Below are positions 1 to 64,000 of a stretch of 64,000 bases of DNA, piece after piece; the stretch's first letter is position 1, and every line of letters starts with the position of its first letter. The position numbers and the translations under genes were made by a program. The DNA comes from an uncultured bacterium (GTDB taxonomy: Bacteria; Patescibacteriota; Gracilibacteria; Absconditabacterales; Absconditicoccaceae). The notes beneath the pieces were generated by a model. That model was not told the origin of the DNA. It did not search any database and worked only from the letters and a program-made list of their open reading frames with translations. The DNA lies in the NCBI GenBank assembly GCA_937862935.1, contig CALMEO010000055.1, positions 19,927 to 83,926 on the forward strand. The letters run 5' to 3'.

Positions 1-1
1 T

Positions 2-694
2 GAACAGGCTTATGAAATATTAAGATACATTAGGAAAGGAGAGGAAGTAGGTTACAAAACTACTAGTACAGTCGAATTGCCAAAAGAATTTCAACCGCTT
101 TATACAGCTTCTTCTACTTCAATTTTTGCAAATAAAGTTAGAAAATATCTATATAACAGGGGTTTAACAGATAGGGATTTTTTAAAATACAACATAGGGT
201 ACTGTACTTCAGGAGAATACAGAGGAAGGGTCATTATACCTTCTTATGGTGAGCATAATCAATTAAATTTTTTTATTGGTAGAACTTTTGAAAATGCTTA
301 TCTTAGCTACAAAAATCCTGAAATATCTAAGGACATAATTATGTTTGAAAATCTTATAAACTGGGATAAACCGGTGATACTGGTTGAAGGAGTTTTTGAC
401 GCTATTGCAGTTAGGAGAAATGTAATACCAATTTTAGGGAAAACACTATCAAAATCGTTATTAAAGAAGTTAGTTGATGACAGGGTAAAGGATATTTACA
501 TTGCACTTGATAAAGATGCTTTTAAAAAAGCACTTGAATTTACAGAAAAGTTTATAAAAATGGGAAAAAGGGTTTACTTAGTCCAAATTCAAGATAAAGA
601 TCCAAGTGAAATGGGGTTTGTACACTTTACTCAATCTATTCAACAAGCTGAGGAAGTAACCTTAACGAAACTTCTTCAATATAAATTGTTATAG
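2..694 (+). CDS. DNA primase, TOPRIM domain; 5' end lies upstream of the window
   Basis: Frame is open from nt 2 (track ORF 77..694 begins at an internal TTG); LVEGVFDAIAV (TOPRIM Glu) and IALDKDAFKKA (DxD) motifs. Confidence 0.6.
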   Translation, partial: EQAYEILRYIRKGEEVGYKTTSTVELPKEFQPLYTASSTSIFANKVRKYLYNRGLTDRDFLKYNIGYCTSGEYRGRVIIPSYGEHNQLNFFIGRTFENAYLSYKNPEISKDIIMFENLINWDKPVILVEGVFDAIAVRRNVIPILGKTLSKSLLKKLVDDRVKDIYIALDKDAFKKALEFTEKFIKMGKRVYLVQIQDKDPSEMGFVHFTQSIQQAEEVTLTKLLQYKLL

Positions 695-695
695 A

Positions 696-1481
696 ATGAT
701 AAATAAAGGGACAAATATTTTAGCAGAACATGCAAAAAAAAGGTTATCATTTGATCCACAACTAAAACAGATAAATTTCCTTGATAGACGTGTGTATAAG
801 AGATCAGAAGGGGTTTATTACCCCTCTGTTACAACTATATTAGGTTATATGCCAAAAAATAGGTTTTTTGAAACATGGTTAAAAGATGTTGGACATAATG
901 CTGATTTAATAATGAAGAAAGCCGGTGAAGAAGGAACACAAACTCACAATGCAATTGAGGAACTGGTAATGGGTAAGGAAATTGAATGGATGGATGAATA
1001 TGGGAATGCAAAATACAGTGAAGTAGTATGGGGAATGATATTAAAATTTAAAGATTTTTGGGATCAAACCAAACCAAAGTTAATATTCTCAGAAGAGTTT
1101 ACCTTTTCAGATGAGTTTAAATATGCTGGTACTGCTGATTTGGTATTGGAAATTAACGGTGAAAATTGGTTAATCGATACAAAGACTTCGAACAGTCTTC
1201 ACAAGTCCTACGATCTGCAACTTGCAGCATATGCAAAAGCATTTAGAGAAACAAAGGGGATTAATATTGATAGAACAGGTATCTTATGGTTAAAATCATC
1301 AAAAAGAGGTCCAAGTAGAGGAGAGGGTATTCAAGGTAAAGGATGGGAATTAAAAGTAGTGGATAATGTTGACAGTAACTTTGAATTATTTAAAACAGTC
1401 TACAAAATGTATGAGATGGAAAATCCCATTACAGAACCTATCTACAATTCGTATCCTACTTCAGTATCTTTATCTCTGTAG
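696..1481 (+). CDS. PD-(D/E)XK nuclease, RecB/Cas4-like
   Basis: GTADLV...WLIDTKTS (D..D-x-K core) followed by DLQLAAY (QxxxY) motif typical of RecB-family nucleases. Confidence 0.6.
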   Translation: MINKGTNILAEHAKKRLSFDPQLKQINFLDRRVYKRSEGVYYPSVTTILGYMPKNRFFETWLKDVGHNADLIMKKAGEEGTQTHNAIEELVMGKEIEWMDEYGNAKYSEVVWGMILKFKDFWDQTKPKLIFSEEFTFSDEFKYAGTADLVLEINGENWLIDTKTSNSLHKSYDLQLAAYAKAFRETKGINIDRTGILWLKSSKRGPSRGEGIQGKGWELKVVDNVDSNFELFKTVYKMYEMENPITEPIYNSYPTSVSLSL

Positions 1482-1485
1482 ATAA

Positions 1486-1493
1486 CTATTTAT
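1486..1493 (+). promoter_or_regulatory. CTATTTAT box
   Basis: 20 nt upstream of ATG 1513. Confidence 0.5.
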
Positions 1494-1512
1494 ATTATAT
1501 AAATATAGTATC

Positions 1513-2202
1513 ATGAAGGATTTAGATAAGATTATGTTGGATAAGGTGGATAAAGTTATAAACAGTAGTTTTACATTTGAAACTTTAAAAAGTTTAATAC
1601 AAGAAGGATCTTCTGGGACACCTATTGTAGTAACATCTACATTACCATCGAAAGACCGTACAGATTTAGAACATTTGTTCTACAAAATTAAAGACAGTAT
1701 AGATCCTAAGAAGTATGTGATGGACTTTCTACAGAATAAAATTGTTATACAGTTAGCAAGAGGTTTACCTGGGTATGATGACACTCCAAATCAAAATCAA
1801 ATAATGACAGAAGAACTTAATACCTCAGAATTACTTAAACAGTTAGACGGTATTTTAATGTTTATGATTGAAAAGGGAGCAAATGTTGAACCTTTACCTA
1901 AAGTTAGATTTGTACAAGATGAAACAGAGGCCAATAGTTTCTTTGGAAAAACAGCCTACTACTCTCCCGAAGATCAAGTAATTACACTGTTTACGTTAAA
2001 CCGACATCCCAAGGATATCGGGAGGTCTTTCACACATGAAATGATTCACCACATACAAAATATAGAAGGTAGAATCGGGAAAGGAACAATTACAACCACT
2101 AATACAAATGAGGATGAATATCTTCAGGAATTGGAAGATGAAGCTTACCTTATGGGTAATAGATACTTTAGAAATTATACAGATAGTGTGAACCAAAGGT
2201 AG
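1513..2202 (+). CDS. putative minimal Zn-metallopeptidase (HExxH plus downstream Glu)
   Basis: HEMIHHIQ then ELEDEAY about 25 aa downstream; CTATTTAT box upstream. Confidence 0.45.
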   Translation: MKDLDKIMLDKVDKVINSSFTFETLKSLIQEGSSGTPIVVTSTLPSKDRTDLEHLFYKIKDSIDPKKYVMDFLQNKIVIQLARGLPGYDDTPNQNQIMTEELNTSELLKQLDGILMFMIEKGANVEPLPKVRFVQDETEANSFFGKTAYYSPEDQVITLFTLNRHPKDIGRSFTHEMIHHIQNIEGRIGKGTITTTNTNEDEYLQELEDEAYLMGNRYFRNYTDSVNQR

Positions 2203-2204
2203 AT

Positions 2205-2576
2205 ATGAAAAAGAAGGAAGTTTTAGAACTTTCAACTCAGTATTTAGATAAGGTGATAAAACATTACGGAGAAAGTAAATTTTATTCCACAACACCTTAT
2301 CTGAGTGTAGAAAACAGCAAATACAGTGATACGCAAGACTCTTATACAAAAGGAGAATTTTGTCATGTATTAAATGAAATAACAATATATTGGAAAAATA
2401 TTTTATCTGAAGAAGAGCTTTTCCGTACACTTATCCACGAATATGTACATTATCTTCAGTCACCAACGTGGATGACACGGTATTACAAGAAAGGGTACAG
2501 GTATGACACACACCCATATGAGGTACAGGCATATAGAGAAGAACAAAATTGGAAAATAATAAGTTATGCAACATAG
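2205..2576 (+). CDS. putative minimal Zn-metallopeptidase, paralogue of preceding ORF
   Basis: HEYVHYLQ then YEVQAY about 25 aa downstream; same HExxHxxQ...ExxAY pattern as ORF 1513..2202. Confidence 0.45.
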   Translation: MKKKEVLELSTQYLDKVIKHYGESKFYSTTPYLSVENSKYSDTQDSYTKGEFCHVLNEITIYWKNILSEEELFRTLIHEYVHYLQSPTWMTRYYKKGYRYDTHPYEVQAYREEQNWKIISYAT

Positions 2577-3162
2577 ATTAGTAGATTTACTTTTGGAAGA
2601 AGAAGACCTTTTACCTCAATATCAAATTTATTGTGATATGGATGGAGTACTTACAAATTTTGAAAAAAGGTTTGTTGAGATGTTACAAAAAGAGGGTCTA
2701 AAGTATTACTCAAAAGAGATTATAAAACAGGTAACTAGACCTAAACATTTTGAAGCTATAGAAGGGACAATTGAATTTTGGAAGTTCATAGATCAACATG
2801 TTGGGTTAGAATTTTGGACAGGTATGGAATGGATGCCAAATGGTAAAAGACTTTGGGAGTTTATTCAACCGTATCAACCTAAAATCCTCTCTTCTCCTTC
2901 AAGAGAAAATACTTCAAGATTAGGTAAGAGACTATGGGTTAAAAATCATATTACAGAAATTTACGATACATTCTTAGCACCTGAAGTAATCTTCAAGTAT
3001 AGTAAGGAGAAAGCTGAGTTTGCTAATCCAAAAGCAATTTTAATAGATGATAAACCTTCTAACTTAGAAGCTTGGTCAACTAAGGGAGGAATTGCATTTG
3101 AGTGCAAAGATGGAGAGATAGATTCAATTATAAATCAGTTAAAAGAGTTAGGGTATGAGTGA
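2566..3162 (+). CDS. HAD-family 5'(3')-deoxyribonucleotidase-like protein
   Basis: N-terminal YCDMDGVL (DxDxV HAD motif I), about 200 aa. Confidence 0.5.
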   Translation: MQHRLVDLLLEEEDLLPQYQIYCDMDGVLTNFEKRFVEMLQKEGLKYYSKEIIKQVTRPKHFEAIEGTIEFWKFIDQHVGLEFWTGMEWMPNGKRLWEFIQPYQPKILSSPSRENTSRLGKRLWVKNHITEIYDTFLAPEVIFKYSKEKAEFANPKAILIDDKPSNLEAWSTKGGIAFECKDGEIDSIINQLKELGYE

Positions 3163-3739
3163 TAGTTTCCTTAAAAAGGAGTTTAAATCAAGAGATGTAG
3201 AAAGGGTAAGAAACCTGATCAAGAAGGATTTCTCTGCAAAAACTACCTCAGGTACAGGTTACGAAAAGTCACACGAAATTCACAGAGAGGGTGATACGTG
3301 GGAAGAAAATGGAAGAACTTGGACAATTAAAGATGGTCTTAAACAAAATATTACAAAGTTAGATGCTGCTAAAAAAGTACTACAGGTACCTTTAAAATGT
3401 CCAAAATGTGGAGGAACCATGAATTACCACCTTCATCGGAAAATGTATAAGATTCATAAAATGTGTTTTGACTGTGTAATTGAGTATGAGGGAATGTTAA
3501 GAGTTCTTGGACTTTATGAACAGTATGAGAAATCTATGATTGTAGGAGGGGTAAAAGCTTTTATGAGGGATATTGAACAGTGGGTAATGGACGGAATCAG
3601 TAATAAAGGAAGCTATGTTACAGAACAGGGAGATATCGAAGAGTGGAAACATAATGACGAAGCCTTTAAGAAAAAAGCTACAGAAAATCTACAACAGTTT
3701 TTACTTCATATGAAAAAGTATACTGAGGAGAAAAGTTGA
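3155..3739 (+). CDS. hypothetical protein with zinc ribbon
   Basis: CPKCGG...CFDC pair of CxxC motifs. Confidence 0.6.
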   Translation: MSDSFLKKEFKSRDVERVRNLIKKDFSAKTTSGTGYEKSHEIHREGDTWEENGRTWTIKDGLKQNITKLDAAKKVLQVPLKCPKCGGTMNYHLHRKMYKIHKMCFDCVIEYEGMLRVLGLYEQYEKSMIVGGVKAFMRDIEQWVMDGISNKGSYVTEQGDIEEWKHNDEAFKKKATENLQQFLLHMKKYTEEKS

Positions 3740-3747
3740 CTATTTAT
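3740..3747 (+). promoter_or_regulatory. CTATTTAT box
   Basis: 15 nt upstream of ATG 3762. Confidence 0.45.
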
Positions 3748-3761
3748 AAAAAATCATAAAC

Positions 3762-3908
3762 ATGTCTAAGTTCAAAACCTCAACATCAACAACTACAACA
3801 CTTGGTAAATCGAAAGTCTCTAGACCGAATATACACGCAAAATGTAAAACATCAAAACTAAAGAGTTCTAAAAACTATAAAAAATTATACCGTGGACAAG
3901 GAAAATGA
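3762..3908 (+). CDS. small highly basic protein (48 aa), not in ORF track
   Basis: ATG 15 nt downstream of a CTATTTAT box; MSKFKTSTSTTTTLGKSKVSRPNIHAKCKTSKLKSSKNYKKLYRGQGK. Confidence 0.35.
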   Translation: MSKFKTSTSTTTTLGKSKVSRPNIHAKCKTSKLKSSKNYKKLYRGQGK

Positions 3909-4269
3909 TACATCAAGCTTAGTTTACATACTGAAAGAGATGTTAAATGAAACTTCTGCTACGGAAGAGGTAACTGTTAATTTCGAATATTTTAAAGATC
4001 TCAATTCAGTTGTAGCTTTTGTAGGTAAGATAAAAGTAGGAGCACTTCGTATTAAGCCGTATAAAGAAGGATTTCAAGTAGACTCTGTTACTGTTTCTCC
4101 CCCTTATAGACAGTTAGGGATAGGGAAAGAAATGTATAGAGTTGCATTTGAGACATTAGGTTCACTTTACTCTGATACATATCAAACACCTGATGCAAAA
4201 AGAATCTGGGATAGTTTTAGTCACTCAGGAGAAGCTGTTAAGGTAGGTCAAAGATATAAGATGATATAA
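3892..4269 (+). CDS. GNAT-family N-acetyltransferase (start uncertain, GTG 3892 or ATG 3940)
   Basis: RQLGIGKEMY matches the GNAT acetyl-CoA motif A (Q/RxxGxG/A). Confidence 0.5.
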   Translation: MDKENDTSSLVYILKEMLNETSATEEVTVNFEYFKDLNSVVAFVGKIKVGALRIKPYKEGFQVDSVTVSPPYRQLGIGKEMYRVAFETLGSLYSDTYQTPDAKRIWDSFSHSGEAVKVGQRYKMI

Positions 4270-4276
4270 AACTCTA

Positions 4277-4284
4277 CTATTTAT
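4277..4284 (+). promoter_or_regulatory. CTATTTAT box
   Basis: 18 nt upstream of ATG 4302. Confidence 0.5.
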
Positions 4285-4301
4285 TGTTATAGTTAAGATA
4301 C

Positions 4302-5891
4302 ATGAAATCAAAAAACATACCTACAAGTAAACTAAGTAAAGTTGAAAAAGCTTTAAAAACTCTTTTGGAGAGTCATAATAGTAAAAAACCTGAAGTTAAA
4401 AAAGCTATTAATAAACTAACTAATGTAAGAACATCATTAAAGGAAACCTCACTTACTACAGCTACAATCAATCAAAAAGATCCAAGAAAAGAAGATACTA
4501 TTCTAAATGTTGACCCTGCAGATCAATCTACACTCAATACTTTAAAAAGTATGAAGAACACTGCAGATATTACTGTAGCAGGTAGAAGGTTGGAAGAACA
4601 GGATGGAAGATCTTATACATCGGAAGAAGCGGAAGCAGTTGGAAAGGCTTTATTAAAACCTCTTATAACTGCTACAAGAGATACACAAGGTGAAATTGGT
4701 GAAGAACCTACAGTAACTGGTGAAACAAATAAATTCAGTATTCATCTTGTTTATGGGCATGATGGTGGTGAAGATATTTTTCACTTTACTTTAGAAGCAC
4801 CTACAGGAGAAGAAACAACTTCAGGTAAAGTTTACATGGATTTAAAAAGTGGGAAAGAAGAAGTAGTCTCATTTGAAGTTACAGAAGCTAACGAAGTTAA
4901 GTTTAATCCCCAAGTAAATTTAGAAGAAAGATTAAAGGATTTACTTGTAAAATATACTGCAGCAAACACAAAGGAACCAAGGGATATCGATAACTTCATT
5001 GCAGAGAGAAAACAAGCTTTAAGAGAAAGCTTTGGACAAGAAAGTATTGATGAGGTTAAAGGTAATTTTACAATTCAAGGCCTAGGTAATTTTGAATTTG
5101 TTAAGATGGAAGACGGATTCGTTACAGGATCTCAAAAAGGAACTATCAAAACTTTTAGAAAAGAAAAAGTACAACAGGATAATCCAGACTTCTTTAAACC
5201 AGCACCAAGAGCTCCTAGACCACCACGAGCACCAAAACCTCCTAAAATGTCAGAAAAGGAATATTGGAATTTACTACAAGGAGCTGTAGATGATGAAGGT
5301 ACAAATAGATATGCTCATGATATGGCAGAATCTATGATACTTGACGATAGATTAGTTCGTTACTTAAAAAGTGAATACCCTGATTTAAGAACACCAGAAG
5401 ATTTCTTAGAAAGATTACAATGGGATTTAGAAGCATGTGAACCAGAAGGAGAAAATGCATACGGATATGACGATGATGAGGATGAAATAGTACCAGAAGT
5501 AACAAAACATGTGGGAGACAAGTATGTTAATTACCCTGAGCATGGAGGTAAAAGATTAGGTACTTTTGATACTAAATCAGCAGCTCAAAAACAGTTAGCA
5601 GCTATTGAAATCAGCAAACATAAAAACGAATCGGTAGATGAAGATTTTGACATTGGTCACGAAGATAATGAGCCTCACATGTTGAAAGCTGAACTTTACA
5701 AAGTAGCTACTGCATCTGCAGAACTGTACAAAATGTTAAGTACGTACGAAGGAAAAGGTGAAGTTGATTTTCCACAATGGTGGCAAACTAAAATAATTCA
5801 AGCAGCAGAAAACATTAAATGTGCAAAAGAGTATTTAGAATTTGAAACTGTTGAACCGCAAGTAGATGCTGCAATTAATACACTAGGTTAA
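4302..5891 (+). CDS. hypothetical protein with Pro/Arg-rich linker
   Basis: 529-aa ORF, PAPRAPRPPRAPKPPK segment, CTATTTAT box upstream. Confidence 0.7.
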   Translation: MKSKNIPTSKLSKVEKALKTLLESHNSKKPEVKKAINKLTNVRTSLKETSLTTATINQKDPRKEDTILNVDPADQSTLNTLKSMKNTADITVAGRRLEEQDGRSYTSEEAEAVGKALLKPLITATRDTQGEIGEEPTVTGETNKFSIHLVYGHDGGEDIFHFTLEAPTGEETTSGKVYMDLKSGKEEVVSFEVTEANEVKFNPQVNLEERLKDLLVKYTAANTKEPRDIDNFIAERKQALRESFGQESIDEVKGNFTIQGLGNFEFVKMEDGFVTGSQKGTIKTFRKEKVQQDNPDFFKPAPRAPRPPRAPKPPKMSEKEYWNLLQGAVDDEGTNRYAHDMAESMILDDRLVRYLKSEYPDLRTPEDFLERLQWDLEACEPEGENAYGYDDDEDEIVPEVTKHVGDKYVNYPEHGGKRLGTFDTKSAAQKQLAAIEISKHKNESVDEDFDIGHEDNEPHMLKAELYKVATASAELYKMLSTYEGKGEVDFPQWWQTKIIQAAENIKCAKEYLEFETVEPQVDAAINTLG

Positions 5892-6565
5892 TGAAAAGAA
5901 CAGAAATACATCAACTTATGTTGGAAGCTTATTTGGAAGTTCTACAAGAACAGGGTCAAATACCGACAGAGGAAGTTCCAACACAAGAACCTAAACCGGC
6001 AGTTTTACCAAAGCCGGAAAAGAAACCTATCCCACAAGAAGTTAAAAGAGCTTTAGGGAAAGTTGTAGACTCTTTATTTGGTTCATCACACTTGGAGTTT
6101 ATAGAAAAAATTCAACTAGTTGTACCAAACCCTTCAGAATTCCAAGTATTTTTGAAAAATGGACAATCTTTCTACCTTAAGTGGATGGGAAAATCTCCTG
6201 ATTATGATACGAGAGTTAAGTTTGCAGATGTACCACCACCAAATAGACAAGGAGCATTTCAAGCTGAAATAGAAGGGAAAAGATATTTTCTAGGTTCATT
6301 ACCTCAATATGAACAGGCTTTAGATAGGTTAGGAGACCTGCTTAAAAATGGTCCGATATCAACAGGTCAAGAAGGAGGTGAATTTGGAGCACCAGCACCA
6401 GAAGGTGGAGTTGGAGGAGGTGGAGCTGAATTCCCCGGAGGTGAAGGAGGATCTGCTGCAACAGATTTTGGAGCACCAGCACCAGAAGGTGGAGAAACCC
6501 CAGGAGAAGAGGAATTTGAAACACCGGAAACAGGACCAGGAGAAGAAGCTCCTACATCGCTTTAA
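5891..6565 (+). CDS. hypothetical protein with Gly/Pro/Glu low-complexity C-terminus
   Basis: ATGA start-stop overlap with the previous ORF; FGAPAPEGG repeated twice. Confidence 0.65.
   Translation: MKRTEIHQLMLEAYLEVLQEQGQIPTEEVPTQEPKPAVLPKPEKKPIPQEVKRALGKVVDSLFGSSHLEFIEKIQLVVPNPSEFQVFLKNGQSFYLKWMGKSPDYDTRVKFADVPPPNRQGAFQAEIEGKRYFLGSLPQYEQALDRLGDLLKNGPISTGQEGGEFGAPAPEGGVGGGGAEFPGGEGGSAATDFGAPAPEGGETPGEEEFETPETGPGEEAPTSL
6383..6494 (+). repeat. 28-bp perfect direct repeat, 2 copies (6383..6410 and 6467..6494)
   Basis: TTTGGAGCACCAGCACCAGAAGGTGGAG, encoding FGAPAPEGG. Confidence 0.85.
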
Positions 6566-6601
6566 GAATTCAGTAATATTTATACAAAAGTAACACCTAC
6601 A

Positions 6602-7858
6602 ATGAAAGATAATTTCGATTTAAAAAAGTTCTTATTTGAGAACAAATTAACAGCAGGTTCACGTCAACTGACAGAAGAAGTTAGTGAAGATGTCTGGAAG
6701 AGACTAGATGCTGCAATTGCAGAAGATGATGGAGAAGCTATGAAAGCTATCGCATTAGAACTGTTAGGAAAAGCTGGCAACTGGGCTAAGGAAAAAGTGA
6801 AACAAGGAGCTGAATGGAGTAAACAAAAGCTTATGAAAGCACACGGTATTACCGATGATGACCTAAATGAAGCTTTTAACCCTAAATCTAAACTTGCTGA
6901 AGTAATCGCTCAAGCTTGGGCAGAGAAAGACCTAGAAAAAGCTAAACAAATTATCCGTGATCTAATTGAACCGTCTAGAGTAAAAGCTAAAGACGACATT
7001 TTAAGAAACATGGAACCAATTCAATCAAAAGCTAAATTTGATTACTACCTTGCAAATTCACTCCTAAAATTTGAAGGGTTAGGTTTAAATGAAACAACAG
7101 AAACAACAAAAATAACAGAATCAACAATGACTGAAAGAGAACAATACATAGTTAGTTTAGTTGAAAATGCTCTAGGACTTGAGGGTTACGGAGATGACAA
7201 CGTAATCAATAAACTTGAAAAAAGAAATCAAGAACCTCCAGTAGAGCAACCTACTTACTCAGAAGGAGATGAAATGGTAAAAGAAAATCCACTTCCAGAG
7301 TACAACACTATTGAAGAGTTGATGAAGGATATCGAAGAGGGGACAAACAAAACTGCTTTAGAGTATAGAATGAAAAGAACTAAAGAACTGTACGAAGCTT
7401 TAGATGAACAGTTAAAATCTTTAGAAGAAGGTGAACACGCTAAACATATTGATAAGAAACATACAAAGAAAATGCGTTCTGATTCAGCTCAATTGAGAAA
7501 ATATGAAGCTAAGTTGATTAAAGAGTACGAAAGAAAGTACGAGAAAAAAGCTACTAAAAAAGCAGCTTCTAAAAAAGAAGAAGTTCCAATGGAAGAAATT
7601 GCAGTAAACGAATCTAAAACAAACAAAATGGAAAAACAATTCGACTTAAAAAAGTTCTTAGTAGAGAATAAATTAACTTCTAACTCTAGAAGTTTAAATG
7701 AATCTGAAGAAAATTACAAAGACCAAATTCAAAGTGTTGTCAATGGATTTGTTGAAGAACTTAACTCAGTTGAGGCTTCAATGTATGACAGAGAAACGGC
7801 TTTAGCATGGTGTGATGATGCAATTGCTGAGATCTATAGTTTACAAGAAACACTTTAG
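6602..7858 (+). CDS. hypothetical protein carrying the FDLKKFLxENKLT leader motif twice
   Basis: Motif at aa 5-25 and again near aa 344; Lys/Glu-rich coiled-coil-like middle; terminator downstream. Confidence 0.7.
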   Translation: MKDNFDLKKFLFENKLTAGSRQLTEEVSEDVWKRLDAAIAEDDGEAMKAIALELLGKAGNWAKEKVKQGAEWSKQKLMKAHGITDDDLNEAFNPKSKLAEVIAQAWAEKDLEKAKQIIRDLIEPSRVKAKDDILRNMEPIQSKAKFDYYLANSLLKFEGLGLNETTETTKITESTMTEREQYIVSLVENALGLEGYGDDNVINKLEKRNQEPPVEQPTYSEGDEMVKENPLPEYNTIEELMKDIEEGTNKTALEYRMKRTKELYEALDEQLKSLEEGEHAKHIDKKHTKKMRSDSAQLRKYEAKLIKEYERKYEKKATKKAASKKEEVPMEEIAVNESKTNKMEKQFDLKKFLVENKLTSNSRSLNESEENYKDQIQSVVNGFVEELNSVEASMYDRETALAWCDDAIAEIYSLQETL

Positions 7859-7882
7859 TAACATACCTCCTATATAATGTAG

Positions 7883-7911
7883 AAGCCCATTATTAGATGG
7901 GTTTTCTTTTT
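7883..7911 (+). terminator. rho-independent terminator
   Basis: AAGCCCAT-TATTAG-ATGGGTTT stem-loop followed by TCTTTTT. Confidence 0.7.
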
Positions 7912-7916
7912 AGACT

Positions 7917-7924
7917 CTATTTAT
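7917..7924 (+). promoter_or_regulatory. CTATTTAT box
   Basis: 20 nt upstream of the terL ATG 7944, just after a terminator. Confidence 0.55.
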
Positions 7925-7925
7925 T

Positions 7926-7943
7926 AGTATATAATTATATACT
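7926..7943. repeat. 18-bp perfect palindrome abutting the terL start codon
   Basis: AGTATATAATTATATACT. Confidence 0.85.
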
Positions 7944-8774
7944 ATGAGTCAACCAGACGTAAAACAGTTGATAGCTCAAGAATATGTAAAGTGTGCTAAG
8001 GACCCGGCGTACTTTATGAGAAAATATTGCTATATTCAACATCCAACTAGAGGTAGAATTCTCTTTGGATTGTACCCTTTTCAAGAAGGGGTTCTACATT
8101 TATTTAGGGATCACAAATACATTATTACCTTAAAATCTAGACAGTTAGGGATTTCAACATTAGCAGCAGGATATGCACTATGGTTAATGTTATTTCACAA
8201 AGATAAAACAATCCTTACGTTAGCTATTACTCAAGCAACAGCTAGAAACCTTGTAACTAAAACAATTTTCATGTACGAAAATTTACCAAAATGGTTACAG
8301 TTACCTTTTCAAGAAAAAAACAAACTATCGTTAAGATTAACAAACGGATCTAAAATTACAGCTAAATCATCTAACCCAGATGCTGCACGTTCAGAAGCGG
8401 TATCACTACTTTTAATAGACGAGGCTGCTTTCATTGAAAACATTGAAGAAACTTATACAGCTGCTCAACAAACGTTAGCTACAGGGGGACAATGTATGGC
8501 ACTTTCTACACCTAACGGTATTGGTAACTGGTTTCATAAAACATGGGTGGATGCTGAATCAGGAGATAACGGTTTCATACCTGTTAAGTTACCTTGGACA
8601 GTTCACCCAGAAAGAGATCAGTCATGGAGAGATGAACAGGATAAAAAACTTGGAGTAAGAGCAGCAGCACAGGAATGTGATTGTCTCTGGGGGGATACCA
8701 TAGTTACCGTTAGGTATAACGAAACAGGGGAAATTATGGAAATGACACTTGAAGAGCTTTATAAACTTTTATAA
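7944..8774 (+). CDS. terL: terminase large subunit, N-terminal ATPase part fused to a 30-aa N-intein fragment
   Basis: KSRQLGIST (Walker A-like) and LLLIDEAAF (Walker B); ends ...AAQECD|CLWGDTIVTV...KLL*, an intein block A signature. Confidence 0.85.
   Translation: MSQPDVKQLIAQEYVKCAKDPAYFMRKYCYIQHPTRGRILFGLYPFQEGVLHLFRDHKYIITLKSRQLGISTLAAGYALWLMLFHKDKTILTLAITQATARNLVTKTIFMYENLPKWLQLPFQEKNKLSLRLTNGSKITAKSSNPDAARSEAVSLLLIDEAAFIENIEETYTAAQQTLATGGQCMALSTPNGIGNWFHKTWVDAESGDNGFIPVKLPWTVHPERDQSWRDEQDKKLGVRAAAQECDCLWGDTIVTVRYNETGEIMEMTLEELYKLL
8682..8771 (+). mobile_element. split intein N-fragment (IntN, 30 aa)
   Basis: CLWGDTIVTVRYNETGEIMEMTLEELYKLL; Cys1 plus the xxDT motif; resembles the short IntN of AceL-TerL-type atypical split inteins. 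Confidence 0.75.
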
Positions 8775-8775
8775 G

Positions 8776-8808
8776 AATGTGACTATTTATTGTAAAGACA
8801 GTCACATT
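8776..8808 (+). promoter_or_regulatory. hairpin enclosing the promoter box; 3' arm abuts the endonuclease ATG
   Basis: AATGTGACT (8776..8784) pairs with AGTCACATT (8800..8808), 9 bp; ATG at 8810. Confidence 0.5.
8783..8790 (+). promoter_or_regulatory. CTATTTAT box inside a hairpin loop
   Basis: 20 nt upstream of ATG 8810. Confidence 0.5.
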
Positions 8809-8809
8809 T

Positions 8810-9553
8810 ATGAAAAGTAATACACAAGCTTATTGGGACAGACTAAAAACTAAGTTGAAAGATTTAAACATCTTACCTTACGAGGATGTTTACAGTTTTC
8901 TAACATTGGATAATAATTACCTAAATTATTTAGGAAAAGCTAAGAATCGTACTCTTATTTCAGAAAATCTTGAAATGTATAAATCTATAATGTTTTATAC
9001 ACAACATCTAGAAGATTCTTTTAAACTGCAAAATTCTTATGCTGGTTTTTGGAATTTTTCACATAGGTTAAGGTTTATTGTAGAACATAATACTGAAATT
9101 ACTAGACTAAAATGTAAATGTGGAAAAAAATTAACTTGGACCACCTACTGTAGACATTGCCCAGATTATAAAAGAAACCAATTAGGAAAACCACATACAG
9201 AACTAACAAAAAGAAAGATGAGGTTATCTACACTAGATTACATAAAGACACTTAAAGGTCAAGTAGTACCCCGTTATAATAAAACAAGTATTACCGTTTT
9301 AGAAAACTATGCTAAGAAGCATAATTTAAGGTTAATGCATGCAGAGAATGGCGGCGAATTTTTCATTAAGGAACTTGGGTATTTTGTAGATGGGTACGAT
9401 CCTATAAACAATGTTGTTGTCGAATTTGATGAACGACATCATTTTACGTTAGACGGAAAACTAAAACAGCGAGATGTAGAAAGAGAGACGGAAATAAAAA
9501 AACTATTAAAATGCGAATTTATCAGAATAAGGTATGATCAAATACAAGAATAA
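8810..9553 (+). CDS. free-standing homing endonuclease-like gene (Zn finger plus Vsr/EDxHD-like PD-(D/E)XK core) between the intein halves
   Basis: CKCGKK...CRHCPDY and YFVDGYDPINNVVVEFDERHHF; sits between IntN and IntC. Confidence 0.6.
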   Translation: MKSNTQAYWDRLKTKLKDLNILPYEDVYSFLTLDNNYLNYLGKAKNRTLISENLEMYKSIMFYTQHLEDSFKLQNSYAGFWNFSHRLRFIVEHNTEITRLKCKCGKKLTWTTYCRHCPDYKRNQLGKPHTELTKRKMRLSTLDYIKTLKGQVVPRYNKTSITVLENYAKKHNLRLMHAENGGEFFIKELGYFVDGYDPINNVVVEFDERHHFTLDGKLKQRDVERETEIKKLLKCEFIRIRYDQIQE

Positions 9554-9857
9554 TCACACATTTCAAGTTCTAACACCCACGGGTTTTAAACCTTTTTCGG
9601 GGATTAGGCAAACTACTAAATCAAAAGTCGTAAATCTTACACTATCTGATGGCGTTACTGTAGTAGTATCACTAAAACACAAAGTTGTTGTCAATGGAAA
9701 AGAGATACTTGCTAAGGATTTAAAAGAAGGTGACCAAATTGGAAATTTTAACACTGTTGAAAAGATTGAAATATTGGAGAAACCAACATTACTATATGAC
9801 CTTGTTAATGTCGGTACAGACAATTTATATCTTACAGATTCTTTTACCTCGCATAAT
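9534..9857 (+). mobile_element. split intein C-fragment (IntC, 108 aa)
   Basis: Ends ...LLYDLVNVGTDNLYLTDSFTSHN followed by Cys+1 (intein blocks F/G). Confidence 0.75.
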
Positions 9858-10697
9858 TGTGATTTCCTATCTTCAGGGGATTCTGTTATTGAACCTGAGA
9901 TTCTTTCCTATTATGAGGAAACATTCCAAATTGATCCATTGGAAAAAAGAGGTGTTGATCACAATCTTTGGATATGGGAATATCCAGATTCACACAAATC
10001 TTACATGATAGTAGCCGACGTCTCTAGAGGAGATTCTACTGACTACTCCGCATTTCATATCTTTGATATTGAAACAGCAGCACAGATTGGAGAGTATAAA
10101 GGTAAACTTTCACCTAAAGATTTTGGTAATGTACTAGTAGCAATTGCTTCAGAATATAATGATGCACTACTGGTAGTGGAGAATGCTAACATTGGATGGG
10201 CAACCATCGAACAGATATTAGCTAGAGAATACAAAAATCTATATTACTCATCTAGGTCAGAAACAGAAACAGTTGAATCCTATATGGCTAAATACGAAAG
10301 GGATATGTTGGTACCGGGTTTTACAATGTCTCAACGTAGTAGACCATTGGTAATTGCAAAGTTGACAGAATATGTTAGAGAAAAATCTGTATTGATTAGA
10401 TCAAAGAGATTATTGTCAGAACTAAGGGTATTTGTTTGGAAGAATGGTAAAGCACAAGCACAAACAAATTATAATGACGACTTGGTAATGTCTTTTGCTA
10501 CAGGACTGTACGTAAGAGATACAGCAATAAGGTTAAGACAGCAGGGAATGGACTTAGCTAGAGCACAGTTATCTTCAATATCCTCTCTTAACCAACGAAA
10601 TCCTGTGGTGTATAATTCAACAACTTCTAACTACAATAATCCATATAAAATAGAAACCCCGTATGGACATGAAGACCTTACGTGGCTGTTAGAATAA
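9534..10697 (+). CDS. terL: C-intein fragment fused to terminase large subunit C-terminal nuclease part
   Basis: After SHN|CDFLSSGDSV come MIVADVSRGDSTDYSAF, VVENANIGW and NYNDDLVMSFA, acidic motifs like an RNase H-fold terminase nuclease. Confidence 0.85.
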   Translation: MIKYKNNHTFQVLTPTGFKPFSGIRQTTKSKVVNLTLSDGVTVVVSLKHKVVVNGKEILAKDLKEGDQIGNFNTVEKIEILEKPTLLYDLVNVGTDNLYLTDSFTSHNCDFLSSGDSVIEPEILSYYEETFQIDPLEKRGVDHNLWIWEYPDSHKSYMIVADVSRGDSTDYSAFHIFDIETAAQIGEYKGKLSPKDFGNVLVAIASEYNDALLVVENANIGWATIEQILAREYKNLYYSSRSETETVESYMAKYERDMLVPGFTMSQRSRPLVIAKLTEYVREKSVLIRSKRLLSELRVFVWKNGKAQAQTNYNDDLVMSFATGLYVRDTAIRLRQQGMDLARAQLSSISSLNQRNPVVYNSTTSNYNNPYKIETPYGHEDLTWLLE

Positions 10698-10703
10698 TGT
10701 AAA

Positions 10704-10711
10704 CTATTTAT
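10704..10711 (+). promoter_or_regulatory. CTATTTAT box
   Basis: 18 nt upstream of the portal ATG 10729. Confidence 0.5.
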
Positions 10712-10728
10712 TAAAAACAAATTTTAGA

Positions 10729-12585
10729 ATGGCAGAAAGAAATTTATTTTCCTCTTTACAAAGACTCTTTTCGACAGATATACTGGTACGTAATGTAGGG
10801 GGAACCGAATTAAAGATAGCTGATGTAAATCATATTCAAGCAACAGGTAAATATCAAACAAATTCCCTGTTAGATAGATTTTCACGACTATACGTGTACA
10901 ATAATAGAAACATCTTCAACCCAAATCTCAACTACCAAACGTTGAGAATTCAGTTATACTCTGATTATGAAGCAATGGATACAGATCCGTTAATTGCTTC
11001 TACTTTAGATGTTTTAGCAGACGAATCAACTCTACGTAATGATCAAGGAGATGTCCTTTCTATTAAATCTTCTGATGAAAATATACAAAGAGTTCTCTAT
11101 AACCTATACTATGATATATTAAATATTGAGTTCAATTTATGGTCATGGGTCAGAAACATGTGTAAATATGGAGACTTTTTTCTTAAATTGGAAATTTCCG
11201 AAGAGTTTGGAGTATACAATGTACTACCGTACACTGTTTATAACATGGTTAGACATGAAGGTAGTGATAAGAATGAACCAGCTAAAGTTTGTTTTACAAT
11301 TAATCCGGACGGTTTAGCAGCATCAACAGATCCAAATTATATTCCTACTTCAAATAAATCCACTATTAACTTAGATAATTACGAAGTAGCTCACTTCAGG
11401 TTAATTTCAGATACAAATTATTTACCTTACGGTAGATCCTATATTGAACCAGCTAGAAAAATCTACAAACAATTAACGTTAATGGAAGATGCGATGTTAA
11501 TACATCGTATCATGAGAGCTCCTGAAAAGAGAACATTCTTTATTAATGTAGGTTCTATTCCACCAAACGAAGTAGAACAGTTTATGCAAAAAACAATAAG
11601 TAGTATTAAAAAGACTCCTTATATAGATCCGCAAACTGGTCAATATAACCTACGATTCAATATGCAAAATATGATGGAAGATTTCTATCTTCCTGTTCGT
11701 GGAGGAGATACTTCAACACGTATTGAAACTACAAAAGGCTTGGATTATGATGGTACAAATGATATTACTTATTTAAGAGATAAAATGTTTGCTGCACTAA
11801 AGGTACCGAAAGCTTTTTTCGGATATGAAAAAGATTTATCAGGTAAAGCTACATTAGCAGCAGAAGATATTCAATTTGCCAGAACAGTTGAACGCATACA
11901 GAGAATCGTAGAAAGTGAACTAACTAAAATAGGGTTAGTTCACTTGTATGCACAGGGATTCACAGGAGAATCTCTTACTAACTTTGAGATTAAACTGTCA
12001 ACTCCTTCAATTATTTTTGAGCAAGAGAAGGTTGCTTTAATGAAGGAAAAGGTAGATTTAGCTAGACAGATGCAGGAAACTAAACTATTTCCCTCTGATT
12101 ATATCTACGAGAACATTTACAACTTATCTGAAGATAAATATAATGAGATGAGAAACCTTGTAAGAGAGGATGCTAAAAGAGATTTTAGGTTATCTCAAAT
12201 TGAAAATGAGGGTAATGACCCGGTTATTACAGGTCAGTCATACGGTACACCTCATGATTTGGCTTCTATGTACGGCTACAGGGAACAAGGAGAACTACCG
12301 CTAGGTTATGACGAAAAGAACCCAGAAGGAAGACCTAGAGAAAAAATGTCAATCTTAGGTACTCATGCTGATCCGGTAGGAGGTATAGATAGGTTGGGGG
12401 TACAGGGTATGAAAGGGGGACAACCTTCTGATGTAGAGAATATAAAAGAGAATAATAAAACCCATACGGTATTATTGAGAAATAAATTGAATTTTCCACC
12501 TAGAAAACAGTTAATATTCGAAAAATTAGAGGAAGTTACTTCAAATCTATTAAACGAAGATCAAATTAAAGATTTAGACGATTAA
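10729..12585 (+). CDS. portal protein
   Basis: 618 aa directly after the terminase; MLIHRIMRAPEKRTFFINVG resembles the conserved core of T4 gp20-type portals. Confidence 0.75.
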   Translation: MAERNLFSSLQRLFSTDILVRNVGGTELKIADVNHIQATGKYQTNSLLDRFSRLYVYNNRNIFNPNLNYQTLRIQLYSDYEAMDTDPLIASTLDVLADESTLRNDQGDVLSIKSSDENIQRVLYNLYYDILNIEFNLWSWVRNMCKYGDFFLKLEISEEFGVYNVLPYTVYNMVRHEGSDKNEPAKVCFTINPDGLAASTDPNYIPTSNKSTINLDNYEVAHFRLISDTNYLPYGRSYIEPARKIYKQLTLMEDAMLIHRIMRAPEKRTFFINVGSIPPNEVEQFMQKTISSIKKTPYIDPQTGQYNLRFNMQNMMEDFYLPVRGGDTSTRIETTKGLDYDGTNDITYLRDKMFAALKVPKAFFGYEKDLSGKATLAAEDIQFARTVERIQRIVESELTKIGLVHLYAQGFTGESLTNFEIKLSTPSIIFEQEKVALMKEKVDLARQMQETKLFPSDYIYENIYNLSEDKYNEMRNLVREDAKRDFRLSQIENEGNDPVITGQSYGTPHDLASMYGYREQGELPLGYDEKNPEGRPREKMSILGTHADPVGGIDRLGVQGMKGGQPSDVENIKENNKTHTVLLRNKLNFPPRKQLIFEKLEEVTSNLLNEDQIKDLDD

Positions 12586-12588
12586 AGC

Positions 12589-12596
12589 CTATTTAT
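12589..12596 (+). promoter_or_regulatory. CTATTTAT box
   Basis: 19 nt upstream of GTG 12615. Confidence 0.5.
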
Positions 12597-12614
12597 AACA
12601 AAGAATATCATATT

Positions 12615-13466
12615 GTGAAAATCAAACATAGTAAATACAAAAATACAGGGTTGATATTTGAACTACTTGTTAAGCAGATTACTGCTGATACACTTTCCAA
12701 CCAAGACTCTCCAGCTATCAAAATACTTAAAAAGTTTTATACTGGAAAATCATCACTTGTAAGGGAATATAAACTATACGATTTTATATTAAAAAATAGG
12801 GGGATTGATAGTCAGAAAGCAGAAAGAATTATTAATACAATTGTCGAATTATCTTCTAAGTTAGATACTACTTCACTTAGAAAGCAAAAATACGAACTTA
12901 TAAAAGAGGTAAAAAAGTATTATGATTTGGAAGAATTCTTTTCAATCAAGGTAGAGTCCTACAAACCTTTAGCAGCCTTATACTGTCTCCTGGAAGTTCA
13001 AAACCAACCTAACTGTATTGATCCTGAAGTACTTGTAGAAAATAAAACAACGTTACTTACCCACTTAACAGTGAAAAATAACCTTGTTGAAAGTAGAGAT
13101 GAGCTACTAGATGAATACAGTACATATGATAAAGACTTAAAACTTTTAACTTACAAAATTTTATTAGAAAAATTTAATACTAGATACAGTCACCTACTTC
13201 CGGAACAAAAAAATATATTAAAAGAGGTTATTACTTCTGCTAACTCAACAATTCGATTACGTAAAATAGTTAATGAAGAAGTCTTTAGAGTTAGAAAAGA
13301 AATTAGAGTTCTTAAGGAAACTGTCACTGATGAGGTTACTAAAATAAAGTTAGAAGAAGTGCTCAAGTTAATCAAACCTATCAAAAATACGGTAAAAGTA
13401 ACTGATGATCATTTAGTTTCGTTAATGCAGTACTACGATTTATTAAATGAGTTAAAAGCAGCATGA
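12615..13466 (+). CDS. hypothetical protein (head module)
   Basis: 283-aa ORF with GTG start 19 nt after a CTATTTAT box. Confidence 0.6.
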   Translation: MKIKHSKYKNTGLIFELLVKQITADTLSNQDSPAIKILKKFYTGKSSLVREYKLYDFILKNRGIDSQKAERIINTIVELSSKLDTTSLRKQKYELIKEVKKYYDLEEFFSIKVESYKPLAALYCLLEVQNQPNCIDPEVLVENKTTLLTHLTVKNNLVESRDELLDEYSTYDKDLKLLTYKILLEKFNTRYSHLLPEQKNILKEVITSANSTIRLRKIVNEEVFRVRKEIRVLKETVTDEVTKIKLEEVLKLIKPIKNTVKVTDDHLVSLMQYYDLLNELKAA

Positions 13467-13690
13467 AAAGATCACAAGTAAAAGAATTATTACGTGAAAT
13501 TTTAAGTGAAGATGGAGTAACCGGTAATGTAACAGCAACAGTTGGTGCATATCAAACTCCTAGAGCATTTGCTAAAAAAGGTCAAGGAAAAAATGTTGCA
13601 ACTAAAACAGCTGAACATTTAGGGATGAAAACAGTTAAAAAGGAGAAATACCCACACAATACTAAAATGTTTGATTACAAAAAATTCTAA
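13463..13690 (+). CDS. hypothetical small protein
   Basis: ATGA overlap with the previous ORF. Confidence 0.55.
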   Translation: MKRSQVKELLREILSEDGVTGNVTATVGAYQTPRAFAKKGQGKNVATKTAEHLGMKTVKKEKYPHNTKMFDYKKF

Positions 13691-13698
13691 CACACATA

Positions 13699-15273
13699 AT
13701 GAGAACATTACAAGAAAAATATAACGGAATAAACGAAGGAAGATTTTCGAAAGAACAATTTTTACGAGATGTTAGACTTCAATTACCAAACTTAATTACT
13801 CAGTATAATGGGTACGACGATGCTGTTCAGATCCTTAAAAATAGAGGAATGATTAGAGAAGGGTTAGGGGATAAACAGTACTTAGATGCTATACGTAACT
13901 CAGATGCAAATAGTGTAAACTCTGCTAAGAAGATTCTAAAGAAAAAATTTAAAGATTTAGACGATAAATATATTGAGGATTTAGCTAAAGAGTGGGCTAG
14001 GAGGGCACTAGATGAAGCTAGGTTAACTAAGAAGAATTTAGCAGATTACAGGTATAAACCAACTAACGATCTTGACAAATACCCTTATGAGCAAATCTTA
14101 AGAGGATTAAGAGTTGAATTAGAGGGTATGCAAGTCACAGGTACACCAACAGCTGAGGATTATAAAAAAGCTTTAACTAAAGTACTCAAAAACCTGCAGA
14201 AAGATGAAATCTTCTACACAAATCAAATAGCAGGAACGAACAAAAAGGTTAATAATCATGATCAAATGATCCCTATTCAAGGTAAGGAGAAAGAGATTAA
14301 GAATAATGTAGATTCCTTTAATGGGTTAAAGAAAGCACAGTTAAAAGAGGGTTTCAAAAATCTCATCAAAAAAGTATTAAGTGAAAATACAGATTCATTA
14401 CATGATTATCACAAATCAAAAGAAAGTAAAGAACCTATTTCAGAAGCTCCAGCAAGTAACAACCCTAAGGTTGAAAAACTTGTAGATGGAATCAATCACC
14501 TAATTTCTCAAGCAATTGAAGATGGAGAACCTGTAGGTGTAATCTGGCCAGGTGGAACATGGGATGAACCTTACATATATCAACCAATCCAGTATAAGAA
14601 TGGTCAACTAAAAATCACTTCGAAAAGTGTTTACGGAGGTGAACCAGAAACAGAGGTAATACGTTCTAGAGATATAGAAGTAGACGGTTTACCAATGTTA
14701 CGTACGTTAACGAGAATGTACAAAAAAGCAATCAAAAACCTTGGCTCAAATGTAAATGAGGGAAATGGACCGGTAGAGAAGACAGTTAATCTTAAAAAGT
14801 TACACAAGATTGCTATGAAAGCAGGTAATTTCGGTTCAGATGTAAAAGATGCACTGTTGAATTTATACATGGGGTATGGAGATAAAGTTCCTGTTTCAGC
14901 TATTAAAAAAGTATTAGGTAAGTACGATCTTACATTTACTGATTTAAAAGATGAACCGGCAACTTTTATTCCAAGTTCAGAATTTGCTCATTTATTTAAC
15001 TCATCAGAAGAATTAAAAGAAACCGGTAAAGACGTAACTGGAACTCCTAATGCAACAGGTGAATATGAAATTATGATGCACATGTTAGATGCAGGTATCA
15101 AAACCTACCCAGAAGCAGCAAAATTCTTTTCACTAAACTACAGTAATATGCCTGAGCAGCAAATTAAGTTCTTAACTAACCTCTACTTTGAAAGATACCA
15201 GGATGAAGAAGCTTCGGTAGATACAAACAGTCATGAAGAAGATTTAGATACACTTAACATTTCAACAAACTAA
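13699..15273 (+). CDS. hypothetical protein (head module)
   Basis: 524-aa ORF between the portal and prohead protease genes. Confidence 0.65.
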   Translation: MRTLQEKYNGINEGRFSKEQFLRDVRLQLPNLITQYNGYDDAVQILKNRGMIREGLGDKQYLDAIRNSDANSVNSAKKILKKKFKDLDDKYIEDLAKEWARRALDEARLTKKNLADYRYKPTNDLDKYPYEQILRGLRVELEGMQVTGTPTAEDYKKALTKVLKNLQKDEIFYTNQIAGTNKKVNNHDQMIPIQGKEKEIKNNVDSFNGLKKAQLKEGFKNLIKKVLSENTDSLHDYHKSKESKEPISEAPASNNPKVEKLVDGINHLISQAIEDGEPVGVIWPGGTWDEPYIYQPIQYKNGQLKITSKSVYGGEPETEVIRSRDIEVDGLPMLRTLTRMYKKAIKNLGSNVNEGNGPVEKTVNLKKLHKIAMKAGNFGSDVKDALLNLYMGYGDKVPVSAIKKVLGKYDLTFTDLKDEPATFIPSSEFAHLFNSSEELKETGKDVTGTPNATGEYEIMMHMLDAGIKTYPEAAKFFSLNYSNMPEQQIKFLTNLYFERYQDEEASVDTNSHEEDLDTLNISTN

Positions 15274-15275
15274 TC

Positions 15276-15854
15276 ATGAATAAGTTATTAATCAACGTAT
15301 CCCCTTTTAAAGGATTACTTACAGAAGCAGAAGGTAGACCTGGAGTATTTGAAGTAACAGGTATCATGCAAAGAGCTGGTGCTGAAAACCAAAATGGGAG
15401 AGTTTACAAAAGAGAAATCCTAGAAAGAGAAGTTCAAAAGTATATTGAAAACTTTGTTAAAGTGGGTAACGCATATGGAGAACTTGATCACCCTGAATCT
15501 CCAATTGTCTCCCTTAAGAACGCTTCACATATAGTAAAAGATTTGTGGTGGGAAGGAGATAATTTGATGGGTAAGGTAGAATTATTAGATACTCCAAGTG
15601 GAAATATCGTTAGAAATATTATTAGAGCTGGACATACAGTAGGTATTTCATCTCGTGGAACAGGGTCGGTAACACAAACTAACGAAGGTACATTACTTGT
15701 ACAACCTGATTTTGAATTAGTAGGTTGGGATTTCGTTTCTAATCCATCAACTCAGGGAGCATTTATGAATCCAATCTCACTAAACGAAGGTAAACAGTTT
15801 ACAGGAAAATACGATAAAATAAATTTAATCATAAACAACATCTTAAGATCATAA
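15276..15854 (+). CDS. prohead protease (T4 gp21-like)
   Basis: YGELDHPES and GISSRGTGS motifs; lies upstream of the scaffold and capsid genes. Confidence 0.6.
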   Translation: MNKLLINVSPFKGLLTEAEGRPGVFEVTGIMQRAGAENQNGRVYKREILEREVQKYIENFVKVGNAYGELDHPESPIVSLKNASHIVKDLWWEGDNLMGKVELLDTPSGNIVRNIIRAGHTVGISSRGTGSVTQTNEGTLLVQPDFELVGWDFVSNPSTQGAFMNPISLNEGKQFTGKYDKINLIINNILRS

Positions 15855-16243
15855 TGGATAATTTTAGTATACAAAAGTGGCAAGCAAAACACTTAAAACC
15901 GGCTTTACTTACTGAAAATGTACAAAATTTTGAATCAAAAATTTATTCACCAATTCTACACTGGTTAGATGAGTTAGAGGGAAGTCAAGCACCTAGTAAT
16001 GTTCTTAAAGCTATTAAAGTAGCAACAGATATTTTAGAAGGTAGAGCAGCTGCTATTCTAAATAAAAATTACCCAGGACAGGCACCTGTAAATGAATTTA
16101 CAGAACCTTCTCAAAATTTAGTACTGATGGTAAATAATTACCTTGATTCTAAAGCTATTTCAGAAGAGGAAAAATTAGAAGAACTTTTAGAATTGGTTGA
16201 CTTCTGTGAGCAAAAAATTGAAGAATTAAATACACCGTTATAA
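15854..16243 (+). CDS. hypothetical small acidic protein
   Basis: ATGG overlap; N-terminal IQKWQAKHLK motif shared with the next ORF. Confidence 0.55.
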   Translation: MDNFSIQKWQAKHLKPALLTENVQNFESKIYSPILHWLDELEGSQAPSNVLKAIKVATDILEGRAAAILNKNYPGQAPVNEFTEPSQNLVLMVNNYLDSKAISEEEKLEELLELVDFCEQKIEELNTPL

Positions 16244-16482
16244 TGAAAGATTTAAACATACATGAATGGCAGAGAAAATACCTTAAAGAAGAGGTTAATG
16301 ATGTTACAAATATGGTTGCAGAGGTAACAGCTTTAAGTGCTGAAGATATGGAAGATTTTCTATTTAGATTAGGTAAATACTTCGAATCATCTTCAGAAGA
16401 ACTAACGAACATGGATGCTAGAAATGTAGGAAAACACTTAATTGCAGCATCTCAAATAGTGAAAGCTAGAACAGGAAATTAA
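16243..16482 (+). CDS. hypothetical small protein
   Basis: N-terminal IHEWQRKYLK motif; terminator downstream. Confidence 0.55.
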   Translation: MKDLNIHEWQRKYLKEEVNDVTNMVAEVTALSAEDMEDFLFRLGKYFESSSEELTNMDARNVGKHLIAASQIVKARTGN

Positions 16483-16507
16483 AACTACATATTAGAAAAT
16501 ACATTAA

Positions 16508-16539
16508 AACCTTGCAAAAACTGCAGGGTTTTCTGTTTT
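16508..16539 (+). terminator. rho-independent terminator
   Basis: AACCTTGCA-AAAAC-TGCAGGGTT (9 bp) followed by TTCTGTTTT. Confidence 0.7.
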
Positions 16540-16655
16540 CGGTTTCCCGTACATATTTATTACTGAATATATCGTGACTCTATACGGTATCTACTACAAT
16601 GTAAAACACTATTACGTTATTATTCAATAAACGTACGACAATCACAACAATAAAA

Positions 16656-17588
16656 ATGATAAACAAAAATCTGTTTAAAGAAGCAATTGCTGAAGCTAGA
16701 ACTGTACGTCAGGTAGCTATCACAAATGCAAAAGAAGCTTTAGAAGAGTCTTTAACACCGCATTTAAAGGAAATGTTAGTTAAGAAACTTCAAGAAATGG
16801 AAGAAGCTGATAATGAAGAGGTAGTTGACGAAAACATTAACAATGTTGAAGATGAACATGAGTTAGTTAATAACGTTAACGAAACTGAAGAAGCAGAAGA
16901 AGATACTGAAGAAGAAGTAGATGATGTACCAGTAGAAAACTCTCCAGAAGAAGCACCAGCAGAAGAAGAAGAGTTAGATTTTGAAAACATGACTAGAGAT
17001 GATTTTAAAAATTTACTTTCTGATTTAATGGGAGAAATTGAAGCTGAAAAAGGGGAAGAAACACCAGGTGAAGACATTTCAGATGAAAATGCAATTGATA
17101 TTGATGAGCCATCTGAAGAGGATATTAACATTGATGAACTATTAGCTGAATTAGCAGGGGAAGAAGCAAAAGAAGAAATCAACGAAGCTGATAAGAAGGA
17201 TGAACAAGACCTGAAAAAAGTTGAAAATAAAGATCTTAAAGAAGCTTTACAAACTGTTAATGACCTTAAAAATCAACTTCAAGAGGTTAATCTTTTAAAC
17301 GCAAAATTACTTTATGTAAATAAGGTTTTTAAATCAAATAATTTAACTGAAAGTCAAAAAGTAAATGTTATTGCAGCATTTGACAAAGCTGAAACAGTTA
17401 GAGAAGTAAAATTAGTTTTCGAAACAGTGTCTAAAAATGTAGTGGTTAAGAAACCGTCTACAATTAAAGAACATGCATCATTTGCATCAAAACCTACAGG
17501 TACTACAACATTAGCTCCAAAAGAGATTGTTAATGAAGTATCAGAACAGGTTTTAAGAATGCAAAAGTTAGCGGGAATTATAAAATAA
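16656..17588 (+). CDS. scaffolding protein (acidic, coiled-coil-like)
   Basis: Extremely Glu/Asp-rich 310-aa ORF immediately upstream of the major capsid gene. Confidence 0.55.
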   Translation: MINKNLFKEAIAEARTVRQVAITNAKEALEESLTPHLKEMLVKKLQEMEEADNEEVVDENINNVEDEHELVNNVNETEEAEEDTEEEVDDVPVENSPEEAPAEEEELDFENMTRDDFKNLLSDLMGEIEAEKGEETPGEDISDENAIDIDEPSEEDINIDELLAELAGEEAKEEINEADKKDEQDLKKVENKDLKEALQTVNDLKNQLQEVNLLNAKLLYVNKVFKSNNLTESQKVNVIAAFDKAETVREVKLVFETVSKNVVVKKPSTIKEHASFASKPTGTTTLAPKEIVNEVSEQVLRMQKLAGIIK

Positions 17589-17612
17589 CAAATACAACAT
17601 TTAGTTTTTAAA

Positions 17613-19265
17613 ATGAACTTAAACCAACTATTAGAAAGCTCAAATACGTACAAAACCTTGCAAGCAGATGCTGCACGTTTATCAACAAAATGGGCTAAGT
17701 CAGGACTATTAGAGGGGATCTCTAATGAAAATGACAGAAATAACATGTCAATGATTCTTGAGAATCAGGCAAAACAAATCATAGCTGAAGCTAATCAAAC
17801 TGGTACAGGTAATATCGGTACATCAACAGGAAACGCTGAGCAATGGGCAGGGGTAGCTCTTCCATTAGTACGTAAAGTATTCGCTCAAATTTCTGCTAAA
17901 GATTTCTTATCTGTTCAACCAATGAACTTACCATCTGGTCTAGTATTTTACTTAGATTTCAAATATGGTACAAATTCTGCAGGTCAATTCTCAGCAGGTG
18001 ATAATATGTACGGTAACGTTTCTACTGCTAACTCAAAAATGACTAAAGATGCTGATCCATCAGGAGGTCTTTACGGAGCTGGTAGATATGGGTACTCTAC
18101 AAACGATTATACATCTTCTACATTAACATGGCAAGCTACTTTAGCTGCAACTAAGTTTACTACAGGTTCTGCACTTGCAGGAGCTACTTGGGATGCTGCA
18201 TTAAATTACGATACAGTTGTATCTCAATCACTAAAAGGTGGTACACTGTTACAACTTAACGTAACATCAAGTGACTTAGGAGGTGTAAACTTTGCATCTA
18301 AATCAGTTAGATCATTCGCAGTGTCAGGATCAAACATTGTTAACTTCTATCCACAGTTTACTACAGTAACTGACGCAGGTGTTGTTACATTCCTTGTTTC
18401 TGCTTCTGCTGCTAATACAGTATCTGGTGTAGTTGTTAATTATGACGTACAACCGACTGATAACTCAAGAGGTGACTTTGAGGATGGAGCTACTAAAGTA
18501 GGAGCTGCTACTACAATTTCAATACCTGAAATAAACGTTTCATTAGCTTCTGAAGCAATTGTTGCTAAAACAAGAAAATTAAAAGCTCAATGGACTCCAG
18601 AATTCGCACAAGACTTAAATGCTTACCATTCAATTGATGCTGAAGCTGAATTAACATCATTACTTTCGGAATATATTTCAATGGAGATTGATTTAGAATT
18701 ACTTGATATGTTAATACAAGACGCTAGAACAACTGATTACTGGTCAGCGTATAACAACAAAGCTTGGAACGGATCTGCATTCGTATCACAAACTGATGGA
18801 TACTATAATACACAAGGACAATGGTTCCAAACTTTAGGAACTAAAATCCAAAAAGTATCTAATAAGATTCACCAAAAAACTTTAAGAGGTGGAGCTAACT
18901 TCTTAGTATGTTCTCCTTCTGTAGCTACAATCCTTGAATCAATACCGGGATATGCTGCTGAAACAAATGGTGATAAAATGGATTTCGCAATGGGTGTTCA
19001 AAAAGTAGGATCTTTAAACTCAAGATTTAGAGTTTATAAAAATCCTTACATGACTGAAAACGTGATTTTAATGGGTTACAGAGGTTCTCAATTCCTAGAA
19101 ACAGGAGCTGTTTATTCTCCATACATTCCATTAATGATGACTCCATTAGTATATGATCCTAATACACTTACACCAAGAAAAGGTATTATGACTCGTTACG
19201 CTAAGAAAATGATCAGACCGGAATTTTATGGAAAAATCTTTGTTAGTGATCTTGCTACAGTTTAA
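17613..19265 (+). CDS. major capsid protein
   Basis: 550 aa after the protease and scaffold genes; N-terminus (LSTKWAKSGLLEG...MILENQAKQ) resembles the T4 gp23 family; strong terminator follows. Confidence 0.75.
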   Translation: MNLNQLLESSNTYKTLQADAARLSTKWAKSGLLEGISNENDRNNMSMILENQAKQIIAEANQTGTGNIGTSTGNAEQWAGVALPLVRKVFAQISAKDFLSVQPMNLPSGLVFYLDFKYGTNSAGQFSAGDNMYGNVSTANSKMTKDADPSGGLYGAGRYGYSTNDYTSSTLTWQATLAATKFTTGSALAGATWDAALNYDTVVSQSLKGGTLLQLNVTSSDLGGVNFASKSVRSFAVSGSNIVNFYPQFTTVTDAGVVTFLVSASAANTVSGVVVNYDVQPTDNSRGDFEDGATKVGAATTISIPEINVSLASEAIVAKTRKLKAQWTPEFAQDLNAYHSIDAEAELTSLLSEYISMEIDLELLDMLIQDARTTDYWSAYNNKAWNGSAFVSQTDGYYNTQGQWFQTLGTKIQKVSNKIHQKTLRGGANFLVCSPSVATILESIPGYAAETNGDKMDFAMGVQKVGSLNSRFRVYKNPYMTENVILMGYRGSQFLETGAVYSPYIPLMMTPLVYDPNTLTPRKGIMTRYAKKMIRPEFYGKIFVSDLATV

Positions 19266-19287
19266 TCCAATTAAAATTCAAAATACT

Positions 19288-19314
19288 AAAGAGGACTTCG
19301 GTCCTCTTTTTTTA
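19288..19314 (+). terminator. rho-independent terminator after the major capsid gene
   Basis: AAAGAGGAC-TTCG-GTCCTCTTT followed by a T run. Confidence 0.85.
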
Positions 19315-19381
19315 TGTTAGTATTATTTGAATTAATAGTATAACTTTCTATATTTATATCAAATAATATTATTAACATTTT

Positions 19382-20785
19382 ATGAAAAGAGACAAGGATT
19401 ATACACTTCATGAATGTCAAATTTGTAAAACGGTTGTTCCGGTTTGTGGAATTGCAAGTCACCTTTATCACAAACATGATAAATTAAAGTCAGATGATTA
19501 TGCGAGAATGTATGGTGAATTCAGAAAAAAACACCTACATTTAGCTAACAGAAAAGATTTAAGTAATGTAAACTGTTTAGAATGTTTTCAAAAGTTCCCA
19601 TCACATAAATCCCTTATTCACCATATTAACAAAGATCATAAAGATCTCGGATGGGAAAAGTACTTTATCAAGCATTTTTTTAAGGGGATACACCCTACAT
19701 GTGCTTGTGGATGTGGACAAAATGTTAAACTGCTTCGACATGGTAAAAACGAAAATGGAGAAGTTGCGTACGCTAGAACAATGCTTCAAGGACATAATAA
19801 CAATCCCCCTGGATATAGGGTAAATACTCCACAGCAAAAAGTTAAAATGAGACTTGCTGCAATTAAAAGAATGTCAGAAGGTAAAGGGACTTTCTTCAAC
19901 TCAGGTACATCAAAAGGAGAGCAGGAACTTTATAAATTTATTCAAGATAACCTTCCCGGGGTAGAAATCATATCCAATGACAAAGTTCTACTTTCCGGAC
20001 TTGAAATAGATATCTTAATACCGGATAAAAAACTTGCAATAGAGTTTAACGGAGGTCATTTTCACAGTGACCTGTTTAAAGATAGGACATACCACCTTAA
20101 AAAAACTGAGGAGGTAATATCTCACGGATACAGGATGATTCACATATGGGAATCTGATTGGTATCTACGGAGGTCAATTGTAGAGTCAAACATATTAAAT
20201 ATTCTAGGTAAGACACCTAATAAGGTATATGCAAGAAATACTGTAGTGAAGGAAATTACTAATTCTGAAGCAACAAGATTTTGTATAGATAATCACCTTC
20301 AAGGGAGTTCTATCTCAAAATACAGGATTGGACTATTCCATAAAGGTGTCTTAGTAAGTGTTATGACATTTTCGAAACTCAGAGAAAGTGTAAGAATGAA
20401 ACACAAAGAAGGTTCCTACGAATTGGTAAGGTTTTGCAACAAGAAGGATTATACGGTAATTGGGGGTGCATCAAAACTATTTAGTTATTTTGTTCATAAG
20501 TACTCTCCTATGTATGTTATTAGTTATGCTAATAGAGATTGGAGTCTAGGTAACCTCTACTATAAACTAGGTATGGAGTTTAAGGGATTTACTCCCCCAG
20601 GATACTGGTATGTAAAATCTAAACACAAGTTTTCTAGAGTAATGTTTCAAAAACACAAACTAATCTCTAAAGGAAAAGACCCTAATAAGTCAGAGTATCA
20701 AATTATGATAGAAGATGGGTATGTAAGAGTCTGGGATTGTGGTAACTACAGGTTTTTATGGGAAAGAAGTAAATTAAGTGTTTAA
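19382..20785 (+). CDS. free-standing homing endonuclease-like protein (C2H2 Zn fingers plus Vsr/DUF559-like nuclease core)
   Basis: CQICK...HLYHKH and CLECF...HHINKDH; LEIDILIPDKKLAIEFNGGHFHSD; inserted between the capsid and phoH genes. Confidence 0.55.
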   Translation: MKRDKDYTLHECQICKTVVPVCGIASHLYHKHDKLKSDDYARMYGEFRKKHLHLANRKDLSNVNCLECFQKFPSHKSLIHHINKDHKDLGWEKYFIKHFFKGIHPTCACGCGQNVKLLRHGKNENGEVAYARTMLQGHNNNPPGYRVNTPQQKVKMRLAAIKRMSEGKGTFFNSGTSKGEQELYKFIQDNLPGVEIISNDKVLLSGLEIDILIPDKKLAIEFNGGHFHSDLFKDRTYHLKKTEEVISHGYRMIHIWESDWYLRRSIVESNILNILGKTPNKVYARNTVVKEITNSEATRFCIDNHLQGSSISKYRIGLFHKGVLVSVMTFSKLRESVRMKHKEGSYELVRFCNKKDYTVIGGASKLFSYFVHKYSPMYVISYANRDWSLGNLYYKLGMEFKGFTPPGYWYVKSKHKFSRVMFQKHKLISKGKDPNKSEYQIMIEDGYVRVWDCGNYRFLWERSKLSV

Positions 20786-20837
20786 TCATATCCGGATAAT
20801 TGCTATATTTATAGTAAACGTTAACGTTATACTACAT

Positions 20838-21524
20838 ATGGGATCTAATCACCACACTGATGAGGTTTTTACACAAAAACGAAAACCTAAGAATCCAATT
20901 AAGTTCAACCTACAACTTAATGAAGAACAAAAACAAGCAAAAGCACTTATTATTGAAAACCCGGTAGTTGTTCTTAAGGGAATGGCAGGTTCAGGTAAAA
21001 CACTTGTAGCAGTTCAAGCAGCATTAGATATGTTGTTTCGCAGAGAGGTTGAAAAAATCATTATTACAAGACCAACAGTTGCAAAAGAAGATTTAGGATT
21101 CTTACCTGGGGATTTAAAGGAAAAAATGGATCCATGGTTAGCACCAATTTATCACAATCTTTATATGTTATACGGTAAGGATAAAGTAGATAAAGAATTA
21201 GAGTATGGTAATATTGAGATTGTACCTTTTGCATTTATGAGAGGTAGAACATTTGTTAATTCATTTGTCATTGTAGATGAAGCTCAAAACGTTACTCATG
21301 ATCAAATGGAAACCGTTCTAGGAAGATTAGGTAAAGGTTCAAAAATGTTAATTTGTGGTGATTTAGCACAAATAGATTTAAAGGTAAAGAAAGAAACAGG
21401 ATTTTCCTTCCTTACCAGAATTGAAGAACAGGTAAAAGGGTTTAAAGTATTTGCTTTACAAGCTAATCATAGACATGAAATTGTTACTCCAATCCTTAAG
21501 GTATACCAAGATTTCCGAGATTAA
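20838..21524 (+). CDS. phoH: PhoH-like ATPase
   Basis: GMAGSGKTLVAV (Walker A) and FVIVDEAQN (Walker B); ATG 20838 preferred over the track start 20778. Confidence 0.85.
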   Translation: MGSNHHTDEVFTQKRKPKNPIKFNLQLNEEQKQAKALIIENPVVVLKGMAGSGKTLVAVQAALDMLFRREVEKIIITRPTVAKEDLGFLPGDLKEKMDPWLAPIYHNLYMLYGKDKVDKELEYGNIEIVPFAFMRGRTFVNSFVIVDEAQNVTHDQMETVLGRLGKGSKMLICGDLAQIDLKVKKETGFSFLTRIEEQVKGFKVFALQANHRHEIVTPILKVYQDFRD

Positions 21525-21647
21525 ACATATATTTACATTTACAAAATAGGAACTTAGGGTAGACACATGGAGATTAATTCAAATTAAATAAATCTCATAG
21601 TAAAGTGTAACCAGTGTTAGTTAAGTTAAATATTTACAAAAAGTTTG

Positions 21648-21655
21648 CTATTTAT
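21648..21655 (+). promoter_or_regulatory. CTATTTAT box
   Basis: 16 nt upstream of ATG 21671. Confidence 0.5.
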
Positions 21656-21670
21656 TAATAAATCTCTATA

Positions 21671-22837
21671 ATGGCAAATATTCCAATTTGGAACGGTAGT
21701 TCTCATTTTCAACCTGGGCAAACTCCATTCGGGTTCTATGATACAGACAGTGAGTTTACTTCTTCAGCTGATAAAGTAGCTTCTTTTTGTGCAATCCGGT
21801 TAGGGTACCCGTTGATGGATGTCGAATTACAGTCAGGATCTTTTTATGCCTGTTTTGAAGAAGCAGTTACAACCTATGGAAATGAAGTTTATCAAGCACA
21901 GGCAGTCCAAAATTACCTCTCAATAGAAGGTAGTGATACTGGAACACCTTTAAACAATTCTGTAATTTCTTCTAATCTTAATTCAACTATTCGAATTTCT
22001 CAAAATTATGCAACTGAAGCTGGTATTGGGGGAAATGTAACATTACATAAAGGAATGCTACACATTTCAGCTAGTGTACAAAATTATGACCTAAAACAAT
22101 GGGCTCTAGAACAAGGTATTTCAGGAAGTATTGAAATTAGAAAAGTGTTTTATGAAGCACCCCCAGCTATATTAAGGTATTTTGACCCTTATGCAGGAAC
22201 AGGGACAGGAATTCAATCTCTAATGGATGCTTTTGATTTCGGTTCATATTCCCCAGGTGTTAATTTTTTGTTGATGCCAGCATCTTACGATGTCTTAAAA
22301 GTTCAAGCGATTGAATTTAATGATCAAATTAGAAAATCAGCATATAGTTTTGAACTACATAACAATGTATTAAGATTGTTACCGGTTCCAACAAGAGAAG
22401 GTGTTTTATGGTTCGAATATTACAAAATATCTGAAAAAGGAAATGTAGATGACTCCTCAAATACAGCAGGAGGAGCATCTGGAGCATCTGGACCTGTAAC
22501 TAACATTTCAAATGTTCCGTTTGAAAACCCTACTTATTCGCAGATTAATTCGATAGGTAGACAGTGGATTTATAGATACACACTAGCTTTAGCAAAAGAG
22601 CTGTTAGCTTATGTTAGAGGGAAATACACCACAGTTCCTATTCCGGGTTCAGAAGCTACACTTAATCAGCAAGATTTACTATCCGATGCTAGGGCAGAAA
22701 AGGAGGCCTTACTTCAAAACTTAAGGGATATACTGGAAGGTACATCAAAAACAGCTCAACTAGAACGAAAATCTAAAGAGTTGGAATTTTTATCTGATGT
22801 ATTAGGGGAAGTACCAATGGTAATTTACGTAGGATAA
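21671..22837 (+). CDS. hypothetical virion structural protein
   Basis: 388-aa ORF in the structural module with a CTATTTAT box 16 nt upstream. Confidence 0.6.
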   Translation: MANIPIWNGSSHFQPGQTPFGFYDTDSEFTSSADKVASFCAIRLGYPLMDVELQSGSFYACFEEAVTTYGNEVYQAQAVQNYLSIEGSDTGTPLNNSVISSNLNSTIRISQNYATEAGIGGNVTLHKGMLHISASVQNYDLKQWALEQGISGSIEIRKVFYEAPPAILRYFDPYAGTGTGIQSLMDAFDFGSYSPGVNFLLMPASYDVLKVQAIEFNDQIRKSAYSFELHNNVLRLLPVPTREGVLWFEYYKISEKGNVDDSSNTAGGASGASGPVTNISNVPFENPTYSQINSIGRQWIYRYTLALAKELLAYVRGKYTTVPIPGSEATLNQQDLLSDARAEKEALLQNLRDILEGTSKTAQLERKSKELEFLSDVLGEVPMVIYVG

Positions 22838-23145
22838 TGAAATTAATAGAACTTATAAATGAAGTTACATTCACACTCTATCAAGGTATGATGAGAGTGG
22901 TACACACCGAAGATACAACTGCTTCTAAAGTAGCTGATTTCGTGAGGGCAATGCCAGGTGTAACAAGGGTAACAGCTATAGATTCCAACGAAGAAACAAA
23001 CACAGTCATTCTTAAGGTAAAAGTTCTCACTGCAAAACCTGCTAAAGGTGTATTTGAAAAGTTACAAAAAGATACTTTTAGATTGGTACCTAGTATAAAA
23101 AAAGTTGAAATTTCACATAAATCAATTCAACCAGTTAGTAGATAA
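22837..23145 (+). CDS. hypothetical protein
   Basis: ATGA overlap within the structural operon. Confidence 0.55.
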   Translation: MKLIELINEVTFTLYQGMMRVVHTEDTTASKVADFVRAMPGVTRVTAIDSNEETNTVILKVKVLTAKPAKGVFEKLQKDTFRLVPSIKKVEISHKSIQPVSR

Positions 23146-23633
23146 TGTTGTTTGGAAGCCAAAGAGATTTTAACCTTATTACAGGTATTAATAGGGAATT
23201 ACTATCCAACGTGGTTGAACAGGAAATTTTGTATTACAAACTTTCCTTAGAACAGACCAGTGCTAACATCTATGGGGAGTCTACCCAAAAAGTTTTTTGG
23301 GAACCAGTTAAACTAAACTGTTTGATTGATAGGGGAGACCAACAGACAATTTCCGATGATTTTGGACCAGATTCAATACGTGATACGAAATTCAGATTTT
23401 TAAAACAAGATTTATTTGATACGCAGACATTTCCACAGGTAGGAGATATTATTGTATGGGATGAAGATTATTACGAAGTTGACAATACAACTGAAAATCA
23501 ACTGTTCTTAGGTAAAGATCCTGACTATACATTAACATCTTATGGTCCCAATTATGGAGGTTCATTATCGATAATATGTATTTGTCACCTAACTAGAGCA
23601 GAAAAGGTTGGTGTAATTAAACAGAGAATATAA
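23145..23633 (+). CDS. hypothetical protein
   Basis: Start-stop overlap within the structural operon. Confidence 0.55.
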   Translation: MLFGSQRDFNLITGINRELLSNVVEQEILYYKLSLEQTSANIYGESTQKVFWEPVKLNCLIDRGDQQTISDDFGPDSIRDTKFRFLKQDLFDTQTFPQVGDIIVWDEDYYEVDNTTENQLFLGKDPDYTLTSYGPNYGGSLSIICICHLTRAEKVGVIKQRI

Positions 23634-23635
23634 CA

Positions 23636-24865
23636 GTGGCTATAAATAAAAAACCTGTACCGAAATCACAAGTAGAGTTGTCTCAAGAGACAGTTAATCC
23701 GTACCTTAGTCAAGGTAAAGGACCTATTCCTTCTAATTTACGTAGAGAGAATCAAAGAAGTGTCAAAGGTGATAATGTTAAACAGTTCAAAGTAGGTTTA
23801 CAGGATATCGATGAAGCTATCGTATACTACTTTAATAATGTAATTAAACCTTCTGTTATCCAAAATAGTCTGAGAGTCAATGTACCAGTTATTTACGGTT
23901 CAGCAGAAAAATGGGCAGCAGTACAAAAAGATGGATATTATAGAGATAATAATGGTAAAATTCAACTACCATTAATTATGTTTAAAAGAGATACTGTAGA
24001 AAAAAATAGAACACTAGGTAATAAATTAGATGCAAATAATCCACTCCATTTTGGAGTATTTGAAAAGAAGTATTCACCTAAAAATTTTTATGATAGGTTT
24101 AGTGCTTTATCAAATAGAATACCTGTTAAAGAGTATTACGGTGTAATAATGCCGGATTATGTTAATCTAACCTACACTTGTATCGTTTTTACTGAATATG
24201 TAGAACAGATGAATTCAATTGTTGAATCTATTAATTATGCTTCAGATTCCTATTGGGGAGATCCTGAGAGATTTAAGTTTAGAGCAGCTATTGACTCTTA
24301 TACAACAACTACTGAACATGTTCAAGGTGAAACTCGCTCAGTTAAAACAACATTTCAGATTAAATTAGCAGGATATGTTGTACCAGATACAATTAATACA
24401 GCTGTAGCAAACCCTAATAAATTTTACTCAAAAGCTGCAGTAACATTTAGAATGGAAACAGCAGGGTCAACTGAGATCTTAAATGCAAAAGCATCTACGT
24501 CAGCTGCAAAAGCATCTACAAGGTTCTTCGACGTCCCTATGGTTTCTAATTTACCGGGTAATGGAAGTAACAATTTAGGTATGACAGAGGAGCAAATTAC
24601 ATATGTAGGGTTACAGTCTACAGCATTAGCTGATAGTACAGTTAGAGACACTGCTACATATTTTAATAGATCAATTGCAGTTCCTCCTACAGGGTTTTCT
24701 GCTCCAACAGAGGGAGAGTTTCAAGTATATATTAACGGTATATTAATCCCAGTAGAAAATAGGTCAACAAACCAGAATGGAGTAAATATTGAAATTACAT
24801 TTAAGGATCTAAGATTTAATTTAGAACCATCAGATCAAATAGTTTTAATAGGTAAATTTAATTAG
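23636..24865 (+). CDS. hypothetical virion structural protein
   Basis: 409-aa ORF with GTG start. Confidence 0.6.
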   Translation: MAINKKPVPKSQVELSQETVNPYLSQGKGPIPSNLRRENQRSVKGDNVKQFKVGLQDIDEAIVYYFNNVIKPSVIQNSLRVNVPVIYGSAEKWAAVQKDGYYRDNNGKIQLPLIMFKRDTVEKNRTLGNKLDANNPLHFGVFEKKYSPKNFYDRFSALSNRIPVKEYYGVIMPDYVNLTYTCIVFTEYVEQMNSIVESINYASDSYWGDPERFKFRAAIDSYTTTTEHVQGETRSVKTTFQIKLAGYVVPDTINTAVANPNKFYSKAAVTFRMETAGSTEILNAKASTSAAKASTRFFDVPMVSNLPGNGSNNLGMTEEQITYVGLQSTALADSTVRDTATYFNRSIAVPPTGFSAPTEGEFQVYINGILIPVENRSTNQNGVNIEITFKDLRFNLEPSDQIVLIGKFN

Positions 24866-24876
24866 AATTTGAACGA

Positions 24877-25992
24877 ATGTCAAACTTAATACAAGGAAAG
24901 CAGATTAATGTAGAATTAACAGGATCCTTCTCAGGAAGTTTCACCGGTATTTTACAGGGAACTTCGTCTTGGTCTGAGAATACTGTTAGTAGTTCCTTTG
25001 CAACTACTGCATCATATTTGTTAACCAGCCCTGTTTTTACAGGATCCTTTACTCCCACTTCTTCTTTTAATTATTTTACATCTTCTTATAACACAGGGAG
25101 TTTCAGAGGAGACTTAATAGGAACTTCATCTTGGTCTGGGAATTCTGTAAGTAGTTCCTTTGCAACTACTGCATCATATTTGTCAGGAAATTTCACACTT
25201 GATAGGGTTTCGAACATTTCAGCATCTTCTGCTCAAAATTACAATATACTTATTTTCAGTACATCATCCCTGCTTTGGGAAAGTAAAAATCCCTTTAGTG
25301 AGTTTGCAGCAAACCCTATAAAGTATGGTGAACATGTAAATGTTCCAACCTTCGGTTCTCTATCCCATAACAATGTAGAAGGAGTTACGATGGTATTTAA
25401 CGGTCCTGTTGCTAGAACATGGGCTGATACAAATGTTGTGACAAGAACACAAAGAATGGGGCTTGCGGGTGGTACTACTGGTACTGTAGGTGGTCAATTT
25501 AGACAAATTACTCAATATATGAGTAGAAATGGTGGTTTCTCAATAACATCTGGTTTTAATATGGCTGAAAACGCAAATGATACAGCTATTAGATTTTTTA
25601 TGGGTATTAGAAATAGTATCGGTACTTGGTCGAATGTAGAACCAGATACTTTGATTAATTTAATTGGTGTATGTCGATTATCAACGTCTGATAATCTACA
25701 GCTTTTACATAATGATGGTACAGGTACTGCAACCACAATTGATTTAGGTTCAAATTTCCCAGCAAACACAGTATCAACAGATAAATACGTATTTTTTATT
25801 GAAACTGTTCCAACTGGTGTTTATTTCAAAATTGAAAGAGTTGGAACTGATTTTATTTATGAAAAAATAATAACTACAAATTTACCAGCATCAGATTTAG
25901 GGATGGTCCTTGGTGGTTATATTGTAGATACTTCTGGTGCCAATACACCAACAGGTTTTGACTGGCACGGAAGTTACGTAAAAGTAGGTTAA
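24877..25992 (+). CDS. putative tail fibre / receptor-binding protein with internal repeats
   Basis: Ser/Thr-rich N-terminus with the duplicated GTSSWS.N.VSSSFATTASYL unit; Gly-rich C-terminal domain. Confidence 0.4.
   Translation: MSNLIQGKQINVELTGSFSGSFTGILQGTSSWSENTVSSSFATTASYLLTSPVFTGSFTPTSSFNYFTSSYNTGSFRGDLIGTSSWSGNSVSSSFATTASYLSGNFTLDRVSNISASSAQNYNILIFSTSSLLWESKNPFSEFAANPIKYGEHVNVPTFGSLSHNNVEGVTMVFNGPVARTWADTNVVTRTQRMGLAGGTTGTVGGQFRQITQYMSRNGGFSITSGFNMAENANDTAIRFFMGIRNSIGTWSNVEPDTLINLIGVCRLSTSDNLQLLHNDGTGTATTIDLGSNFPANTVSTDKYVFFIETVPTGVYFKIERVGTDFIYEKIITTNLPASDLGMVLGGYIVDTSGANTPTGFDWHGSYVKVG
24958..25183 (+). repeat. 64-bp imperfect direct repeat, 2 copies (24958..25021 and 25120..25183) in the fibre-like gene
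   Basis: GGAACTTC(G/A)TCTTGGTCTG.GAAT.CTGT.AGTAGTTCCTTTGCAACTACTGCATCATATTTGT. Confidence 0.85.
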
Positions 25993-25993
25993 A

Positions 25994-26001
25994 CTATTTA
26001 T
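25994..26001 (+). promoter_or_regulatory. CTATTTAT box
   Basis: 19 nt upstream of ATG 26020. Confidence 0.5.
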
Positions 26002-26019
26002 TATTGAATAATCAGTGGG

Positions 26020-26481
26020 ATGAAATACTATACATCTAAATACGGTAACATTATTAAAGTTGATTTAGGAAATATTACTCTTGTTTCTATGGAAGAATCT
26101 TCTGAAGAATACAAACAATTCCTTGAGTTTCTTAACAGTGGAGGAACTGTTAACTCAAGTAATTTTTCTACTATGGAAGAAGATACCTTGTTTAACATAG
26201 AAAAAGAGACACAGACCTATTTAAAGAGAATCAACGATGGAGCTATTGCAATATCAAAGTTTTCTGCTGAAATACGAGTAGCTAAACTTTCTGGGGTAAT
26301 TTCAGAAGAAGGACAAAAAGTTGTTGATAAAGTATTAAAACCTGTTAGAGATGAAATACTTGCAGGCCAATGGATTTCAGCAAAAGATGAACTCCTAACA
26401 ATAGGAAGCAGTATTATAGGTCAAAAACTATATGAAAGAATATTAACAGAAATACAAACATATATTATAGATAATTACTAA
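26020..26481 (+). CDS. hypothetical protein
   Basis: CTATTTAT box 19 nt upstream. Confidence 0.55.
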   Translation: MKYYTSKYGNIIKVDLGNITLVSMEESSEEYKQFLEFLNSGGTVNSSNFSTMEEDTLFNIEKETQTYLKRINDGAIAISKFSAEIRVAKLSGVISEEGQKVVDKVLKPVRDEILAGQWISAKDELLTIGSSIIGQKLYERILTEIQTYIIDNY

Positions 26482-26798
26482 TGATTTTATTTTTTATTGC
26501 ATATATTTTACTTCTACCCCTTACACTTTTTAATTATTTTGTAGTAAGAAACAAAGGTTACTTTAAAAGTACAGCTACAAATATTGATATGTTTGGAAAT
26601 AGGGAATTTAGGGCTACTTGGAATAGGTTTTTAATTACCGAAGATGGGTATAAATTTGGAGATTCAAGAGAAACCATTTCATCAGTTTTAGGAAAAAATA
26701 AAATAGCTGGAACATTAACAAAAACAGGTAAGATTTTATGTTGGATATTAGATTCAATAGACCATAACCACTGTATTAAATCAATAAAAAATTTATGA
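26481..26798 (+). CDS. hypothetical membrane protein
   Basis: N-terminal hydrophobic helix MILFFIAYILLLPLTLF. Confidence 0.5.
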   Translation: MILFFIAYILLLPLTLFNYFVVRNKGYFKSTATNIDMFGNREFRATWNRFLITEDGYKFGDSRETISSVLGKNKIAGTLTKTGKILCWILDSIDHNHCIKSIKNL

Positions 26799-27184
26799 AA
26801 AATATTAATATTACATGTCCGATTTGTCCAATAATAAAAGATAGGGTTGTAAAGTACTATCTGAATATTGGTAAAATTTTTACACCTGACTTCATAAAGC
26901 AAAATTACCATAAACACCTTGTATATTCCCTAGTATTGACATTTTTTACTATATGGTTCTTATTTAAGTTTGCCCATTTGGGAGACACAGGGATACTCTT
27001 TCCTATTTTTATAGGAGGATTTGGAGCTTATTGGGTAAATTTTGCAAGAGAATTTTATTTTAGTAAATTCCGTGATGCACCTTGGGATGGTACAGATCTT
27101 GATATGGGAAGTTACGGAGGAATTATTGGTGCAATTTTATTTTCTACGATAAATTGGATTAATGGTTTGTTACATATATTCTAA
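26795..27184 (+). CDS. hypothetical multi-pass membrane protein
   Basis: Several hydrophobic segments (LVYSLVLTFFTIWFLF, ILFPIFIGGFGAYWV, GGIIGAILFSTI). Confidence 0.5.
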   Translation: MKNINITCPICPIIKDRVVKYYLNIGKIFTPDFIKQNYHKHLVYSLVLTFFTIWFLFKFAHLGDTGILFPIFIGGFGAYWVNFAREFYFSKFRDAPWDGTDLDMGSYGGIIGAILFSTINWINGLLHIF

Positions 27185-27321
27185 TAATGTTACATTAACT
27201 TAGAGTCTAGGTAGGTCCTAAAGAAATTTAGCACGGTAGTTCATAGAGTTAAAAAAAGTAGATACGTTAAGTAAATACAAACTGTTTATAGTAAAACAAT
27301 ACTAATGATATTTAATAATTT

Positions 27322-27345
27322 GAAGGAGGGTTTCGACTCTCCTTC
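27322..27345 (+). terminator. UUCG-tetraloop hairpin (possible terminator or processing site)
   Basis: GAAGGAGGGT-TTCG-ACTCTCCTTC; no clean T run, followed by a CTATTTAT box. Confidence 0.4.
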
Positions 27346-27346
27346 C

Positions 27347-27354
27347 CTATTTAT
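27347..27354 (+). promoter_or_regulatory. CTATTTAT box
   Basis: Directly after a UUCG-tetraloop hairpin; 79 nt upstream of the sheath ATG 27433. Confidence 0.45.
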
Positions 27355-27432
27355 TATTAGAATTGATTCTTTAAATTTTAAAAAGAGTTCATAATCTACA
27401 ACTAAATTCAACAATTAAATTAATCTAAAAAT

Positions 27433-29193
27433 ATGGCAGAATCAATTATTTCTCCAGGGGTGTTTCAAAGAGAGAATGACATTTCATTTGTACAACCTGC
27501 ACCAAGAGTAGCTGGAGCAGCATTTATTGGACCAACAGTAAAAGGGCCGATTGAGATTCCTACTATTGTTACTTCTTATAATAATTACTTAAGAATTTTT
27601 GGAGATACATTCATTTCAGCTTCTACTAGTTATGAATATCTAACTTCGTTAGCAGTTAAGAATTATTTTTCACAAGGAGGGCAGACAGCTTTAATCACAA
27701 GAGTAGCTAATACAGCTACAAACTATACTACAGCTACCAACACTTGGATTTCAGCATCAGTCGTAACAGGTAGTCAACCTTTTACGTTAACAACCTTAGG
27801 TAGAGGTGCTATGTACAATAACGCTACTTCTTCTAATCACCCTCTTTTAGGAGGTAATACTTATCAGAATTCAGATGGATCTTTAGTTTCTGGGTCAGCT
27901 GACAATTTAAGATGGGAACTTTCAAACATTAACCCTACTCTAGGTACATTTACTGTTAGTATTAGACAGGGAGACGATAATACCAATAACAAAACAATCC
28001 TTGAAACGTTTAACAATGTTTCTTTAGATCCAAATTCAGATAACTACATTGCAAGTGTAATTGGGGATCAAGTACAGGCTTTTGCAACAGATGACACAAG
28101 TTATTACCTGAATACTACAGGATCTTATCCAAATAGATCTAATTATATTAGAGTTAGTTCAGTTAATACTAGAACAATTAACTATCTTGCAAATGATGGT
28201 ATTACTGTCAATGTTGATTCAAACGGGGTAAGCTACTCAGGTTCTTTACCTATAGCTCAATCAGGGTCTTTCTATAATGCAACAGGTATGATTGCAAATG
28301 GAGCTAATTACTTCGGTAACATCAATGTTACAAATACACAGGGCTTGGTTGGTTCGGATTATACAAATGCAATCAGATTGTTATCAAACAAAGATGATTA
28401 TCAATTTAATGTAATTGCTGCACCAGGACTAACATATGCTAATACCCCGACACAACTTGATTCAATCGTTTCTTTAGCAGAAACTAGAGGAGACTGTATT
28501 GCAGTTGTTGATCTGGTTAATTACAATTCAGCTTTATCAGGAGTAACAGCCAAAGCAACTTCTCTTAATACTTCATATGGTGCAAGTTACTGGCCATGGG
28601 TGCAAATGAGATCTGCAACAGGTAGAAATGAATGGTGCCCAGCGTCAGTTGTTATTCCGGGAGTGTATGCATTTACAGATGCTGCAGCAGCACCGTGGTT
28701 TGCTCCAGCAGGGTTAGTAAGAGGAGGGATTCCAGGAGTAATTCAAACTGAGAGAAAGTTATCTAAAACAGATAGAGATACTTTGTATGCAGGAAAAGTT
28801 AATCCAATTGCTACATTCCCAGGAACAGGTATTTCAATTACAGGTCAAAAAACACTTCAATCAAAAGCATCAGCCTTGAATAGGGTAAATGTGAGAAGAT
28901 TATTAATTGAACTTAAGAAGTTTATTGGAGACCAAGCACGTACACTTATATTTGAACAGAATACAATTACAACTAGAAATAAATTTTTAGCTACAGTTAA
29001 CCCATATTTAGAATCAGTAGTACAAAGACAGGGTCTTTATGCTGGAAGAGTTATAATGAATGATACAAACAATACAGCAGATGTTGTTGATAGAAATCAG
29101 TTAGTAGGTCAAATCTACATCCAACCAGCTAAAACAATTGAATTTGTAGTATTAGATTTCGTAATTGAACCTACAGGTGTTACATTTGGATAA
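27433..29193 (+). CDS. contractile tail sheath protein
   Basis: N-terminal ISPGVFQRENDIS motif typical of sheath proteins; 586 aa, followed by a tube-sized ORF. Confidence 0.75.
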   Translation: MAESIISPGVFQRENDISFVQPAPRVAGAAFIGPTVKGPIEIPTIVTSYNNYLRIFGDTFISASTSYEYLTSLAVKNYFSQGGQTALITRVANTATNYTTATNTWISASVVTGSQPFTLTTLGRGAMYNNATSSNHPLLGGNTYQNSDGSLVSGSADNLRWELSNINPTLGTFTVSIRQGDDNTNNKTILETFNNVSLDPNSDNYIASVIGDQVQAFATDDTSYYLNTTGSYPNRSNYIRVSSVNTRTINYLANDGITVNVDSNGVSYSGSLPIAQSGSFYNATGMIANGANYFGNINVTNTQGLVGSDYTNAIRLLSNKDDYQFNVIAAPGLTYANTPTQLDSIVSLAETRGDCIAVVDLVNYNSALSGVTAKATSLNTSYGASYWPWVQMRSATGRNEWCPASVVIPGVYAFTDAAAAPWFAPAGLVRGGIPGVIQTERKLSKTDRDTLYAGKVNPIATFPGTGISITGQKTLQSKASALNRVNVRRLLIELKKFIGDQARTLIFEQNTITTRNKFLATVNPYLESVVQRQGLYAGRVIMNDTNNTADVVDRNQLVGQIYIQPAKTIEFVVLDFVIEPTGVTFG

Positions 29194-29237
29194 TATTTGG
29201 GAAAGTAGATATTTATAATTAAACATAAAATAACACA

Positions 29238-29726
29238 ATGGCAGTATTAGATCCGAATGAGATAATGTTTAGAGCTTTTGAACCAATGGTTCAACATAGA
29301 TTTGTAATGTACATGGATAACATTCCAGCATTTATGGTTAAGAATGTTAAAGCACCTGGGTTTACGGATGCAGTGATAAAGCTTGATCATATTAACACAT
29401 ATAGAAAAATTAGAGGGAAAAGAGAATGGAAGGATATCACAATGGTACTTTATTCTCCGATTACACCTTCCGGGGCACAGGCAGTAATGGAATGGGCACG
29501 TTTGGCCTATGAATCGGTTACAGGTAGAGCTGGTTACTCAGATTTCTATAAGAAAGATTTAACATTAAATGTTATAGGTCCGGTTGGAGACATTGTCGGT
29601 GAGTGGATTATCAAAGGGGCTTTTATTTCAGATGCAGAGTTTGGTCAATTTGACTGGACATCTGTAGATGGAATTGTTGAGATACCACTTACAGTATCAA
29701 TGGATTATTGTATATTGAATTGGTAA
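29238..29726 (+). CDS. tail tube protein
   Basis: 162-aa ORF directly after the sheath gene; strong terminator downstream. Confidence 0.6.
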   Translation: MAVLDPNEIMFRAFEPMVQHRFVMYMDNIPAFMVKNVKAPGFTDAVIKLDHINTYRKIRGKREWKDITMVLYSPITPSGAQAVMEWARLAYESVTGRAGYSDFYKKDLTLNVIGPVGDIVGEWIIKGAFISDAEFGQFDWTSVDGIVEIPLTVSMDYCILNW

Positions 29727-29748
29727 AATATTTATAAAAAACACTAAG

Positions 29749-29772
29749 AAGCCTGATTTTCAGGCTTTTTTT
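29749..29772 (+). terminator. rho-independent terminator after the tail tube gene
   Basis: AAGCCTGA-TTT-TCAGGCTT followed by TTTTT. Confidence 0.85.
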
Positions 29773-29831
29773 ATGGAAAAGTTTTTACAATATATTTATA
29801 TATACAATAAGTTACTAACCAAATAAAATCT

Positions 29832-30575
29832 ATGGAAAACAAATTCAATCTACCTACTGAAATGGTAGAACTTCCTTCAAAAGGTCTCCCTTATCCAATC
29901 ACATCTCCTTTATCAGAAGGTAAAATCGAGATGAAATACATGACTGCAAAGGAAGAAGATATTCTAACGAATTCAAACTATATTAAACAGGGCGTGGTAA
30001 TTGATAAATTACTACAGTCTTTAATTGTTACACCTATTGATTATAACGAATTATTAGTTGGGGATAAAGAAGCTATAATGATAGCAGCTAGAATTCTGTC
30101 ATACGGTAAAGATTACGAAGTTCAACATGAAGGAAAACCTGTCACAGTAGACTTAACGACACTCCAAAATAAGGAAATAGATGAAACAATTTTTACAAAA
30201 GGTAAAAATGAATTTTCATTTACGTTACCTCATACTAAGAATGTTGTTACGTTTAAACTTCTCACACATGCTGATGATAAAGCAATTGATCAAGAAGTAA
30301 AAGGGTTATTGAAAATCAACAAAGACAACATTACCGAAGTTACTACACGTTTTAAAAGAATGATTACTTCAGTAAACGGTATGAGAGAGGTAAAAGACAT
30401 CAGAGAGTTTGTTGATAAGTATCTACTTGCAATTGATGCAAGAGCATTACGTGAAGAGTATTCTAGAATTAGTCCAAGTATGGACCTAACGTTCAAGTAT
30501 ACTAACGAAAACGACGAAGAGGAGGACGTCGACTTACCAATCGGGATTACCTTTTTTTGGCCTGACGCTAAGTGA
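29832..30575 (+). CDS. putative tail assembly chaperone (short form)
   Basis: Lies between the tube and tape-measure genes; ends 15 nt after a T7 slippery run. Confidence 0.45.
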   Translation: MENKFNLPTEMVELPSKGLPYPITSPLSEGKIEMKYMTAKEEDILTNSNYIKQGVVIDKLLQSLIVTPIDYNELLVGDKEAIMIAARILSYGKDYEVQHEGKPVTVDLTTLQNKEIDETIFTKGKNEFSFTLPHTKNVVTFKLLTHADDKAIDQEVKGLLKINKDNITEVTTRFKRMITSVNGMREVKDIREFVDKYLLAIDARALREEYSRISPSMDLTFKYTNENDEEEDVDLPIGITFFWPDAK

Positions 30576-30810
30576 TAGATTTTTACTTTTTAAAACACTT
30601 CACGAAATATGTTTCCACAGTCAAGGAGGGTATAGTTGGGAAACCGTATACAATATGCCAATTTGGTTACGAAAGTTAACTTTTAATTTATTGAAAGAAC
30701 ACTACGAAGAAAAACAACCAACAACTCATCAACAGGATTTTGAAGAACCTAAAACAGTTCAACGACCTGACTTTAGACCCACATATACAACGAAAGCTCC
30801 TAAGAAGTAG
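29832..30810 (+). CDS. putative +1 frameshift-extended tail assembly chaperone (long form)
   Basis: The +1 frame is open from the T7 run (30552..30558) to TAG 30808..30810, filling the whole gap up to the tape-measure promoter box. Confidence 0.35.
30552..30558 (+). other. T7 slippery run (candidate +1 frameshift site)
   Basis: ACC TTT TTT TGG, 15 nt before the zero-frame stop. Confidence 0.35.
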
Positions 30811-30819
30811 GGGCTTTCA

Positions 30820-30827
30820 CTATTTAT
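30820..30827 (+). promoter_or_regulatory. CTATTTAT box
   Basis: 23 nt upstream of the tape-measure ATG 30850. Confidence 0.5.
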
Positions 30828-30849
30828 TTACATAACTAAGTTTTAACTT

Positions 30850-33264
30850 ATGGCAGATAATTTACAGGGATTTAATGATGAATTAGCAAATAATGCAGTA
30901 AATGCAGCACAAAGAATTGGCGAAATTCAAGATGCAGTAAGATCTTTACGAAGAGTCCTACAAGGTGAAACTGTGAGCACTACAAAAGAGTTTACTGACC
31001 TTACCGCATCAGCTAATAAGTTCAAATCTCTTCAAGAAAAAGCAGCTAAATCCGGTAAAGAACTTAATAAGCTATATCAGGAACAAAGTAAGATTCACGA
31101 TACAATTACAAGATTGTCTGCAAAGATTCAAATAGCTAACGAAAAAGCTTTTGCAGCTTCAGGTAAACAAAGAAAAAATTTAGAAAAACAAGCTGAAGCT
31201 CTTATGCATATGCGAGATGAAGCTAAACAGATTTCTAACTACTATGAACAATTAGTACAGTCGACTACTAAGCTTGATAAATCATCTGCGTACTTTACAC
31301 AGTTGAGTAAGGTTGTTGATAAAATACCTATCTTAAATAAGTTTCAAAAACCGTTTGAAAAAGCAGCAGAAGCAGCTAGAAAAACAGCAATCGAAGCTAA
31401 AAGAGCTCAACAAATTTCTGCAACTGTTGAAAAAAGAGTTGACAAAAACGGTAAAGAATATTACGTAGATCTTGTAAAAGGTGGACGAACAAGTAAGACT
31501 AACTTCCTACAAGATAAAGCTAAAGTTGATGAAGCTGCTGTTGCATCTAAAAAGAGCCCATTTACAGCCGGTATGAAAGCTATTGGTAGTGAAATGGGTG
31601 AAGGAATGTCAGGATTAGTGAAAGGAGGTGGTTGGATTGCTTTACTTGTTGGAGCTATTAAGTTCATCGTAGAATTAATGTTACAAGCAGATAAAACTGT
31701 AGTTGATATTGCAAGAAACTTAAGTATCAGTAAAGACAGTGCAAGGGGAATTCAAGAACAGTTTGCAGATCTAAGTGCAAAAACTAATGAAACCTACGTT
31801 AATGTAACCAATCTTGTAGCAGCACAAAGTGCTCTTACAGATCAACTACAAATAGCTGGTAGAGCGACTAATGAAACTCTAAAAGCTCAAACATTCTTAA
31901 CAGAAAGAATGAAAATGCAAGCTAGTGATGCTGCTGTCATAACAGCTAGATCTGAAGCTTTTGGGGAAAATTCTGAACAAACCTTAAAAACCATTATCAA
32001 TACTAATAAATCTTTAACCCCTAATAGGCTTCTACTTTCTCAAATAGTAAAAATCTCAGGTCAAATTGCAGCTTCTTTTCAATATAGTAATGTAGCAATC
32101 GCTAAAGGGATTGAAGTGGTTAATAAATACGGATTAACTTTAGATAAAGCTAAAAATATATCAGAAAGCTTACTAAATTTTGAATCTTCTATAGGTGATG
32201 AATTGGAAGCAGAATTGTTGACAGGAAAAGAATTTAATCTTGAAAAAGCTAGAGCATTGGCAGTAACAGGGGATATGGCAAGTGCAACAGAAGAGGTAAT
32301 GAAACAAATGGAGAGTTTAACTGCTGAACAGAGAAAATCTCCTATAATTATGAAAACTTTTTCAAATTTATTAGGAATATCTGCAGATGAAATTGCCGAT
32401 GCTTATCAACTTGAACATAATAGAACTCGACAAAATCAAGAACTTTTAAAAATAATGCAAGAACAGGGACTAACTGAAGCTGAAAATTACAGAGCTAAGA
32501 TGGGACTTGAACAAGCAACCTTTGATCAAGCTAAAAAAACAGTTACATTAGAGGAGCAATACAAAGAAGCTGTTACAAAAGTTAAAGATCAATTTGTTTC
32601 CCTGGTTAGTGGAGGTTACTTAGATAAACTTTCAAATGCAATTAAGGAATTTGCTACTTGGATTGCAAAATACACAGGGGATAATGAAAAAACAGCTAAT
32701 GAACAAGCAAAAGCTGCACAAACTACGTTAGAAAAAGGTTTAAATGAAAAACAAAAAGCTGCACAAACTACGTTAGGAAAAGGTTTAAATGAAAAACAAA
32801 AAGCTGCACAAACTACGTTAGGAAAAGGTTTAAATGAAAAACAAAAAGCTACATTAGAAAAGTTAAGAGTTCAAGCTGGAGGAGAGACTTCTGGGTGGTT
32901 CAAAAATGATACAGATAGGGAGATAGAGAGTGAAACATGGGCATTAGTAGATAAATTGGGAATCGATTATGAGGATGCTCGAGACATGATCGAAGCAGAA
33001 GCTGCTACAAAACTTCAAGAAATAAAAGAAGGAAAGAGAACCATTAATGCTAAAACAGGTAAAACAGAAACAAAGGTAAAAGATTTTATCATTAAACCAT
33101 TAAATGAAGACACCATTACCATGGCAGGTGGTACCAAATTAGGAGGTAACGTAGAAGCTTTACTAAAAGAACTCATTTTAGAAGTTAAAGCAGGTAGAAA
33201 TATTTACTTAGGCACTCAGAAAGTTAATGAGGCCCTTGGTCTCTCTTTAAATGCCTTAGGATAA
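30850..33264 (+). CDS. tail tape measure protein
   Basis: 804 aa, Ala/Lys/Glu-rich and helical-looking, hydrophobic GGWIALLVGAIKFIV segment, internal 15-aa tandem repeats; lies after the tube and chaperone genes. Confidence 0.7.
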   Translation: MADNLQGFNDELANNAVNAAQRIGEIQDAVRSLRRVLQGETVSTTKEFTDLTASANKFKSLQEKAAKSGKELNKLYQEQSKIHDTITRLSAKIQIANEKAFAASGKQRKNLEKQAEALMHMRDEAKQISNYYEQLVQSTTKLDKSSAYFTQLSKVVDKIPILNKFQKPFEKAAEAARKTAIEAKRAQQISATVEKRVDKNGKEYYVDLVKGGRTSKTNFLQDKAKVDEAAVASKKSPFTAGMKAIGSEMGEGMSGLVKGGGWIALLVGAIKFIVELMLQADKTVVDIARNLSISKDSARGIQEQFADLSAKTNETYVNVTNLVAAQSALTDQLQIAGRATNETLKAQTFLTERMKMQASDAAVITARSEAFGENSEQTLKTIINTNKSLTPNRLLLSQIVKISGQIAASFQYSNVAIAKGIEVVNKYGLTLDKAKNISESLLNFESSIGDELEAELLTGKEFNLEKARALAVTGDMASATEEVMKQMESLTAEQRKSPIIMKTFSNLLGISADEIADAYQLEHNRTRQNQELLKIMQEQGLTEAENYRAKMGLEQATFDQAKKTVTLEEQYKEAVTKVKDQFVSLVSGGYLDKLSNAIKEFATWIAKYTGDNEKTANEQAKAAQTTLEKGLNEKQKAAQTTLGKGLNEKQKAAQTTLGKGLNEKQKATLEKLRVQAGGETSGWFKNDTDREIESETWALVDKLGIDYEDARDMIEAEAATKLQEIKEGKRTINAKTGKTETKVKDFIIKPLNEDTITMAGGTKLGGNVEALLKELILEVKAGRNIYLGTQKVNEALGLSLNALG
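32713..32850 (+). repeat. 45-bp tandem repeat, 3 copies, inside the tape-measure gene
   Basis: GCTGCACAAACTACGTTAG(A/G)AAAAGGTTTAAATGAAAAACAAAAA encodes AAQTTLxKGLNEKQK; in frame. Confidence 0.9.
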
Positions 33265-33304
33265 ACATTAACATGATATTTATTATAAACTAAAATAAAA
33301 CACA

Positions 33305-33547
33305 ATGGGATTAATTGATTTATTACCAACATCACCTTTAGGTTTAGCAGGAACAACTCCAGCACTTATTCCAAGTGCTAACCCTAACTCAACATTACAT
33401 TATGAGTATTCTATTAACGGGGTACCTACACAAGGTATACCTGTTCCAGCTCCTTCAGTGCTTGATTTAGATGGTCAAATTCCTACTATTTCGTCAGCAC
33501 CGGGTTCAACACAACAGTTACCGTATTTGTTACACTTACCAGGGTAA
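33305..33547 (+). CDS. hypothetical small Pro-rich protein
   Basis: 80-aa ORF after the tape-measure gene. Confidence 0.5.
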   Translation: MGLIDLLPTSPLGLAGTTPALIPSANPNSTLHYEYSINGVPTQGIPVPAPSVLDLDGQIPTISSAPGSTQQLPYLLHLPG

Positions 33548-33557
33548 TTAACATTAA

Positions 33558-35153
33558 ATGGCAAACGGATTAATAAATCTCCAAACAGACCTAAAAAGTC
33601 TTCGTTATGGAAACGATAAACCTTACGTTACTAAGAACATTGGTGAAGCACCAGGAAGTCAAGTAGGTAGAGAGGTTCAACATCGTATTGACGATACTTC
33701 CCGTATTGCCCAAATGCTTGTTGATAAACCTGGAATTAAGTACTTGTTACATGAAGCTGAATTACAGCAAGTAAATGTTGCAGATAAAATCAAAAAAGCA
33801 AAGAAAAACGGAAAAACAACAGCAGGTGCTATTCTTCAACAATTAACAAACACGTTAACTAATACTGCACAAATAGCAGCTTCTACGTTAGCTCAAGTAC
33901 CTGTAAATGGAACTGGTACTCATTTTATAAGAGGTTTTAATACCGATACGTATTTACTTCCTGAAGGAGGTAACACTAGATCTACTTTTGCTCAATTTTT
34001 TGGAGCCGGAGGTGTAGAAGGTGCACAGTACGCTATTGAAGGAGCTCCTGTACCAGCTTTTAGTACCTTAGATAACCCGGTTATTGTTCAAACTACAATG
34101 TCACCTACTGATGGAAGTTCCCTTATACAGGGTAAACCAAATACAGGGTATTATGCAAATGGCACTAGACAGTTAAATGCAAATCCGTCTAAAATTTATT
34201 CCGAGGGTAAACCATATGAGGAAGTTGTCGGTAAGAAATTACTTACTTTCGAAACAGAAACGAATGGAACCACTGTTACTAGTATAAAACAAATTAAAAA
34301 GGAATCTGGAATTAACTTAGGTGATCAAGGAGCAAGGAATGATTACGGAAAATATACTAACAAATATTGGACAGTTAGTGATTCTGGGGATGAAATAGAT
34401 AAAATTAACTACTTACCACCTGTCACTGAAAAGGTGATTGGAGAAGTGGAAGGTAGAGATCTTATAAAATTCAGATTTCACGTACTAACTCCTGGTGATA
34501 CAAAAATTTTATACTTTAGAGCATTCCTAAATTCATTTGATGATAACTTTTCTGGGATTTGGAATCCTGTGAAGTATCTAGGTCGAGCAGAAGAATTACA
34601 AGTGTACGGTGGGTTTCAAAGAAAAATTTCACTATCTTTCAAGATAGCAGCTGCTACTAGGTCTGAGATGAGACCTCTGTATCAGAAGATGATGTATTTA
34701 GCTTCTGCAACAGCACCTACATATACAGTTGACAAACAGTTTATGCAAGGTACAATAATCAAAGTAACAGTTGGAGACTACATTTATGAGCTACCAGGAG
34801 TATTAAACAGTCTTACATACAACTGGCAAACCGATTACCCATGGGAAATAGCAATGGCTGAACCTGAAAATGAAAATAGTGATCAAGCTATGCAAGAGTT
34901 ACCAATGGTAATGGATTGTAGATTGGATTTTACACCAATTCACTCTTTTACACCAGAAACTGGATTAAGAAAGTACTTTACAGCAGGTACAAAAGGTAAA
35001 CTAAATGACTACACCAAGTTAAACGTACCTAATGTAACCGGTAAACAAAGTTCATTTTCAGGTCAAGAAACAAACGTAAGAAACGGTATTAAAAGTGGGC
35101 CAGAAGCAAGTCCTTTATACAATCCACAATCGACTAATACTGTATATGTATAA
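33558..35153 (+). CDS. hypothetical tail/baseplate protein
   Basis: 531-aa ORF downstream of the tape-measure gene. Confidence 0.6.
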   Translation: MANGLINLQTDLKSLRYGNDKPYVTKNIGEAPGSQVGREVQHRIDDTSRIAQMLVDKPGIKYLLHEAELQQVNVADKIKKAKKNGKTTAGAILQQLTNTLTNTAQIAASTLAQVPVNGTGTHFIRGFNTDTYLLPEGGNTRSTFAQFFGAGGVEGAQYAIEGAPVPAFSTLDNPVIVQTTMSPTDGSSLIQGKPNTGYYANGTRQLNANPSKIYSEGKPYEEVVGKKLLTFETETNGTTVTSIKQIKKESGINLGDQGARNDYGKYTNKYWTVSDSGDEIDKINYLPPVTEKVIGEVEGRDLIKFRFHVLTPGDTKILYFRAFLNSFDDNFSGIWNPVKYLGRAEELQVYGGFQRKISLSFKIAAATRSEMRPLYQKMMYLASATAPTYTVDKQFMQGTIIKVTVGDYIYELPGVLNSLTYNWQTDYPWEIAMAEPENENSDQAMQELPMVMDCRLDFTPIHSFTPETGLRKYFTAGTKGKLNDYTKLNVPNVTGKQSSFSGQETNVRNGIKSGPEASPLYNPQSTNTVYV

Positions 35154-35155
35154 AG

Positions 35156-35452
35156 ATGAAGAGATATGAACATATTCCTAATTTAAAATCAGATTTAGGT
35201 AAAGAATACAAAGCTACAGTATTTTATCCTGAAATTCCCTTATCTGATAGTGATTTTTACGTAATTACTACAAGTGGGGACAGGTACGATACATTAGCTC
35301 ACCAGTTCTACGGTGATTACACTTTATGGTGGGTAATTGCAGCAGCAAACAGTTTACAAACAGCATCACTAGTTGCTCCACCAGGTGTTCAATTAAGAAT
35401 CCCCGGAGATGTAAGTACAGTGGTTGATAATTTCAAAAAACAAAACAGATAA
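35156..35452 (+). CDS. LysM-domain tail protein (P2 gpX-like)
   Basis: YVITTSGDRYDTLAHQFYGDYTLWWVIAAAN...LRIP fits a LysM fold; 98 aa. Confidence 0.55.
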   Translation: MKRYEHIPNLKSDLGKEYKATVFYPEIPLSDSDFYVITTSGDRYDTLAHQFYGDYTLWWVIAAANSLQTASLVAPPGVQLRIPGDVSTVVDNFKKQNR

Positions 35453-38052
35453 TGGTAGTTGATAAGGTTATAGGAGGTCCTCTAAATAAGGAGGTTATTG
35501 CACAACTTAACCAAAGAGTTAAAGTATATTCTAAAGAGTCAAGAACAGAAAAAGACATTGAATATATGAACTCTAGAACGGGATGGGTAAAATTAACTTC
35601 AGGAGTTAATGTAGGAAAGTCAGATGCTCTAGCTAGAAAGTATATTTTGATTGGAGGGGTAAAAGGTAGAGAAGGAGAAAACACTTACAGCTTGTTTACA
35701 CAAGGTCTTGGATATAGACCAATGCCAGGTATTTCTGATGTTCAAATATCCTCTGTAAACCGTTTTGGATTATTAAAAGAAACAACAATCCGTTATAACT
35801 GTTGGGATGTCTCACAACTTGAAGAACTGGAGCGTTTATTTATGAGACCCGGTTTTACAGTTTTATTAGAGTGGGGACACAGTATACAGTTAAAGAGTGA
35901 TGGGAGTTACGATACGACACCTCAAACTGTTAATAGTTTTTTTGAAAAAGAAGTTAACAAACAGTTAATTTACACTGAGATAGAAAACCTTAAAAAAAGT
36001 AGTAATCAAAATTATGATGCTATTTTGGGATTTGTAAAGAACTTTTCATGGAGTTATAGAACAGATGGAGGGTACGATTGTACAACCTCTATCATATCTA
36101 TAGGGGAATTAGTAGAATCTATGCAAATTGCACTAGATATTCCTTCTGTTTTACCTGATTACAGGTCGGTAGATAGATCCAAGAAAGTGGAACCGACATT
36201 TATTCAAGCTGTCTTAACCTGTCTTAGGGAGTTTAAAAATGCTCAAGCAATTGAATCAGAACTTAAAGGATTTTTAGGTAAATATAAGAAGATAAACGGT
36301 GAAGATTTTCCCGAAGAAAAAGTTAGACTTACCACTATAGTTACAGATGATAAAAAGACTGTAAGTAACCCTAATGGATTTGGATTTACATACATACCGT
36401 TAAAAACATTCTGTGGAATTGTTAATGTAGCTTTACTAAAAGACAGTGAACATACTAATATAGTTCACCTTAATACAAAGATTAGACCATTAGAATCTAT
36501 TGATCCTACATCAAAAATACCTACTTGTAGATTTAGGACATTTAAAGAACATACATCTGCAGACCCTAACATCTGCATTATCGGTACTATGGCAAGTACA
36601 TCTTTTCCATATAGTCAACTTGCTGTAGATCATATGAAATCGACCAGAATAGGTTCAAGTGATGAAATATTAAATATATATGTTAATGTTGATATGTTAT
36701 ATCAGATAGTTGATACACTTGTACGAGAACCTAACGCAGAACATAGAACACTTTATAACCTGTTTAAACCTCTTTTCTCTCAAATGAATTATGCAATGGG
36801 TGAAATAAACGAATTTGATTTTCACTACGATGACACAACTTCAACATTTTACATAGTTGACAGAAAAGTACAGGTTACACCTTCTGATTTATCGGAAATT
36901 TCAATAACAGGGTTAGGGTCGACGGTAACAGGTTTTAACTTTACTACAAAACTTTCACCAGCCGTATCTACAATGGTAGCTATTTCTGCTCAAGCTGGAG
37001 GTGCTGATTGTGGACTTGAAGCTGAATCTTTACTAAGGTGGAATGAAGGTCTAACTAGTCGAGTGATTACAACTCGTAACATTTCTGGGGAAAAGAAAAA
37101 AGAAGTTGAAACACCTGAAGAGAAAAAAATCCGTTTAGAAAAAGATCAAAAAGAAAGACGGTTAACTATTGAAGATGCATTAAATGGATTTTACAATCCT
37201 GGACCAAAGGTACCTCACAGGTATGATATTGCAGAGTTTAATACTGTTAAAGCAGAATACAAACACTATGCAACTACTTATGTTACTGAGGTGGAAAGTG
37301 AGGATAACAAACTTGCAGGACCTGCTGGAATAGTCCCATTTGAAGTAAATATTGAAATGGATGGTATTTCGGGTATTAAAATTGGTCAAGCTTTTACTAT
37401 TAAAAGTAAAATAATGCCTACTCAATATGACGGTGTAATTGGTTTTATTGTTACCGGTATCGATAACAGAATCAATAATAACAGGTGGACTACTAATTTA
37501 AAAGCTCAAACTATTATCATATCAGGAGCTAAAAACAAATCAAAACCTTTAGTAAATAACGGAATATCAACAAAGGAGAAAAGGGGTTTACCTTCTGTAT
37601 CATATGGAAATAAAATCAAAACCGAATATATTCCAACTCGAGATAAAGTATTAGCATCAAGACCGAAAGGATTAAAACTACTTGTAACAGTCCATGCACA
37701 AAAGGAAGGGTTTTATGAAGGAACGGTAGCTTACGATTTAAACAATCCTGGTAATTTTAAAAAACAAGTAGGAGATATCCCAATAGCAGGTAGAGGTGAA
37801 AAAGGTCGAAGTGTATTTGTTAAATTTGCTACACTTGCAGACGGTATAAAAACTCAAGCAGCTCAGGTGGATTTGATACTAAAAGGAGGTTCAAAAATAT
37901 ATGTAAAAGACCCTACATTAAAACAGTACATATACCACTATACTGAAACTGACCGTGAGTCATACATTGATCTTATAATTGCATCTTTCAAAAAGGAAAA
38001 TATGACAATTACTGAAGATATGAAATTGTCGGAAATAGTAAATAAAAATTAA
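35452..38052 (+). CDS. large tail/baseplate protein
   Basis: 866-aa ORF with ATGG overlap to the LysM gene. Confidence 0.6.
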   Translation: MVVDKVIGGPLNKEVIAQLNQRVKVYSKESRTEKDIEYMNSRTGWVKLTSGVNVGKSDALARKYILIGGVKGREGENTYSLFTQGLGYRPMPGISDVQISSVNRFGLLKETTIRYNCWDVSQLEELERLFMRPGFTVLLEWGHSIQLKSDGSYDTTPQTVNSFFEKEVNKQLIYTEIENLKKSSNQNYDAILGFVKNFSWSYRTDGGYDCTTSIISIGELVESMQIALDIPSVLPDYRSVDRSKKVEPTFIQAVLTCLREFKNAQAIESELKGFLGKYKKINGEDFPEEKVRLTTIVTDDKKTVSNPNGFGFTYIPLKTFCGIVNVALLKDSEHTNIVHLNTKIRPLESIDPTSKIPTCRFRTFKEHTSADPNICIIGTMASTSFPYSQLAVDHMKSTRIGSSDEILNIYVNVDMLYQIVDTLVREPNAEHRTLYNLFKPLFSQMNYAMGEINEFDFHYDDTTSTFYIVDRKVQVTPSDLSEISITGLGSTVTGFNFTTKLSPAVSTMVAISAQAGGADCGLEAESLLRWNEGLTSRVITTRNISGEKKKEVETPEEKKIRLEKDQKERRLTIEDALNGFYNPGPKVPHRYDIAEFNTVKAEYKHYATTYVTEVESEDNKLAGPAGIVPFEVNIEMDGISGIKIGQAFTIKSKIMPTQYDGVIGFIVTGIDNRINNNRWTTNLKAQTIIISGAKNKSKPLVNNGISTKEKRGLPSVSYGNKIKTEYIPTRDKVLASRPKGLKLLVTVHAQKEGFYEGTVAYDLNNPGNFKKQVGDIPIAGRGEKGRSVFVKFATLADGIKTQAAQVDLILKGGSKIYVKDPTLKQYIYHYTETDRESYIDLIIASFKKENMTITEDMKLSEIVNKN

Positions 38053-38053
38053 T

Positions 38054-38785
38054 ATGAACAACCTACAACCTGAACCATCAGTTAACTTTAACGACAAGAT
38101 TTACATTCCTAAGTCAATAGTAAAAAAGCCAAAGATAACTAATGGTGGTGAATTTGTAATAGCTAGCACCCAACAGTTCTATTCTGGATCTTATATAGAA
38201 ACTCTACAAAAGCAGTACTTTGTAGGTAAAACTGCTTCAGAAACCGGGATTGAACTTCAAAAAATTAAGAAAGGGGTGAACAGTTTAAAGATAACACCGA
38301 GTGGAGTTTTTAAAAATACCGGGTTACTATCAAAGATTCTACAGACAGTCTTTATAAAACAGTTGACTTCTTCTGATTTGTATAACGGAAAGACTGTTAG
38401 ATTTTTTATTAAAGATGTTTCTACAGGTAGGATTGTTGAAACAGATGAAGATACATTAAATCAAGTAAAAGCTGAAGTACCGAATATTATAACGGGGAAA
38501 GTCGAGTGGACAATTCAGGGTCCAGGTGAAGATGTAACGATTAATAACTATAAGTACGAGGGAGCTATTTCAAGAAATAGAAAAGCAATTCAAACACTTG
38601 AGAAAACTATCCCAGGTATTTCATCCTTTGTAACAGATTACTCTTTTCTCGTTACAGGTAATACTATTCAAGAAATTACAAGGAAAAAAGAAGATAATTT
38701 ATTATCTTCAGAAGTAGTTATCGTAAAAGATTCTAATATTGAATTACAAAATTTAAGAAAAGCTAATTTTGATAAAAAGAATTAA
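38054..38785 (+). CDS. hypothetical tail/baseplate protein
   Basis: 243-aa ORF. Confidence 0.55.
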   Translation: MNNLQPEPSVNFNDKIYIPKSIVKKPKITNGGEFVIASTQQFYSGSYIETLQKQYFVGKTASETGIELQKIKKGVNSLKITPSGVFKNTGLLSKILQTVFIKQLTSSDLYNGKTVRFFIKDVSTGRIVETDEDTLNQVKAEVPNIITGKVEWTIQGPGEDVTINNYKYEGAISRNRKAIQTLEKTIPGISSFVTDYSFLVTGNTIQEITRKKEDNLLSSEVVIVKDSNIELQNLRKANFDKKN

Positions 38786-38786
38786 A

Positions 38787-39029
38787 ATGGTAAAACCGGA
38801 ACAAATAGGGAGAGGTACAAGGTTGAGATTCAAAAATGATGTAAATGTTTATTACGTTAGAAACGTAAGTAACATGGACGGAATATGGTACGTGTTTGTT
38901 ACTAAAGGAGATGACACCTCAAGAACGTACAGGAAATTAATTAAAAACATTATCCAAATAAACGGGAAAACAACACTTAATGAGGGAATTTCTCTTATTT
39001 CAGCAATATTGGGTAAAAGTAAACTTTAG
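38787..39029 (+). CDS. hypothetical small protein
   Basis: ATG 38787 right after the previous stop, preferred over the track TTG 38769. Confidence 0.5.
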   Translation: MVKPEQIGRGTRLRFKNDVNVYYVRNVSNMDGIWYVFVTKGDDTSRTYRKLIKNIIQINGKTTLNEGISLISAILGKSKL

Positions 39030-39063
39030 TTGTTTTTTAAAATTAGTTTTATTATTTTCTTAT

Positions 39064-39077
39064 TATATAATTATATA
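39064..39077. repeat. 14-bp palindrome TATATAATTATATA in the AT-rich module boundary
   Basis: Same core as the palindrome at 7928..7941. Confidence 0.8.
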
Positions 39078-39135
39078 GATATAAATATAATTATTACTAT
39101 TGTTATTAGTAGTATAATAATTAACAAAGGTTATA

Positions 39136-40461
39136 GTGTTTTATATTGTCGAGACTGATTCTCAAATTGAAGGGTTAAAAAATTTTAGTGATAAGGGAGC
39201 ATATGTGGAAATTATTACCACAAATGATAATTACCACCCTATCTTAACAGATATTGTAGCAGTTTATTTACGACCTTTAGGAACAAACGAAGGGTACATT
39301 ATTCCAATTAACCATGATGAAGGTCTTAACATTAGTAAACATCAAATCTCCCCTATTTTAAATTCTTTCTTAATACTTTATACATTTGATAGAAAAGAAT
39401 TGTTATACCACTTTAATTTAACGAATTCTATAGACGTTTCACTACTATATTCAATGACGAAATTTGATAAGTTGGAACTTCCAAAAACAAACCAAACAAT
39501 TAGGTGGTTTTACAGTAGGTTAGAAGATTTCAAAGACATTAACTGTCTAATACCTCTTTCAAAACTGTATCAAAAATGTGAAGAAAATTTTAAATATTTG
39601 GAACCTTACTTTTCTTTACCTCTTCCAAATGGATTTAACTTTTACAATCAGACTGCTACAAATATATTTTTCCTTACTGAACAATCAGGGTTAAGAGTTA
39701 CGTATCAAGCATTTACTAAACTTTTTAAACCTCAGGAACCTAGGTTTAGTATTAAGGATAACATAGTATATACTTCATATAACTTAAATAATGTTACTTC
39801 AAGACCGACTAATGCATTTAATTCTATAAATTTTGCAGCAATCCCAAAAGCACCAGAATACAGGAAAGCAGTAATACCTCAGAATGATGTTTTTGTTGAA
39901 TTTGATTTTGACGGATATCATCTAAGGTTACTCTGTGATCAAATAGGGTATGAACTGACAGAGGAATCGGCTCATATACAGTTAGCAAAACTATACTTCG
40001 GTAAAGATGAGATAGTAGAAGAAGATTATATGAAAGCTAAACAAATTAATTTTCATGCTATCTATGGTAAAATTCCACCAGAATATGCATTTCTCCCGAT
40101 ATTTGAAAAAATACAAATATATATTAATACTTTATGGCAACAGTTTAGAGAGAAGGGATATGTAGAGGATCCTATCTCAGGAAAAAGGTTTACAAGTGAG
40201 TTGAAAGAAATGCATCCTCAAAAATTGATGAACTATATGATGCAAAGTTTAGAAACTTCAAGAAACATTCTTATACTGAAAGATGTATTAAGGTTTTTAA
40301 GTTCGAAAAGAAGTAAAGTAGTACTATACGTGTATGATGCAATGATTATAGATTTTGATAAAAAAGATGGACAAGAAACCTTAGTAGAGTTAGAAAGGTT
40401 ACTAAGTCAAAAAGGTAAATTTCCAGTCAAGTTTAAATACAGTAATAACCTATCTTTTTAA
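39136..40461 (+). CDS. compact family-A DNA polymerase
   Basis: EFDFDGYHLRLL (motif A-like), KAKQINFHAIYG (motif B) and LYVYDAMIID (motif C-like); GTG start. Confidence 0.65.
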   Translation: MFYIVETDSQIEGLKNFSDKGAYVEIITTNDNYHPILTDIVAVYLRPLGTNEGYIIPINHDEGLNISKHQISPILNSFLILYTFDRKELLYHFNLTNSIDVSLLYSMTKFDKLELPKTNQTIRWFYSRLEDFKDINCLIPLSKLYQKCEENFKYLEPYFSLPLPNGFNFYNQTATNIFFLTEQSGLRVTYQAFTKLFKPQEPRFSIKDNIVYTSYNLNNVTSRPTNAFNSINFAAIPKAPEYRKAVIPQNDVFVEFDFDGYHLRLLCDQIGYELTEESAHIQLAKLYFGKDEIVEEDYMKAKQINFHAIYGKIPPEYAFLPIFEKIQIYINTLWQQFREKGYVEDPISGKRFTSELKEMHPQKLMNYMMQSLETSRNILILKDVLRFLSSKRSKVVLYVYDAMIIDFDKKDGQETLVELERLLSQKGKFPVKFKYSNNLSF

Positions 40462-40481
40462 GAGTACATACATATTTATTA

Positions 40482-40937
40482 ATGATACAAAGAATTAAAA
40501 GCCAGAATTTCTTCAAGTACGATCTTGAAGACATGTTTAACACAGTGGATATGAATAATAAACTTTTCTGTACATTTTCAACAGGAGAATCTTTAGAGGA
40601 AGTCTTAAATAAAATACAAACCAGTTATAATATTATCTATAACAAAATTTTTATACTTTATGCAAAAAGTCAAGATGAGTACATATGTACATACAATGTA
40701 GATTTAGGAAATGTCTCAAATCTTGTAAATAATACAATTCTTGTACATAGAAAAAAAGAATCAAACACACTTTATACAATTAATTCACTTAACAGGTTAA
40801 TTGAATCTTTAAATGGAGGAACCTTAGATAATAGATATAAAATAAACTGGGCTGATTACCAAAACTGTATATTACTTACAAAGGGACCTGAACTAAAAAG
40901 GGTAAATACAAAACTTTATCGAATAGTTGAACTATAA
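40482..40937 (+). CDS. hypothetical protein
   Basis: 151-aa ORF. Confidence 0.55.
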   Translation: MIQRIKSQNFFKYDLEDMFNTVDMNNKLFCTFSTGESLEEVLNKIQTSYNIIYNKIFILYAKSQDEYICTYNVDLGNVSNLVNNTILVHRKKESNTLYTINSLNRLIESLNGGTLDNRYKINWADYQNCILLTKGPELKRVNTKLYRIVEL

Positions 40938-40949
40938 TTACACACATAA

Positions 40950-41786
40950 ATGGAAAATTTTAATTTAAGAAAATTTTTAATAGAAAATAAGTTGACATCC
41001 AACAGTAGAAGGTTGTCAGAAGAGACATCAGACGACATCTACTACGACGATAAAGAACAAGGGAAACTGTCTGACTTCGGTAAGAAAACGGTTATGTCAG
41101 TTTACAAGAGTTTTAACTATGGAGATGAATCTGCAACAGTTAAAGGTTCTTCAAGTAAACCTCTAATACCTGTTATGAAAAGGTATACTTTTCAATCAAT
41201 ACAACCTTATCTTACAGGAACAAAACTTTTACCTAAAACAACTTCACATGAATGGTATACAGGTTTTGAACAGATAAAATCACACGGATATACTATCATT
41301 TCGTTAGAATTAGATCTTGAAACACCTGAAAAGGGAGGAGACGCAGAACACAACAAATATAAAGCACTCACAGTAGTCCAGAATTTACAAAAGGCTTTTG
41401 GATATTTAGCTGAAAAGTTTGAAGTTTCAGTACATTCTTTTAGAACACGTATTCTTATTTACCTTTCTAGGAAATGGGAAGAGGAATCACATGGGAAACT
41501 AAGTTTAAATGGTCAAGTTAAGGATATCTTGATTAACAACGGAGCAGTACCTTATTTAACCGGTCCAATAACTGTTGTAAAAACAAAAACCGGTTACACA
41601 CTAGAGGCTGCCCTGTTCAAGAAATTAGATGAAGTAGAACTGGAAAAACTAAAAAGAAATTTAGAAAATACTTTTAAACCTTTTTTGAAGAAATTTCCAA
41701 CTCCTGTACGTAGTTACCAAAATATACCGGGATATACAGATTATAAACTGTATTTTACACCGGAAATTAGAACTAAATTTTCATAA
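40950..41786 (+). CDS. hypothetical protein with the FNLRKFLIENKLT leader motif
   Basis: N-terminus MENFNLRKFLIENKLTSNSRRLSEE matches the motif in ORF 6602..7858. Confidence 0.6.
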   Translation: MENFNLRKFLIENKLTSNSRRLSEETSDDIYYDDKEQGKLSDFGKKTVMSVYKSFNYGDESATVKGSSSKPLIPVMKRYTFQSIQPYLTGTKLLPKTTSHEWYTGFEQIKSHGYTIISLELDLETPEKGGDAEHNKYKALTVVQNLQKAFGYLAEKFEVSVHSFRTRILIYLSRKWEEESHGKLSLNGQVKDILINNGAVPYLTGPITVVKTKTGYTLEAALFKKLDEVELEKLKRNLENTFKPFLKKFPTPVRSYQNIPGYTDYKLYFTPEIRTKFS

Positions 41787-41812
41787 ACAGGTGAGTTTTC
41801 AGGTATTTTCGA

Positions 41813-41820
41813 CTATTTAT
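41813..41820 (+). promoter_or_regulatory. CTATTTAT box
   Basis: 250 nt upstream of the SSB ATG 42070, implying a long leader. Confidence 0.4.
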
Positions 41821-42007
41821 ATAAAAGATAAAAGTTATTAAAACATTGTAAAACATACAGGAGAATATAGGAGAACGCTACTGCAAAGTAGCTATCTCTA
41901 TCTTATGTAGTCACGGATTGTGTAAACCATTAAATTGTAAAAAATGAAGTAAACAGGAAAAACCACAGTTGTAGAACATAAACAAAAGTTTTATATTAAA
42001 GAAGTAT

Positions 42008-42056
42008 AGCAAGTACAAAAGCAAGAAAAAGTTAAGCAAGTAAATTAAGCAAGTTA
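42008..42056 (+). repeat. AGCAAG / TTAAGCAAGT iterated motif (4 copies) in the SSB leader
   Basis: AGCAAGT 42008, AGCAAGA 42020, TTAAGCAAGTAAA 42032, TTAAGCAAGTTAAA 42045. Confidence 0.7.
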
Positions 42057-42069
42057 AACAGAGTAAATT

Positions 42070-42897
42070 ATGAATTTAGAAGCAATTAAAGCAAAGCTAA
42101 ATGCTTTGAACAACAACGGTCAAGAAAGAGAAAAAATCGATTACGATAAAATCTTTTGGAAACCAACAAACGGTAAACATAACGTAAGAATCGTACCTTC
42201 AGTTTACAGTCCAGACTTTCCTTTTAAGGAATTAAAATTTCACTACAACATTGGTAAATTCCCAATGATTGCTTTATCCAACTTTGGTAAACAAGACCCA
42301 ATTGAAGAATTTGTTAAAGAGTTAAGAAAAACTTCAGACAAAGAAAATTGGTCATTATCCGGAAAATTATCACCTAAAACCAGAGTATTTGCTCCAGTTA
42401 TTGTAAGAGGTGAAGAAGATAAAGGAGTTCGTTTATGGTCATTTGGGACTAACATTTACAAAGCATTACTTGCTTTAGCAGAAGATGAAGATATTGGAGA
42501 TTATACAGACGTAATGAATGGTTATGATATGGTTGTTGAACAAACACCGGGGAATCCATACCCAACCACAACAGTAAGAATTAAACCTAAGACCTCGCCA
42601 TTGTCAACTGATACTACAAAAGTAGAACTATGGTTAAAAGAACAACCAAACCCACTCGAATCTTTTACACAGTTTGATTTTGACTACATTAAAAACCAAC
42701 TTCACGGATATCTAAACCCAGGTGAAGAAGTTAATCAAGCACCGGCTGAAGCATCAGAACCGAGTACATTTGTACATGAGGCACCAGTAATACCCGGTAC
42801 AGGAATTATGGAAGAACAATCAACATTTACTTTAGAAGCTGCTACAGAAGGTAAGAAAACAAATGCTAGTAAATTTAATGATTTATTCAATGAATAG
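42070..42897 (+). CDS. single-stranded DNA-binding protein (T4 gp32-like)
   Basis: KIFWKPTNGKHNVRIVP N-terminal pattern and acidic C-terminal tail FNDLFNE; replication-module context. Confidence 0.6.
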   Translation: MNLEAIKAKLNALNNNGQEREKIDYDKIFWKPTNGKHNVRIVPSVYSPDFPFKELKFHYNIGKFPMIALSNFGKQDPIEEFVKELRKTSDKENWSLSGKLSPKTRVFAPVIVRGEEDKGVRLWSFGTNIYKALLALAEDEDIGDYTDVMNGYDMVVEQTPGNPYPTTTVRIKPKTSPLSTDTTKVELWLKEQPNPLESFTQFDFDYIKNQLHGYLNPGEEVNQAPAEASEPSTFVHEAPVIPGTGIMEEQSTFTLEAATEGKKTNASKFNDLFNE

Positions 42898-42899
42898 TC

Positions 42900-43979
42900 A
42901 TGGCGGTAAGTAGAAAAATATTAACAGAATCTGCTGGAGAAATAGTCAAAAGCGGATTCAGTTTAGATAAATTCAAGAAAAACAAAGGTTTTAGTTCCCA
43001 GTCGGTAAAATTTAAAAGTCAAGATTGGATACCTGTTTCAAAAGCTTTCCAAGAAGTAGTTTCATTACCCGGAATACCAACAGGACATATTACCTTACTT
43101 AGGGGACATTCGGATACAGGTAAAACCACAATGTTATTAGAAGCAGCTGTATCTGCCCAGAGAAAAGGGATTTTACCAGTGTTCATCATTACAGAGATGA
43201 AATGGTCATGGCCTCATGCTAAAACCATGGGATTAGAGTTTACAGAAGTTGTAGATAAATCAACAGGTGAGATCGTAGATTATGAAGGATTTTTTCTATA
43301 CGCTGATAGAGGAAGTCTAAATACAATTGAAGACGTAGCATCGTACATTTTAGATTTAATTGACGAACAGAAAAAAGGTAATTTACCTTACGATTTATGT
43401 TTCTTTTGGGATTCAATCGGATCAGTCCCTTGTGACCTATCAGTTAGATCAAATAAGAATAACAATGAATGGAATGCAGGTGCAATGTCAACCCAGTTTG
43501 GGAATAATCTCAATCAAAAAATTCTGTTATCAAGAAAGGAAGGAAGTAAATATACAAACACATTAGTTGCAATTAACAAAGTGTGGACTATGAAACCTGA
43601 ACACCCAATGGGACAACCTAAATTACAGAATAAAGGAGGAATGGCAATGTGGTTTGATGCATCTCTTATCATTACTTTCGGTAACATTACTAACCCGGGT
43701 ACTTCAAAAGTAAAAGCTGTTTCAAAAGGGAAAGAGTATGAATTTGCTAAGGTTACAAAAGTACAGGTAGAGAAGAATCACATTACAGGTATTCAAACTA
43801 GGGGTGCAATTGTGATGACTCAACACGGATTTATTGAAAATGATAAAAAATCTATTGACATGTACAAAGAAACCTACAAAGAAACATGGACAGGTATATT
43901 AGGTTCAACAGATTTTGAAGTATCAATTGAACCGGAAGTAGGGGAAGATATTAGAGATATAGGATTAAATGACGACTGA
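42900..43979 (+). CDS. RecA/UvsX-like recombination ATPase
   Basis: LPGIPTGHITLLRGHSDTGKTTMLLE matches the RecA-family Walker A context. Confidence 0.6.
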   Translation: MAVSRKILTESAGEIVKSGFSLDKFKKNKGFSSQSVKFKSQDWIPVSKAFQEVVSLPGIPTGHITLLRGHSDTGKTTMLLEAAVSAQRKGILPVFIITEMKWSWPHAKTMGLEFTEVVDKSTGEIVDYEGFFLYADRGSLNTIEDVASYILDLIDEQKKGNLPYDLCFFWDSIGSVPCDLSVRSNKNNNEWNAGAMSTQFGNNLNQKILLSRKEGSKYTNTLVAINKVWTMKPEHPMGQPKLQNKGGMAMWFDASLIITFGNITNPGTSKVKAVSKGKEYEFAKVTKVQVEKNHITGIQTRGAIVMTQHGFIENDKKSIDMYKETYKETWTGILGSTDFEVSIEPEVGEDIRDIGLNDD

Positions 43980-44994
43980 TATTTTAAACATACTAGGTAA
44001 ATTAGAAAAGAAACCACAAAGAAAACTTAATGACCATGTACTAATTGTAGATTCCATGAATATGTTTATTCGGAATTTTGTAATGTTACAGTCAATAAAT
44101 CCTCAAGGCCACCACACAGGTGGTCTTGTTGGCTTCCTAAGGTCTTTAGGGTACCTAACCAGGACTTTTGACCCGACTAGGGTTATTTGTGTGTTTGATG
44201 GTCAGGGGTCTTCCATGAATAGGAAGAATATTAACCCTGAATATAAAGCTCAAAGGGTAAATAAGAGAATTAGTAACTGGGATATGTTCGATAACAAGGA
44301 AGATGAATTTGCATCAATGACAATGCAAATGCATAGGTTAGTTGAATATTTACAGTGTTTACCTATTACACTAATGTCGATAGATAAAGTTGAAGCAGAT
44401 GATGTAATTTCATTTTTAGCTCAAGGGTTCGGCTCAAAAGGACATAGAGTAACCATTGTTTCTTCAGACAAAGATTTCCTACAGGTGGTTGACGATCATG
44501 TAGAAGTCTATTCTCCTATAAAGAAAAAACTTTACAAAAAGAGAGATGTATTCGAAGAGTTGGGAATGATACCAGAAAATTACCTTATTTTAAAAGCTTT
44601 ACTCGGTGACAATTCGGATAACCTAACCGGAGTTAAAGGTTTGGGAATTAAAACAGTACTTAAGGAATTCCCAGGGATTGTTTCAGACCCTAATTTTAGT
44701 TTAGGTTCGGTATTTAATATTTGTGAAGAGAACTTAAAAACAAAGAAAATTTTTGCAAACATTTTATACGAATGGAATAAGGTAGAAACCAATTACGAAT
44801 TAATGAATCTCCTAGAACCTCGCTTGTCAGATCAAGAAATTTTGTATATATTGGAGAAGATAAAACAGCCGATAACTTCACTACAAGTTCAACCGTTTTT
44901 ACGAATGTTAGAGATTGATAAAATCGAAGCATTAAATAAAAATGTTGAAGGATGGTTGGAAGTGTTTAGACCGTTATCAACATATCAAAAATAA
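43969..44994 (+). CDS. 5'-3' exonuclease / flap endonuclease (T4 RNase H-like)
   Basis: LIVDSMN, VFDG, VSSDKDFLQV and LLGDNSDNLTGVKGLGIKT (H3TH) motifs. Confidence 0.85.
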   Translation: MTTDILNILGKLEKKPQRKLNDHVLIVDSMNMFIRNFVMLQSINPQGHHTGGLVGFLRSLGYLTRTFDPTRVICVFDGQGSSMNRKNINPEYKAQRVNKRISNWDMFDNKEDEFASMTMQMHRLVEYLQCLPITLMSIDKVEADDVISFLAQGFGSKGHRVTIVSSDKDFLQVVDDHVEVYSPIKKKLYKKRDVFEELGMIPENYLILKALLGDNSDNLTGVKGLGIKTVLKEFPGIVSDPNFSLGSVFNICEENLKTKKIFANILYEWNKVETNYELMNLLEPRLSDQEILYILEKIKQPITSLQVQPFLRMLEIDKIEALNKNVEGWLEVFRPLSTYQK

Positions 44995-45014
44995 GTTTTA
45001 ATTAAATCAGTTAT

Positions 45015-46370
45015 ATGACATCACTATCAAAGTTATCTGCTTACGGAAAAGGATTTCAATTAAAAGTTCTAGGAGCATTGTTAACAAATAAAAAGTTTTT
45101 ACTTAACACTAGGGATTTACTACGAATTGAATATTTCGATTCTGATGCACATAAGTGGATTGTGGATACAATAGTTAGGTATTTTGATAAATACCATACT
45201 ACAATTTCTATGGACATTTTAAAAGTAGAAATGCAAAAGGTAGAAAATGATATTTTACAAGTTGCAATTAAATCAGAGTTAAGAAACTGTTACGAAGCAA
45301 CCCAGGAAGACTTAGAGTATGTTCAAGAAGAGTTTACTACATTCTCTAAAAATCAAGAACTTAAGACAGCCTTACTTAATTCAGCAGATTTGTTAAATCA
45401 AGGTGATTTTGACGGTATCAGAAACATGATCGAAAAAGCTATGAAAGCTGGTATGGATAAGAATATGGGTCATGAATACAACAAGGATATTGAAAGTCGA
45501 TATAGACAAGACTATAGGCCAACTATTCCAACACCTTGGCCATTAATTAACGAAAGTGTACAAGGAGGATGGGGACCTGGAGATTTAGTAATTGTGTTTG
45601 GAAATCCTGGAGGAGGAAAGTCATGGACTATGGTTGCTGCTGCTGGTCATGCTGTACAAATGGGATATAATGTAAACTATTACACTTTAGAGTTAGGTGA
45701 GGATTATGTTGGTAAACGTTTTGATTGTTATTTTACTGGATATAGTATTCAAGATGTTAATAGCCACAGAAGTGAAGTTGAAAATGTTGTAAGTAAATTA
45801 AAAGGTAAGTTAATTGTCAAGGAGTATCCACCTAAAGGAGCCTCAATTAATACTATTAAATCTCATATCCAAAAATGTATTGACATGGGTCACAAACCCG
45901 ACATGATTATTATTGACTACATTGACTATCTCAAAGCTCCTTCAAGACATAAATACTCAGAACGTAAAGATGAAATTGATGATGTATTTATTGCAGCAAA
46001 AGGTTTAGCTAAAGAGTTACAAATTTCAATCCTTACACCTTCTCAGGTAAATAGAGCAGGAGCAAAAGATGATGTGATCGAAGGAGATAAAGCTGCTGGT
46101 TCTTACGATAAGATGATGGTTGCAGATATTTGTTTATCATTATCAAGAAAAAAAGAAGATAAGGTATTGGGTACAGGTAGATTTCACTTTATGAAAAACA
46201 GGTACGGTATGGACGGTATGACATATGATGCAAAAGTTAATACAAATAATGGACATATCGAAATACTTGGTGGAACAATACTTGAAGAATCTTCAGATAA
46301 AAATCGAGGAGGATATAAGGAAGTAGCTCAGAGGTTTTTTGCATTAGAACATTCACAATCCGGTAGTTAA
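45015..46370 (+). CDS. DnaB-like replicative helicase
   Basis: GNPGGGKSWTMV (Walker A), MIIIDYIDYL (Walker B) and LTPSQVNRAG. Confidence 0.8.
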   Translation: MTSLSKLSAYGKGFQLKVLGALLTNKKFLLNTRDLLRIEYFDSDAHKWIVDTIVRYFDKYHTTISMDILKVEMQKVENDILQVAIKSELRNCYEATQEDLEYVQEEFTTFSKNQELKTALLNSADLLNQGDFDGIRNMIEKAMKAGMDKNMGHEYNKDIESRYRQDYRPTIPTPWPLINESVQGGWGPGDLVIVFGNPGGGKSWTMVAAAGHAVQMGYNVNYYTLELGEDYVGKRFDCYFTGYSIQDVNSHRSEVENVVSKLKGKLIVKEYPPKGASINTIKSHIQKCIDMGHKPDMIIIDYIDYLKAPSRHKYSERKDEIDDVFIAAKGLAKELQISILTPSQVNRAGAKDDVIEGDKAAGSYDKMMVADICLSLSRKKEDKVLGTGRFHFMKNRYGMDGMTYDAKVNTNNGHIEILGGTILEESSDKNRGGYKEVAQRFFALEHSQSGS

Positions 46371-46372
46371 CC

Positions 46373-46380
46373 CTATTTAT
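46373..46380 (+). promoter_or_regulatory. CTATTTAT box
   Basis: 34 nt upstream of the nrdB ATG 46414. Confidence 0.5.
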
Positions 46381-46413
46381 TTTTACATTGTCAAATCATA
46401 AAAAATAAGTTAC

Positions 46414-47397
46414 ATGAGTATTAAAGATGAACGAATAGTTTATAAACCCTTTGAGTACCCAGTTGCATATGACTACTGGTTAAAAGCACATCAAGCTCAC
46501 TGGTTACACACAGAAGTTCCAATGTCACAAGACGTATCAGATTGGAATTCAAATTTAAAAGATCACGAAAAAAACCTTATCGGAGGAATCTTAAAAGGAT
46601 TTGCACAAACAGAAACAGTTGTTAATGATTATTGGACATCACTTGTTACAAAGTGGTTTAGGAAACCGGAAATTATTATGATGGCTACTACTTTTGGAGC
46701 ATTTGAAACAATTCATGCTGAAGCTTATTCACTTCTGAATGAACAGTTAGGGTTGAATAATTTTGCAGAATTTTTAGAAGACGAATCAACAGCAGCTAAA
46801 ATTCAAGCTTTAATGGATGTTCGTGATGGAAATTCAGGAGAAACAAATTGGCACGAAGTGGCTAGATCGTTAGCTATCTTTTCAGCATTTACCGAAGGAG
46901 TAAATCTATTTTCTTCCTTTGCAGTACTACTTTCTTTTAAAATGAGAAACAAACTTAAAGGAGTAGGTCAAATCGTAGAATGGTCAGTAAGAGATGAATC
47001 ACTTCACTCCGATGCTGGTTGTTGGTTATTTAAACAGTTATTACAAGAACATCCAGAACTTAGAACAGAAAAACTTATCAAAGATATTGAAGAAGCTGCT
47101 AAAATGGCACTTCAATTGGAGTTTGATTTTATTGATAAAGTTTTTGAAATGGGAGATTTAGAAAATCTTACCAAGGATGAATTAAAGAATTTTATCAAAC
47201 ACAGGGTTAATACTAAGATGGGTGACCTAGGTTTAAAACCTATTATTCCTTCAGATCAAATTGATAAAGGAGCTTTGAAACAGATGTTATGGTTTGATAG
47301 TTTGACAGGAGGTAAGATGCATTCAGATTTCTTCGCAGTCAGAGTTACTTCGTACAGTAAAGGGCATATGGATTGGGATACAAATAACGTTTTCTAA
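46414..47397 (+). CDS. nrdB: ribonucleotide reductase class I beta subunit
   Basis: Diiron ligand motifs (ETIHAEAYS, VRDESLHS); C-terminal DWDTNNVF tail. Confidence 0.85.
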   Translation: MSIKDERIVYKPFEYPVAYDYWLKAHQAHWLHTEVPMSQDVSDWNSNLKDHEKNLIGGILKGFAQTETVVNDYWTSLVTKWFRKPEIIMMATTFGAFETIHAEAYSLLNEQLGLNNFAEFLEDESTAAKIQALMDVRDGNSGETNWHEVARSLAIFSAFTEGVNLFSSFAVLLSFKMRNKLKGVGQIVEWSVRDESLHSDAGCWLFKQLLQEHPELRTEKLIKDIEEAAKMALQLEFDFIDKVFEMGDLENLTKDELKNFIKHRVNTKMGDLGLKPIIPSDQIDKGALKQMLWFDSLTGGKMHSDFFAVRVTSYSKGHMDWDTNNVF

Positions 47398-47422
47398 TGT
47401 TGCTCGAATAGTAAAAAAATCT

Positions 47423-47451
47423 TTTTCTTGCCTATTTATTATAAAGAAGTA
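47423..47451 (+). promoter_or_regulatory. AU-rich hairpin enclosing the promoter box upstream of the HNH gene
   Basis: TTTTCTT (47423..47429) pairs with AAGAAGA (47445..47451), 7 bp including one G.U; ATG at 47454. Confidence 0.35.
47432..47439 (+). promoter_or_regulatory. CTATTTAT box inside a hairpin loop
   Basis: 15 nt upstream of the HNH ATG 47454. Confidence 0.5.
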
Positions 47452-47453
47452 TT

Positions 47454-48260
47454 ATGATAAACTGGCAAGAAATTTATAAAAAATTCCTACAGGAAAGAGA
47501 AACTACTAAATTAGTAGAAGTTACACATCGACATCACATTGTTCCAAGATACGAACAAGGAGGTAATGAGGAGGATAATTTGGTGAGACTATCCGTAAGA
47601 GATCATGCTACAGCACATTGGATACGGTATAAATGGCTTGGGAAGCTACAAGATAAAGTCGCATGGCTGATGCTATCAGGTAAGACAGTAGAAGGAGAAA
47701 GGCTTAGAGTACAGCTTGCATTTGAGAAGTATACTATTGAGGATAGAAGGTATATCATGAAAACTAGAAATCCAATGTGTATTTCTAAAAACATGGAAAA
47801 ATCCTTAGAAACTAAAAGACAGAGGTACGGGGGAAAATATCATTCTGAACGAGGGCTTGAAAATATGAGAACACTTAACAATACAGGAGGACAACACACA
47901 CCGGAAGCTATTGAGAAACGTAAACAATCACTAAAGCAAACCTTAGAAGGGTTAGGGAAAGAAGGAAGAAGGGAAAAATATGCAAGAGTAGGTGAATCAA
48001 ATGGTAATTTTGGAACAAAGAGACCAGGAGAGTTGGCAGGTAATTACGGTAAATCAAAAGGAACTTATACAATTACACACCCAGACAAAAGCCAAGAAGT
48101 GTTTGATAATCTAAAAGAAGCACTAAGAATTTACGATGAAGGAACTTTAAAAAGGAATAGAAACACAGAAACTCCAGTAAAAGGAGGAAAATTAAAAGGA
48201 TGTTTAATTATGTACGAAGAAAATACAAATTACGGAAACAACAAAAACCAAATTAAATGA
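47454..48260 (+). CDS. HNH homing endonuclease between nrdB and nrdA
   Basis: HRHHIVPRYEQGGNEEDNLVRLSVRDHATAHW; repeated GxxNxxxG modules. Confidence 0.8.
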   Translation: MINWQEIYKKFLQERETTKLVEVTHRHHIVPRYEQGGNEEDNLVRLSVRDHATAHWIRYKWLGKLQDKVAWLMLSGKTVEGERLRVQLAFEKYTIEDRRYIMKTRNPMCISKNMEKSLETKRQRYGGKYHSERGLENMRTLNNTGGQHTPEAIEKRKQSLKQTLEGLGKEGRREKYARVGESNGNFGTKRPGELAGNYGKSKGTYTITHPDKSQEVFDNLKEALRIYDEGTLKRNRNTETPVKGGKLKGCLIMYEENTNYGNNKNQIK

Positions 48261-49966
48261 ATATAGATTACAGTAAATGGGAGCCAGAGAAGGACTACCC
48301 ATCTTGGATGAATGAGGTTTCTTTGTCAACTATTTCAAAAGGGTATTTACTACCTGATGAAACGCCAAAGAAAGCTTATAAAAGAGTTGCTGATGCAGTA
48401 GCTAAAAGGTTAGATCGTCCAGATCTAGCTAACAAATTTTTTAAGTACATGTGGAAAGGATGGTTAAATTTAGCATCACCAGTTCTTTCAAATACAGGTA
48501 CAGATAGAGGTTTACCTATTTCATGCTTTGGAATAGATACACCAGATTCAATCAGAGGGATTGGATTAACAAACGCAGAGTTAATGAGATTAACTTCTCT
48601 AGGAGGTGGAGTAGGAATTGGATTAAACAGAGTTAGAGGAAGAGGTTCTAAAATCGGAAATGGAGAAACAGGACACTCTGAAGGTGTTATTCCATGGGCT
48701 AAGATTTACGATTCAACTATCATTGCTACAAATCAAGGAGCAGTTAGAAGAGGAGCAGCTTCAGTAAATCTTGATATCAATCACCTTGACATTAAAGAGT
48801 TTTTACGTATCAGAAGACCTCAAGGAGATCCAAACAGACAATGTTTAAACTTACACCAGTGTATTGCTGTTGATGATAAGTTTATGCAAAGATTAGAACA
48901 CAGAGATCCTGAAGCAATGGAACTATGGGTTGAAATTCTTAAGTCGAGAGTTGAAACAGGAGAACCTTACTTGATGTTTAAAGACAACGTTAATAATGCA
49001 AATCCACCTGCATATGTCAAAAATAACTTAGACGTTACAATGACAAATATCTGTTCAGAGATTGCATTACACACTGATGAAGAACATTCATTTGTATGTT
49101 GTTTATCTTCAGTAAACATTACAAAATACGAAGAGTGGAAAGATTCAGATTTAATTGAAACGGCTATTTACTTTTTAGATGGAGTATTAGAGGAGTTTTT
49201 AGTTAAAACCAATGGAAAAGATTCACTAATTAGAGCACACCGTTCTGCTAAGAAAGGAAGAGCATTAGGATTAGGTGTTTTAGGGTGGCATTCATTCCTA
49301 CAACAAAAAGGAATTCCATTCGTATCAATTGCTGCTACATCTTGGACAAACAAGATTTTCTCTCAGATAAAAGCACAAGCTGAAGCAGCTTCCAGAAAAT
49401 TAGCAGAAGAGTACGGTGAACCAGTTTGGTGTAAAGGAACAGGTATGAGAAATACACACCTTATTGCTATTGCACCTACAGTTTCGAACTCTACAATATC
49501 AGGAGGAGTTTCAGCAGGTATTGAACCGATACCAGCTAATGTGTATACGTTTAATTCTTCTAAAGGAACTTTCATTAGAAAGAATCCGGTATTAGAAAAA
49601 TATCTAGAAGATAAAGGACACAATACAGATGAAGTTTGGAAACAAATTTTACAAGATAAGGGTTCTATTGCAAATTTACCAGAAGATATAATGCCAGTAG
49701 AAGATAAGGAAGTTTTCTTAACATTTGCAGAAATCAACCAATTGGGATTAGTAGAACAAGCTTCAGTAAGACAGAAGTATATAGATCAAGCTCAATCACT
49801 AAATTTAGCATTCGACCCAGGTGATAGTCCTAAGTTTATTAACTTAGTTCATCAAACAGCTTGGAAATTAGGATTGAAAACACTTTATTACTTAAGAACC
49901 GATAGTGTCATTTCAGGGGATTTAGGGAGTAGAACTTCTGAAAATTGTTTGAGTTGTGATGGATAG
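48257..49966 (+). CDS. nrdA: ribonucleotide reductase class I alpha subunit (no ATP cone)
   Basis: LPISCFG, TNICSEIAL (active-site N-x-C-x-E), PTVSNS and C-terminal CLSCDG. Confidence 0.85.
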   Translation: MNIDYSKWEPEKDYPSWMNEVSLSTISKGYLLPDETPKKAYKRVADAVAKRLDRPDLANKFFKYMWKGWLNLASPVLSNTGTDRGLPISCFGIDTPDSIRGIGLTNAELMRLTSLGGGVGIGLNRVRGRGSKIGNGETGHSEGVIPWAKIYDSTIIATNQGAVRRGAASVNLDINHLDIKEFLRIRRPQGDPNRQCLNLHQCIAVDDKFMQRLEHRDPEAMELWVEILKSRVETGEPYLMFKDNVNNANPPAYVKNNLDVTMTNICSEIALHTDEEHSFVCCLSSVNITKYEEWKDSDLIETAIYFLDGVLEEFLVKTNGKDSLIRAHRSAKKGRALGLGVLGWHSFLQQKGIPFVSIAATSWTNKIFSQIKAQAEAASRKLAEEYGEPVWCKGTGMRNTHLIAIAPTVSNSTISGGVSAGIEPIPANVYTFNSSKGTFIRKNPVLEKYLEDKGHNTDEVWKQILQDKGSIANLPEDIMPVEDKEVFLTFAEINQLGLVEQASVRQKYIDQAQSLNLAFDPGDSPKFINLVHQTAWKLGLKTLYYLRTDSVISGDLGSRTSENCLSCDG

Positions 49967-49973
49967 TTAACCA

Positions 49974-50006
49974 ATTTCACCGCCTATTTATAATAAACGG
50001 TGAAAT
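49974..50006 (+). promoter_or_regulatory. hairpin enclosing the promoter box; 3' arm abuts the GIY-YIG ATG
   Basis: ATTTCACCG pairs with CGGTGAAAT, 9 bp; ATG at 50007. Confidence 0.5.
49984..49991 (+). promoter_or_regulatory. CTATTTAT box inside a hairpin loop
   Basis: 16 nt upstream of the GIY-YIG ATG 50007. Confidence 0.5.
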
Positions 50007-50696
50007 ATGGTAGTATATAAAATTACATGTGAGAAAGATGGTAGGTCGTATATTGGAGCTACAATTAACTCACATCATAGGAGATTAGAACATTTTAACC
50101 ATCTTAGAAAAAATAGACATCATAATATTTTTTTACAAAGAGCTTTTAATAAGTACGGAGAGGAGTCTTTTACTTATGAAATTTTAGAAAGGTTTAAAGA
50201 TCTGGAAAAAATGTGGAATAGAGAGGAGGAACTTGTAAATACGTTACCTAACCTGTATAATATGATGCCCGGAGGTATTAGAGGACCTCGAATGTACGGT
50301 AAAGATAATCCGAAATTTGGAAAACCAATTTCAGAGCAACAGAGAAGATTACAGAGTGAAGCTATGTCAGGGGAAAATCATCCTCAATTTGGAAAATCAT
50401 ACTATAATAACGGAGAACAACAGGTGGTACTTTCAAAACAAGAAGTAGAAAAGTACTTAAAACAAGGGTGGAAGAAAGGTAGGTTAGATACAAGAGGTCA
50501 AAATAATCCAATGCATACCCATAATATTGATTTTTCAGGAATCAATAATCCAAATGTAAAACATTATAAAGACTTTGAAAAAATTGAAGACTTAAGAAGT
50601 AAAAAGAAAACTTGGAATGAAATAGCCAAGGAGTTGGGTAAAAAAAGTCCTGAAGCTTTGCGAAAATCATATACAAACTTTAAAAAATTAAAATAG
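50007..50696 (+). CDS. GIY-YIG homing endonuclease
   Basis: VVYKITCEKDGRSYIG...RRLEH; four NUMOD3-like G.xNP.xGK repeats. Confidence 0.85.
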   Translation: MVVYKITCEKDGRSYIGATINSHHRRLEHFNHLRKNRHHNIFLQRAFNKYGEESFTYEILERFKDLEKMWNREEELVNTLPNLYNMMPGGIRGPRMYGKDNPKFGKPISEQQRRLQSEAMSGENHPQFGKSYYNNGEQQVVLSKQEVEKYLKQGWKKGRLDTRGQNNPMHTHNIDFSGINNPNVKHYKDFEKIEDLRSKKKTWNEIAKELGKKSPEALRKSYTNFKKLK

Positions 50697-51131
50697 ATGG
50701 GAGCAGTTATAACAATAAGTTTACTTATAATTGCTATATTGATATACATTATAAATGATCTTAAGGGAGAACTAAAGGATTTAAGTGATACTTTACTTGA
50801 ACAAGAAGATCAACACAAAGAAGATATAAAGAAAGCAAGACAAGATTCTAAATTTAGATCTTCTGCAGTAAATTGGGGCAAAGCAATTGAACACTTTGTC
50901 CCGTTTACGTCTAAATTTCCTATCCCACCTGAAGATGTTTCCTTTTTAGGAATGCCTGTAGATTTTGTAGGTTTTACAGAAACTGATGACCCTAAAAAAT
51001 GTAGTGTACACTTTATTGAAGTAAAAAGTGGAGGTTCTAATATTACGAAAAAACAGTACAATATTAGGGAAGCTATCAAAAATAACAGAGTACATTGGCA
51101 TACGATTAGGGTTGATGCAAATAACCTATAA
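50697..51131 (+). CDS. membrane-anchored PD-(D/E)XK nuclease-like protein (Holliday-junction-resolvase-related)
   Basis: N-terminal TM helix VITISLLIIAILIYII, then PVDFVGF...HFIEVKSGGS (D...E-x-K). Confidence 0.4.
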   Translation: MGAVITISLLIIAILIYIINDLKGELKDLSDTLLEQEDQHKEDIKKARQDSKFRSSAVNWGKAIEHFVPFTSKFPIPPEDVSFLGMPVDFVGFTETDDPKKCSVHFIEVKSGGSNITKKQYNIREAIKNNRVHWHTIRVDANNL

Positions 51132-51184
51132 AAAATTTTGTAAAATGAAAAAATTTTAATATCTTTATCAAAAATATAGAAACT

Positions 51185-51340
51185 ATGTCAAAAACATCTG
51201 CAAAAAGTAAATACGAGCAGTTAATGGAATGGATTCCAACTCTAGGAAGAGTAAAAGAGGAAAAAGCTAAGGAAACAACAAAGTTCAGCAAAGCTGATCA
51301 TTACAAACGTCAAGGAGCATATGGCAAAGCAAGTTATTAA
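51185..51340 (+). CDS. small hypothetical protein (51 aa), not in ORF track
   Basis: ATG-initiated ORF filling the gap; overlaps the thioredoxin start by 20 nt. Confidence 0.35.
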   Translation: MSKTSAKSKYEQLMEWIPTLGRVKEEKAKETTKFSKADHYKRQGAYGKASY

Positions 51341-51584
51341 GTTTTATGCTGATTGGTGCGGTCCTTGTAGAATGTATACACCAACCTTCGATAGAGTTAA
51401 GGAGGAACTTCAGAGTGATGAAATTTCATTCAAAGAAGTGAATGTTGAAAATGACCCTGAAAACTTAGCAGCAGAATACAAAGTTAGGGGAATTCCACTT
51501 ACAGTTGTTGTTGATAACGGTGAAGTAAGAACAGAATCAGGAAGGTTATCTGAAGAAATGTTAAAAAAATTGATTAACGGATAA
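51321..51584 (+). CDS. trx: thioredoxin
   Basis: WCGPC active site; 87 aa; next to the RNR genes. Confidence 0.85.
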   Translation: MAKQVIKFYADWCGPCRMYTPTFDRVKEELQSDEISFKEVNVENDPENLAAEYKVRGIPLTVVVDNGEVRTESGRLSEEMLKKLING

Positions 51585-51588
51585 AAAC

Positions 51589-51777
51589 ATGATAGAGGTT
51601 TTAAGACATACGTTTGGATTGTGTGGTGAAGGACATCCGCATTTACTAACCTTAACACCTTTGTTAGTTGGAATAGTGAGGTACTATCACTATATTTCAC
51701 ACAAAATAAAAACACTATGCAAGAAGATTTGGTATCGTTGTACGACTATTTGGGGTATGCAGCAGGAGGATCTTTAG
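51589..51777 (+). CDS. hypothetical small protein (uncertain)
   Basis: 62-aa ORF overlapping the next ORF by 61 nt. Confidence 0.25.
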   Translation: MIEVLRHTFGLCGEGHPHLLTLTPLLVGIVRYYHYISHKIKTLCKKIWYRCTTIWGMQQEDL

Positions 51778-51917
51778 GAAAAGAAGTAGCAGAAGCTGCT
51801 ATAAAAGCTAAAGAGACTATCGGAAAAAGAGAAGTAAATAATAAAAAATACACAGGTAGTGTAATGTTGTATCGTAGAGCTTTTTTAAAAGAGTTTTTTG
51901 ATGCAAAAAGAAAATAA
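51717..51917 (+). CDS. hypothetical small protein
   Basis: 66-aa ORF. Confidence 0.35.
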   Translation: MQEDLVSLYDYLGYAAGGSLGKEVAEAAIKAKETIGKREVNNKKYTGSVMLYRRAFLKEFFDAKRK

Positions 51918-51965
51918 CGTTTGCCTATACGTTTAAAAATACCTGGCTTATGTAAATCTTAAGTT

Positions 51966-52883
51966 ATGTTAGAATTTAACAAACCTAAATGCCACGTAAT
52001 TGTTAGTCTCAGTGGCGGGATGGACTCAAGTACATTGTTACTTAGATGTCTAAAAGAGTACGATAGTGTAACAGCTATCTCATTTGACTATGGTCAAAAA
52101 CATAGAGTAGAGCTAGAGAAAGCTCAATCATTGGTAGATTACTTAAATTCCACTTTAACCAAAGTAGAAGGACTATCTCAAGAACATCAAGATTTTTTTG
52201 AAGAAAATGGTATAGATGTCGATTCTCTTATAAAAAGTAAAAAACAGGAATACGGACCTATTAAATACCATCAAATTAGGTTAGATGGATTGGTAAACCT
52301 ACTTGATTCAACTTTAGTAACAGGAGGTAAGGATGTACCTGAAGGTCACTATGCTGAAGATAATCAAAAAGCAACTGTTGTACCTAACAGAAATAAGATT
52401 TTTTCATCTATTACTCAAGCGGTAGCTTTATCAATTGCAAATAGAACAGGAGAGACTTGTGATATTGCTTTAGGAATCCATAACGGAGATCACGAAATCT
52501 ATCCGGACTGTAGACAAGAATTTAGAGATGCAGATGATGCTGCCTTTAGAATCGGAAACTGGGATGCTGATAGAGTAGGATTCTTTACTCCGTATTTAGA
52601 AGGAGACAAATTTACTATCTTACAAGATGGAGAAGTATTGTGTACAGAGCTGGGATTAGACTTCAATGAAGTTTATAAAAGAACTAACACTTCTTATAAA
52701 CCATATCCTTCGGGAAATAGTGACTATAAGTCAGCTTCGAGTGTAGAAAGGGTTCTAGCTTTTATTAAATTAGGAGTAGCAGATCCGGTACAATATGAAG
52801 ACGAAACAGGACCAGTAGGGTGGGAAGTAGCAAAAGCTCATGCTATACAGATTGAAGAAGATTTCTTAAAAGAAAATAAATAG
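51966..52883 (+). CDS. queC: QueC-like PP-loop ATPase (7-cyano-7-deazaguanine synthase family), atypical
   Basis: VSLSGGMDSS (SGGxDS), FDYGQKHRVE, VVPNRN and IYPDCRQEF; the C-terminal Zn-Cys cluster is absent. Confidence 0.7.
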   Translation: MLEFNKPKCHVIVSLSGGMDSSTLLLRCLKEYDSVTAISFDYGQKHRVELEKAQSLVDYLNSTLTKVEGLSQEHQDFFEENGIDVDSLIKSKKQEYGPIKYHQIRLDGLVNLLDSTLVTGGKDVPEGHYAEDNQKATVVPNRNKIFSSITQAVALSIANRTGETCDIALGIHNGDHEIYPDCRQEFRDADDAAFRIGNWDADRVGFFTPYLEGDKFTILQDGEVLCTELGLDFNEVYKRTNTSYKPYPSGNSDYKSASSVERVLAFIKLGVADPVQYEDETGPVGWEVAKAHAIQIEEDFLKENK

Positions 52884-52901
52884 AGTAGTACCTAATGGAA
52901 T

Positions 52902-52936
52902 GGTAGTTCCGAACTATTTATAATAAAGGAACTGCC
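52902..52936 (+). promoter_or_regulatory. hairpin enclosing the promoter box; 3' arm abuts the GIY-YIG ATG
   Basis: GGTAGTTCC pairs with GGAACTGCC, 9 bp including one G.U; ATG at 52937. Confidence 0.5.
52914..52921 (+). promoter_or_regulatory. CTATTTAT box inside a hairpin loop
   Basis: 16 nt upstream of the GIY-YIG ATG 52937. Confidence 0.5.
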
Positions 52937-53623
52937 ATGCATTACGTATATATTACTACAAATCTTATTAACAAGAAATACTATATAGGAAAACATAAAG
53001 GAGAAGTTGATGATAGGTATCTTGGATCAGGAGTAGTTTTAAAGCAAGCTATAGAAAAATACGGAAAAGATAATTTTGAAAAAGAAATCTTAGTAATTTG
53101 TTCAACAGAGGAAGAAGCTAATCACTGGGAGAGAATCACTATACAGGAACATCTATCAGATCCAAACTGCTACAATATCGCCCCAGGAGGAGAGGGAGGT
53201 TATACAATTAAGCATTTTTCTGAAGAAGAAAAACAGAAAGTAAGGCAGAAAGCATCAAAAAGTTATAAACAGTACATAATATCTCACCCAGAGGAAGTAA
53301 AATCTCGGCAGGAGAGACAAAAAGTAACGTTACTTTCCAATATAGAAAATCATAGAAAAGCTGTTAAAGAAGGTCTACTGACGAGATCGGAAGAAGACAA
53401 GAAAGCACAGCATGAAAAGATAACACAGAAAAAATTAGATAACGGATACTACAGTGAATATCAGTTAATAGATCCGGAAGGAAATACGGTAATGCAAAGT
53501 ATTGGAGCAGAAAATATTGCAAAAAAATACGGAGCAACACCTAATGGGATACGATTAGCTGCTAAACACAGACAGCCTATTTCAAGAGGAGTATTAAAAG
53601 GGTATAAAGTAGTAAAAATTTAA
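52937..53623 (+). CDS. GIY-YIG homing endonuclease
   Basis: HYVYITTNLINKKYYIGKH...YLGSG. Confidence 0.85.
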   Translation: MHYVYITTNLINKKYYIGKHKGEVDDRYLGSGVVLKQAIEKYGKDNFEKEILVICSTEEEANHWERITIQEHLSDPNCYNIAPGGEGGYTIKHFSEEEKQKVRQKASKSYKQYIISHPEEVKSRQERQKVTLLSNIENHRKAVKEGLLTRSEEDKKAQHEKITQKKLDNGYYSEYQLIDPEGNTVMQSIGAENIAKKYGATPNGIRLAAKHRQPISRGVLKGYKVVKI

Positions 53624-53627
53624 AATC

Positions 53628-54035
53628 ATGAACGATAAGACAACAAATTATCTAGGGTACAGTCAAACCTTGGGTAACTTAGGGTTAACTTCAGGTAACA
53701 CAACCTTTACAACAAACAGTAACGGGATATCGGGTACATACGACCTAGACAATAACTGGTCAGTTCCACTAAACGTATGGAGTAACGGAACCAACTTAAC
53801 ATCAATTTCAACAATAGTAAATCCAAATAATATGAACGTAAGACAAGTTAAAGTAGCTGTGTTTACAGTAGAGAGAAATGAGGATAACAAAGTAACTTCT
53901 ACAAAGTTTATCAAAGAGCTTTGGGTAGAAGTTAAAAATGGATCTTCAGTAGAATTAGCAGTAGCTAAAGAATTGGATAAAGATTTTGACCCAAGTACTA
54001 CGGTAATTAAAGAAATCTTTTCAGTTATGTTCTAA
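53628..54035 (+). CDS. hypothetical Asn/Thr-rich protein
   Basis: 135-aa ORF. Confidence 0.5.
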   Translation: MNDKTTNYLGYSQTLGNLGLTSGNTTFTTNSNGISGTYDLDNNWSVPLNVWSNGTNLTSISTIVNPNNMNVRQVKVAVFTVERNEDNKVTSTKFIKELWVEVKNGSSVELAVAKELDKDFDPSTTVIKEIFSVMF

Positions 54036-54036
54036 C

Positions 54037-54297
54037 ATGAAACAATTTATAAAGAAACCAATTACGGTTGAAGCTACCCAATTAATAGATAACAACTTTA
54101 GAAGTTTAGACGATGTTCCACTTAGTATAGCTGGAAAATGAAAGGTAGGTAATGATGAGTATGGGTTTTATGTTGCTATACCTACATCAGAAGGTGATGT
54201 AAAAGCAAGAAACAACGACTGGATTATTAAATTACCAAGCGGAGAATTTTATACATGTAAACCTGATATTTTTAAAAAAAATTATCAAGAAGTTTGA
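54037..54297 (+). CDS. small phage protein interrupted by an in-frame TGA (pseudogene or readthrough)
   Basis: MKQFIKKPITVEA...SIAGK-TGA-KVGNDEYGFYV...GEFYTCKPDIFKKNYQEV; TGA at 54139..54141; no in-frame start in the second half. Confidence 0.4.
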
Positions 54298-54444
54298 GAA
54301 GAATAAAATAACCTGTACCCTCGAAATACTCATTAAGATAGTAGGTTAGCTCGAAATAAAAGGGTAATAGAATAAGAGCAAAATAGACTGTCAAGGTAGG
54401 ACGTCAGTTATAGAGAGGTGAGCCATACCTATTCCTCTCAAAAT

Positions 54445-54557
54445 AGTCAGGTGGCGGAAAGGTAAACGCTCACAGGTTGGTATTGTAAAAGAGGAATTGA
54501 CCTCCATCTCCATGTTTTAATGGTTATACCTTACAGGTTCAAATCCTGTCCTGACTA
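54445..54557 (+). tRNA. oversized tRNA-like gene (113 nt), anticodon unresolved
   Basis: Acceptor AGTCAGG/CCTGACT, D arm GCG-GAAAGGTAAA-CGC, T arm ACAGG-TTCAAAT-CCTGT, CAAA trailer; the middle holds a branched GGTAT...ATACC domain with two 6-nt-loop hairpins. Confidence 0.4.
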
Positions 54558-54561
54558 CAAA

Positions 54562-54647
54562 GATCATTTAGTGTAAGTAGCAATTCATGCTCATAGGTAA
54601 CACGGTGTCGTGAACACCAGATGAGAGTTCGAGTCCCTCAATGATCT
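54562..54647 (+). tRNA. aberrant tRNA-like gene (86 nt), anticodon unresolved
   Basis: Acceptor GATCATT/AATGATC, T arm GAGAG-TTCGAGT-CCCTC, CAAAAT trailer; GTGT...ACAC helix encloses a 25-nt loop; GGTGT-CGTGA-ACACC hairpin has a 5-nt loop. Confidence 0.35.
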
Positions 54648-54667
54648 CAAAATAAAATAAAGACTAG

Positions 54668-54696
54668 TTGGTAGTCTGAAAAATTATTCATATATT
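54668..54696 (+). promoter_or_regulatory. sigma70-like TTGGTA-N17-TATATT element (copy A)
   Basis: Exact 17-nt spacing; downstream of the aberrant tRNA pair. Confidence 0.4.
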
Positions 54697-54735
54697 AAAG
54701 TATGATTAAAAGATACATGAAATGGGTAACAGAGC

Positions 54736-54743
54736 CTATTTAT
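54736..54743 (+). promoter_or_regulatory. CTATTTAT box
   Basis: 18 nt upstream of ATG 54761. Confidence 0.45.
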
Positions 54744-54760
54744 ATATAGAACAATAAAAA

Positions 54761-54913
54761 ATGAAAGCAATTCAAAACATACAACAGTTTAAAAGCACAG
54801 CGCATAGAGCCATTCAAGTGGTATCGGATTCGTTATGTGGCGATTTTAGCTGGGATGTAATTCTTGAATCTTCATATAATAACGAACCTAAACTAGGAGG
54901 TACCGAGGTATGA
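54761..54913 (+). CDS. small hypothetical protein (50 aa), not in ORF track
   Basis: CTATTTAT box 18 nt upstream and a rho-independent terminator 30 nt downstream. Confidence 0.45.
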   Translation: MKAIQNIQQFKSTAHRAIQVVSDSLCGDFSWDVILESSYNNEPKLGGTEV

Positions 54914-54943
54914 TATAAGTTCTAAAACATAGACTTATTAAGT

Positions 54944-54976
54944 ACCCGGATCAGAAAAAAGATTCGGGTTTTTTAT
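54944..54976 (+). terminator. rho-independent terminator after the small ORF 54761..54913
   Basis: ACCCGGATC-AGAAAAAA-GATTCGGGT followed by TTTTTT. Confidence 0.75.
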
Positions 54977-54985
54977 TGAAAAAAA

Positions 54986-55057
54986 AGTTGGTAGATTGAA
55001 ATATTATCACTATATTTAAAGTATAGAAATAAGGTCATTGACATATTGGATAAAATT
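54986..55057 (+). repeat. about 72-bp dispersed repeat, copy 1 (promoter-like)
   Basis: About 90 percent identical by eye to 61360..61432; contains TTGGTA-N17-TATATT and TTGACA. Confidence 0.8.
54988..55016 (+). promoter_or_regulatory. sigma70-like TTGGTA-N17-TATATT element (copy B)
   Basis: Follows a terminator; 44 nt upstream of tRNA-Ser; part of a 72-bp repeat. Confidence 0.45.
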
Positions 55058-55059
55058 AA

Positions 55060-55147
55060 GGAGAGTGAAGCAGCGCCATGGAGGTGCGACTAGTCTTGAA
55101 AACTAGGTCCCGTCTTTTCGGGTGGGGTTCGAGTCCTCCGCTCTCCG
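55060..55147 (+). tRNA. tRNA-Ser(UGA)
   Basis: Acceptor GGAGAGT/GCTCTCC, anticodon stem CTAGT/ACTAG, loop CT-TGA-AA, long variable arm CCCG..CGGG, T loop TTCGAGT. Confidence 0.85.
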
Positions 55148-55153
55148 CAATAT

Positions 55154-55225
55154 TGGGTTATAGTGTAATGGTTAGCACAAAACACTTTGGCTGTTTTAGT
55201 CTAGGTTCGAATCCTAGTAAGCCAA
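55154..55225 (+). tRNA. tRNA-Gln(UUG)
   Basis: Acceptor TGGGTTA/TAAGCCA (U1-A72, one G.G mismatch), stem AAACA/TGTTT, loop CT-TTG-GC, T arm CTAGG-TTCGAAT-CCTAG. Confidence 0.8.
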
Positions 55226-55240
55226 CCGAGTGCTGTTTTT

Positions 55241-55273
55241 GTATTTCCTTCCTATTTATTAGAAAGGAAGTAC
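55241..55273 (+). promoter_or_regulatory. hairpin enclosing the promoter box upstream of the GIY-YIG gene
   Basis: GTATTTCCTT pairs with AAGGAAGTAC, 10 bp including one G.U; ATG at 55277. Confidence 0.5.
55252..55259 (+). promoter_or_regulatory. CTATTTAT box inside a hairpin loop
   Basis: 18 nt upstream of the GIY-YIG ATG 55277. Confidence 0.5.
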
Positions 55274-55276
55274 ATC

Positions 55277-55957
55277 ATGGCAAAAAGAGTATACGGTACA
55301 AGAAAAAAATATCATTTTATTTATAAAACTACAAATTTACTAAGTGGAAGATACTATATAGGAATGCATTCAACAGATGACCTGAATGACGGATATTTAG
55401 GATCGGGTACATTATTAAGAAGATCTATAAAAAAGCACGGTAAAGAAAACTTTAAAATAGAGATCTTAGAATTTTTAGATTCAAGGGAAGCTTTAGTAGC
55501 AAGAGAAAAAGAGATCATATCTCTTCAAGAAATTGCTAAGAAAGAATGTATGAATTTAAAAGTAGGAGGAGAAGGAGGATTCTCCAGCGAAGAGCATAAA
55601 CAAAAATTCCTACAAGGACGAGAGTGGGGAAAGCTTTTAGGAGCTAAAACAGGAGGAGATCTTAGACGAGGAGTAGGTTTAGAAAGCACACACAGAGCTC
55701 TGATTAGTTTAAAAATGAAAGAACACTATACAACAAATATAGGACACTTCAGCAATAAAACACATTCAGAACAGACTAAGAAAAAAATGTCAAATGCTAA
55801 AAAAGGAAAAGGATTAGCACAGACTAATTCACAATACGGAACTTGTTGGATCACCGATGAGTATTCCAATAAAAAAATAATAAAAGGAGAAACAATCCCA
55901 GAAGGATGGAGATTAGGAAGAAAAATAAAAAAGCAATCCCTCTGCCACGGGTATTAG
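55277..55957 (+). CDS. GIY-YIG homing endonuclease
   Basis: YHFIYKTTNLLSGRYYIGMH...GYLGSG; C-terminal WITDE...PEGWRLGRKIK; last 10 nt overlap tRNA-Pro. Confidence 0.85.
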   Translation: MAKRVYGTRKKYHFIYKTTNLLSGRYYIGMHSTDDLNDGYLGSGTLLRRSIKKHGKENFKIEILEFLDSREALVAREKEIISLQEIAKKECMNLKVGGEGGFSSEEHKQKFLQGREWGKLLGAKTGGDLRRGVGLESTHRALISLKMKEHYTTNIGHFSNKTHSEQTKKKMSNAKKGKGLAQTNSQYGTCWITDEYSNKKIIKGETIPEGWRLGRKIKKQSLCHGY

Positions 55958-56023
55958 AGGAGTCCGGTCTATCTCGCTGCATTTGGGATGCAGAGCACGC
56001 AGGTTCGAATCCTGCATACCCGA
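55948..56023 (+). tRNA. tRNA-Pro(UGG)
   Basis: Acceptor CGGGTAT/ATACCCG, stem CTGCA/TGCAG, loop TT-TGG-GA, T arm GCAGG-TTCGAAT-CCTGC. Confidence 0.85.
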
Positions 56024-56081
56024 CGAGTGAGACTGTTACTAATTCATAGAACTATAGAGTGTTTGCATAGAATTAGATTAT

Positions 56082-56153
56082 TCCCTCGTAGCAAATCGGT
56101 ATAGGCAATAGACTTTTAATCTATGGGATCAGGTTCAACTCCTGACGGGGGAA
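56082..56153 (+). tRNA. tRNA-Lys(UUU)
   Basis: Acceptor TCCCTCG/CGGGGGA, stem ATAGA/TCTAT, loop CT-TTT-AA, T arm TCAGG-TTCAACT-CCTGA. Confidence 0.8.
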
Positions 56154-56243
56154 CAAAAATCAACTAGTCACTGTAAAACCAGTGGGCGTCAGTAAGTATT
56201 CTGAGCGACGTTTAAATCCTGAAAGCAATTGTTGATTTTATTT

Positions 56244-56314
56244 GCCTCGATGATGTAATGGTAGCGTCGTTGTTTTACATGCAACAGGTGGAAGTTCGAT
56301 TCTTTCTCGAGGTA
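56244..56314 (+). tRNA. tRNA-Val(UAC)
   Basis: Acceptor GCCTCGA/TCGAGGT, stem GTTGT/GCAAC, loop TT-TAC-AT, T arm GGAAG-TTCGATT-CTTTC. Confidence 0.85.
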
Positions 56315-56360
56315 CTGTAGACTTTTTGAAAAGTTAGCCTATTCATTATAAACAGTAGAT
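56315..56360 (+). repeat. conserved GIY-YIG 5' flank, copy 1 (after tRNA-Val)
   Basis: CTGTAGACTTTTTGAAAAGTTAGCCTATTCATT... Confidence 0.9.
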
Positions 56361-57005
56361 ATGGCTAACATCAAAGAGAATAAAAAATACCACTACACTT
56401 ATAAGACAACAAATCTTATAAATGGTAGATATTATCTGGGAATGCACTCAACTAACCGTTTAGATGACGGTTACTTAGGAAGTGGTAAAAGACTTTATTA
56501 TGAATTAAATAAATACGGTAGAGACAATTTTAAGTTTGAACTACTAGAGCAATTTAATTCAAGAGAGGAATTAGTTCAAGCTGAAATTAATCTAATAACA
56601 GAACAAGATTTAAAAAATATAAACTGTTTAAACCTGAGTAAAGGAGGTAGTGGTGGTATTCATAACGAGGATCATTACAAGGCTTTTGTAAAAGGACCTA
56701 AGAATACAAGTGGGTGGATCTTGAACATGAAAAACCTAAAAGCAAACCCAGAATGGGTGAAATGGCATAGGGAATTAGTTATAAAAGGTCTTAGAGAGTA
56801 TTACAAAGTTTCAGAAGGACCTTTTAAAGGTAAGCAACATAAACCTGAGACTATTGAAAAAATGAAAGCGTCTCACAAAGGAGCAGGGAAAGGAACTAAT
56901 AATTCTCAATATGGTACTTGTTGGATTACAAACGAAACAGAAAATAAAAAAAATATACAAAGGAGATCTAATCCCAGAAGGTTGGAGATTGGGACGAAAA
57001 ATTAA
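56361..57005 (+). CDS. GIY-YIG homing endonuclease, C-terminus frameshifted in an A8 run
   Basis: MANIKENKKYHYTYKTTNLINGRYYLGMH; the paralogue-like ending IPEGWRLGRKIK is encoded in the +1 frame after 56946..56953. Confidence 0.75.
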   Translation: MANIKENKKYHYTYKTTNLINGRYYLGMHSTNRLDDGYLGSGKRLYYELNKYGRDNFKFELLEQFNSREELVQAEINLITEQDLKNINCLNLSKGGSGGIHNEDHYKAFVKGPKNTSGWILNMKNLKANPEWVKWHRELVIKGLREYYKVSEGPFKGKQHKPETIEKMKASHKGAGKGTNNSQYGTCWITNETENKKNIQRRSNPRRLEIGTKN

Positions 57006-57012
57006 ATAAACT

Positions 57013-57091
57013 GGGGTTATTGAGCAGGTGGTGAGCTCAGCGGTCTGTAAAATCGTGATTATTCTTGTAGGTTCGATTCCTACTAGCCCCA
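57013..57091 (+). tRNA. tRNA-Tyr(GUA)
   Basis: Acceptor GGGGTTA/TAGCCCC, D arm GAGC..GCTC, stem GCGGT/ATCGT, loop CT-GTA-AA, 10-nt variable region, T arm GTAGG-TTCGATT-CCTAC. Confidence 0.8.
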
Positions 57092-57158
57092 CAGTCAAAT
57101 TTTCTAACGTATGAAAAAACATTCAGTCTTCTAAGTACTAATCGTAACTTAGAAAAAG

Positions 57159-57434
57159 ATGTCAAGAAGTCGAAAAAAACCTTACTGTAAGGATAAGGGA
57201 ATGTCAACACAGGAATATTGGAAAGTTATCCGACATGAGTGGAAACAAACACTAAAACAAAATTATTGGAAAGATAGTTTGTACTTTAGAAACCCTGAGG
57301 AGATAATTAATGATTGGACAAGATGTGATTACATTTGGTTCATTAAAGAAAGTAGACCTTACTGGGGTGATGAAGAACCGATGCACTGGTTTGGATACAC
57401 TAAAGAAGATGTTAAAAAATACTCTAGAAAATAG
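57159..57434 (+). CDS. hypothetical Trp/Lys-rich small protein
   Basis: 91-aa ORF between tRNA-Tyr and tRNA-Phe. Confidence 0.5.
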   Translation: MSRSRKKPYCKDKGMSTQEYWKVIRHEWKQTLKQNYWKDSLYFRNPEEIINDWTRCDYIWFIKESRPYWGDEEPMHWFGYTKEDVKKYSRK

Positions 57435-57441
57435 GGTACTC

Positions 57442-57514
57442 GGAGCAGTGGCAGATCAGGTGATTGCGCTAGTCTGAAAAACTAGAGGAACGAGATCGTT
57501 ACTCGTCTGCTCCA
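57442..57514 (+). tRNA. tRNA-Phe(GAA)
   Basis: Acceptor GGAGCAG/CTGCTCC, stem CTAGT/ACTAG, loop CT-GAA-AA, T arm ACGAG-ATCGTTA-CTCGT (unusual A54/T58). Confidence 0.75.
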
Positions 57515-57626
57515 CAAAGTAGTTCTTGTCCCTTGTAAGGTGTGAAAGAATATATAAACGGTTTTTGCAGGTTCAAATCCTGGGTCTTGCAACTTTTTGC
57601 AAGTAGAACCGTGAGAATTACGAATT

Positions 57627-57698
57627 GGATTGTTAGCTCAGAGGCAGAGCGGTTGTTTGTTAGGCAACGGGTCGGGATTTCGAAATTCCCACAATCCT
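57627..57698 (+). tRNA. tRNA-Asn(GUU)
   Basis: Acceptor GGATTGT/ACAATCC, D arm GCTC-AGAGGCA-GAGC, stem GTTGT/GCAAC, loop TT-GTT-AG. Confidence 0.85.
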
Positions 57699-57704
57699 CA
57701 AAAT

Positions 57705-57776
57705 TGCTCTATCGTATAAAGGTTATTACGGATGACTGTTAATCATTTTATCTAGGTTCAAGTCCTAGTGGAGCAG
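57705..57776 (+). tRNA. tRNA-Asn(GUU), second copy with a divergent body
   Basis: Acceptor TGCTCTA/TGGAGCA, stem GATGA/TCATT, loop CT-GTT-AA, T arm CTAGG-TTCAAGT-CCTAG. Confidence 0.65.
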
Positions 57777-57897
57777 CAAGGGGTGTTAGTATCTCCTGAC
57801 GGGTTTAGATGTGTAACTTTCCCTCCAACAACTAACATTATAATTGGATTAATAAGGAACAACTCTTCGTAAGGTTATCAGATTAAACGTTACAACT

Positions 57898-57969
57898 GCT
57901 CCTATAGTAGAATGGTTAGCACACATCTCTGATAAGGATGAAATGGAGGTTCAATTCCTTCTAGGAGTA
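57898..57969 (+). tRNA. tRNA-Ile(GAU)
   Basis: Acceptor GCTCCTA/TAGGAGT, stem CATCT/GGATG, loop CT-GAT-AA, T arm GGAGG-TTCAATT-CCTTC. Confidence 0.8.
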
Positions 57970-57976
57970 CAGAAAT

Positions 57977-58063
57977 GGAGAATAGTCTAATATTGGTTTG
58001 TAGTGGCATCCTGCTAAGATGTTCCTGGTAAAACAGGTGAGAGTTCGATTCTCTTGTTCTCCG
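57977..58063 (+). tRNA. tRNA-Ser(GCU)
   Basis: Acceptor GGAGAAT/GTTCTCC, stem GCATC/GATGT, loop CT-GCT-AA, variable arm CCTG-GTAAAA-CAGG, T loop TTCGATT. Confidence 0.85.
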
Positions 58064-58192
58064 CAAAAACCTGTTCCCCGTCCTCACAAAGCATCTAAGG
58101 AATGCAGGAGTAGAATAGTACGTTCGGGGCCTTGTGGTAGGACACTTTAAAATCTAAAGTACAAAGATAAGTTAACAGGTTCTTATCAAATT

Positions 58193-58261
58193 GCCGAAGG
58201 ATCAGGTGATCGAGAATGGCTCATATCCGTTTTCAGGGTGGATCGTTACCACTCTTCGGTA
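58193..58261 (+). tRNA. tRNA-Met(CAU) (or Ile2/lysidine type), compact 69 nt
   Basis: Acceptor GCCGAAG/CTTCGGT, stem AATGG/CCGTT, loop CT-CAT-AT, T arm GGTGG-ATCGTTA-CCACT, short D arm. Confidence 0.65.
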
Positions 58262-58363
58262 CAAAAAATATCTAGGTAACAACCTGAGTTAAAGAAAGAA
58301 CTGGTTCACTCCTTCGTAATATTGTAACCCGCGGCTACAAAAAAGAAGAGGTATTTTTTACAC

Positions 58364-58437
58364 GGTGTATGTAGCTAAATGGTAAAGCGCTTGATTGTGG
58401 TTCAAGTCATTTGCGGGTTCAAGTCCCGTCGTACACC
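58364..58437 (+). tRNA. tRNA-His(GUG) with encoded G-1
   Basis: G-1 opposite C73, acceptor GTGTATG/CGTACAC, stem CTTGA/TCAAG, loop TT-GTG-GT, T arm GCGGG-TTCAAGT-CCCGT. Confidence 0.85.
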
Positions 58438-58571
58438 CAACAAATTAAGAAAAAGCTAATGGAGCTGTAAGTTAATAAGCAACCGGGATGGTGGATTTAA
58501 TCCTGGTGCGAAAAGTAAAACCAGAGGGATAAGTCCAATAAAAACCTCAAAAACTTACCTTAATTTTAAAT

Positions 58572-58644
58572 GCCTCTGTGGTGGAATGGAAGACACAACG
58601 AGTTTAAGCCTCGTACGCTGCAGGTTCGACTCCTGTCAGAGGTA
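58572..58644 (+). tRNA. tRNA-Leu(UAA) with a short (5-nt) variable loop
   Basis: Acceptor GCCTCTG/CAGAGGT, Leu-type D arm GTG-GAATGGAAGA-CAC, stem ACGAG/CTCGT, loop TT-TAA-GC, variable ACGCT, A73. Confidence 0.75.
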
Positions 58645-58896
58645 CAAAAAATTAAAGTGACGGAATTAGACGTTAAGAGAGATGAAGTGTTTATAACATC
58701 AGGTTGCGACTGGTGTATGTAAAACCAAGTTAAACTACCGTTAACTAAGTTTCTAGTACGAAGATTGATCCTCGTCGCAGAAGAAGTAGTATTAGAGATG
58801 TACCACAGGGGTTATAGACAATTATAACTGTTGGGTTTAGGTCGAAATGTTTAACATGTAGGTACCCAGTCCTACCTTTAATTTTTATTAACTATT

Positions 58897-59193
58897 ATGA
58901 AAGAGTTACCAGATACATTTAAGGAGTATATCATATATCAGTTAGAATATGGTAAAATCAAGATGTGTAGTGCATTTACTAGTCTGTTTTTTCATAAAGG
59001 ATATACAGGATTTAGGTACAGAGAGGTCTACAGTTTAGTGCAAGATGAAATTAGGAGATTTCGTACTGAAGAAGGTGTAAAAAGGAAGGAACAAGAACGT
59101 CTGTTAGAGGAAAAGAAACGGATGGCTAATCAACAGAGAAGTCTAAGTATGAAACGTTATTGGGAGCATAAGAAAAATTTCAAACAGGTTTAA
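58897..59193 (+). CDS. hypothetical small basic protein
   Basis: 98-aa ORF within the tRNA island. Confidence 0.5.
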   Translation: MKELPDTFKEYIIYQLEYGKIKMCSAFTSLFFHKGYTGFRYREVYSLVQDEIRRFRTEEGVKRKEQERLLEEKKRMANQQRSLSMKRYWEHKKNFKQV

Positions 59194-59269
59194 ACACTAA
59201 AGAAGTAAATTATTTAAACTCAAGGAATCGGGCATATGAAAAAGTGACTTCTAACTTAATGTTAAAAAT

Positions 59270-59341
59270 GGTCCTATAGTTTAATTGGAAAAATTTAAGA
59301 ATACGAATCTTAGGTTAGGGGTTCGAATCCTCTTAGGACTT
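59270..59341 (+). tRNA. tRNA-Arg(ACG)
   Basis: Acceptor GGTCCTA/TAGGACT, stem TAAGA/TCTTA, loop AT-ACG-AA, T arm AGGGG-TTCGAAT-CCTCT. Confidence 0.8.
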
Positions 59342-59352
59342 CAAAAAAGATT

Positions 59353-59423
59353 GCCCTATTAGTTTAACGGAAGAACATATCTCTTCTAAAGATAGAGTCT
59401 TGGTTCGAGTCCAAGATGGGGTT
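59353..59423 (+). tRNA. tRNA-Arg(UCU)
   Basis: Acceptor GCCCTAT/ATGGGGT, stem TATCT/AGATA, loop CT-TCT-AA, T arm CTTGG-TTCGAGT-CCAAG. Confidence 0.8.
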
Positions 59424-59427
59424 CAAT

Positions 59428-59487
59428 ATATATGTAAAAACATATAAAAAAGTTAATATTAGGTAATTTATATGTTTTTACATATAT
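59428..59487. repeat. perfect 21-bp inverted repeat with an 18-nt spacer
   Basis: ATATATGTAAAAACATATAAA (59428..59448) versus TTTATATGTTTTTACATATAT (59467..59487). Confidence 0.9.
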
Positions 59488-59503
59488 CTAAAAATTTACT
59501 AAT

Positions 59504-59574
59504 ACGTCAGTGGTGTAATGGTAACATACCGGTCTCCAAAACCGACGATAAGAGTTCGAATCTCTTTTGACGTG
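59504..59574 (+). tRNA. tRNA-Trp(CCA)
   Basis: Acceptor ACGTCAG/TTGACGT, anticodon arm CCGGT-CTCCAAA-ACCGA (as in bacterial tRNA-Trp), T arm AAGAG-TTCGAAT-CTCTT. Confidence 0.8.
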
Positions 59575-59618
59575 CTGTAGACTTTTTGAAAAGTTAGCCT
59601 ATTTATTGAAAAATAAGT
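59575..59618 (+). repeat. conserved GIY-YIG 5' flank, copy 2 (after tRNA-Trp)
   Basis: CTGTAGACTTTTTGAAAAGTTAGCCTATTTATT... Confidence 0.9.
59599..59606 (+). promoter_or_regulatory. CTATTTAT box
   Basis: 13 nt upstream of the GIY-YIG ATG 59619. Confidence 0.5.
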
Positions 59619-60269
59619 ATGGCTAACATCAAAGAGAATAAAAAATATCATTTTACATATAAGACAACAAATCTTATAAACAAAAGGTATTACTTAGGGA
59701 TGCATTCAACTAACCGTTTAGATGACGGATATATAGGAAGCGGTAAAAGACTTTATTACGAATTAAACAAATACGGTAAAGAGAATTTTAAATTTGAAAT
59801 ACTAAAACAGTTTAATTCAAGGGAGCAGTTAGTTGAAGCTGAAACAAGCTTAATAAGTGAAGAAGTTTTGAAAGATCCAAACTGTCTTAACATGGTAGTA
59901 GGAGGTTCAGGAGGAAATGTAGGTAAAGGAGGAGAGCACTTAGGAGGAGATTGCTGGGCAGCTGCTAATAAATATTGGAAAACAGAAGAAGGATTCAAAA
60001 AGAAATCAGAGACTGCAAAAAAAGTAGCTAAGAGAAGAATACAAGAGGGTACTTGGAATGTCTTTCAAAAAGGAAACCAGGTATGGAAAGGAAGAAAGCA
60101 TACACCTGAGACTATTGAAAAAATGAAAGAGACAAAAAAAGGTCATGGGAAAGGTATAAATAATTCACAATTTGGAAAATGTTGGATAACTAACGAAGTT
60201 GAAAGTAAGAAAATTCACAAAGGAGAACTAATTCCAGAAGGATGGAGATTAGGCCGAAAGATAAAATAA
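59619..60269 (+). CDS. GIY-YIG homing endonuclease
   Basis: MANIKENKKYHFTYKTTNLINKRYYLGMH...GYIGSG; ends PEGWRLGRKIK. Confidence 0.85.
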   Translation: MANIKENKKYHFTYKTTNLINKRYYLGMHSTNRLDDGYIGSGKRLYYELNKYGKENFKFEILKQFNSREQLVEAETSLISEEVLKDPNCLNMVVGGSGGNVGKGGEHLGGDCWAAANKYWKTEEGFKKKSETAKKVAKRRIQEGTWNVFQKGNQVWKGRKHTPETIEKMKETKKGHGKGINNSQFGKCWITNEVESKKIHKGELIPEGWRLGRKIK

Positions 60270-60329
60270 CTTTGGCATGAAAAAAGAATTTGATGCTCAC
60301 TAGGTTTATTAACCTAAAAGTGAGCAAAA

Positions 60330-60515
60330 ATGCGAATTAAACATTATACTAACAGAGAGTATAAAAAACAAAAACGTAGAGAGTATCCGGAATGGGATAA
60401 ATGGTTTGAGGATAACTGGAGTAAAAAGTCTAAAATATGGGCTTTCAAGTACAGAGAATACAGAACATGGAAACATAGCCGAAAAACTCAATACAAAACT
60501 AAATTGTTTCATTAA
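60330..60515 (+). CDS. hypothetical small basic protein
   Basis: 61-aa Lys/Arg/Trp-rich ORF. Confidence 0.4.
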   Translation: MRIKHYTNREYKKQKRREYPEWDKWFEDNWSKKSKIWAFKYREYRTWKHSRKTQYKTKLFH

Positions 60516-60526
60516 AAAAGGAAATC

Positions 60527-61033
60527 ATGAGTAAGTACAGAAAAACACTCGTAGTGGATTCAAGCTTTATTGCAAGAAGCATTATACCTGCTGAAAGAGC
60601 ATTCGTGATTTCATATAAAGGTAATGCTGAAGTAATTGCTGATCACCCAGAATCGTTTGGGTTAGTAAATCCTGAATTAGACATTAAAAAACCTTCAATC
60701 ATCAGGGTTTTTAAGTTTGTAAAGCAAAACATTCTAAAAGTACCTCTTACAAGAGAGAATATCTACAGAAGAGATAATTATGAATGTGTTTACTGTGGAA
60801 GTGATAATGTCAAAACATTAACATTGGACCACGTAATACCTCAATCAAAAGGAGGAAAAGACAGTTGGGATAATCTAGTTACAGCTTGTAAAAGATGCAA
60901 TGGTGAAAAGTCAGACTTAACATTAGAGGAATATGGAAAAGAAATTCCAACTCCATACCGTCCACATTACTTAATGTTAATGAAACAGATGCATGACATC
61001 CCAGAAGAATGGAAACATTTTTTATTATTTTAG
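60527..61033 (+). CDS. HNH endonuclease
   Basis: CVYCGS...LDHVIPQSKGGKDSWDNLVTACKRCNGEKSD. Confidence 0.85.
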   Translation: MSKYRKTLVVDSSFIARSIIPAERAFVISYKGNAEVIADHPESFGLVNPELDIKKPSIIRVFKFVKQNILKVPLTRENIYRRDNYECVYCGSDNVKTLTLDHVIPQSKGGKDSWDNLVTACKRCNGEKSDLTLEEYGKEIPTPYRPHYLMLMKQMHDIPEEWKHFLLF

Positions 61034-61036
61034 GAT

Positions 61037-61195
61037 ATGGAATTTTACAAAATAGGTAACACAAAACTTGAATTAGGATTTCGTAAGCTGTTACAAATGT
61101 CAGACAGAAAAGCTAGAATAGAAGGAATTGAAAAACTAACAAAAACCAAAATTATTATTGAAAATAATAATGTATTTATAATATGGTTAAAATAA
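61037..61195 (+). CDS. small hypothetical protein (52 aa), not in ORF track
   Basis: ATG 4 nt after the HNH gene stop. Confidence 0.35.
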   Translation: MEFYKIGNTKLELGFRKLLQMSDRKARIEGIEKLTKTKIIIENNNVFIIWLK

Positions 61196-61270
61196 AACAC
61201 CTGCTACGTAGTCACTACAGGACAATACGTACAGACAGGGAAGAAAAGATCAGCCCAGGTGTTTTAAATT

Positions 61271-61340
61271 GGCTTGTCTGGTCTTGGAGGCCGGTTGGAT
61301 TGCAAACCCAATAGAGACAGTTCGATTCTGTCACAAGCCT
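61271..61340 (+). tRNA. tRNA-Cys(GCA)
   Basis: Acceptor GGCTTGT/ACAAGCC, loop TT-GCA-AA, T arm GACAG-TTCGATT-CTGTC, U73 discriminator. Confidence 0.8.
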
Positions 61341-61359
61341 CAAAAAGAGTTTTAAAAAT

Positions 61360-61432
61360 AGTTGGTAGATTAAAATATTATCACTATATTAAAAGTATAA
61401 TAATAAGGTCATTGACATATTGGATAAAATTT
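61360..61432 (+). repeat. about 72-bp dispersed repeat, copy 2
   Basis: See 54986..55057. Confidence 0.8.
61362..61390 (+). promoter_or_regulatory. sigma70-like TTGGTA-N17-TATATT element (copy C)
   Basis: Part of the 72-bp repeat, upstream of the Leu-Thr-Gly-Glu tRNA run. Confidence 0.45.
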
Positions 61433-61654
61433 AAGACATTAAATTAACATAGTCGTCACTAGCAGGCGTATTAATCTTTCCGTTATAGACTAAGCGGTCG
61501 TAATGTAGTGTTACATCTCAATAAAACGAGATTGGATCCGATTTAGAAACAAGTACATGTTTCCTTATCTGATTTGGAGTAACTCCTTAGGATGCTTTTT
61601 TAAAGATTGAATATTTTAGGTAATCCAATTCCTATTGACTATGTTAATTAAAAT

Positions 61655-61728
61655 TGCTCCGGTGGTGGAATTGGTAGACACGCTTGACTTAGGATCAAGA
61701 TATTGAGGGTTCGAATCCCTCCTGGAGT
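61655..61728 (+). tRNA. tRNA-Leu(UAG) with a short (5-nt) variable loop
   Basis: Acceptor GCTCCGG/CTGGAGT, canonical Leu D arm GTG-GAATTGGTAGA-CAC, stem CTTGA/TCAAG, loop CT-TAG-GA, variable ATATT, A73. Confidence 0.75.
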
Positions 61729-61800
61729 ACAAAATTAGAGTTAGCTTATAGTAAAGCACCTGAAAAGGATAACGGATACGAAAACCGGCTCTAATTAATT

Positions 61801-61872
61801 TGCCGCTAAAGCATAAAAGGTGATGCACTTGTTTTGTACACAAGACAACGGAGTTCGATTCTTCGTAGCGGC
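61801..61872 (+). tRNA. tRNA-Thr(UGU)
   Basis: Acceptor GCCGCTA/TAGCGGC, D arm GCAT..ATGC, stem CTTGT/ACAAG, loop TT-TGT-AC. Confidence 0.85.
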
Positions 61873-61879
61873 TCAAAAA

Positions 61880-61951
61880 TGCGAATGTCGTATAATGGAT
61901 ATTATTTTTGACTTCCAATCAAAAGATGGCAGTTCGATTCTGCTCATTCGC
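61880..61951 (+). tRNA. tRNA-Gly(UCC)
   Basis: Acceptor GCGAATG/CATTCGC, stem TTTGA/TCAAA, loop CT-TCC-AA, T arm GGCAG-TTCGATT-CTGCT. Confidence 0.85.
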
Positions 61952-62079
61952 TCAAAATTTACCTCAGAGAGGATAAGTTGTGAGGCTACCGTACCTTGGC
62001 ACTTACAACCGTAATGGGGACTTGCAAGGTCTTTAATCCCAAGAGTAAAAGGACGTGAGGGATTGGGTAAATTTTTAAC

Positions 62080-62151
62080 TGCTACCGTCGTCTAACGGCT
62101 AGGACATAACACTTTCACTGTTAAAAAGAGGGTTCGATTCCCTTCGGTAGT
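62080..62151 (+). tRNA. tRNA-Glu(UUC)
   Basis: Acceptor GCTACCG/CGGTAGT, D arm GTCT..GGAC, stem TAACA/TGTTA, loop CT-TTC-AC. Confidence 0.85.
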
Positions 62152-62218
62152 ACAATGTACTTTTTTCATAATTGATTTATTTAATGTAAATTGATATTTA
62201 TTTTTAAATAAATCAATT

Positions 62219-63769
62219 ATGAAGAAGTTAATTACATTAATTTTGTTAATACTTACAACATTAACATACAGTCAAAATAACCTGGTGGTTGATTATTCAC
62301 CAAGTTCTGAAGTAATTGCAAACCCTGAGAGAGGTTTTCACAAATTTACAGAAACCACTTCTACAAGTTACAGTTTTCTTAATCAAACTAGTTTAAATGG
62401 GTACAGAACAGGTGTTGATAAAATTACCATGGTCTATAGAGGGTTTTACCTAGAGAGTTTCATGAATTCATCAATAAGTCAAGCATACTTAAGTAATATG
62501 CAAACAGACTTTAGTACTTTGAGAAATGCTGGGGTAAAAGCAACTATTAGGTTTGGGTATTACACAAGTTCACAAACAGGACCATACCAACCGTCTAAAG
62601 CACAGATAATATCACATATACAACAGTTAGCTCCAATTATAAACTCCAATAAAGATGTTATACTTTCTATTCAAATAGGGTTTATTGGTAGATGGGGCGA
62701 GTATTATTATACAAATTCAACAGAGTTTGGAAATGGAGACTATACAGCATATACATCACTACAATGGCAAAATAGGAAAGAAGTTTTAGATGCATGTTTT
62801 AGTAATTTTGACAGTTCTATTTTTATACAGTTAAGATACCCTTATGCTAAAACAAAAATGTATGGAAACGTTTACATTCCAAGACTGGGGTATTTTAATG
62901 ATGCTTTTTTAAATGTATATGGTGATGAAGGGTTTTTTCCTATTTGTCAAACATGTACTCCAAGTCAGTCTCAAATAAATGAGGTGATTCTGCAGACGGA
63001 AAACAATCCAATGACGGGTGAAACAAACTCAGTAAATTCCCTGACAAATGGAACAAATGCAATAACACAAATGGATTTGTTTAATTGGAGTATAATAAAT
63101 AGAGATTATTATCCGCAAGCGATACAACAGTGGCAGACTGATGGAAGTTTTAGTACTATAATTAATAGGCTTGGTTATAGGTTTAAATTAAATAAAGGAA
63201 TCTATTACCTAAATAATAATGTTTTAGATGTAAATATTTCAACTTCTAATGAAGGTTTTTCAAAAATACTTAAAGAAAAGAATGTTAACATTATTTTAAA
63301 GAGTAGTTTAAATACCTATTACTTTCCATTAGAATATAATGTTAAGAATTGGGGAAATAACATCATAGAAAGTATAAATATTTCCGGGATAATAGATGGA
63401 GTGTATAATGTATATTTAGAGATAGTTGACAAAGATTTACCCAACAATGTTAACTATAAAGTACATTTAGCTAACTCTAACATATGGGATTCAGTTAATG
63501 GATACAATGATTTGAAGTTTACCATAAACAAATCCGGTTCAGGTAGTTTAGGAAATGTGTTAAATTCAATTCCCACTTTAAATGTATATCCAAATCCAAC
63601 TACAGGTATTGTGTATTTACCTTATAAGCTAAGTTATAAGGTGTATAACAGTAATAACAAACTTATAAAAAGTGGTACAGGTACACAGGTTAATATTTCA
63701 AATAAACCGAATGGTATTTACTTTTTAAAGATAGAAGGATTTCAAACAATAAAGATAATCAAACAGTAA
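62219..63769 (+). CDS. secreted DUF4874/DUF4832-like putative glycoside hydrolase with T9SS C-terminal sorting domain
   Basis: Signal peptide MKKLITLILLILTTLTYSQ; NPERGF and GFIGRWGEYYY motifs; C-terminus LNVYPNPTTGIVYL...NGIYFLKIEGFQTIKIIKQ. Confidence 0.65.
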   Translation: MKKLITLILLILTTLTYSQNNLVVDYSPSSEVIANPERGFHKFTETTSTSYSFLNQTSLNGYRTGVDKITMVYRGFYLESFMNSSISQAYLSNMQTDFSTLRNAGVKATIRFGYYTSSQTGPYQPSKAQIISHIQQLAPIINSNKDVILSIQIGFIGRWGEYYYTNSTEFGNGDYTAYTSLQWQNRKEVLDACFSNFDSSIFIQLRYPYAKTKMYGNVYIPRLGYFNDAFLNVYGDEGFFPICQTCTPSQSQINEVILQTENNPMTGETNSVNSLTNGTNAITQMDLFNWSIINRDYYPQAIQQWQTDGSFSTIINRLGYRFKLNKGIYYLNNNVLDVNISTSNEGFSKILKEKNVNIILKSSLNTYYFPLEYNVKNWGNNIIESINISGIIDGVYNVYLEIVDKDLPNNVNYKVHLANSNIWDSVNGYNDLKFTINKSGSGSLGNVLNSIPTLNVYPNPTTGIVYLPYKLSYKVYNSNNKLIKSGTGTQVNISNKPNGIYFLKIEGFQTIKIIKQ

Positions 63770-63837
63770 TTAAACCATATACCGGTTTTAATAATACATT
63801 GAAAGCATGTAGAATTGAAGTCGAGGTACTGTAAAAT

Positions 63838-63910
63838 GGGTCGGTAGCATAAATGGCAAATGCGCTTGATTTGCAATCAGGAAGATTGGGTTCGAATCCC
63901 ACCGTATCCA
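63838..63910 (+). tRNA. tRNA-Ala(UGC) with an imperfect acceptor stem
   Basis: G1-C72, G2-C71, G3.U70 and U4-A69 are present; the inner acceptor pairs need a bulged T; D arm GCAT..ATGC; loop TT-TGC-AA. Confidence 0.65.
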
Positions 63911-63955
63911 CTGTAGACTTTTTGAAAAGTTAGCCTATTTATTTAAAAAATAGAT
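63911..63955 (+). repeat. conserved GIY-YIG 5' flank, copy 3 (after tRNA-Ala)
   Basis: CTGTAGACTTTTTGAAAAGTTAGCCTATTTATT... Confidence 0.9.
63935..63942 (+). promoter_or_regulatory. CTATTTAT box
   Basis: 14 nt upstream of the GIY-YIG ATG 63956. Confidence 0.5.
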
Positions 63956-64000
63956 ATGGCTAATTTCAAAGAGAATAAAAAGTACCACTACACGTATAAG
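63956..64000 (+). CDS. GIY-YIG homing endonuclease, 5' fragment (runs off the window)
   Basis: MANFKENKKYHYTYK, same N-terminus and same 45-bp upstream block as 56361 and 59619. Confidence 0.75.
   Translation, partial: MANFKENKKYHYTYK

Follow-up and report, generated by a model that had tools for sequence, protein, structure and literature searches.

A probable programmed +1 frameshift in a T4 gp26/gp51-family gene next to a phage tape-measure gene

Introduction

Frameshifting in the tail-chaperone genes of long-tailed phages has been described as a −1 event in gpG-like proteins that is absent from T4 (PMC5009743). In the systems used here for comparison, lambda G/GT and P2 E/E+E' (Levin 1993; Xu, Hendrix & Duda 2004; via PMC5009743), overlapping ORFs yield two proteins, a short one and a trans-frame one that is longer at its C-terminus. 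Loci of the lambda G/GT type lie between the tail tube and tape-measure genes, encode an acidic short form and have a second ORF without a start of its own; the slippery site, an X_XXY_YYZ heptamer at which the −1 shift occurs, is conserved while the proteins diverge.

The +1 sites of the RF2 (prfB) genes are CUU_U and UUU_U, the latter in a minority of them (PMC5009743). There the P-site tRNA moves one base forward on a U-rich codon and pairs again, with a stop codon in the A site and a Shine-Dalgarno (SD) sequence about 3 nt upstream. A probable +1 tail-chaperone shift has also been noted in the archaeal myovirus HSTV-2 (PMC5009743), which is unrelated to the phage studied here.

Two-gene arrangements have been described as well. 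Bacillus phage 0305phi8-36 has a two-gene tail chaperonin, gp143/gp144 (Hardies et al. 2007, PMC2147016), in which the G/GT relation takes the form of two domain-sharing paralogues without a frameshift. T4 gp26 (208 aa) and gp51 (249 aa) are termed 'hub assembly chaperones', and gp51 is essential but missing from the virion, as a chaperone would be (PMC3004832). The T4 proteins are a short and a long form differing by a C-terminal tail of ∼48 aa; they come from two divergently transcribed paralogous genes, without a frameshift, which are not placed beside the tube and tape-measure genes as the gene studied here is.

The present analysis concerns a 64,000-nucleotide stretch of DNA (the window; G+C 33.5%) in which an earlier note had placed a candidate programmed +1 shift at the end of a 'tail assembly chaperone' ORF.

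Results

The gp26-like gene is followed by a long open +1 frame

The gene order sheath, tube, gp26-like gene, tape measure is found in the window and in the isolate genomes of Flavobacterium phage immuto, Mel-JY01, Bacillus phage SP-15, HSE3 and LIS04; the tape measure is annotated as such at the orthologous position in immuto, SP-15, HSE3 and LIS04, and the order from tube to tape measure is kept in all relatives. The features of the locus are collected in Table 1. The earlier note had read a 247-aa ORF ending at a T7 run, a +1 frame open from that run to a TAG just before the promoter-type box of the tape-measure gene, and a first in-frame ATG at about 30655. All of these were recovered at the same places, the ATG giving a 51-aa ORF.

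Table 1. Coordinates of the features discussed, numbered from the first letter of the window.
Feature	Position	Strand	Remarks
Terminator-like hairpin after the tail-tube gene	29749..29767	+	AAGCCTGA-TTT-TCAGGCTT, then a T-run
ATATTTAT promoter-type box	29792..29799	+	40 nt before the gp26-like ATG
gp26-like frame-0 ORF (short product)	29832..30575	+	247 aa; TGA 30573-30575
Shine-Dalgarno-like GAGGAGG box	30519..30525	+	conserved; 27-33 nt upstream of the shift site
Shift motif TTT TTT TGG CCT GAC	30552..30566	+	family consensus TTT-YTT-TGG-CCT-GAC
T7 run	30552-30558	+	just ahead of the frame-0 TGA
+1-frame extension	30556..30810	+	84 codons + TAG (30808-30810)
11-bp hairpin, terminator-like	30792..30818	+	GAAAGCTCCTA-AGAAG-TAGGGGCTTTC; spans the +1 stop and abuts the promoter box
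CTATTTAT box	30820..30827	+	9 nt after the +1 stop, 22 nt before the tape-measure ATG
Tape-measure protein gene	30850..33264	+	804 aa; ATG at 30850
Phage tRNA-Phe(GAA)	57442..57515	+	normal 7-nt anticodon loop CUGAAAA; outside the locus

The frame-0 ORF ends ...ATT ACC TTT TTT TGG CCT GAC GCT AAG TGA, and its product has a mass of 28.3 kDa, a pI of 4.9 and a net charge of −11. Read from 30553, the +1 frame gives FFGLTLSDRFLLFKTLHEICFHSQGGYSWETVYNMPIWLRK...APKK. The predicted trans-frame product is 325 aa long (∼37.7 kDa), running from M1 to F241 and then FGLTLSDR...APKK, with the junction peptide ...DLPIGITFFGLTLSDR; the window's own junction peptide would be YTNENDEEEDVDLPIGITFFGLTLSDR, against a frame-0 C-terminus of ...GITFFWPDAK.

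The +1 frame is open from 30490, for 107 codons from stop to stop, and holds no ATG, GTG or TTG between 30490 and 30655. As a background we took the +1 frames of the 49 long plus-strand ORFs in the window, where stops make up 8.6% of codons and the 1423 open runs average 10.6 codons, the longest being 94. Since none of the 1423 runs reaches 107 codons (P ∼7e-5), the open frame is more than chance.

Promoter-type boxes and hairpins lie on both sides of the gene. The CTATTTAT box occurs 22 times in the window, 20 of them on the plus strand, against 7.7 ± 2.7 expected; the related pattern (C/A)TATTTAT has 30 sites, mostly 20–33 nt ahead of an ATG, and in 60 of 61 loci TATTTAT follows the +1 stop within 45 nt. 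At the position equivalent to the hairpin after the tube gene, SP-15 carries a terminator annotation. The hairpin at the +1 stop is kept in 49 of 61 unique loci (median z −5.5) with 33 distinct stems, most stem positions showing 3–5 canonical pair types and thus covarying; pairs were counted sequence by sequence, the MAFFT alignment placing the arms one nucleotide out of register. It is the +1 stop, and not the frame-0 stop, that this covarying hairpin accompanies.

The gene belongs to the T4 gp26/gp51 family

The short product matches Pfam PF12322, T4_baseplate (T4 gp26/gp51), with 36.6 bits against a cut-off of 24.5 (E 5e-9), residues 27–242 aligning to positions 9–218 of the 219-position HMM. 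A whole-genome scan for PF12322 returned this gene only, and it is also assigned to phrog_150. Its AlphaFold2 (AF2) model (pLDDT 91.8) finds 48 BFVD structures at E ≤ 1e-3, the best at E 2.9e-19 and TM 0.82; the matches include 'Baseplate hub assembly protein, bacteriophage T4-like' and 'Baseplate hub subunit'. All isolate genomes that we read (immuto, Mel-JY01, SP-15, HSE3, LIS04) mis-annotate the locus: the gene is called a 'baseplate hub subunit', and the extension is either listed as a very small hypothetical ORF or left as a gap without any gene.

By sequence, then, the gene is a member of the T4 gp26/gp51 hub-assembly family that occupies the slot of a tail assembly chaperone. The earlier name 'tail assembly chaperone' fits the slot, but the protein cannot be recognised as a classical gpG-type chaperone: it is roughly double gpG in size and falls into PF12322, not into a recognised gpG/gpE family. 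The only non-noise fold match in the PDB is the HK97 tail assembly chaperone 2ob9_B, a weak one (E 0.31, probability 0.80, TM(target) 0.49), and searching the PDB by sequence, once with the gp26-like protein and once with T4 gp51, gave no match.

The shift motif is conserved and selection changes frame at it

Eighty-four related loci were read, at 59–75% amino acid identity, with three annotated relatives as low as 36%; counts below use 69, 66, 64 or 61 unique loci. The shift motif followed by an open +1 frame is common to 84/84 loci, and the frame is 66–109 codons long in those that are complete. The motif is nucleotide-invariant in the 66 unique loci apart from the Y and a few changes. Its Pro codon is CCT in 66/66, whereas a Pro codon 24 nt upstream varies freely (A 32, T 21, G 7, C 6).

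The earlier note had suggested looking at synonymous conservation in relatives, and the comparison came out clearly: third-position wobble follows frame 0 before the motif and the +1 frame after it. Nucleotides 0–14 of the motif are invariant, and from nucleotide 15 onwards variability tracks the +1 frame, still upstream of most frame-0 stops (all in the 66 unique loci). In 22 of 69 loci a +1-frame stop precedes the T-run, at a distance of 8 nt in 19 of them and of 2 nt in 3. The site of a shift is thereby confined between +1-frame stops ending at −3 and +1-frame constraint from nucleotide +10. The −1 frame has a conserved TGA three codons past the run (CC TGA C), and only the +1 frame is open.

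The T7 run itself, taken in the earlier note as the slip site, is present in 53 of 69 loci; TTTCTTT replaces it in 15 and TTTCTAT in one, and HSE3 and GXN1 have TTCTTTC. UUU_Y is the sole feature shared by T7, TTTCTTT, TTTCTAT, SP-15, HSE3, GXN1 and LIS04. With TTTCTTT or TTTCTAT in 16/69 loci, UUU_Y describes the universal slip site better than T7 does. That some relatives lack the T-run had been named as grounds for giving up the shift; it does not count against it, because UUU_C is an equal or better +1 site for tRNA-Phe(GAA). A −2 shift was rejected as less parsimonious, TTT CTT and TTT CTA giving no −2 re-pairing.

Routes into the +1 frame

The +1 frame might instead be a separate small gene of ∼85–100 aa that initiates independently at a TTG, an ATG or a non-canonical codon within the overlap or close to it, with the conserved SD-like GGAGG box upstream as a possible driver. 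Gene callers routinely call a stand-alone ORF here, and 40 of the 69 loci have some ATG, GTG or TTG in the overlap. Usable starts occur in some relatives (ATG in LR756508, SP-15 and LIS04; in Mel-JY01 an annotated TTG 29 nt before the frame-0 stop), so independent initiation is possible in these four. Against it as a family-wide explanation, no start codon is found in the overlap of the other 29 loci, the window included, and none before the conserved GGY motif in 21. The commonest 'start', a TTG at −11 (30 loci), is TAG in 19 others, a toggle that stems from the synonymous choice of ATT or ATA in frame 0. The stand-alone calls have variable N-termini, none of them conserved, and +1-frame selection starts exactly at the motif and at no start site. 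We consider independent initiation unlikely.

The GGAGG box is itself under strong constraint. Of 64 unique loci 60 have it, whereas it occurs in 20 of 2656 background windows of 20 nt, and GAG:GAA usage at two box codons is 96:10, against 260:1187 elsewhere in the same genes. As a ribosome-binding site of the +1 ORF it is ruled out by the +1 stop between box and T-run in the 22 loci noted above.

Transcriptional slippage on the T7 run, with one U dropped or two added and the edited mRNA translated conventionally, would reach the same product, and trans-frame products are known to arise through slippage on homopolymers (PMC5009743). The uninterrupted run in 53/69 loci fits such a route. It is argued against because the 16 loci with TTTCTTT or TTTCTAT, like HSE3 and GXN1 with TTCTTTC, have runs that are too short and yet keep the same architecture and extension; the conserved C at −1 of the T-run, moreover, keeps the run from lengthening. 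This route appears slightly less probable still than a separate gene.

A sequencing error in the homopolymer, a pseudogenised single long gene or a non-coding gap whose +1 frame is open by chance is very improbable. Some sequencing chemistries do make errors in T7 runs, and the assembly that holds the window is a binned metagenome, but the frame relationship is identical in 84 independent assemblies, isolate genomes among them, a search of 5.8 billion proteins found no genuine in-frame fusion and only one fragmentary, error-like case, the extension is conserved as a protein with a confident model, and the chance estimate given above is low.

The comparison thus supports the proposal that a programmed +1 shift extends the ORF to the tape-measure promoter box, because the motif is conserved, the periodicity switches frame, +1 stops lie upstream, and conserved starts and natural fusions are lacking; no other route into the +1 frame serves the family. 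On this comparative evidence the gp26-like gene very likely makes a short and a long form by programmed +1 ribosomal frameshifting.

Canonical +1 stimulators were looked for around the site. There is no A-site stop or evidently rare codon, no SD sequence 3 nt upstream and no downstream structure: the 80 nt after the shift site fold no more stably than shuffles (z −1.3 to +1.5), RNA.alifold found no structure from −48 to +18, and Rfam gave sub-threshold noise only. Quadruplet decoding by an expanded-loop phage tRNA was dismissed, ARAGORN finding 21 ordinary tRNAs with a 7-nt loop in tRNA-Phe.

The extension and the gp51 tail

The extension family comprises at least 900 clusters at 50% identity (E ≤ 1e-3). 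The AF2 model of the extension has three helices (residues 6–54, pLDDT 76–88) followed by a disordered basic tail, and a Foldseek search of BFVD gave nothing significant. Twelve of 65 extensions match phrog_32580, 'tail assembly chaperone', weakly (best E 0.015), and three of 65 match phrog_634 (E 0.0087 for the window's).

Several profile comparisons bear on the gp51 tail, and homologues of gp51 carry annotations of a new Pfam family, PF28602. On phrog_150 the trans-frame fusion of the window runs co-linearly with the whole of gp51 and reaches HMM position 278 of 282, gaining 4.7 bits; the fusions of Firmicute phages gave no extended alignment on phrog_150. An HMM of the extensions scores a median of 2.5 bits on real gp51 tails against −1.1 on shuffles. 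In hhalign the extension scores 16.5 against the gp51 tail, with a null of 10.1 ± 2.4 and 6 of 200 shuffles reaching this score, at a probability below 4%. A local hhalign run of extension and fusion against the gp51 profile gave no support; it also missed the certain PF12322 homology and is uninformative. Homology between the extension and the gp51-specific C-terminal tail is only suggestive from these sequence scores.

Discussion

The locus has the layout of the G/GT type: it lies between tube and tape measure, its acidic short form is extended by a second ORF without its own start in the window, and its slippery site is kept across loci whose proteins have diverged. It differs in the shift, +1 at UUU_Y instead of −1 at an X_XXY_YYZ heptamer, which is missing because the C at −1 breaks it. 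With prfB the proposed shift shares re-pairing of a P-site tRNA one base downstream on a U-rich codon. It lacks the prfB stimulators: the A-site codon is UUU, CUU, CUA or UGG in place of a stop, and the nearest SD-like box ends 26 nt upstream instead of about 3 nt. Schwartz and Curran are said to have found UUU-pyrimidine sites to be +1-prone in E. coli in 1997.

We propose that most ribosomes would terminate at TGA 30573 and release the acidic 247-aa form. In a minority, peptidyl-tRNA-Phe(GAA) on UUU 30552-30554 would re-pair one base downstream on UUY (30553-30555 here), and decoding would continue in the +1 frame (F-G-L-T-...) to TAG 30808. The 325-aa form would gain the three-helix domain and the basic disordered tail. 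Judged by position and architecture, the pair might work like lambda G/GT, the shared part acting on the tape-measure protein, the presumed client, and on the hub, and the extension contributing another binding activity at a low, fixed ratio.

T4 gp26 and gp51 are in PF12322, as is the window's gene, and like its two proposed products they are a short and a long form. T4 has two such genes, whereas frameshift-type genomes have one, and the frameshifted gene may be the one-gene counterpart of the T4 pair. A literature search found no description of gp26/gp51 as a frameshifted chaperone. For one frameshifted gene standing against gp26 plus gp51, the paralogues gp143/gp144 of 0305phi8-36 offer a precedent from a different protein family. 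T4 is possibly no true exception to the G/GT rule. On this tentative reading, PF12322 would be the tail and hub assembly chaperone of T4-type contractile tails. Its forms would arise mostly by frameshifting, +1 at UUU_Y in the very large group of Bacteroidota, cyanobacterial and Firmicute phages and reportedly −1 in a giant-phage group; in T4 they would arise from the duplicated genes for gp26 (short) and gp51 (long).

What is new here is a deeply conserved candidate +1 shift in a protein of the T4 gp26/gp51 family, at a minimal UUU_Y site and without a classical stimulator. The same arrangement stands unannotated in hundreds of related phages, which points to a definite correction of gene annotation across a large group of myoviruses, aquatic and Firmicute, and offers a natural system for low-signal +1 frameshifting, Bacteroidota hosts included. 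On the tentative reading above, the GGAGG box, 26 nt upstream, would act on the +1 shift as a long-range stimulator of a new kind. The arrangement also suggests roles for T4 gp26 and gp51 that can be put to the test: on that reading they would form a G/GT-like system that recruits tape measure and tube.

An open +1 frame between the gp26-like gene and the tape-measure promoter

The 247-aa ORF between the tail-tube and tape-measure genes (the gp26-like gene; table) ends ACC TTT TTT TGG CCT GAC GCT AAG TGA, with a T7 run (30552–30558) inside its 3′ end. Open from 30490, the +1 frame reaches a TAG at 30808–30810 (107 codons from stop to stop) and contains no ATG, GTG or TTG upstream of an ATG at 30655. 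The ORF end, the T7 run and a first +1-frame ATG at about 30655 were all described in the earlier note and match the sequence; the +1 stop also stands where it had been placed, and the gap from this stop to the CTATTTAT box (30820–30827) is 9 nt instead of the 10 nt claimed. The box itself lies 22 nt upstream of the tape-measure ATG. In the window, the G+C content of which is 33.5%, stops make up 8.6% of +1-frame codons in 49 long plus-strand ORFs, and none of 1423 off-frame open runs in that frame reaches 107 codons, the longest having 94. The phage-like contig to which the window belongs (C55) was placed in a genome bin of 1.32 Mb and 141 contigs (completeness 95%, contamination 4%) and may be a passenger of the binning instead of a prophage.

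Features of the window and location of the extension in isolate phages (L-numbers denote related loci that were read)
Feature	Position	Remark
Second tight hairpin (GAAGGAGGGT..ACTCTCCTTC)	27327–27354	adjoins a CTATTTAT box 5′ of the sheath gene
Tail sheath gene	27433–29193	upstream of the 247-aa ORF; PF04984/PF17482, phrog_23
T4 gp19-like tube gene	29238–29726	upstream of the 247-aa ORF
Terminator-like hairpin with T-run	29749–29767	after the tube gene
ATATTTAT box	29792–29799	own box of the gp26-like gene, 3′ of the tube-gene hairpin
gp26-like gene (247-aa ORF)	29832–30575	
Hairpin, 11 bp	30792–30818	+1 ORF ends inside; 3′ arm begins with the stop codon
Tape-measure gene, 804 aa	ATG 30850	downstream of the 247-aa ORF
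tRNA-Phe(GAA), phage-encoded	57442–57515	normal anticodon loop
Two tRNA-Asn(GTT), phage	57627–57777	
tRNA-Trp(CCA), phage	59504–59575	
tRNA-Thr(TGT), phage	61802–61874	
Extension, immuto	L001 4854–4964	annotated as gp038
Extension, Mel-JY01	L002 4746–4982	annotated
Extension, SP-15	L086 4309–4428	annotated as SP15_046
Extension, HSE3	L087 4243–4413	annotated as gp075
Extension, LIS04	L089 4209–4438	gap without annotation

Codon periodicity changes frame at a conserved motif

An IMG/VR scan returned at least 598 relatives. Eighty loci (59–75% amino acid identity) were read, together with those of Microcystis phage Mel-JY01 (50%), the Flavobacterium immuto phages (59%) and an uncultured phage of 484 kb (36%). 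The architecture is identical in every locus read. In the relatives, the frame-0 stop falls 15–24 nt past the start of a TTT-YTT-TGG-CCT-GAC motif, the +1 frame of complete loci is open for 66–109 codons after the motif, and the extension encoded in it is kept as FFGLTPEYR..IHEIVFHGxGGYxWxTVYNMPIWLR.. (alignments A1 and A3). The earlier note had proposed comparing synonymous conservation in related phages; column statistics of 66 unique loci reveal that codon periodicity changes from frame 0 to +1 at the motif. Counting from its first T as nt 0, wobble upstream of the motif occupies frame-0 third positions, the motif (nt 0–14) is invariant, and from nt 15, before most frame-0 stops, wobble occupies +1-frame third positions (for example CCG/CCA and GAG/GAA, giving T-P-E-Y-R). 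Two Pro codons serve as an internal control: the one within the motif, whose T doubles as second base of the +1 Leu codon, is for this reason CCT in 66/66 loci, and the one 24 nt upstream is free to vary (A32 T21 G7 C6).

The synteny is shared by four Firmicute myoviruses with 28–33% identity, each with UUU_Y where the conserved ..EFF.. stands: GAA TTT TTT CAC in Bacillus phage SP-15, GAG TTC TTT CGT in Bacillus phage HSE3, GAA TTC TTT CGT in Streptococcus phage GXN1 and GAG TTT TTT AGT in Listeria phage LIS04. Their +1 frames are open to a point just upstream of the gene for the tape measure, and the +1 peptides align with the window extension (..R..LW....F.L.YY.G.TW...ESM.I.ERK..Y). The case is weaker in these phages because ATG codons lie in or near the overlap, within it in three and, in HSE3, 13 codons past the shift site.

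None of the isolate records read (immuto, Mel-JY01, SP-15, HSE3 and LIS04) annotates a frameshift; they contain a ‘baseplate hub (subunit)’ gene and either a 36–78-aa hypothetical ORF from an arbitrary start or nothing. A 2016 review of recoding describes G-T frameshifting as conserved in long-tailed phages ‘except T4’ and cites a probable +1 case only for the archaeal myovirus HSTV-2 (PMC5009743). No description of a frameshift in gp26/gp51-family genes was found in the openly accessible literature.

Start codons in the overlap and long forms in the databases

Among 69 unique loci, the +1 frame opens just 2 nt upstream of the T-run in three and 8 nt in 19; ATG, GTG and TTG are absent from the overlap in 29, and 21 have no start codon upstream of the GGY motif. 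The most frequent ‘start’, a TTG at −11 in 30 loci, is TAG in 19 others, ATT and ATA being synonymous in frame 0; there is thus no selection for a start at that position.

With the extension as a profile, 900 clusters (50% identity) were matched at E≤1e-3 in a set of 1.84 billion representatives. The best 150 are, apart from two, short stand-alone calls of 37–134 aa, and the N-termini of such calls are variable. The two exceptions, of 159 and 266 aa, have the extension match near the N-terminus; in the latter (database protein P0211) the extension domain is joined to ∼190 aa of unrelated sequence, which may reflect an assembly chimera or a different downstream gene fusion. Among 5.8 billion proteins, the extension is carried by a single one of 179–569 aa, a 5′-truncated fragment; it reads in the +1 frame from well upstream of the T-run and bears further indel-like defects. 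The absence of in-frame long forms, though a 1-nt indel in T7 would create them, indicates selection for maintaining both the short and the long (trans-frame fusion) products.

The probable shift site and a proposed mechanism

The shift is bounded by the +1 stop ending at −3 and by +10, where +1-frame constraint appears, and hence falls within NC-TTT-YTT-TGG. The earlier note expected related phages to have the T run; it is uninterrupted (TTTTTTT) in 53 of the 69 unique loci and replaced by TTTCTTT in 15 and TTTCTAT in one. Common to all are the architecture and, as the sole feature of the run, UUU followed by U or C, for which reason we propose that peptidyl-tRNA-Phe(GAA) would slip from UUU to UUY. 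On UUU_C the slip would gain a G-C pair in place of a G:U wobble, and every variant would then read F-(F/Y)-G-L-T. Transcriptional slippage could contribute to the long form on T7, but is implausible for the C-containing variants, which share the architecture. A −2 shift is rejected, as the C-containing variants offer no re-pairing.

For the proposed tRNA-Phe slip, the phage tRNAs for Phe, Trp, Asn and Thr serve several codons at or around the site; all look ordinary and none is of the quadruplet type. The A site holds no stop and no evidently rare codon. The 80 nt downstream are no more stable than shuffles, RNAalifold detected no conserved structure from −48 to +18, and Rfam was negative. 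As judged from sequence, a classical +1 stimulator is absent.

Frame-0 third positions upstream of the motif are also kept, −4 being T in 59/66 and −1 being C in 58/66 loci despite an AT-rich genome; with C at −1, the run would be kept from growing and −1 slippage would be blocked. An SD-like GAGGAGG box occupies −33 to −27 (30519–30525 in the window), 26 nt upstream of the shift codon. GAG:GAA is 96:10 at the box versus 260:1187 elsewhere in the same genes, and GGAGG occurs at −40 to −20 from the shift site in 60/64 loci versus 20/2656 background windows. The box is too distant to act like the prfB or dnaX SD elements, and a role as the RBS of the +1 ORF is ruled out because +1 stops lie between. 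The motif, the wobble change, the upstream +1 stops and the missing starts and fusions support the candidate programmed +1 shift of the earlier note, as a prediction from comparative sequence analysis and modeled structures.

Putative transcription signals flanking the coding unit

The hairpin in which the extension ends recurs at the same place in the relatives (L001, L004–L083), being present in 49/61 unique loci with a median z of −5.5. It covaries, with 33 distinct stems of 10–11 bp and 3–5 canonical pair types at most stem positions. Located 3–5 nt upstream of a (C/A)TATTTAT box, it looks like a terminator adjoining the tape-measure promoter, and translation reaching the +1 stop would melt it. 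It stands at the +1 stop, 235 nt beyond the frame-0 stop, which fits a coding unit that truly ends with the +1 ORF. That the C-terminal peptide ..TKAS(K/R)K seems conserved is in part due to the stem (AAAG...CTTT).

The CTATTTAT box has 22 copies in the window (20 on the plus strand) versus 7.7±2.7 expected, and its (C/A)TATTTAT form lies 20–33 nt upstream of an ATG at most sites. A hairpin-plus-box junction occurs at just a few of 30 boxes in the window. With a terminator-like hairpin and then the ATATTTAT box preceding it, the chaperone gene seems to form a small transcription unit of its own; in SP-15 a terminator is annotated at the position of the tube-gene hairpin.

A PF12322 protein and its relation to T4 gp26 and gp51

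The 247-aa ORF matches Pfam PF12322 ‘T4_baseplate’ (36.6 bits versus a cut-off of 24.5) and phrog_150 ‘baseplate hub’. Its confident AF2 model (pLDDT 91.8, pTM 0.85) matches T4-like hub-assembly proteins in BFVD (E down to 2.9e-19). The single non-noise PDB match is a weak one to the HK97 tail assembly chaperone 2ob9 (E 0.31, probability 0.80, TM 0.49 on target), all others having a probability ≤0.06. The ‘tail assembly chaperone’ of the earlier note is thus right as to the slot between tube and tape measure; the protein is of the PF12322 family and not recognisable as a gpG. The short form is acidic, with a pI of 4.9 and a net charge of −11. The extension is basic (pI 8.8) and is modeled as three helices (residues 6–21, 29–34 and 37–54; pLDDT 76–88) followed by a disordered basic tail. 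Position and family only suggest the function of both products.

PF12322 contains both T4 gp26 (208 aa) and T4 gp51 (249 aa), listed as ‘hub assembly chaperones’ in a review of the T4 tail, according to which gp51 is essential and not found in the completed particle (PMC3004832). T4 gp51 comprises the PF12322 domain (residues 1–201) and a ∼48-aa tail, whereas gp26 is the domain alone, so that T4 possesses a long and a short paralogue. PF12322 genes number two in T4 and one each in the assembly holding the window, SP-15, HSE3, GXN1, LIS04 and LR756508; in immuto and Mel-JY01 the copy has diverged too far for the Pfam model. The phrog_150 profile spans gp51 with its tail, and the trans-frame fusion aligns to it without a break at the junction (residues 3–289 on HMM positions 5–278 of 282; 55.9 bits versus 51.2 for the unfused ORF); the Firmicute-phage fusions do not extend on it. 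The phrog_634 match of the extension (E 0.0087) is found in just 3/65 extensions. The extension HMM scored a median of 2.5 bits (maximum 13.2) on 92 real gp51 tails versus −1.1 (maximum 8.0) on shuffled tails, and hhalign of extension and gp51 tail gave 16.5 versus a column-shuffle null of 10.1±2.4, a score reached by 6/200 shuffles. Homology of the extension to the gp51 tail is only suggestive. T4-type gp51 homologues (database proteins P0004–P0095) have, besides PF12322, a precomputed match to Pfam PF28602, which is presumably a new family covering the gp51 tail.

In phage 0305phi8-36, the G/GT frameshift is replaced by two paralogous genes (PMC2147016). It is conceivable, if not quite probable, that one frameshifted gene is here the counterpart of both gp26 and gp51.

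Follow-up and report, generated by a model that had tools for sequence, protein, structure and literature searches.

The window (the whole 64,000-nt stretch of DNA analysed) very probably ends in a tRNA island of a large phage, in which an old tRNA backbone of nearly fixed order has been invaded by free-standing homing-endonuclease genes of the SegB type. The island extends from position 54445 to about window-equivalent position 66976 (~12.5 kb).

Phage contig and tRNA backbone

The contig is 104.6 kb long and uses the standard genetic code. It was binned with a genome that reads TGA as a sense codon, and long tRNA arrays are known in bacteria (PMC8421152). It is nevertheless scarcely credible that the array belongs to the chromosome of this TGA-recoded bacterium: all 113 ORFs of the contig (113/113) lie on one strand with TGA as stop, whereas the other contigs of the bin require TGA to be read as sense (their coding density then goes up from 0.18 to 0.84), and the contig's nearest relatives, with completeness ratings of 97-100%, are viral contigs of 160-173 kb from IMG/VR. 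The phage contig was placed in this bin by mistake. Its host is most likely a member of Bacteroidota, because the T9SS sorting domain encoded in the island points there.

ARAGORN at default settings revealed 21 tRNA genes in the window, from 55154 to 63909 and all in + orientation. The Rfam tRNA model gave 48.7-64.6 bits for 19 of these; Ser(GCU) and Cys showed weak scores only, from the related tRNA-Sec model. With Ser(UGA) and tRNA(CAU), obtained from Rfam or relaxed settings, the total came to 23 genes, which serve 19 amino acids; Asn, Ser, Leu, and Arg are represented twice. This is the set that an earlier note on this DNA had folded by hand, of which default ARAGORN accepted 21.

55061-55145 (+): tRNA-Ser(UGA), class II (Rfam 36.3 bits; ARAGORN at relaxed threshold)
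55154-55227 (+): tRNA-Gln(UUG) (ARAGORN; Rfam 61.8 bits)
55948-56024 (+): tRNA-Pro(UGG) (ARAGORN; Rfam within 51.7-58.7 bits, the range for Pro, Lys, and Val)
56082-56154 (+): tRNA-Lys(UUU) (ARAGORN; Rfam, same range)
56244-56315 (+): tRNA-Val(UAC) (ARAGORN; Rfam, same range)
57013-57092 (+): tRNA-Tyr (ARAGORN)
57442-57515 (+): tRNA-Phe, variant T loop GATCGTTAC (ARAGORN)
57627-57699 and 57705-57777 (+): two tRNA-Asn (ARAGORN)
57898-57970 (+): tRNA-Ile(GAU) (ARAGORN)
57977-58064 (+): tRNA-Ser(GCU) (ARAGORN)
58193-58261 (+): tRNA(CAU), 4-nt D loop, variant T loop AUCGUUA (relaxed ARAGORN threshold or by hand only)
58365-58438 (+): tRNA-His (ARAGORN; Rfam 60.5 bits)
58572-58645 (+): tRNA-Leu(UAA), 74 nt, lacking a long variable arm (ARAGORN; Rfam 55.8 bits)
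59270-59342 (+): tRNA-Arg(ACG) (ARAGORN; Rfam within 55-60.8 bits, the range for both Arg and Trp)
59353-59424 (+): tRNA-Arg(UCU) (ARAGORN; Rfam, same range)
59504-59575 (+): tRNA-Trp (ARAGORN; Rfam, same range)
61271-61341 (+): tRNA-Cys (ARAGORN; Rfam)
61656-61730 (+): tRNA-Leu(UAG), 75 nt (ARAGORN; Rfam)
61802-61874 (+): tRNA-Thr (ARAGORN; Rfam)
61881-61953 (+): tRNA-Gly(UCC) (ARAGORN; Rfam)
62081-62153 (+): tRNA-Glu (ARAGORN; Rfam)
63838-63909 (+): tRNA-Ala(UGC) (ARAGORN; 100% identity with the allele of relative L005)
window-equivalent 64695-64768 and 64910-64982: two tRNA-Asp, beyond the window on the contig

The Ser(UGA) gene occupies the same place in L005. The minimum-free-energy fold of tRNA(CAU) was a cloverleaf (-25.3 kcal/mol), and ARAGORN called Met-CAT genes with this unusual T loop in two relatives, L022 and L032. 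The reported lack of tRNA-Asp is correct inside the window but is not a property of the island; it is an artefact of the window edge. The island continues for ~3 kb past the window, where two Asp, one Gly, and three CAU tRNAs are added, and at the far end of the array 3-4 Y-RNA-like units adjoin a Ro60 (TROVE) gene. The backbone is an old array of nearly fixed order with about 28 decoding tRNA genes. Every codon box is covered by one tRNA in a set to which both Asp genes and four CAU tRNAs belong, and in 11/11 boxes the most frequent codon is matched by a U34 tRNA with Watson-Crick pairing.

Two aberrant tRNA-like genes noticed earlier proved real. These and other elements around the tRNAs are as follows.

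54445-54557 (+): TLE-A, tRNA-like RNA, 113 nt (Rfam tRNA 38.5 bits)
54562-54647 (+): TLE-B, aberrant tRNA-like gene, 86 nt (Rfam tRNA 30.8 bits)
54980-55069 (+): 90-nt promoter-like repeat, copy 1, running into tRNA-Ser(UGA)
61354-61443 (+): 90-nt promoter-like repeat, copy 2, 89% identical to copy 1
58650-58886 (+): unexplained element of about 235 nt, aligning with L003:4620-4742

TLE-A has acceptor, D, and T arms and a two-hairpin domain that replaces or adjoins the anticodon arm. It is identical in L005 and present in 16 further viral contigs; in L003 it occupies another spacer, and its acceptor, D, and T stems and hairpin 2 carry compensatory changes. TLE-B, called by ARAGORN only at relaxed threshold, as Leu(UAG), is probably a degenerate tRNA; no counterpart was found after TLE-A in any other contig with TLE-A. 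The 30-nt core of the repeat occurs twice in the window vs 0 expected. The ends of the unexplained element (AUUAAAG...CUUUAAU) resemble TLE-A of L003, its interior is unrelated, and its fold z-score was -1.56.

SegB-like genes

Four GIY-YIG genes and one HNH gene had been reported among the tRNAs, and these ORFs were confirmed. Two further GIY-YIG genes lie upstream of the island.

50007-50696 (+): GIY-YIG/NUMOD3 homing-endonuclease gene upstream of the island, outside the SegB clade (PF01541 E=1.5e-5; NUMOD3; phrog_314 'homing endonuclease' E=5.9e-28)
52937-53623 (+): GIY-YIG homing-endonuclease gene upstream of the island (PF01541 E=1.5e-7; phrog_314 E=1.3e-36)
55277-55957 (+): SegB-like gene no. 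1, 226 aa, starting 49 nt past tRNA-Gln, its stop overlapping tRNA-Pro by 10 nt (39% identity to RB32 SegB; phrog_314 E=2.7e-42)
56361-57005 (+): SegB-like gene no. 2, 214 aa, between tRNA-Val and tRNA-Tyr, starting 45 nt past tRNA-Val (37% identity to RB32 SegB)
59619-60269 (+): SegB-like gene no. 3, 216 aa, starting 43 nt past tRNA-Trp (40% identity to RB32 SegB, E=9e-46; phrog_314 E=1.1e-38)
63956-64000 (+), running off the window to window-equivalent 64606 (L001:606): SegB-like gene no. 4, 216 aa, starting 46 nt past tRNA-Ala (41% identity to RB32 SegB)

The four in-island proteins belong to the SegB family that the earlier note had named: they are full-length homologues of T4-type SegB with 37-41% identity to the RB32 protein, with which no. 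3 aligns end to end, and their best matches among isolated phages include genes annotated segB. Pfam GIY-YIG scores of copies 2 and 3 (17.6 and 18.4 bits) were under the family cut-off of 22.6 bits; assignment to the family thus depends on the alignment with SegB and on PHROG 314. Residues Y17 and G19, which were mutated to kill T6 SegB (PMC13096335), are invariant in the in-island proteins. At this level of identity, their specificity could differ from that of T4 SegB. Gene no. 2 has a frameshift near its end, at the A8 run 56946-56953, and the conserved C-terminus KKIYKGDLIPEGWRLGRKIK with its stop lies in the +1 frame; the gene may be inactive, or the frameshift may be an assembly error. 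Three copies retain full-length frames, catalytic residues, and C-terminal DNA-binding motifs. The upstream protein 52937-53623 shares only its N-terminal domain with the SegB-like copies (34-48% identity over about 80-145 aa), and no homologue of its gene was found in L003 or L005.

Gene order in related phages

Nearly the same tRNA order was found in 10 related viral contigs, in which SegB-like genes are absent or lie behind other tRNAs, supporting cassette-like mobility. A comparison of gene order, proposed earlier as a check, thus revealed presence or absence of cassettes: spacers of 4-9 nt in relatives (aatt, aaaaatt) correspond to a 650-nt gene in this phage. The Gln>Pro spacer, filled here by gene no. 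1, is 8-9 nt in L005, L021, and L023; the Val>Tyr spacer, filled by no. 2, is 4-7 nt in L005, L019, L021, and L029. In RB32, too, segB occupies the spacer between two tRNAs (Ile>Arg). Genomes of L003 (97% complete) and L005 (100%) have no copy of the clade, L023 (100%) has one, and this phage has four; L005 showed only a remote GIY-YIG match (E=1.5e-6).

The cassettes have also switched sites. The 37 SegB-like genes in the fetched loci start 35-59 nt past tRNAs of 15 isotypes, and the clade whose cassettes carry the 45-nt leader (support 100/100) occurs at 10 different junctions. In a tree of 35 SegB-like proteins, the site label takes 23 changes vs a minimum of 16. Copies at the Ala site are the only ones to group together by site, and there gene no. 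4 joins those of L019 and L027 (support 92/94); the Val-site copy of this phage has a Leu-UAA-site copy as its sister.

With 5 endonuclease genes in a 9.7-kb stretch and each SegB-like gene directly 3' of a tRNA, the island might have been built from, and spread as, tRNA-plus-endonuclease units, homing having brought in every tRNA together with an endonuclease of its own. We regard this as very improbable: tRNA order is nearly constant in 11 phages whatever their endonuclease content (0, 1, or 4 cassettes), one cassette clade lies behind 10 different tRNAs, and L005 has a whole array of 25 tRNAs within 4.8 kb and no SegB-like gene. Cassettes start one base past the discriminator position of tRNA-Gln, Val, Trp, and Ala; because conserved sequence begins there, the tRNA is outside the mobile unit, which evidently consists of the endonuclease gene and its 45-nt leader only, rather than the tRNA-endonuclease pair suggested earlier. 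Of the proposal that homing assembled and spread the island, mobility of the endonuclease genes is upheld; assembly is unsupported, because the tRNA backbone exists without SegB-like genes and its order is independent of endonuclease content.

Other genes in the island are as follows.

57159-57434 (+): small ORF, 65% identical to an L003 ORF at the same place
58897-59193 (+): small basic ORF, 98 aa, unique to this phage, no family
60527-61033 (+): HNH nuclease gene, 168 aa (Pfam HNH E=1.6e-16)
62219-63769 (+): cargo gene encoding a signal peptide, DUF4874, DUF4832, and a T9SS C-terminal sorting domain (Pfam E=9.9e-40, 3.4e-32, and 7.7e-7)

The HNH gene, counted earlier among the five endonuclease genes, is 76-82% identical and always right before tRNA-Cys in the 13/13 related loci holding that part of the island. 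It is evidently a conserved resident and not a variable cassette. Its HNH domain is nearest those of IscB and Cas9; a second HNH gene lies downstream. The T9SS-secreted enzyme noted earlier is the DUF4874/DUF4832 protein with its T9SS tail (TIGR04183 above cut-off), of which no homologue was found in related loci. The Glu>Ala spacer that holds its gene here is 4 nt in L005, L027, and L032 and contains a SegB-like gene in L021. A 60-nt segment that covers the tRNA-Glu 3' end and the sequence leading up to the cargo gene is 62% like a tRNA end plus SegB leader. The small ORFs, at 57159, 58897, 60330, and 61037, gave no family matches; the 98-aa ORF had no homologue in any related locus. Spacer cargo other than nucleases comprises the T9SS enzyme, a glycosyltransferase, and small ORFs.

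Cassette leader and proposed mechanism

A cassette consists of a conserved leader of 43-49 nt and a gene of about 215 codons, followed in relatives by 1-5 nt to the next tRNA; filled sites read (discriminator + C)/TGTAGAC...stop, 1-5 nt, next tRNA.

56316-56360 (+): 45-nt cassette leader (CTGTAGACTTTTTGAAAAGTTAGCCTATT...), conserved in 12 cassettes behind 10 different tRNAs

Within the leader lie a CTATTTAT-type box and the 5' arm of a hairpin into which the start codon is folded. The box occurs 13 times in the window vs 1.07 expected, always on the + strand. The hairpin has 13-14 bp, with the box in its 5' arm and the AUG in its 3' arm; the consensus folds at -13.7 kcal/mol and shows one G-C to A-U covariation. 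Transcripts initiating at the box would be translated, and transcripts of the cassette that read through from the tRNA operon should be untranslatable, because their AUG would lie in the 3' arm.

T4 SegB has a 27-bp recognition sequence that includes GGTTCRANTCC, and cuts tRNA genes at the 3' end (PMC2330249); the T6 SegB cleavage motif, RAWTSGAAC, is the complement of the T loop, and SegB homologues occur together with tRNAs of every isotype (PMC13096335). The left boundary of the cassettes coincides with the published T4 SegB cutting position at tRNA 3' ends. Neighbouring tRNAs are only 4-9 nt apart, so tolerated insertions must fall there and precise boundaries are partly forced. Homology, positions, presence or absence, site switching, leader, and hairpin are direct observations on these genes, whereas their cleavage specificity, homing, and expression logic are inferred. 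By homology to T4 SegB, the enzymes would cleave the tRNA genes of a cassette-free relative during co-infection; break repair templated by the cassette-bearing genome would copy the endonuclease gene and neighbouring tRNAs. Because the T-arm motif is common to nearly all tRNA genes, a cassette would occasionally land behind a different tRNA. The tRNAs adjoining cassettes showed no clear T-arm immunity changes, and no significant shortage of T-loop variant tRNAs was seen upstream of cassettes (Fisher P=0.30).

The frameshift in copy 2, the many short homologies that tRNA genes supply for recombination, and the presence of non-nuclease cargo in spacers too would fit inactive relics or passive passengers, moved by ordinary recombination between similar tRNA flanks with no present nuclease-driven homing. 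This is unlikely in view of the three intact copies, the position of the left boundary, and the leader with its hairpin, which is >90% conserved across phages whose proteins are 55-68% identical.

It is possible, though doubtful, that the SegB-like genes are retained as useful and not just selfish, relaxed cutting at tRNA genes leading to segmental amplification and exchange of tRNA genes and to escape from tRNA-cleaving defences. SegB-dependent amplification of tRNA-Tyr occurred in T6 under Septu pressure (PMC13096335); four paralogues are kept in one island here, three with intact reading frames; same-slot tRNA alleles are mosaic among relatives (49-100% identity); and the complete decoding set is expected under attack on host tRNAs (PMC10264068, PMC11555353). 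However, tandem amplification was not seen here, the duplicated Asn, Asp, Gly, and CAU genes being old, divergent pairs common to L005; near-complete relatives have no SegB-like gene; and one copy is frameshifted. Such usefulness would add to homing and does not exclude it.

Invasion of a tRNA backbone by free-standing SegB-type genes is already known from phage T4 and its relatives, and the island described here is a very clear example.

The tRNA island and the contig that carries it

With ARAGORN at default settings, 21 tRNA genes were predicted in the window; they span 55154-63909 and share the + strand. Rfam model RF00005 recovered 19 of the 21 at 48.7-64.6 bits (gathering score 29); Ser(GCU) and Cys gave weak scores, with the related tRNA-Sec model. 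Two extra tRNAs, Ser(UGA) and a tRNA(CAU), were called by ARAGORN once its settings were relaxed. With these, a combination of ARAGORN, Rfam, relaxed settings and inspection by hand reproduced the earlier count: 23 tRNAs serving 19 amino acids, and in addition two aberrant tRNA-like genes (TLE-A and TLE-B).

tRNA and tRNA-like genes in the window beyond the 21 default predictions (coordinates; strand; feature; source)
54445-54557; +; aberrant tRNA-like gene, 113 nt (TLE-A); Rfam
54562-54647; +; aberrant tRNA-like gene, 86 nt (TLE-B); Rfam
55061-55145; +; tRNA-Ser(UGA), class II; Rfam
58193-58261 (span set by hand); +; tRNA(CAU); ARAGORN at relaxed threshold, minimum-free-energy fold a cloverleaf

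The supposed absence of tRNA-Asp was an edge artefact, because the contig continues with two Asp genes just past the window end (ARAGORN). ARAGORN on the contig found six further genes there: Asp, Gly, Asp, Met, Met and 'Thr'. Rfam contributed one more CAU tRNA, the third, at 64990-65057 (numbering carried past the window end on the same contig); its anticodon stem is of the initiator-like GGG/CCC kind. The tRNAs past the window end number six to seven. Taken together, the tRNAs provide for all 20 amino acids and supply one tRNA per codon box. The most used codon in the phage's own genes was the Watson-Crick cognate of the island U34 tRNA in 11 of 11 boxes; the set suits the A-ending codons of the phage. 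Both tRNA-Leu genes (58572-58645 and 61656-61730) were 74-75 nt long and without a long variable arm; Leu(UAA) genes in five more distant relatives (L006-L010) were 86-88 nt long. A 90-nt repeat (89% identity) containing TTGGTAGATTGAAATATTATCACTATATT was found at 54980-55069 and 61354-61443. Its first copy leads into tRNA-Ser(UGA), the second into ~210 nt with no recognised gene, and the repeat could act as promoter region for two tRNA sub-operons.

The window corresponds to positions 19927-83926 of contig C55, which is 104.6 kb long and has 113 of 113 ORFs on the + strand. TGA was the stop codon of 7 of the 91 contig ORFs of at least 100 codons, and reading TGA as sense altered nothing. On the other large contigs of the bin, coding density was 0.17-0.32 under the standard code and rose to 0.81-0.90 with TGA as sense; a tRNA with anticodon UCA was present on C88 of the same bin (G000). 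Because coding densities differ in this way between C55 and the other contigs, the bin is a TGA-recoded bacterium in which a standard-code phage contig was placed by mistake. The bin is not credible as the host of the phage, since its other contigs read TGA as sense and the phage contig stops at TGA. Another contig of the bin, C44 (61.6 kb), also used the standard code and had all its ORFs on one strand. On the grounds of standard code and single-strand ORFs, C55 and C44 are both phage contigs in the wrong bin. C44 was considered as the rest of the same phage; its DNA polymerase had no match in the near-complete genomes behind the related loci L003 and L005.

Related IMG/VR contigs were 160-173 kb long and rated 97-100% complete. 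A megablast search for close relatives among isolated phages matched tRNA-Pro alone, at 92% to Cellulophaga phages phi4:1 and phi17:2. This match, the T9SS sorting domain of an island protein and the IMG/VR relatives indicate that the lineage probably infects Bacteroidota. The small ORF 54037-54297 had an in-frame TGA at codon 35, and its terminal stop was also TGA. We take it to resemble a common phage protein of ~85 aa ending in ...GDWIIK...GEFY.CKPDIF; it may be a pseudogene or be read through.

SegB-like cassettes and their insertion sites

The GIY-YIG ORFs noted earlier at 55277, 56361 and 59619, and a fourth starting at 63956, were all found (copies 1-4). In alignment, the four proteins were 37-41% identical to SegB of the T4-type phage RB32. 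BLASTP aligned copy 3 with RB32 SegB end to end (residues 10-216 with 2-220, E=9e-46), and the best matches among isolated phages in a translated search included T4-type genes annotated segB. Residues Y17, G19, E67 and N83 (RB32 numbering) were invariant in the SegB alignment, and the C-terminal region NSQ.G..WI...IPEGW..GRK was conserved as well. Mutation of Y17 and G19 inactivates T6 SegB (PMC13096335). Only copy 1 passed the Pfam cut-off for PF01541 (22.6 bits), copies 2 and 3 scoring 17.6 and 18.4; the PHROG homing-endonuclease family phrog_314 matched copy 1 at E=2.7e-42 and copy 3 at E=1.1e-38. Copy 2 (56361-57005) contains a run of eight A at 56946-56953, after which the conserved C-terminus lies in the +1 frame. 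It is either a decaying gene or the result of a homopolymer error of assembly.

Copies 1-4 begin 43-49 nt after tRNA-Gln, Val, Trp and Ala, respectively. Among the loci fetched via the TROVE protein and via copy 2, 37 SegB-like genes start 35-59 nt behind tRNAs of 15 isotypes. The RB32 segB gene fills the spacer between two tRNA genes and starts 25 nt after a tRNA. Ten related contigs had a tRNA order near-identical to that of this phage: Ser-UGA, Gln, Pro, Lys, Val, Tyr, Phe, Asn, Ile, Ser, His, Leu, Arg, Arg, (Trp), Cys, Leu, Thr, Gly, Glu, Ala, Asp, Met. In one relative (L005), 25 tRNAs lie within 4.8 kb without a SegB-like gene.

Spacer length at three junctions (junction; this phage; L005)
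Gln>Pro; ~700 nt; 9 nt
Val>Tyr; ~700 nt; 7 nt
Ala>Asp; ~700 nt; 69 nt

At seven junctions, spacers measured 4-9 nt when empty and ~700 nt when filled. Near-complete relatives held 0, 0 and 1 copies of the cassette clade, versus 4 in this phage. The comparison of gene order with relatives, which the earlier note had advised, thus revealed cassette-like presence and absence in both spacers and copy number. The earlier proposal that the GIY-YIG genes are mobile in the manner of homing genes agreed with their SegB homology and variable occupancy, cleavage and homing being attributed by homology. Two parts of that proposal failed. What moves is the gene together with its leader, rather than a tRNA-endonuclease pair, and the island was not assembled by homing, its tRNA order being nearly constant in relatives.

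One clade of SegB-like genes (support 100/100) shared a 45-nt leader, CTGTAGACTTTTTGAAAAGTTAGCCTATTTAT..., that was >90% conserved. The leader begins one base past the discriminator of ten tRNAs (Leu-UAA, Glu, Gln, Val, His, Ala, Ser-GCU, Tyr, Ile and Ser-UGA), and the cassette gene ends 1-5 nt before the following tRNA. On the protein tree, insertion site required 23 changes (minimum 16), i.e., it switched at nearly every opportunity. Copies at the Ala site, from three phages, formed the only one-site group, a pattern that fits inheritance at a fixed site.

In 12 of 12 leaders of the 45-nt clade, GUUAGCCUAUUUAU pairs with AUAGAUAUGGCUAAC (consensus -13.7 kcal/mol), and one G-C pair is replaced by A-U in two leaders. 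The 5' arm of this hairpin carries a CTATTTAT-type box of the phage; the window contains 13 such boxes versus 1.07 expected, always shortly before start codons. The 3' arm contains the AUG and the next two codons. Because the box forms one arm and the AUG lies in the other, RNA read through from the tRNA operon would be closed, the hairpin shutting the start codon to ribosomes, and RNA begun at the CTATTTAT box would be open to them. We infer from this predicted fold that the leader hairpin controls translation. The same hairpin logic of expression is known for T4 late genes and I-TevI.

Resident genes, cargo genes and tRNA-like elements

The HNH ORF at 60527, the T9SS protein gene at 62219 and the several small ORFs reported previously were all found, and searches of protein families were made for them. 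The T9SS protein has a signal peptide, DUF4874/DUF4832 and a T9SS sorting domain; several small ORFs in the island had no family match. The HNH gene (60527-61033, 168 aa) was 76-82% identical among relatives and lay directly before tRNA-Cys in 13 of the 13 loci holding that part of the island. It had been counted among the mobile endonucleases; no presence/absence polymorphism was seen among related genomes, and judged by its conserved sequence and position the gene is a resident. Its HNH domain was closest to those of IscB and Cas9. The gene is the sole protein gene within the L005 tRNA array proper, from Ser(UGA) to the last tRNA-Met. It was ~80% conserved across 13 phages, better than QueC, and its role is likely tied to the island. 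A second HNH type switches spacer between relatives.

The T9SS enzyme gene, a glycosyltransferase gene and the small ORFs at 58897, 60330 and 61037 had no counterpart in related loci, and the ORF at 57159 was common only to L003. The tRNA-Glu 3' end and the stretch before the T9SS gene (60 nt within 62131-62218) were 62% like a tRNA end followed by a SegB leader. The Glu>Ala spacer carries a SegB-like gene in another related locus, L021. An endonuclease gene may once have stood behind this leader and been replaced by the T9SS cargo gene.

The region just upstream of the island carries two further GIY-YIG genes (at 50007 and at 52937), a gene for a Holliday-resolvase-like protein and a homologue of QueC, 7-cyano-7-deazaguanine synthase (51966-52883). 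The QueC homologue was 67-78% conserved in relatives and hints at deazaguanine modification of DNA or tRNA. Beyond the window are the remainder of GIY-YIG copy 4, a gene for a GT4-like glycosyltransferase, the second HNH gene and a TROVE (Ro60-like) gene. The features at this end of the island are as follows.

TROVE gene and associated RNA units (position on L001, where n is window-equivalent 64000+n; window-equivalent position; feature)
L001:2587-2976; 66587-66976; Y-RNA-like units
L001:3611-5179; 67611-69179; TROVE (Ro60-like) gene

Three to four tandem units lie directly upstream of the TROVE gene and are also kept in L003 and L005. The gene is <4 kb from the units and a tRNA-like domain on a long stem is present, both as in YrlA-type RNAs. 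The last 'tRNA' of the island (Thr, 66607-66681 here; 'Gln' in relatives) sits inside the long stem of unit 1, which has a conserved bulged base, and in this phage the acceptor stem of the 'tRNA-Thr' is mismatched at two positions at its top. Compensatory changes were seen at 7 pairs in the consensus fold of unit 1. In unit 2 the T arm comes first, then a closed acceptor stem and last the D arm; this unit is followed by a plain hairpin unit and then by the TROVE gene. A fourth unit seems to have been cut short by the second HNH gene in this phage. The Rfam YrlA model scored 31 and 33.8 bits in L003 and L005, far below its gathering score of 69, and gave no hit in this phage even at E=10; the Y-RNA-like assignment of this phage's units rests on alignment to the relatives.

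TLE-A (113 nt) occurs identically at L005:4224-4336, in a phage that shares 70-78% identity with the present one in its Ro60-like and QueC proteins. In L003 (L003:4623-4736) it occupies a different spacer, and its acceptor, D and T stems are fully compensatory. TLE-A was also present in 16 further large viral contigs (L056-L071), in which its central domain was invariant; covariation is thus silent on an anticodon-like stem versus a GGUAU/AUACC closure. Two sequence variants, shared by ten of the 16 contigs, are without the 5' acceptor strand. No TLE-B counterpart was found behind TLE-A in these 16 contigs. At the Leu(UAA)>Arg(ACG) junction, the site of TLE-A in L003, this phage has a 235-nt element (58650-58886) with ends like those of L003 TLE-A (AUUAAAG...CUUUAAU) and an unrelated interior.

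Probable homing at tRNA 3' ends and comparison with known systems

T4 SegB recognises ~27 bp including the T-arm motif GGTTCRANTCC and cuts at the tRNA gene 3' end; through it the T4 tRNA region is preferentially inherited in T4 x T2 crosses, and a nuclease reading this universal motif was predicted in 2008 to be able to colonise any tRNA gene (PMC2330249). In 2026 the cleavage motif of T6 SegB was reported as RAWTSGAAC, the complement of the T loop, together with nuclease-dependent segmental amplification of tRNA-Tyr in T6 and a general tendency of SegB homologues to lie near tRNAs, whatever the isotype, in phages of several phyla, Bacteroidota among them (PMC13096335). By analogy, the left cassette boundary, one base past the discriminator, is the place where a SegB-type cut would fall. 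Insertion would swap out the distal few bases of the 27-bp recognition site, and filled sites may thereby be protected from cutting. In co-infecting relatives, tRNA arrays free of cassettes would be cut by the cassette enzymes, and repair would copy the cassette into the break. Now and then the cassette would jump to another tRNA, since almost every tRNA gene contains the recognised motif. Homology thus suggests that the four in-island genes are homing endonucleases that cleave and home in this manner. The canonical TTCRA T loop was present in 28 of the 29 distinct tRNAs upstream of cassettes.

tRNAs in the same slot were mosaic among relatives, with 49-100% identity. Compared with L005, Asn and Ala were 100% identical, Ile 55% and Cys 60%; compared with another locus, L023, Ile was 96% identical. 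Because the tRNA alleles are mosaic, these sequences point to frequent exchange within the island. No clear link was seen between allele breakpoints and cassette positions. A T loop of type GATCGTTAC, with A54 and U58, was found in Phe and three CAU tRNAs of this phage and in many tRNAs of relatives. Across the lineage, variant T loops (GATCGTTAC and GAGCGTAAC, A54/U58 instead of T54/A58) occurred in 16 distinct tRNAs of many isotypes.

tRNAs with variant T loops (many more in L003-L037)
57442-57515
58193-58261
65208-65278 (window-equivalent)
65286-65358 (window-equivalent)

The swarm of SegB-like paralogues could also be a built-in engine that remodels the island by relaxed T-arm cuts at every tRNA gene. 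Such cuts would drive slot-wise exchange of tRNA alleles between co-infecting phages, capture of cargo in spacers and change of copy number. On this view, alleles whose T loop has A54 and U58 swapped in (GATCGTTAC) would be spared from cutting with their tRNA fold kept. The wide range of identity among same-slot tRNAs and the apparent SegB-leader remnant before the T9SS enzyme gene both fit such an engine; however, variant T loops were not significantly depleted upstream of cassettes (28 canonical and 1 variant versus 358 and 33 elsewhere, counted as distinct tRNAs; Fisher P=0.30), and we consider it unlikely. The same result gives no support to the idea that T-loop variants confer immunity. 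When filled and empty alleles were compared at the Val, Gln and Ala junctions, their T arms did not differ in any consistent way.

Homing of the leader plus gene, the preferred reading, belongs to a known type of system: T4 SegB has been known since 2008 and the general association of SegB with tRNAs since 2026 (PMC2330249; PMC13096335). The genes described here share with SegB of T4, T6 and RB32 the full-length homology (37-41% identity), the catalytic motifs and the C-terminal region, the location in a tRNA-tRNA spacer and the presence in some related phages but not in others; the published cut position, at the tRNA 3' end via the T-arm motif, agrees with the left cassette boundaries. They differ in that four paralogues, one of them frameshifted, lie in one island, in the 45-nt leader with the start codon in a hairpin, in their uncultured lineage, and in the natural occupancy of many junctions, which is defined to the nucleotide by sequence comparison.

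Three other known systems offer partial parallels. Large phage tRNA sets have been described as a counter to host tRNA depletion or tRNA-cleaving defences (PMC10264068; PMC11555353); the present set is likewise complete with one tRNA per codon box, but in several of its tRNAs it is the T loop (A54/U58), not the anticodon loop, that is unusual. YrlA-type Y RNAs adjoin Ro60 (Rsr) genes in bacteria and 22 phages; common to them and the units of this lineage are the TROVE gene directly after and the basal bulged stem, with unit 2 in YrlA order, whereas the units here form a tandem array of 3-4 and unit 1 embeds a tRNA of normal topology (PMC4201824). Nuclease genes are reported to lie at boundaries of genetic exchange between phages (PMC10448857); the island likewise has endonuclease genes amid mosaic neighbouring genes, but no clear breakpoint-cassette link was seen in it.

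HNH and GIY-YIG genes are interleaved with a large tRNA cluster in phage T5 as well as here. The T5 tRNA region has the site-specific endonucleases F-TflI, F-TflII and F-TflIV.

Two cautions for annotation follow from the analysis: the contig is not part of the genome with which it is binned, and the final 'tRNA' call in the island probably belongs to a Y-RNA-like unit. What is new is the occurrence of four paralogues in one island together with empty and filled sites resolved to the nucleotide in relatives. The same cassette clade stands, to the nucleotide, behind at least 10 different tRNAs in the lineage, with empty sites for comparison, and its portable leader should restrict the cassette's own translation. 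The four paralogues and the many defined empty targets provide material on target choice and self-immunity of free-standing homing endonucleases.

Follow-up and report, generated by a model that had tools for sequence, protein, structure and literature searches.

Why does the same short sequence stand directly behind several different tRNA genes in one phage array, each time followed by a similar open reading frame? We addressed this question in a window of 64,000 nt (the whole stretch of DNA that was analyzed) and in the related loci of IMG/VR. The answer we favor, with a rough probability of 0.82, is that cassettes of SegB-family homing endonucleases colonized the tRNA array of an uncultured Flavobacterium-type myophage, and that the leader of each cassette is its control module.

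Repeats, junctions and cassettes along the tRNA array

A 33-nt block (CTGTAGACTTTTTGAAAAGTTAGCCTATTYATT) has three exact + strand matches, at 56315, 59575 and 63911, against 0 expected from 100 shuffles, and the three repeat copies of the original prediction were thus borne out. They stand behind tRNA-Val(tac) (56244..56315 with C74), tRNA-Trp(cca) (59504..59575 with C74) and tRNA-Ala(tgc) (63838..63911 with C74), all on the + strand and found with both ARAGORN and Infernal. The Infernal tRNA model, which ends at the discriminator, places this base at 56314 (A), 59574 (G) and 63910 (A), and each copy therefore starts at tRNA position 74. The ARAGORN drawings concur for tRNA-Val and tRNA-Trp; for tRNA-Ala, which has an irregular acceptor stem, ARAGORN picks a different acceptor register and ends at 63909. 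The same tRNA-Ala(tgc) allele is also found at an empty site in the relative L222. With position 74 as its first base, the flank measures 46 nt in copy 1, 44 nt in copy 2 and 45 nt in copy 3. C74 is present after nearly every tRNA of the arrays, including the cassette-free sites ("...N73 C|AAAAT"), so the insert starts one base later, after C74, and its first bases are TGTAGAC (GGTAGAC in the contig L006). The copies had been described as lying directly behind the discriminator; their start at position 74 holds, but the true left junction is after C74 and not after N73.

All three copies are followed by ORFs starting with MAN(I/F)KENKKYH, as had been proposed (MANIKENKKYHYTYK at 56361, MANIKENKKYHFTYK at 59619 and MANFKENKKYHYTYK at 63956). 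In the first cassette (c1), the leader, of the type here called class A (56316..56360, + strand), was located by the repeat match and carries the box variant CCTATTCAT at 56339-56347; the ORF (56361..57005, + strand, 214 aa) is frameshifted according to ORF calls and alignment, and ends 7 nt before tRNA-Tyr. The class-A leaders of the other two, delimited in the same way, both carry the box CTATTTATT. That of c2 (59576..59618, + strand; box at 59599-59607) precedes an intact ORF of 216 aa (59619..60269, + strand), after which 258 nt follow to the next gene. That of c3 (63912..63955, + strand; box at 63935-63943) precedes an ORF (63956..64000, + strand) which is cut by the window end and is intact on contig C55, reaching the window-equivalent position 64606 (216 aa), with 88 nt and then tRNA-Asp behind it.

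A fourth, diverged paralogue (c0) lies behind tRNA-Gln(ttg) (55154..55226, + strand; ARAGORN, Rfam tRNA 61.8 bits). Its ORF of 226 aa (55277..55957, + strand) overlaps tRNA-Pro with the final 10 nt, and its leader (55228..55276, + strand) differs from the others but has CCTATTTATT in common with them. The slot behind tRNA-Ser(gct) (57977..58064, + strand) is empty in the window. All four copies sit between tRNA genes as free-standing genes, with neither an intron nor an intein.

Endonucleases of the T4 SegB family

On protein homology, the ORFs are free-standing GIY-YIG homing-endonuclease genes of the T4 SegB family. When c2 was compared with phages by tblastn, the best characterized match was T4 segB (38.5% identity over 96% of the query, E 3e-31). 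MAFFT alignment to SegB is collinear over the full length, from the GIY-YIG domain through the C-terminal GW..GRK motif, with 36-43% identity (39% for c0 and 43% for c2). Among the 46 invariant columns are the GIY-YIG motif tyrosines, G19, E67 and the C-terminal NSQ.G..WI block. In the tail IPEGW..GRK.K, P, G and K are invariant, while W, R and I are lost in the frameshifted c1, where one extra A in the A8 run at 56946-56953 shifts the conserved C-terminal IPEGWRLGRKIK out of frame; the +1 frame brings back KKIYKGDLIPEGWRLGRKIK and the stop. The two copies scanned against phrog_314 ("homing endonuclease"), c0 and c2, match it with E 2.7e-42 and 1.1e-38. In Pfam, c0 exceeds the cut-offs for GIY-YIG (PF01541; 23.4 bits, cut-off 22.6) and NUMOD3 (26.1 bits), whereas c1 and c2 remain under the GIY-YIG gathering cut-off of 22.6 (17.6 and 18.4 bits), c1 is below that for NUMOD3 (16.4 bits), and c2 has no NUMOD3 match at E<=0.01. 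The H(T/K)PETIEKMK block aligns with the NUMOD3 region of SegB. The three copies are not each other's closest relatives and not recent duplicates, and the protein's middle third follows the occupied slot inconsistently.

SegB is a free-standing GIY-YIG homing endonuclease encoded in the tRNA gene cluster of T4 (Brok-Volchanskaya et al. 2008, PMC2330249). Its recognition site of 27 bp includes the T-arm motif GGTTCRANTCC, and it cuts at the 3' end of nine tRNA genes, leaving 2-nt 3' overhangs (PMC2330249). This documented target fits the insertion point found here. The locus order in T4 is tRNA-Ile, 41 nt, segB, 5 nt and tRNA-Arg; in both systems the gene follows a tRNA by 41-46 nt, abuts the next tRNA and is missing from related phages. 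On the other hand, the phage is a Flavobacterium-type myophage and not a member of Tevenvirinae (its portal protein is 83% identical to that of phage immuto), an array can hold up to four copies as against one in T4, and the same cassette occurs behind 11 tRNA species. The junction also differs, lying after C74 rather than after CCAR because the tRNA genes here have no encoded CCA. By published description, phage T5 is comparable as well: homing-type endonuclease ORFs stand among the tRNA genes of its cluster, and processing of the tRNA precursor transcript has been suggested to restrict them.

The predicted leader hairpin and its box

The class-A leaders are predicted to form RNA hairpins in which the AUG belongs to the 3' arm, at -18.6 to -23.3 kcal/mol (z -5 to -6.8). 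For c1 the hairpin spans 56322..56378 (+ strand) and would bury the AUG at 56361-56363 (-18.6 kcal/mol, z -4.95, in agreement with the consensus structure), leaving TGTAGAC single-stranded. The hairpin of c2 (59582..59636, + strand; AUG at 59619-59621) has a GAAA loop and -23.3 kcal/mol (z -6.16), and that of c3 (63918..63973, + strand; AUG at 63956-63958) has -21.8 kcal/mol (z -6.76). The leader of c0 has its own predicted hairpin, GUAUUUCCUUCC...GAAAGGAAGUAC (-21.3 kcal/mol, z -3.8), which holds the CCTATTTATT box (55251-55260) in its loop and ends 4 nt 5' of the AUG. Most of the other leader classes, different in sequence, are also predicted to bury the AUG. The consensus of 12 distinct leaders comprises 22 pairs with one compensatory change; ten one-sided changes (counted as cells, over six pairs) keep the pairing and three cells are broken. 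With one double change among 12 near-identical leaders, covariation support for the modeled hairpin is thin.

The contig has 23 copies of the box CTATTTAT(A/T) on its + strand versus 2 on its - strand, and an ORF starts 3-32 nt downstream in 20 of the 23 + strand copies. This putative promoter box sits in the 5' arm of the leader hairpin. Three leader classes conserve a TTTTTG motif 11 nt 5' of the box. The motif is absent from the phage's other box-bearing genes, a pattern outside what the homing and hairpin explanation accounts for.

Both the palindrome and the promoter box of the original prediction are present in the leader block, as the inverted repeat ACTTTT-TG-AAAAGT and as CCTATT(T/C)AT; the inverted repeat is probably not the functional feature, since a natural variant breaks it and keeps the long hairpin. 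In this variant (L010) AAATAT replaces AAAAGT, and the hairpin is compensated by a change of G19-C55 to A-U; the variant L219 (AAAAAT) likewise breaks the repeat. The palindrome is therefore probably better read as part of the long modeled RNA hairpin that would bury the AUG.

I-TevI represses its own promoter via an operator. The leader here could be conserved chiefly as a DNA site for a protein, either an operator through which the endonuclease would repress its own promoter or a protection against re-cutting, with the inverted repeat as the functional part. The first 33 nt are 97-100% identical among the copies as against about 80-89% in the coding regions, the first seven bases TGTAGAC are nearly invariant yet unpaired in the predicted fold, and TTTTTG-N11-TATTTAT is shared by three leader classes but not by the phage's other genes, all of which speak for such a site. 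We nevertheless consider it unlikely as the chief reason, because the two variants L010 and L219 break the inverted repeat, with compensation in the hairpin of L010, and because unrelated leader classes retain the design of a hairpin over the AUG and not the repeat. A DNA site is also compatible with an RNA switch, and both could hold.

On the reading of the leader as a control module, leader and box may act as a translational switch of the T4 style. The segB mRNA of T4 is part of the tRNA precursor transcript, a predicted hairpin occludes its start, and no nearby promoter is reported (PMC2330249). In our prediction the T4 segB leader also folds over the AUG (-19.4 kcal/mol, z -6.3), as the leaders here do; unlike for T4 segB, a putative promoter box lies inside the hairpin. 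The predicted layout resembles the I-TevI-type switch of T4, in which read-through transcripts hide their start codon in a hairpin and a promoter in or next to this hairpin gives transcripts without the 5' arm. Our predicted hairpin departs from that type in the box, CTATTTAT(A/T) instead of the T4 late TATAAATA, and in its 3' arm, which is partly coding (codons 1-7).

Filled and empty slots behind tRNA genes

Comparison with relatives that lack individual cassettes showed C74 and syntenic flanks at the empty tRNA ends. In L006, leader and ORF are inserted exactly between window positions 58064 and 58065, behind tRNA-Ser(gct). L222, a relative of 173 kb rated 100% complete by CheckV, has a syntenic array without any cassette, and its empty slots read Gln-9 nt-Pro, Val-AAAAATT-Tyr and Ala-68 nt-Asp. 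The cassette count in complete relatives is 0 (G001, the contig of L222) or 1 (G002, the contig of L009), and in the filled/empty pairs the flanks are syntenic on both sides. An exact 24-mer of the leader was found in 12 IMG/VR contigs, each time directly behind a tRNA. Class-A cassettes, including those of L219 and L020, occur behind 11 tRNA species (Gln, Val, Tyr, Ile, Ser-gct, Ser-tga, Leu-taa, Arg-tct, Trp, Glu and Ala), always right after C74. Among SegB-like genes of the IMG/VR loci, 36 of the 47 distinct genes start at most 70 nt after a tRNA on the same strand. Stages of decay are seen in the frameshifted c1 and in one L020 copy with a premature stop.

Since leader plus ORF occurs behind 11 tRNA species and is absent from one complete relative, the mobile unit is the leader plus the ORF. 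When the cassettes were aligned together with their 3' boundaries, similarity began after the tRNA and ended at the stop codon. The unit is about 0.7 kb long, consists of a leader of 43-45 nt and one ORF, and lies between neighboring tRNA genes. On the left it starts directly after C74 of the upstream tRNA; on the right it stops with the stop codon or a few nt away from it. The 3' ends vary, and both c0 and the L013 copy extend into the tRNA that follows. That endonuclease and leader move as one unit is supported by the L006 insertion, the cassette-free L222 and these limits of similarity, and insertion at tRNA 3' ends by the same leader behind 11 tRNA species in syntenic arrays. An integrase-borne element with an att site in the tRNA 3' end was rejected, as the insert measures about 0.7 kb and its one ORF is of the GIY-YIG type; the tRNA 3' end is not repeated at the right junction in the window copies or in the L006 and L222 comparisons.

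Passive spread without homing, either by recombination among the repetitive tRNA genes through unequal crossing-over or duplication or by plain gene duplication, would make the adjacency a matter of tRNA density in the island. tRNA arrays are prone to recombination, microhomology-mediated segmental amplification linked to SegB is reported from T6 (PMC13096335), and the A-rich 3' end of the cassette (CGAAAAAT...) resembles the C|AAAAAT spacer. However, the insertion point is identical, the base after C74, in three of three insertions and in 11 slots of relatives, for which about 26 tRNA ends in about 10 kb give a chance of about 0.003 per insertion. The upstream tRNAs are mutually unrelated, no hybrid tRNAs were seen, tRNA order is conserved across the IMG/VR arrays although the cassettes differ in slot, and most copies have intact ORFs homologous to a proven homing enzyme, which makes passive spread very improbable. 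Hardly credible is a route through processed RNA, in which RNase Z and RNase P excise the inter-tRNA segment and it is copied back at a broken tRNA 3' end: in compact slots (e.g. Val-cassette-3 nt-Tyr in L009) both cassette ends do lie within a few nt of tRNA-processing sites, but no reverse transcriptase was noted within the tRNA island, the 3' ends are not constant (258 nt after c2, 88 nt after c3, tRNA overlap in c0 and L013), and selection for intact tRNAs accounts for the junctions more simply.

Colonization by homing cassettes would proceed as follows. By homology to SegB, the enzymes may recognize tRNA genes by GGTTCRANTCC, the conserved T-arm sequence, and make a double-strand break at the 3' end of the tRNA gene in genomes that lack the cassette; repair by recombination with a genome that bears the cassette would then copy it into the cut site. 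Relaxed specificity for any tRNA 3' end would let the family fill many slots, and only insertions leaving the tRNA intact would survive, so that selection may have fixed the junction at this 3' end. In transcripts that read through the tRNA operon, the leader would fold into the long hairpin and hide the start codon, with leader nt 8-15 paired with codons 5-7 and nt 19-32 with the AUG region, the first ORF codons thus belonging to the same hairpin; transcripts from the CTATTTAT box would be without the 5' arm and translatable. The strong conservation of the leader may then come from several overlapping constraints on a control module.

Classical homing requires flanking homology, and no co-converted tRNA sequence is seen at the junctions behind the 11 different tRNAs. 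Classical homing alone does not explain single-nucleotide-precise junctions behind 11 tRNAs, nor the move to a new slot. The cassettes are a clear case, though of a type of mobile element that is in essence already known.

The repeated block and its tRNA junction

The 33-nt block CTGTAGACTTTTTGAAAAGTTAGCCTATT(T/C)ATT has three exact matches in the window, as the original prediction stated, all on the + strand, at 56315, 59575 and 63911, and none was obtained in 100 dinucleotide-preserving shuffles. According to the Infernal tRNA model, which stops at the discriminator, tRNA-Val, tRNA-Trp and tRNA-Ala end at 56314, 59574 and 63910, and the block therefore starts at tRNA position 74. The ARAGORN drawings concur for Val and Trp, with one extra C, and put tRNA-Ala in another acceptor register that ends at 63909. 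Behind nearly all tRNAs of the related arrays, whether the slot (the spacer behind one tRNA) is filled by a cassette or empty, the discriminator N73 is followed by C and an A-rich spacer (N73, C, AAAAT). Since empty sites also possess this C74, the inserted DNA starts with TGTAGAC after it; position 74 is thus the start of the block, as had been claimed, while the boundary of the inserted DNA lies one base later. The tRNA genes of these arrays (window 55154-64000 and related loci) are almost all without an encoded CCA. C74 with its A-rich spacer could be a shared 3'-processing signal, a part of the endonuclease target, or both.

When the three cassettes (each a leader of 43–45 nt plus one ORF) were aligned with their boundaries, as had been suggested, similarity started directly after the tRNA and stopped at the stop codon. 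In compact slots the stop codon lies 2–7 nt before the next tRNA, and in two cases the ORF extends into that tRNA. With about 26 tRNA ends available in roughly 10 kb of the window, chance is very unlikely to have put three insertions at one relative base, and far less likely still to have produced the same junction at 11 slots.

By ARAGORN the contig of 104.6 kb has 27 tRNA genes, of which 21 lie in the window. Three further tRNA-like elements were missed by ARAGORN and matched by Rfam tRNA models: 54445-54557 (113 nt at 38.5 bits, perhaps containing an insert), 54562-54647 (30.8 bits) and a long-arm, tRNA-Sec-like one at 55061-55145 (36 bits), whose position corresponds to that of tRNA-Ser(tga) in related arrays. 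A 90-nt direct repeat of 89% identity (with GTTGGTAGATTGAAATATTATCACTATATTTAAAGTATA and GGTCATTGACATATTGGATAAAAT in it) occupies 54980-55069 and 61354-61443, each copy upstream of a tRNA sub-block, with a similar stretch near contig position 66510; the repeat perhaps serves the tRNA operons as a promoter or regulatory element. In tRNA-Ala(tgc), 63838-63910, the T stem has 4 bp and the acceptor stem is irregular, its 5' GGGTCGG facing 3' CCGTATCC with either two mismatches or a bulged U. We rejected a chimeric scar of imprecise homing as its origin, for the identical allele is found at the empty site of locus L222 and the same acceptor in L223. The tRNA looks functional rather than damaged, because L222 keeps this acceptor and so does L223, whose tRNA-Ala differs otherwise. 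Four nt upstream of it, just after a DUF4874 gene, 63821-63833 is a second exact copy (0.04 expected) of the 13-mer TCGAGGTACTGTA, which consists of the tRNA-Val 3' acceptor strand, A73, C74 and the first 4 nt of the leader. This copy may be a fossil Val-cassette junction.

SegB-like ORFs behind a leader predicted to fold

Each block precedes a paralogous ORF, and the predicted starts were confirmed as MANIKENKKYHYTYK, MANIKENKKYHFTYK and MANFKENKKYHYTYK for c1 (56361-57005, behind tRNA-Val), c2 (59619-60269, behind tRNA-Trp) and c3 (from 63956, behind tRNA-Ala), respectively. c3 leaves the window and is intact on the contig, where it encodes 216 aa and stops at window-equivalent 64606. The fourth paralogue, c0 (55277-55957), is more diverged and lies behind tRNA-Gln; its leader differs but has CCTATTTATT too. 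Pfam matches are to GIY-YIG, SegE_GIY-YIG and NUMOD3, with c0 above the cut-off and c1 and c2 just under it, and the two copies scanned against PHROGs (c0 and c2) match phrog_314, "homing endonuclease", with E values of 1e-38 to 1e-42. Among 50,697 phage records searched by tblastn, the best characterised match is T4 segB (38.5% identity over 96% of the protein, E 3e-31), and the multiple alignment is collinear from first to last residue at 36–43% identity. A sequence search of PDB chains gave spurious repeat-protein matches only and no solved structure. Two more GIY-YIG homing-endonuclease genes stand outside the tRNA island, at 50007-50696 and 52937-53623 (phrog_314, E 6e-28 and 1e-36); both have a CTATTTATA box in a hairpin loop, and the hairpin's 3' arm adjoins the AUG.

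The leader and first seven codons of c1–c3 are predicted to fold into one long RNA hairpin per copy (-18.6, -23.3 and -21.8 kcal/mol; z -4.95 to -6.76). In the predicted pairing, leader nt 8–15 (CUUUUUGA) pair with codons 5–7 (UCAAAGAG) and nt 19–32 with the region around the AUG, so that the start codon would be buried. A consensus fold of 12 distinct leaders keeps all of its 22 pairs. One change is compensatory (in L010, A-U for G19-C55), ten are one-sided and preserve pairing (counted as cells, over six pairs), and three cells are broken. The palindrome ACTTTT-TG-AAAAGT named in the original prediction is indeed present in the block. As a functional feature it probably does not stand: the L010 and L219 variants both destroy it, the former while compensating the hairpin, and it is probably incidental to the longer structure. 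The AUG is also predicted to be buried in most other SegB-like leader classes, whose sequences are unrelated, and likewise in T4 segB.

On the contig the box CTATTTAT[AT] has 23 occurrences in + orientation and 2 in - orientation, and an ORF starts 3–32 nt downstream in 20 of the 23 + strand cases. The cassettes lend independent support to this box as the putative gene-proximal promoter of the phage group. In the cassettes it sits in the 5' arm of the hairpin, 11–13 nt before the AUG. Read-through transcripts of the tRNA operon would then be translationally silent, and transcripts begun at the box would be without the 5' arm and be translated. The leader is 97–100% conserved, against about 80–89% for the coding region, probably because the predicted structure, the putative promoter and the first codons overlap in it as a triple constraint. 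Neither hairpin nor promoter accounts for the conservation of TGTAGAC, which is invariant at the leader start and unpaired in the fold, or of TTTTTG, which three leader classes keep at a distance of 11 nt upstream of the box. TTTTTG was rejected as a general upstream promoter element, since TTTG-N10-12-TATTTAT has just four occurrences on the contig and three of these are at cassettes.

T4 segB has a similar arrangement (tRNA-Ile, 41 nt, segB, 5 nt, tRNA-Arg), and its modelled leader folds over the AUG as those of the window do. Its transcript is part of the tRNA precursor, and the leader hairpin was predicted to occlude the start codon (PMC2330249). The SegB recognition site spans 27 bp, its 5' part being the T-arm motif GGTTCRANTCC. 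In phage T2L the enzyme cleaves nine tRNA genes at their 3' ends, with 2-nt 3' overhangs left behind, and it promotes its own inheritance in mixed infections (PMC2330249). T-arm recognition at the DNA level, which had been guessed from the sequence, is exactly this documented behaviour of the closest characterised homologue, and by analogy the window proteins may share it. A family of SegB-type homing-endonuclease genes with a predicted T4-style expression switch explains the cassettes well.

Filled and empty slots in related phages

The contig is that of a phage, whose T4-type portal shares 83% identity with its counterpart in Flavobacterium phage vB_FspM_immuto, and was binned in a 1.3-Mb assembly. 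The exact leader 24-mer was found on 12 IMG/VR contigs, and in all 12 it stands directly behind a tRNA; L219 was added by a search with the N-terminal codons. The gene maps have a common array order, Ser-Gln-Pro-Lys-Val-Tyr-Phe-Asn-Ile-Ser-His-Leu-Arg-Arg-(Trp)-HNH-Cys-Leu-Thr-Gly-Glu-Ala-Asp-Met-Met, and the cassette slot varies by genome among Gln, Val, Tyr, Ile, Ser-gct, Ser-tga, Leu-taa, Arg-tct, Trp, Glu and Ala. Insertion at tRNA 3' ends, as originally proposed, thus holds at 11 slots.

In L006 a cassette lies behind tRNA-Ser(gct), exactly between window positions 58064 and 58065, where the slot of the window is empty, and both flanks are 87–94% identical to the window. L222 lies on a 173-kb contig with a completeness rating of 100%, and its array is entire but has zero cassettes; its empty slots read Gln-9 nt-Pro, Val-AAAAATT-Tyr and Ala-68 nt-Asp, and a Trp-like tRNA is followed directly by the HNH gene. 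Another complete relative has one copy, behind Val. Comparison with cassette-free sites (L222 and the Ser(gct) slot of the window) places the empty state at the same tRNA 3' position, and the exact gain of leader plus ORF in L006 and its absence in L222 bear out the proposal that the endonuclease gene and its expression signals move as one unit. Assembly chimeras were rejected as the source of the slot changes, both flanks being syntenic in the cases checked (L004, L006, L009, L010, L013 and L219).

Nucleotide searches of cultured phages gave no homologous array, only a tRNA-Pro match to Cellulophaga phages, and the SegB-like gene is absent from Flavobacterium phage immuto, the closest cultured relative by portal protein. 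Among the matches listed for the 15-mer GTAGACTTTTTGAAA in metagenome contigs were unrelated sequences, none with the leader.

At the Trp slot more than a cassette has been gained: about 258 nt after c2 (60270-60526, up to the HNH gene, with a hairpin and a 61-aa basic ORF at 60330-60515) are absent from L010, L012, L014 and L222, relatives whose HNH gene lies directly behind tRNA-Trp. A DUF4874/DUF4832 gene with a T9SS sorting domain (62154-63837) lies between tRNA-Glu and tRNA-Ala; it is an insertion in the array, because these tRNAs are 4 nt apart in L222. The 37 nt behind tRNA-Glu bear a weak likeness (62%, repeat family D3) to the cassette leader.

Divergence, decay and entry into new slots

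Over the N-terminal 100 residues, copies with the c1–c3 leader class (class A) are 75–95% identical, and each window copy is closer to a copy from a different slot of a different genome than to the other window copies (c1 and the Glu-slot copy of L013, 94%). By this measure the window copies are not recent duplicates of each other. The next ~65 residues are hypervariable (7–42% identity, the Ala slot excepted) and the C-terminal third is 40–72% identical. The idea that the middle region tracks the occupied slot was rejected: only Ala-slot copies are related there, two of them at 84% and the window's Ala copy at 28–30% to them, and the two Val-slot copies share 14%. In c1, a run of eight A at 56946-56953 stands against seven in relatives; the conserved C-terminal IPEGWRLGRKIK is lost in the annotated frame, and reading in +1 brings the KKIYKGDLIPEGWRLGRKIK tail back. 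Decay of this copy, a homopolymer error of the assembly or expression that depends on slippage could each account for it. The class-A cassette behind tRNA-Ile in L020 (4102-4299) has a premature stop after 65 codons, with the coding sequence going on in frame, and is a second decaying copy. Divergence and decay together are the usual invasion-and-decay picture of homing genes.

Classical homing copies a cassette between homologous slots and does not explain occupation behind 11 different tRNAs, where the junctions are precise to a single base and show no co-converted tRNA sequence. Microhomology may contribute, with C74 on the left and, on the right, the likeness between the A-rich end of the ORF and the AAAAAT spacer; so may strong selection to keep the tRNAs intact. 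A bolder reading, to which we give a probability of only about one in eight, is that the cassette is no classical homing element dependent on homology but a precisely delimited inter-tRNA unit that can enter between C74 and A75 behind essentially any tRNA without flanking homology, its domains dividing the reading of the target. C74 and the A-rich cut site would be read by the conserved catalytic domain and the T-arm by the C-terminal one, likewise conserved; the hypervariable middle of ~65 residues would span the variable acceptor stem. If homology-free entry were true, it would be a site-class-specific insertion mode undescribed for GIY-YIG genes, and the copies would form a natural library of tRNA-end-directed nucleases.

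These cassettes take the SegB paradigm beyond T-even coliphages and into marine flavobacterial phages, as a selfish nuclease whose putative landing pad is the universally conserved T-arm of tRNA genes, and they help to account for the mosaic tRNA arrays of phages. They provide a natural filled and empty series at 11 slots of one conserved array with nucleotide-resolved junctions, which the T4 system is without. With this series it becomes testable how a free-standing homing gene reaches a new site without flanking homology, and which protein segment sets its site preference.
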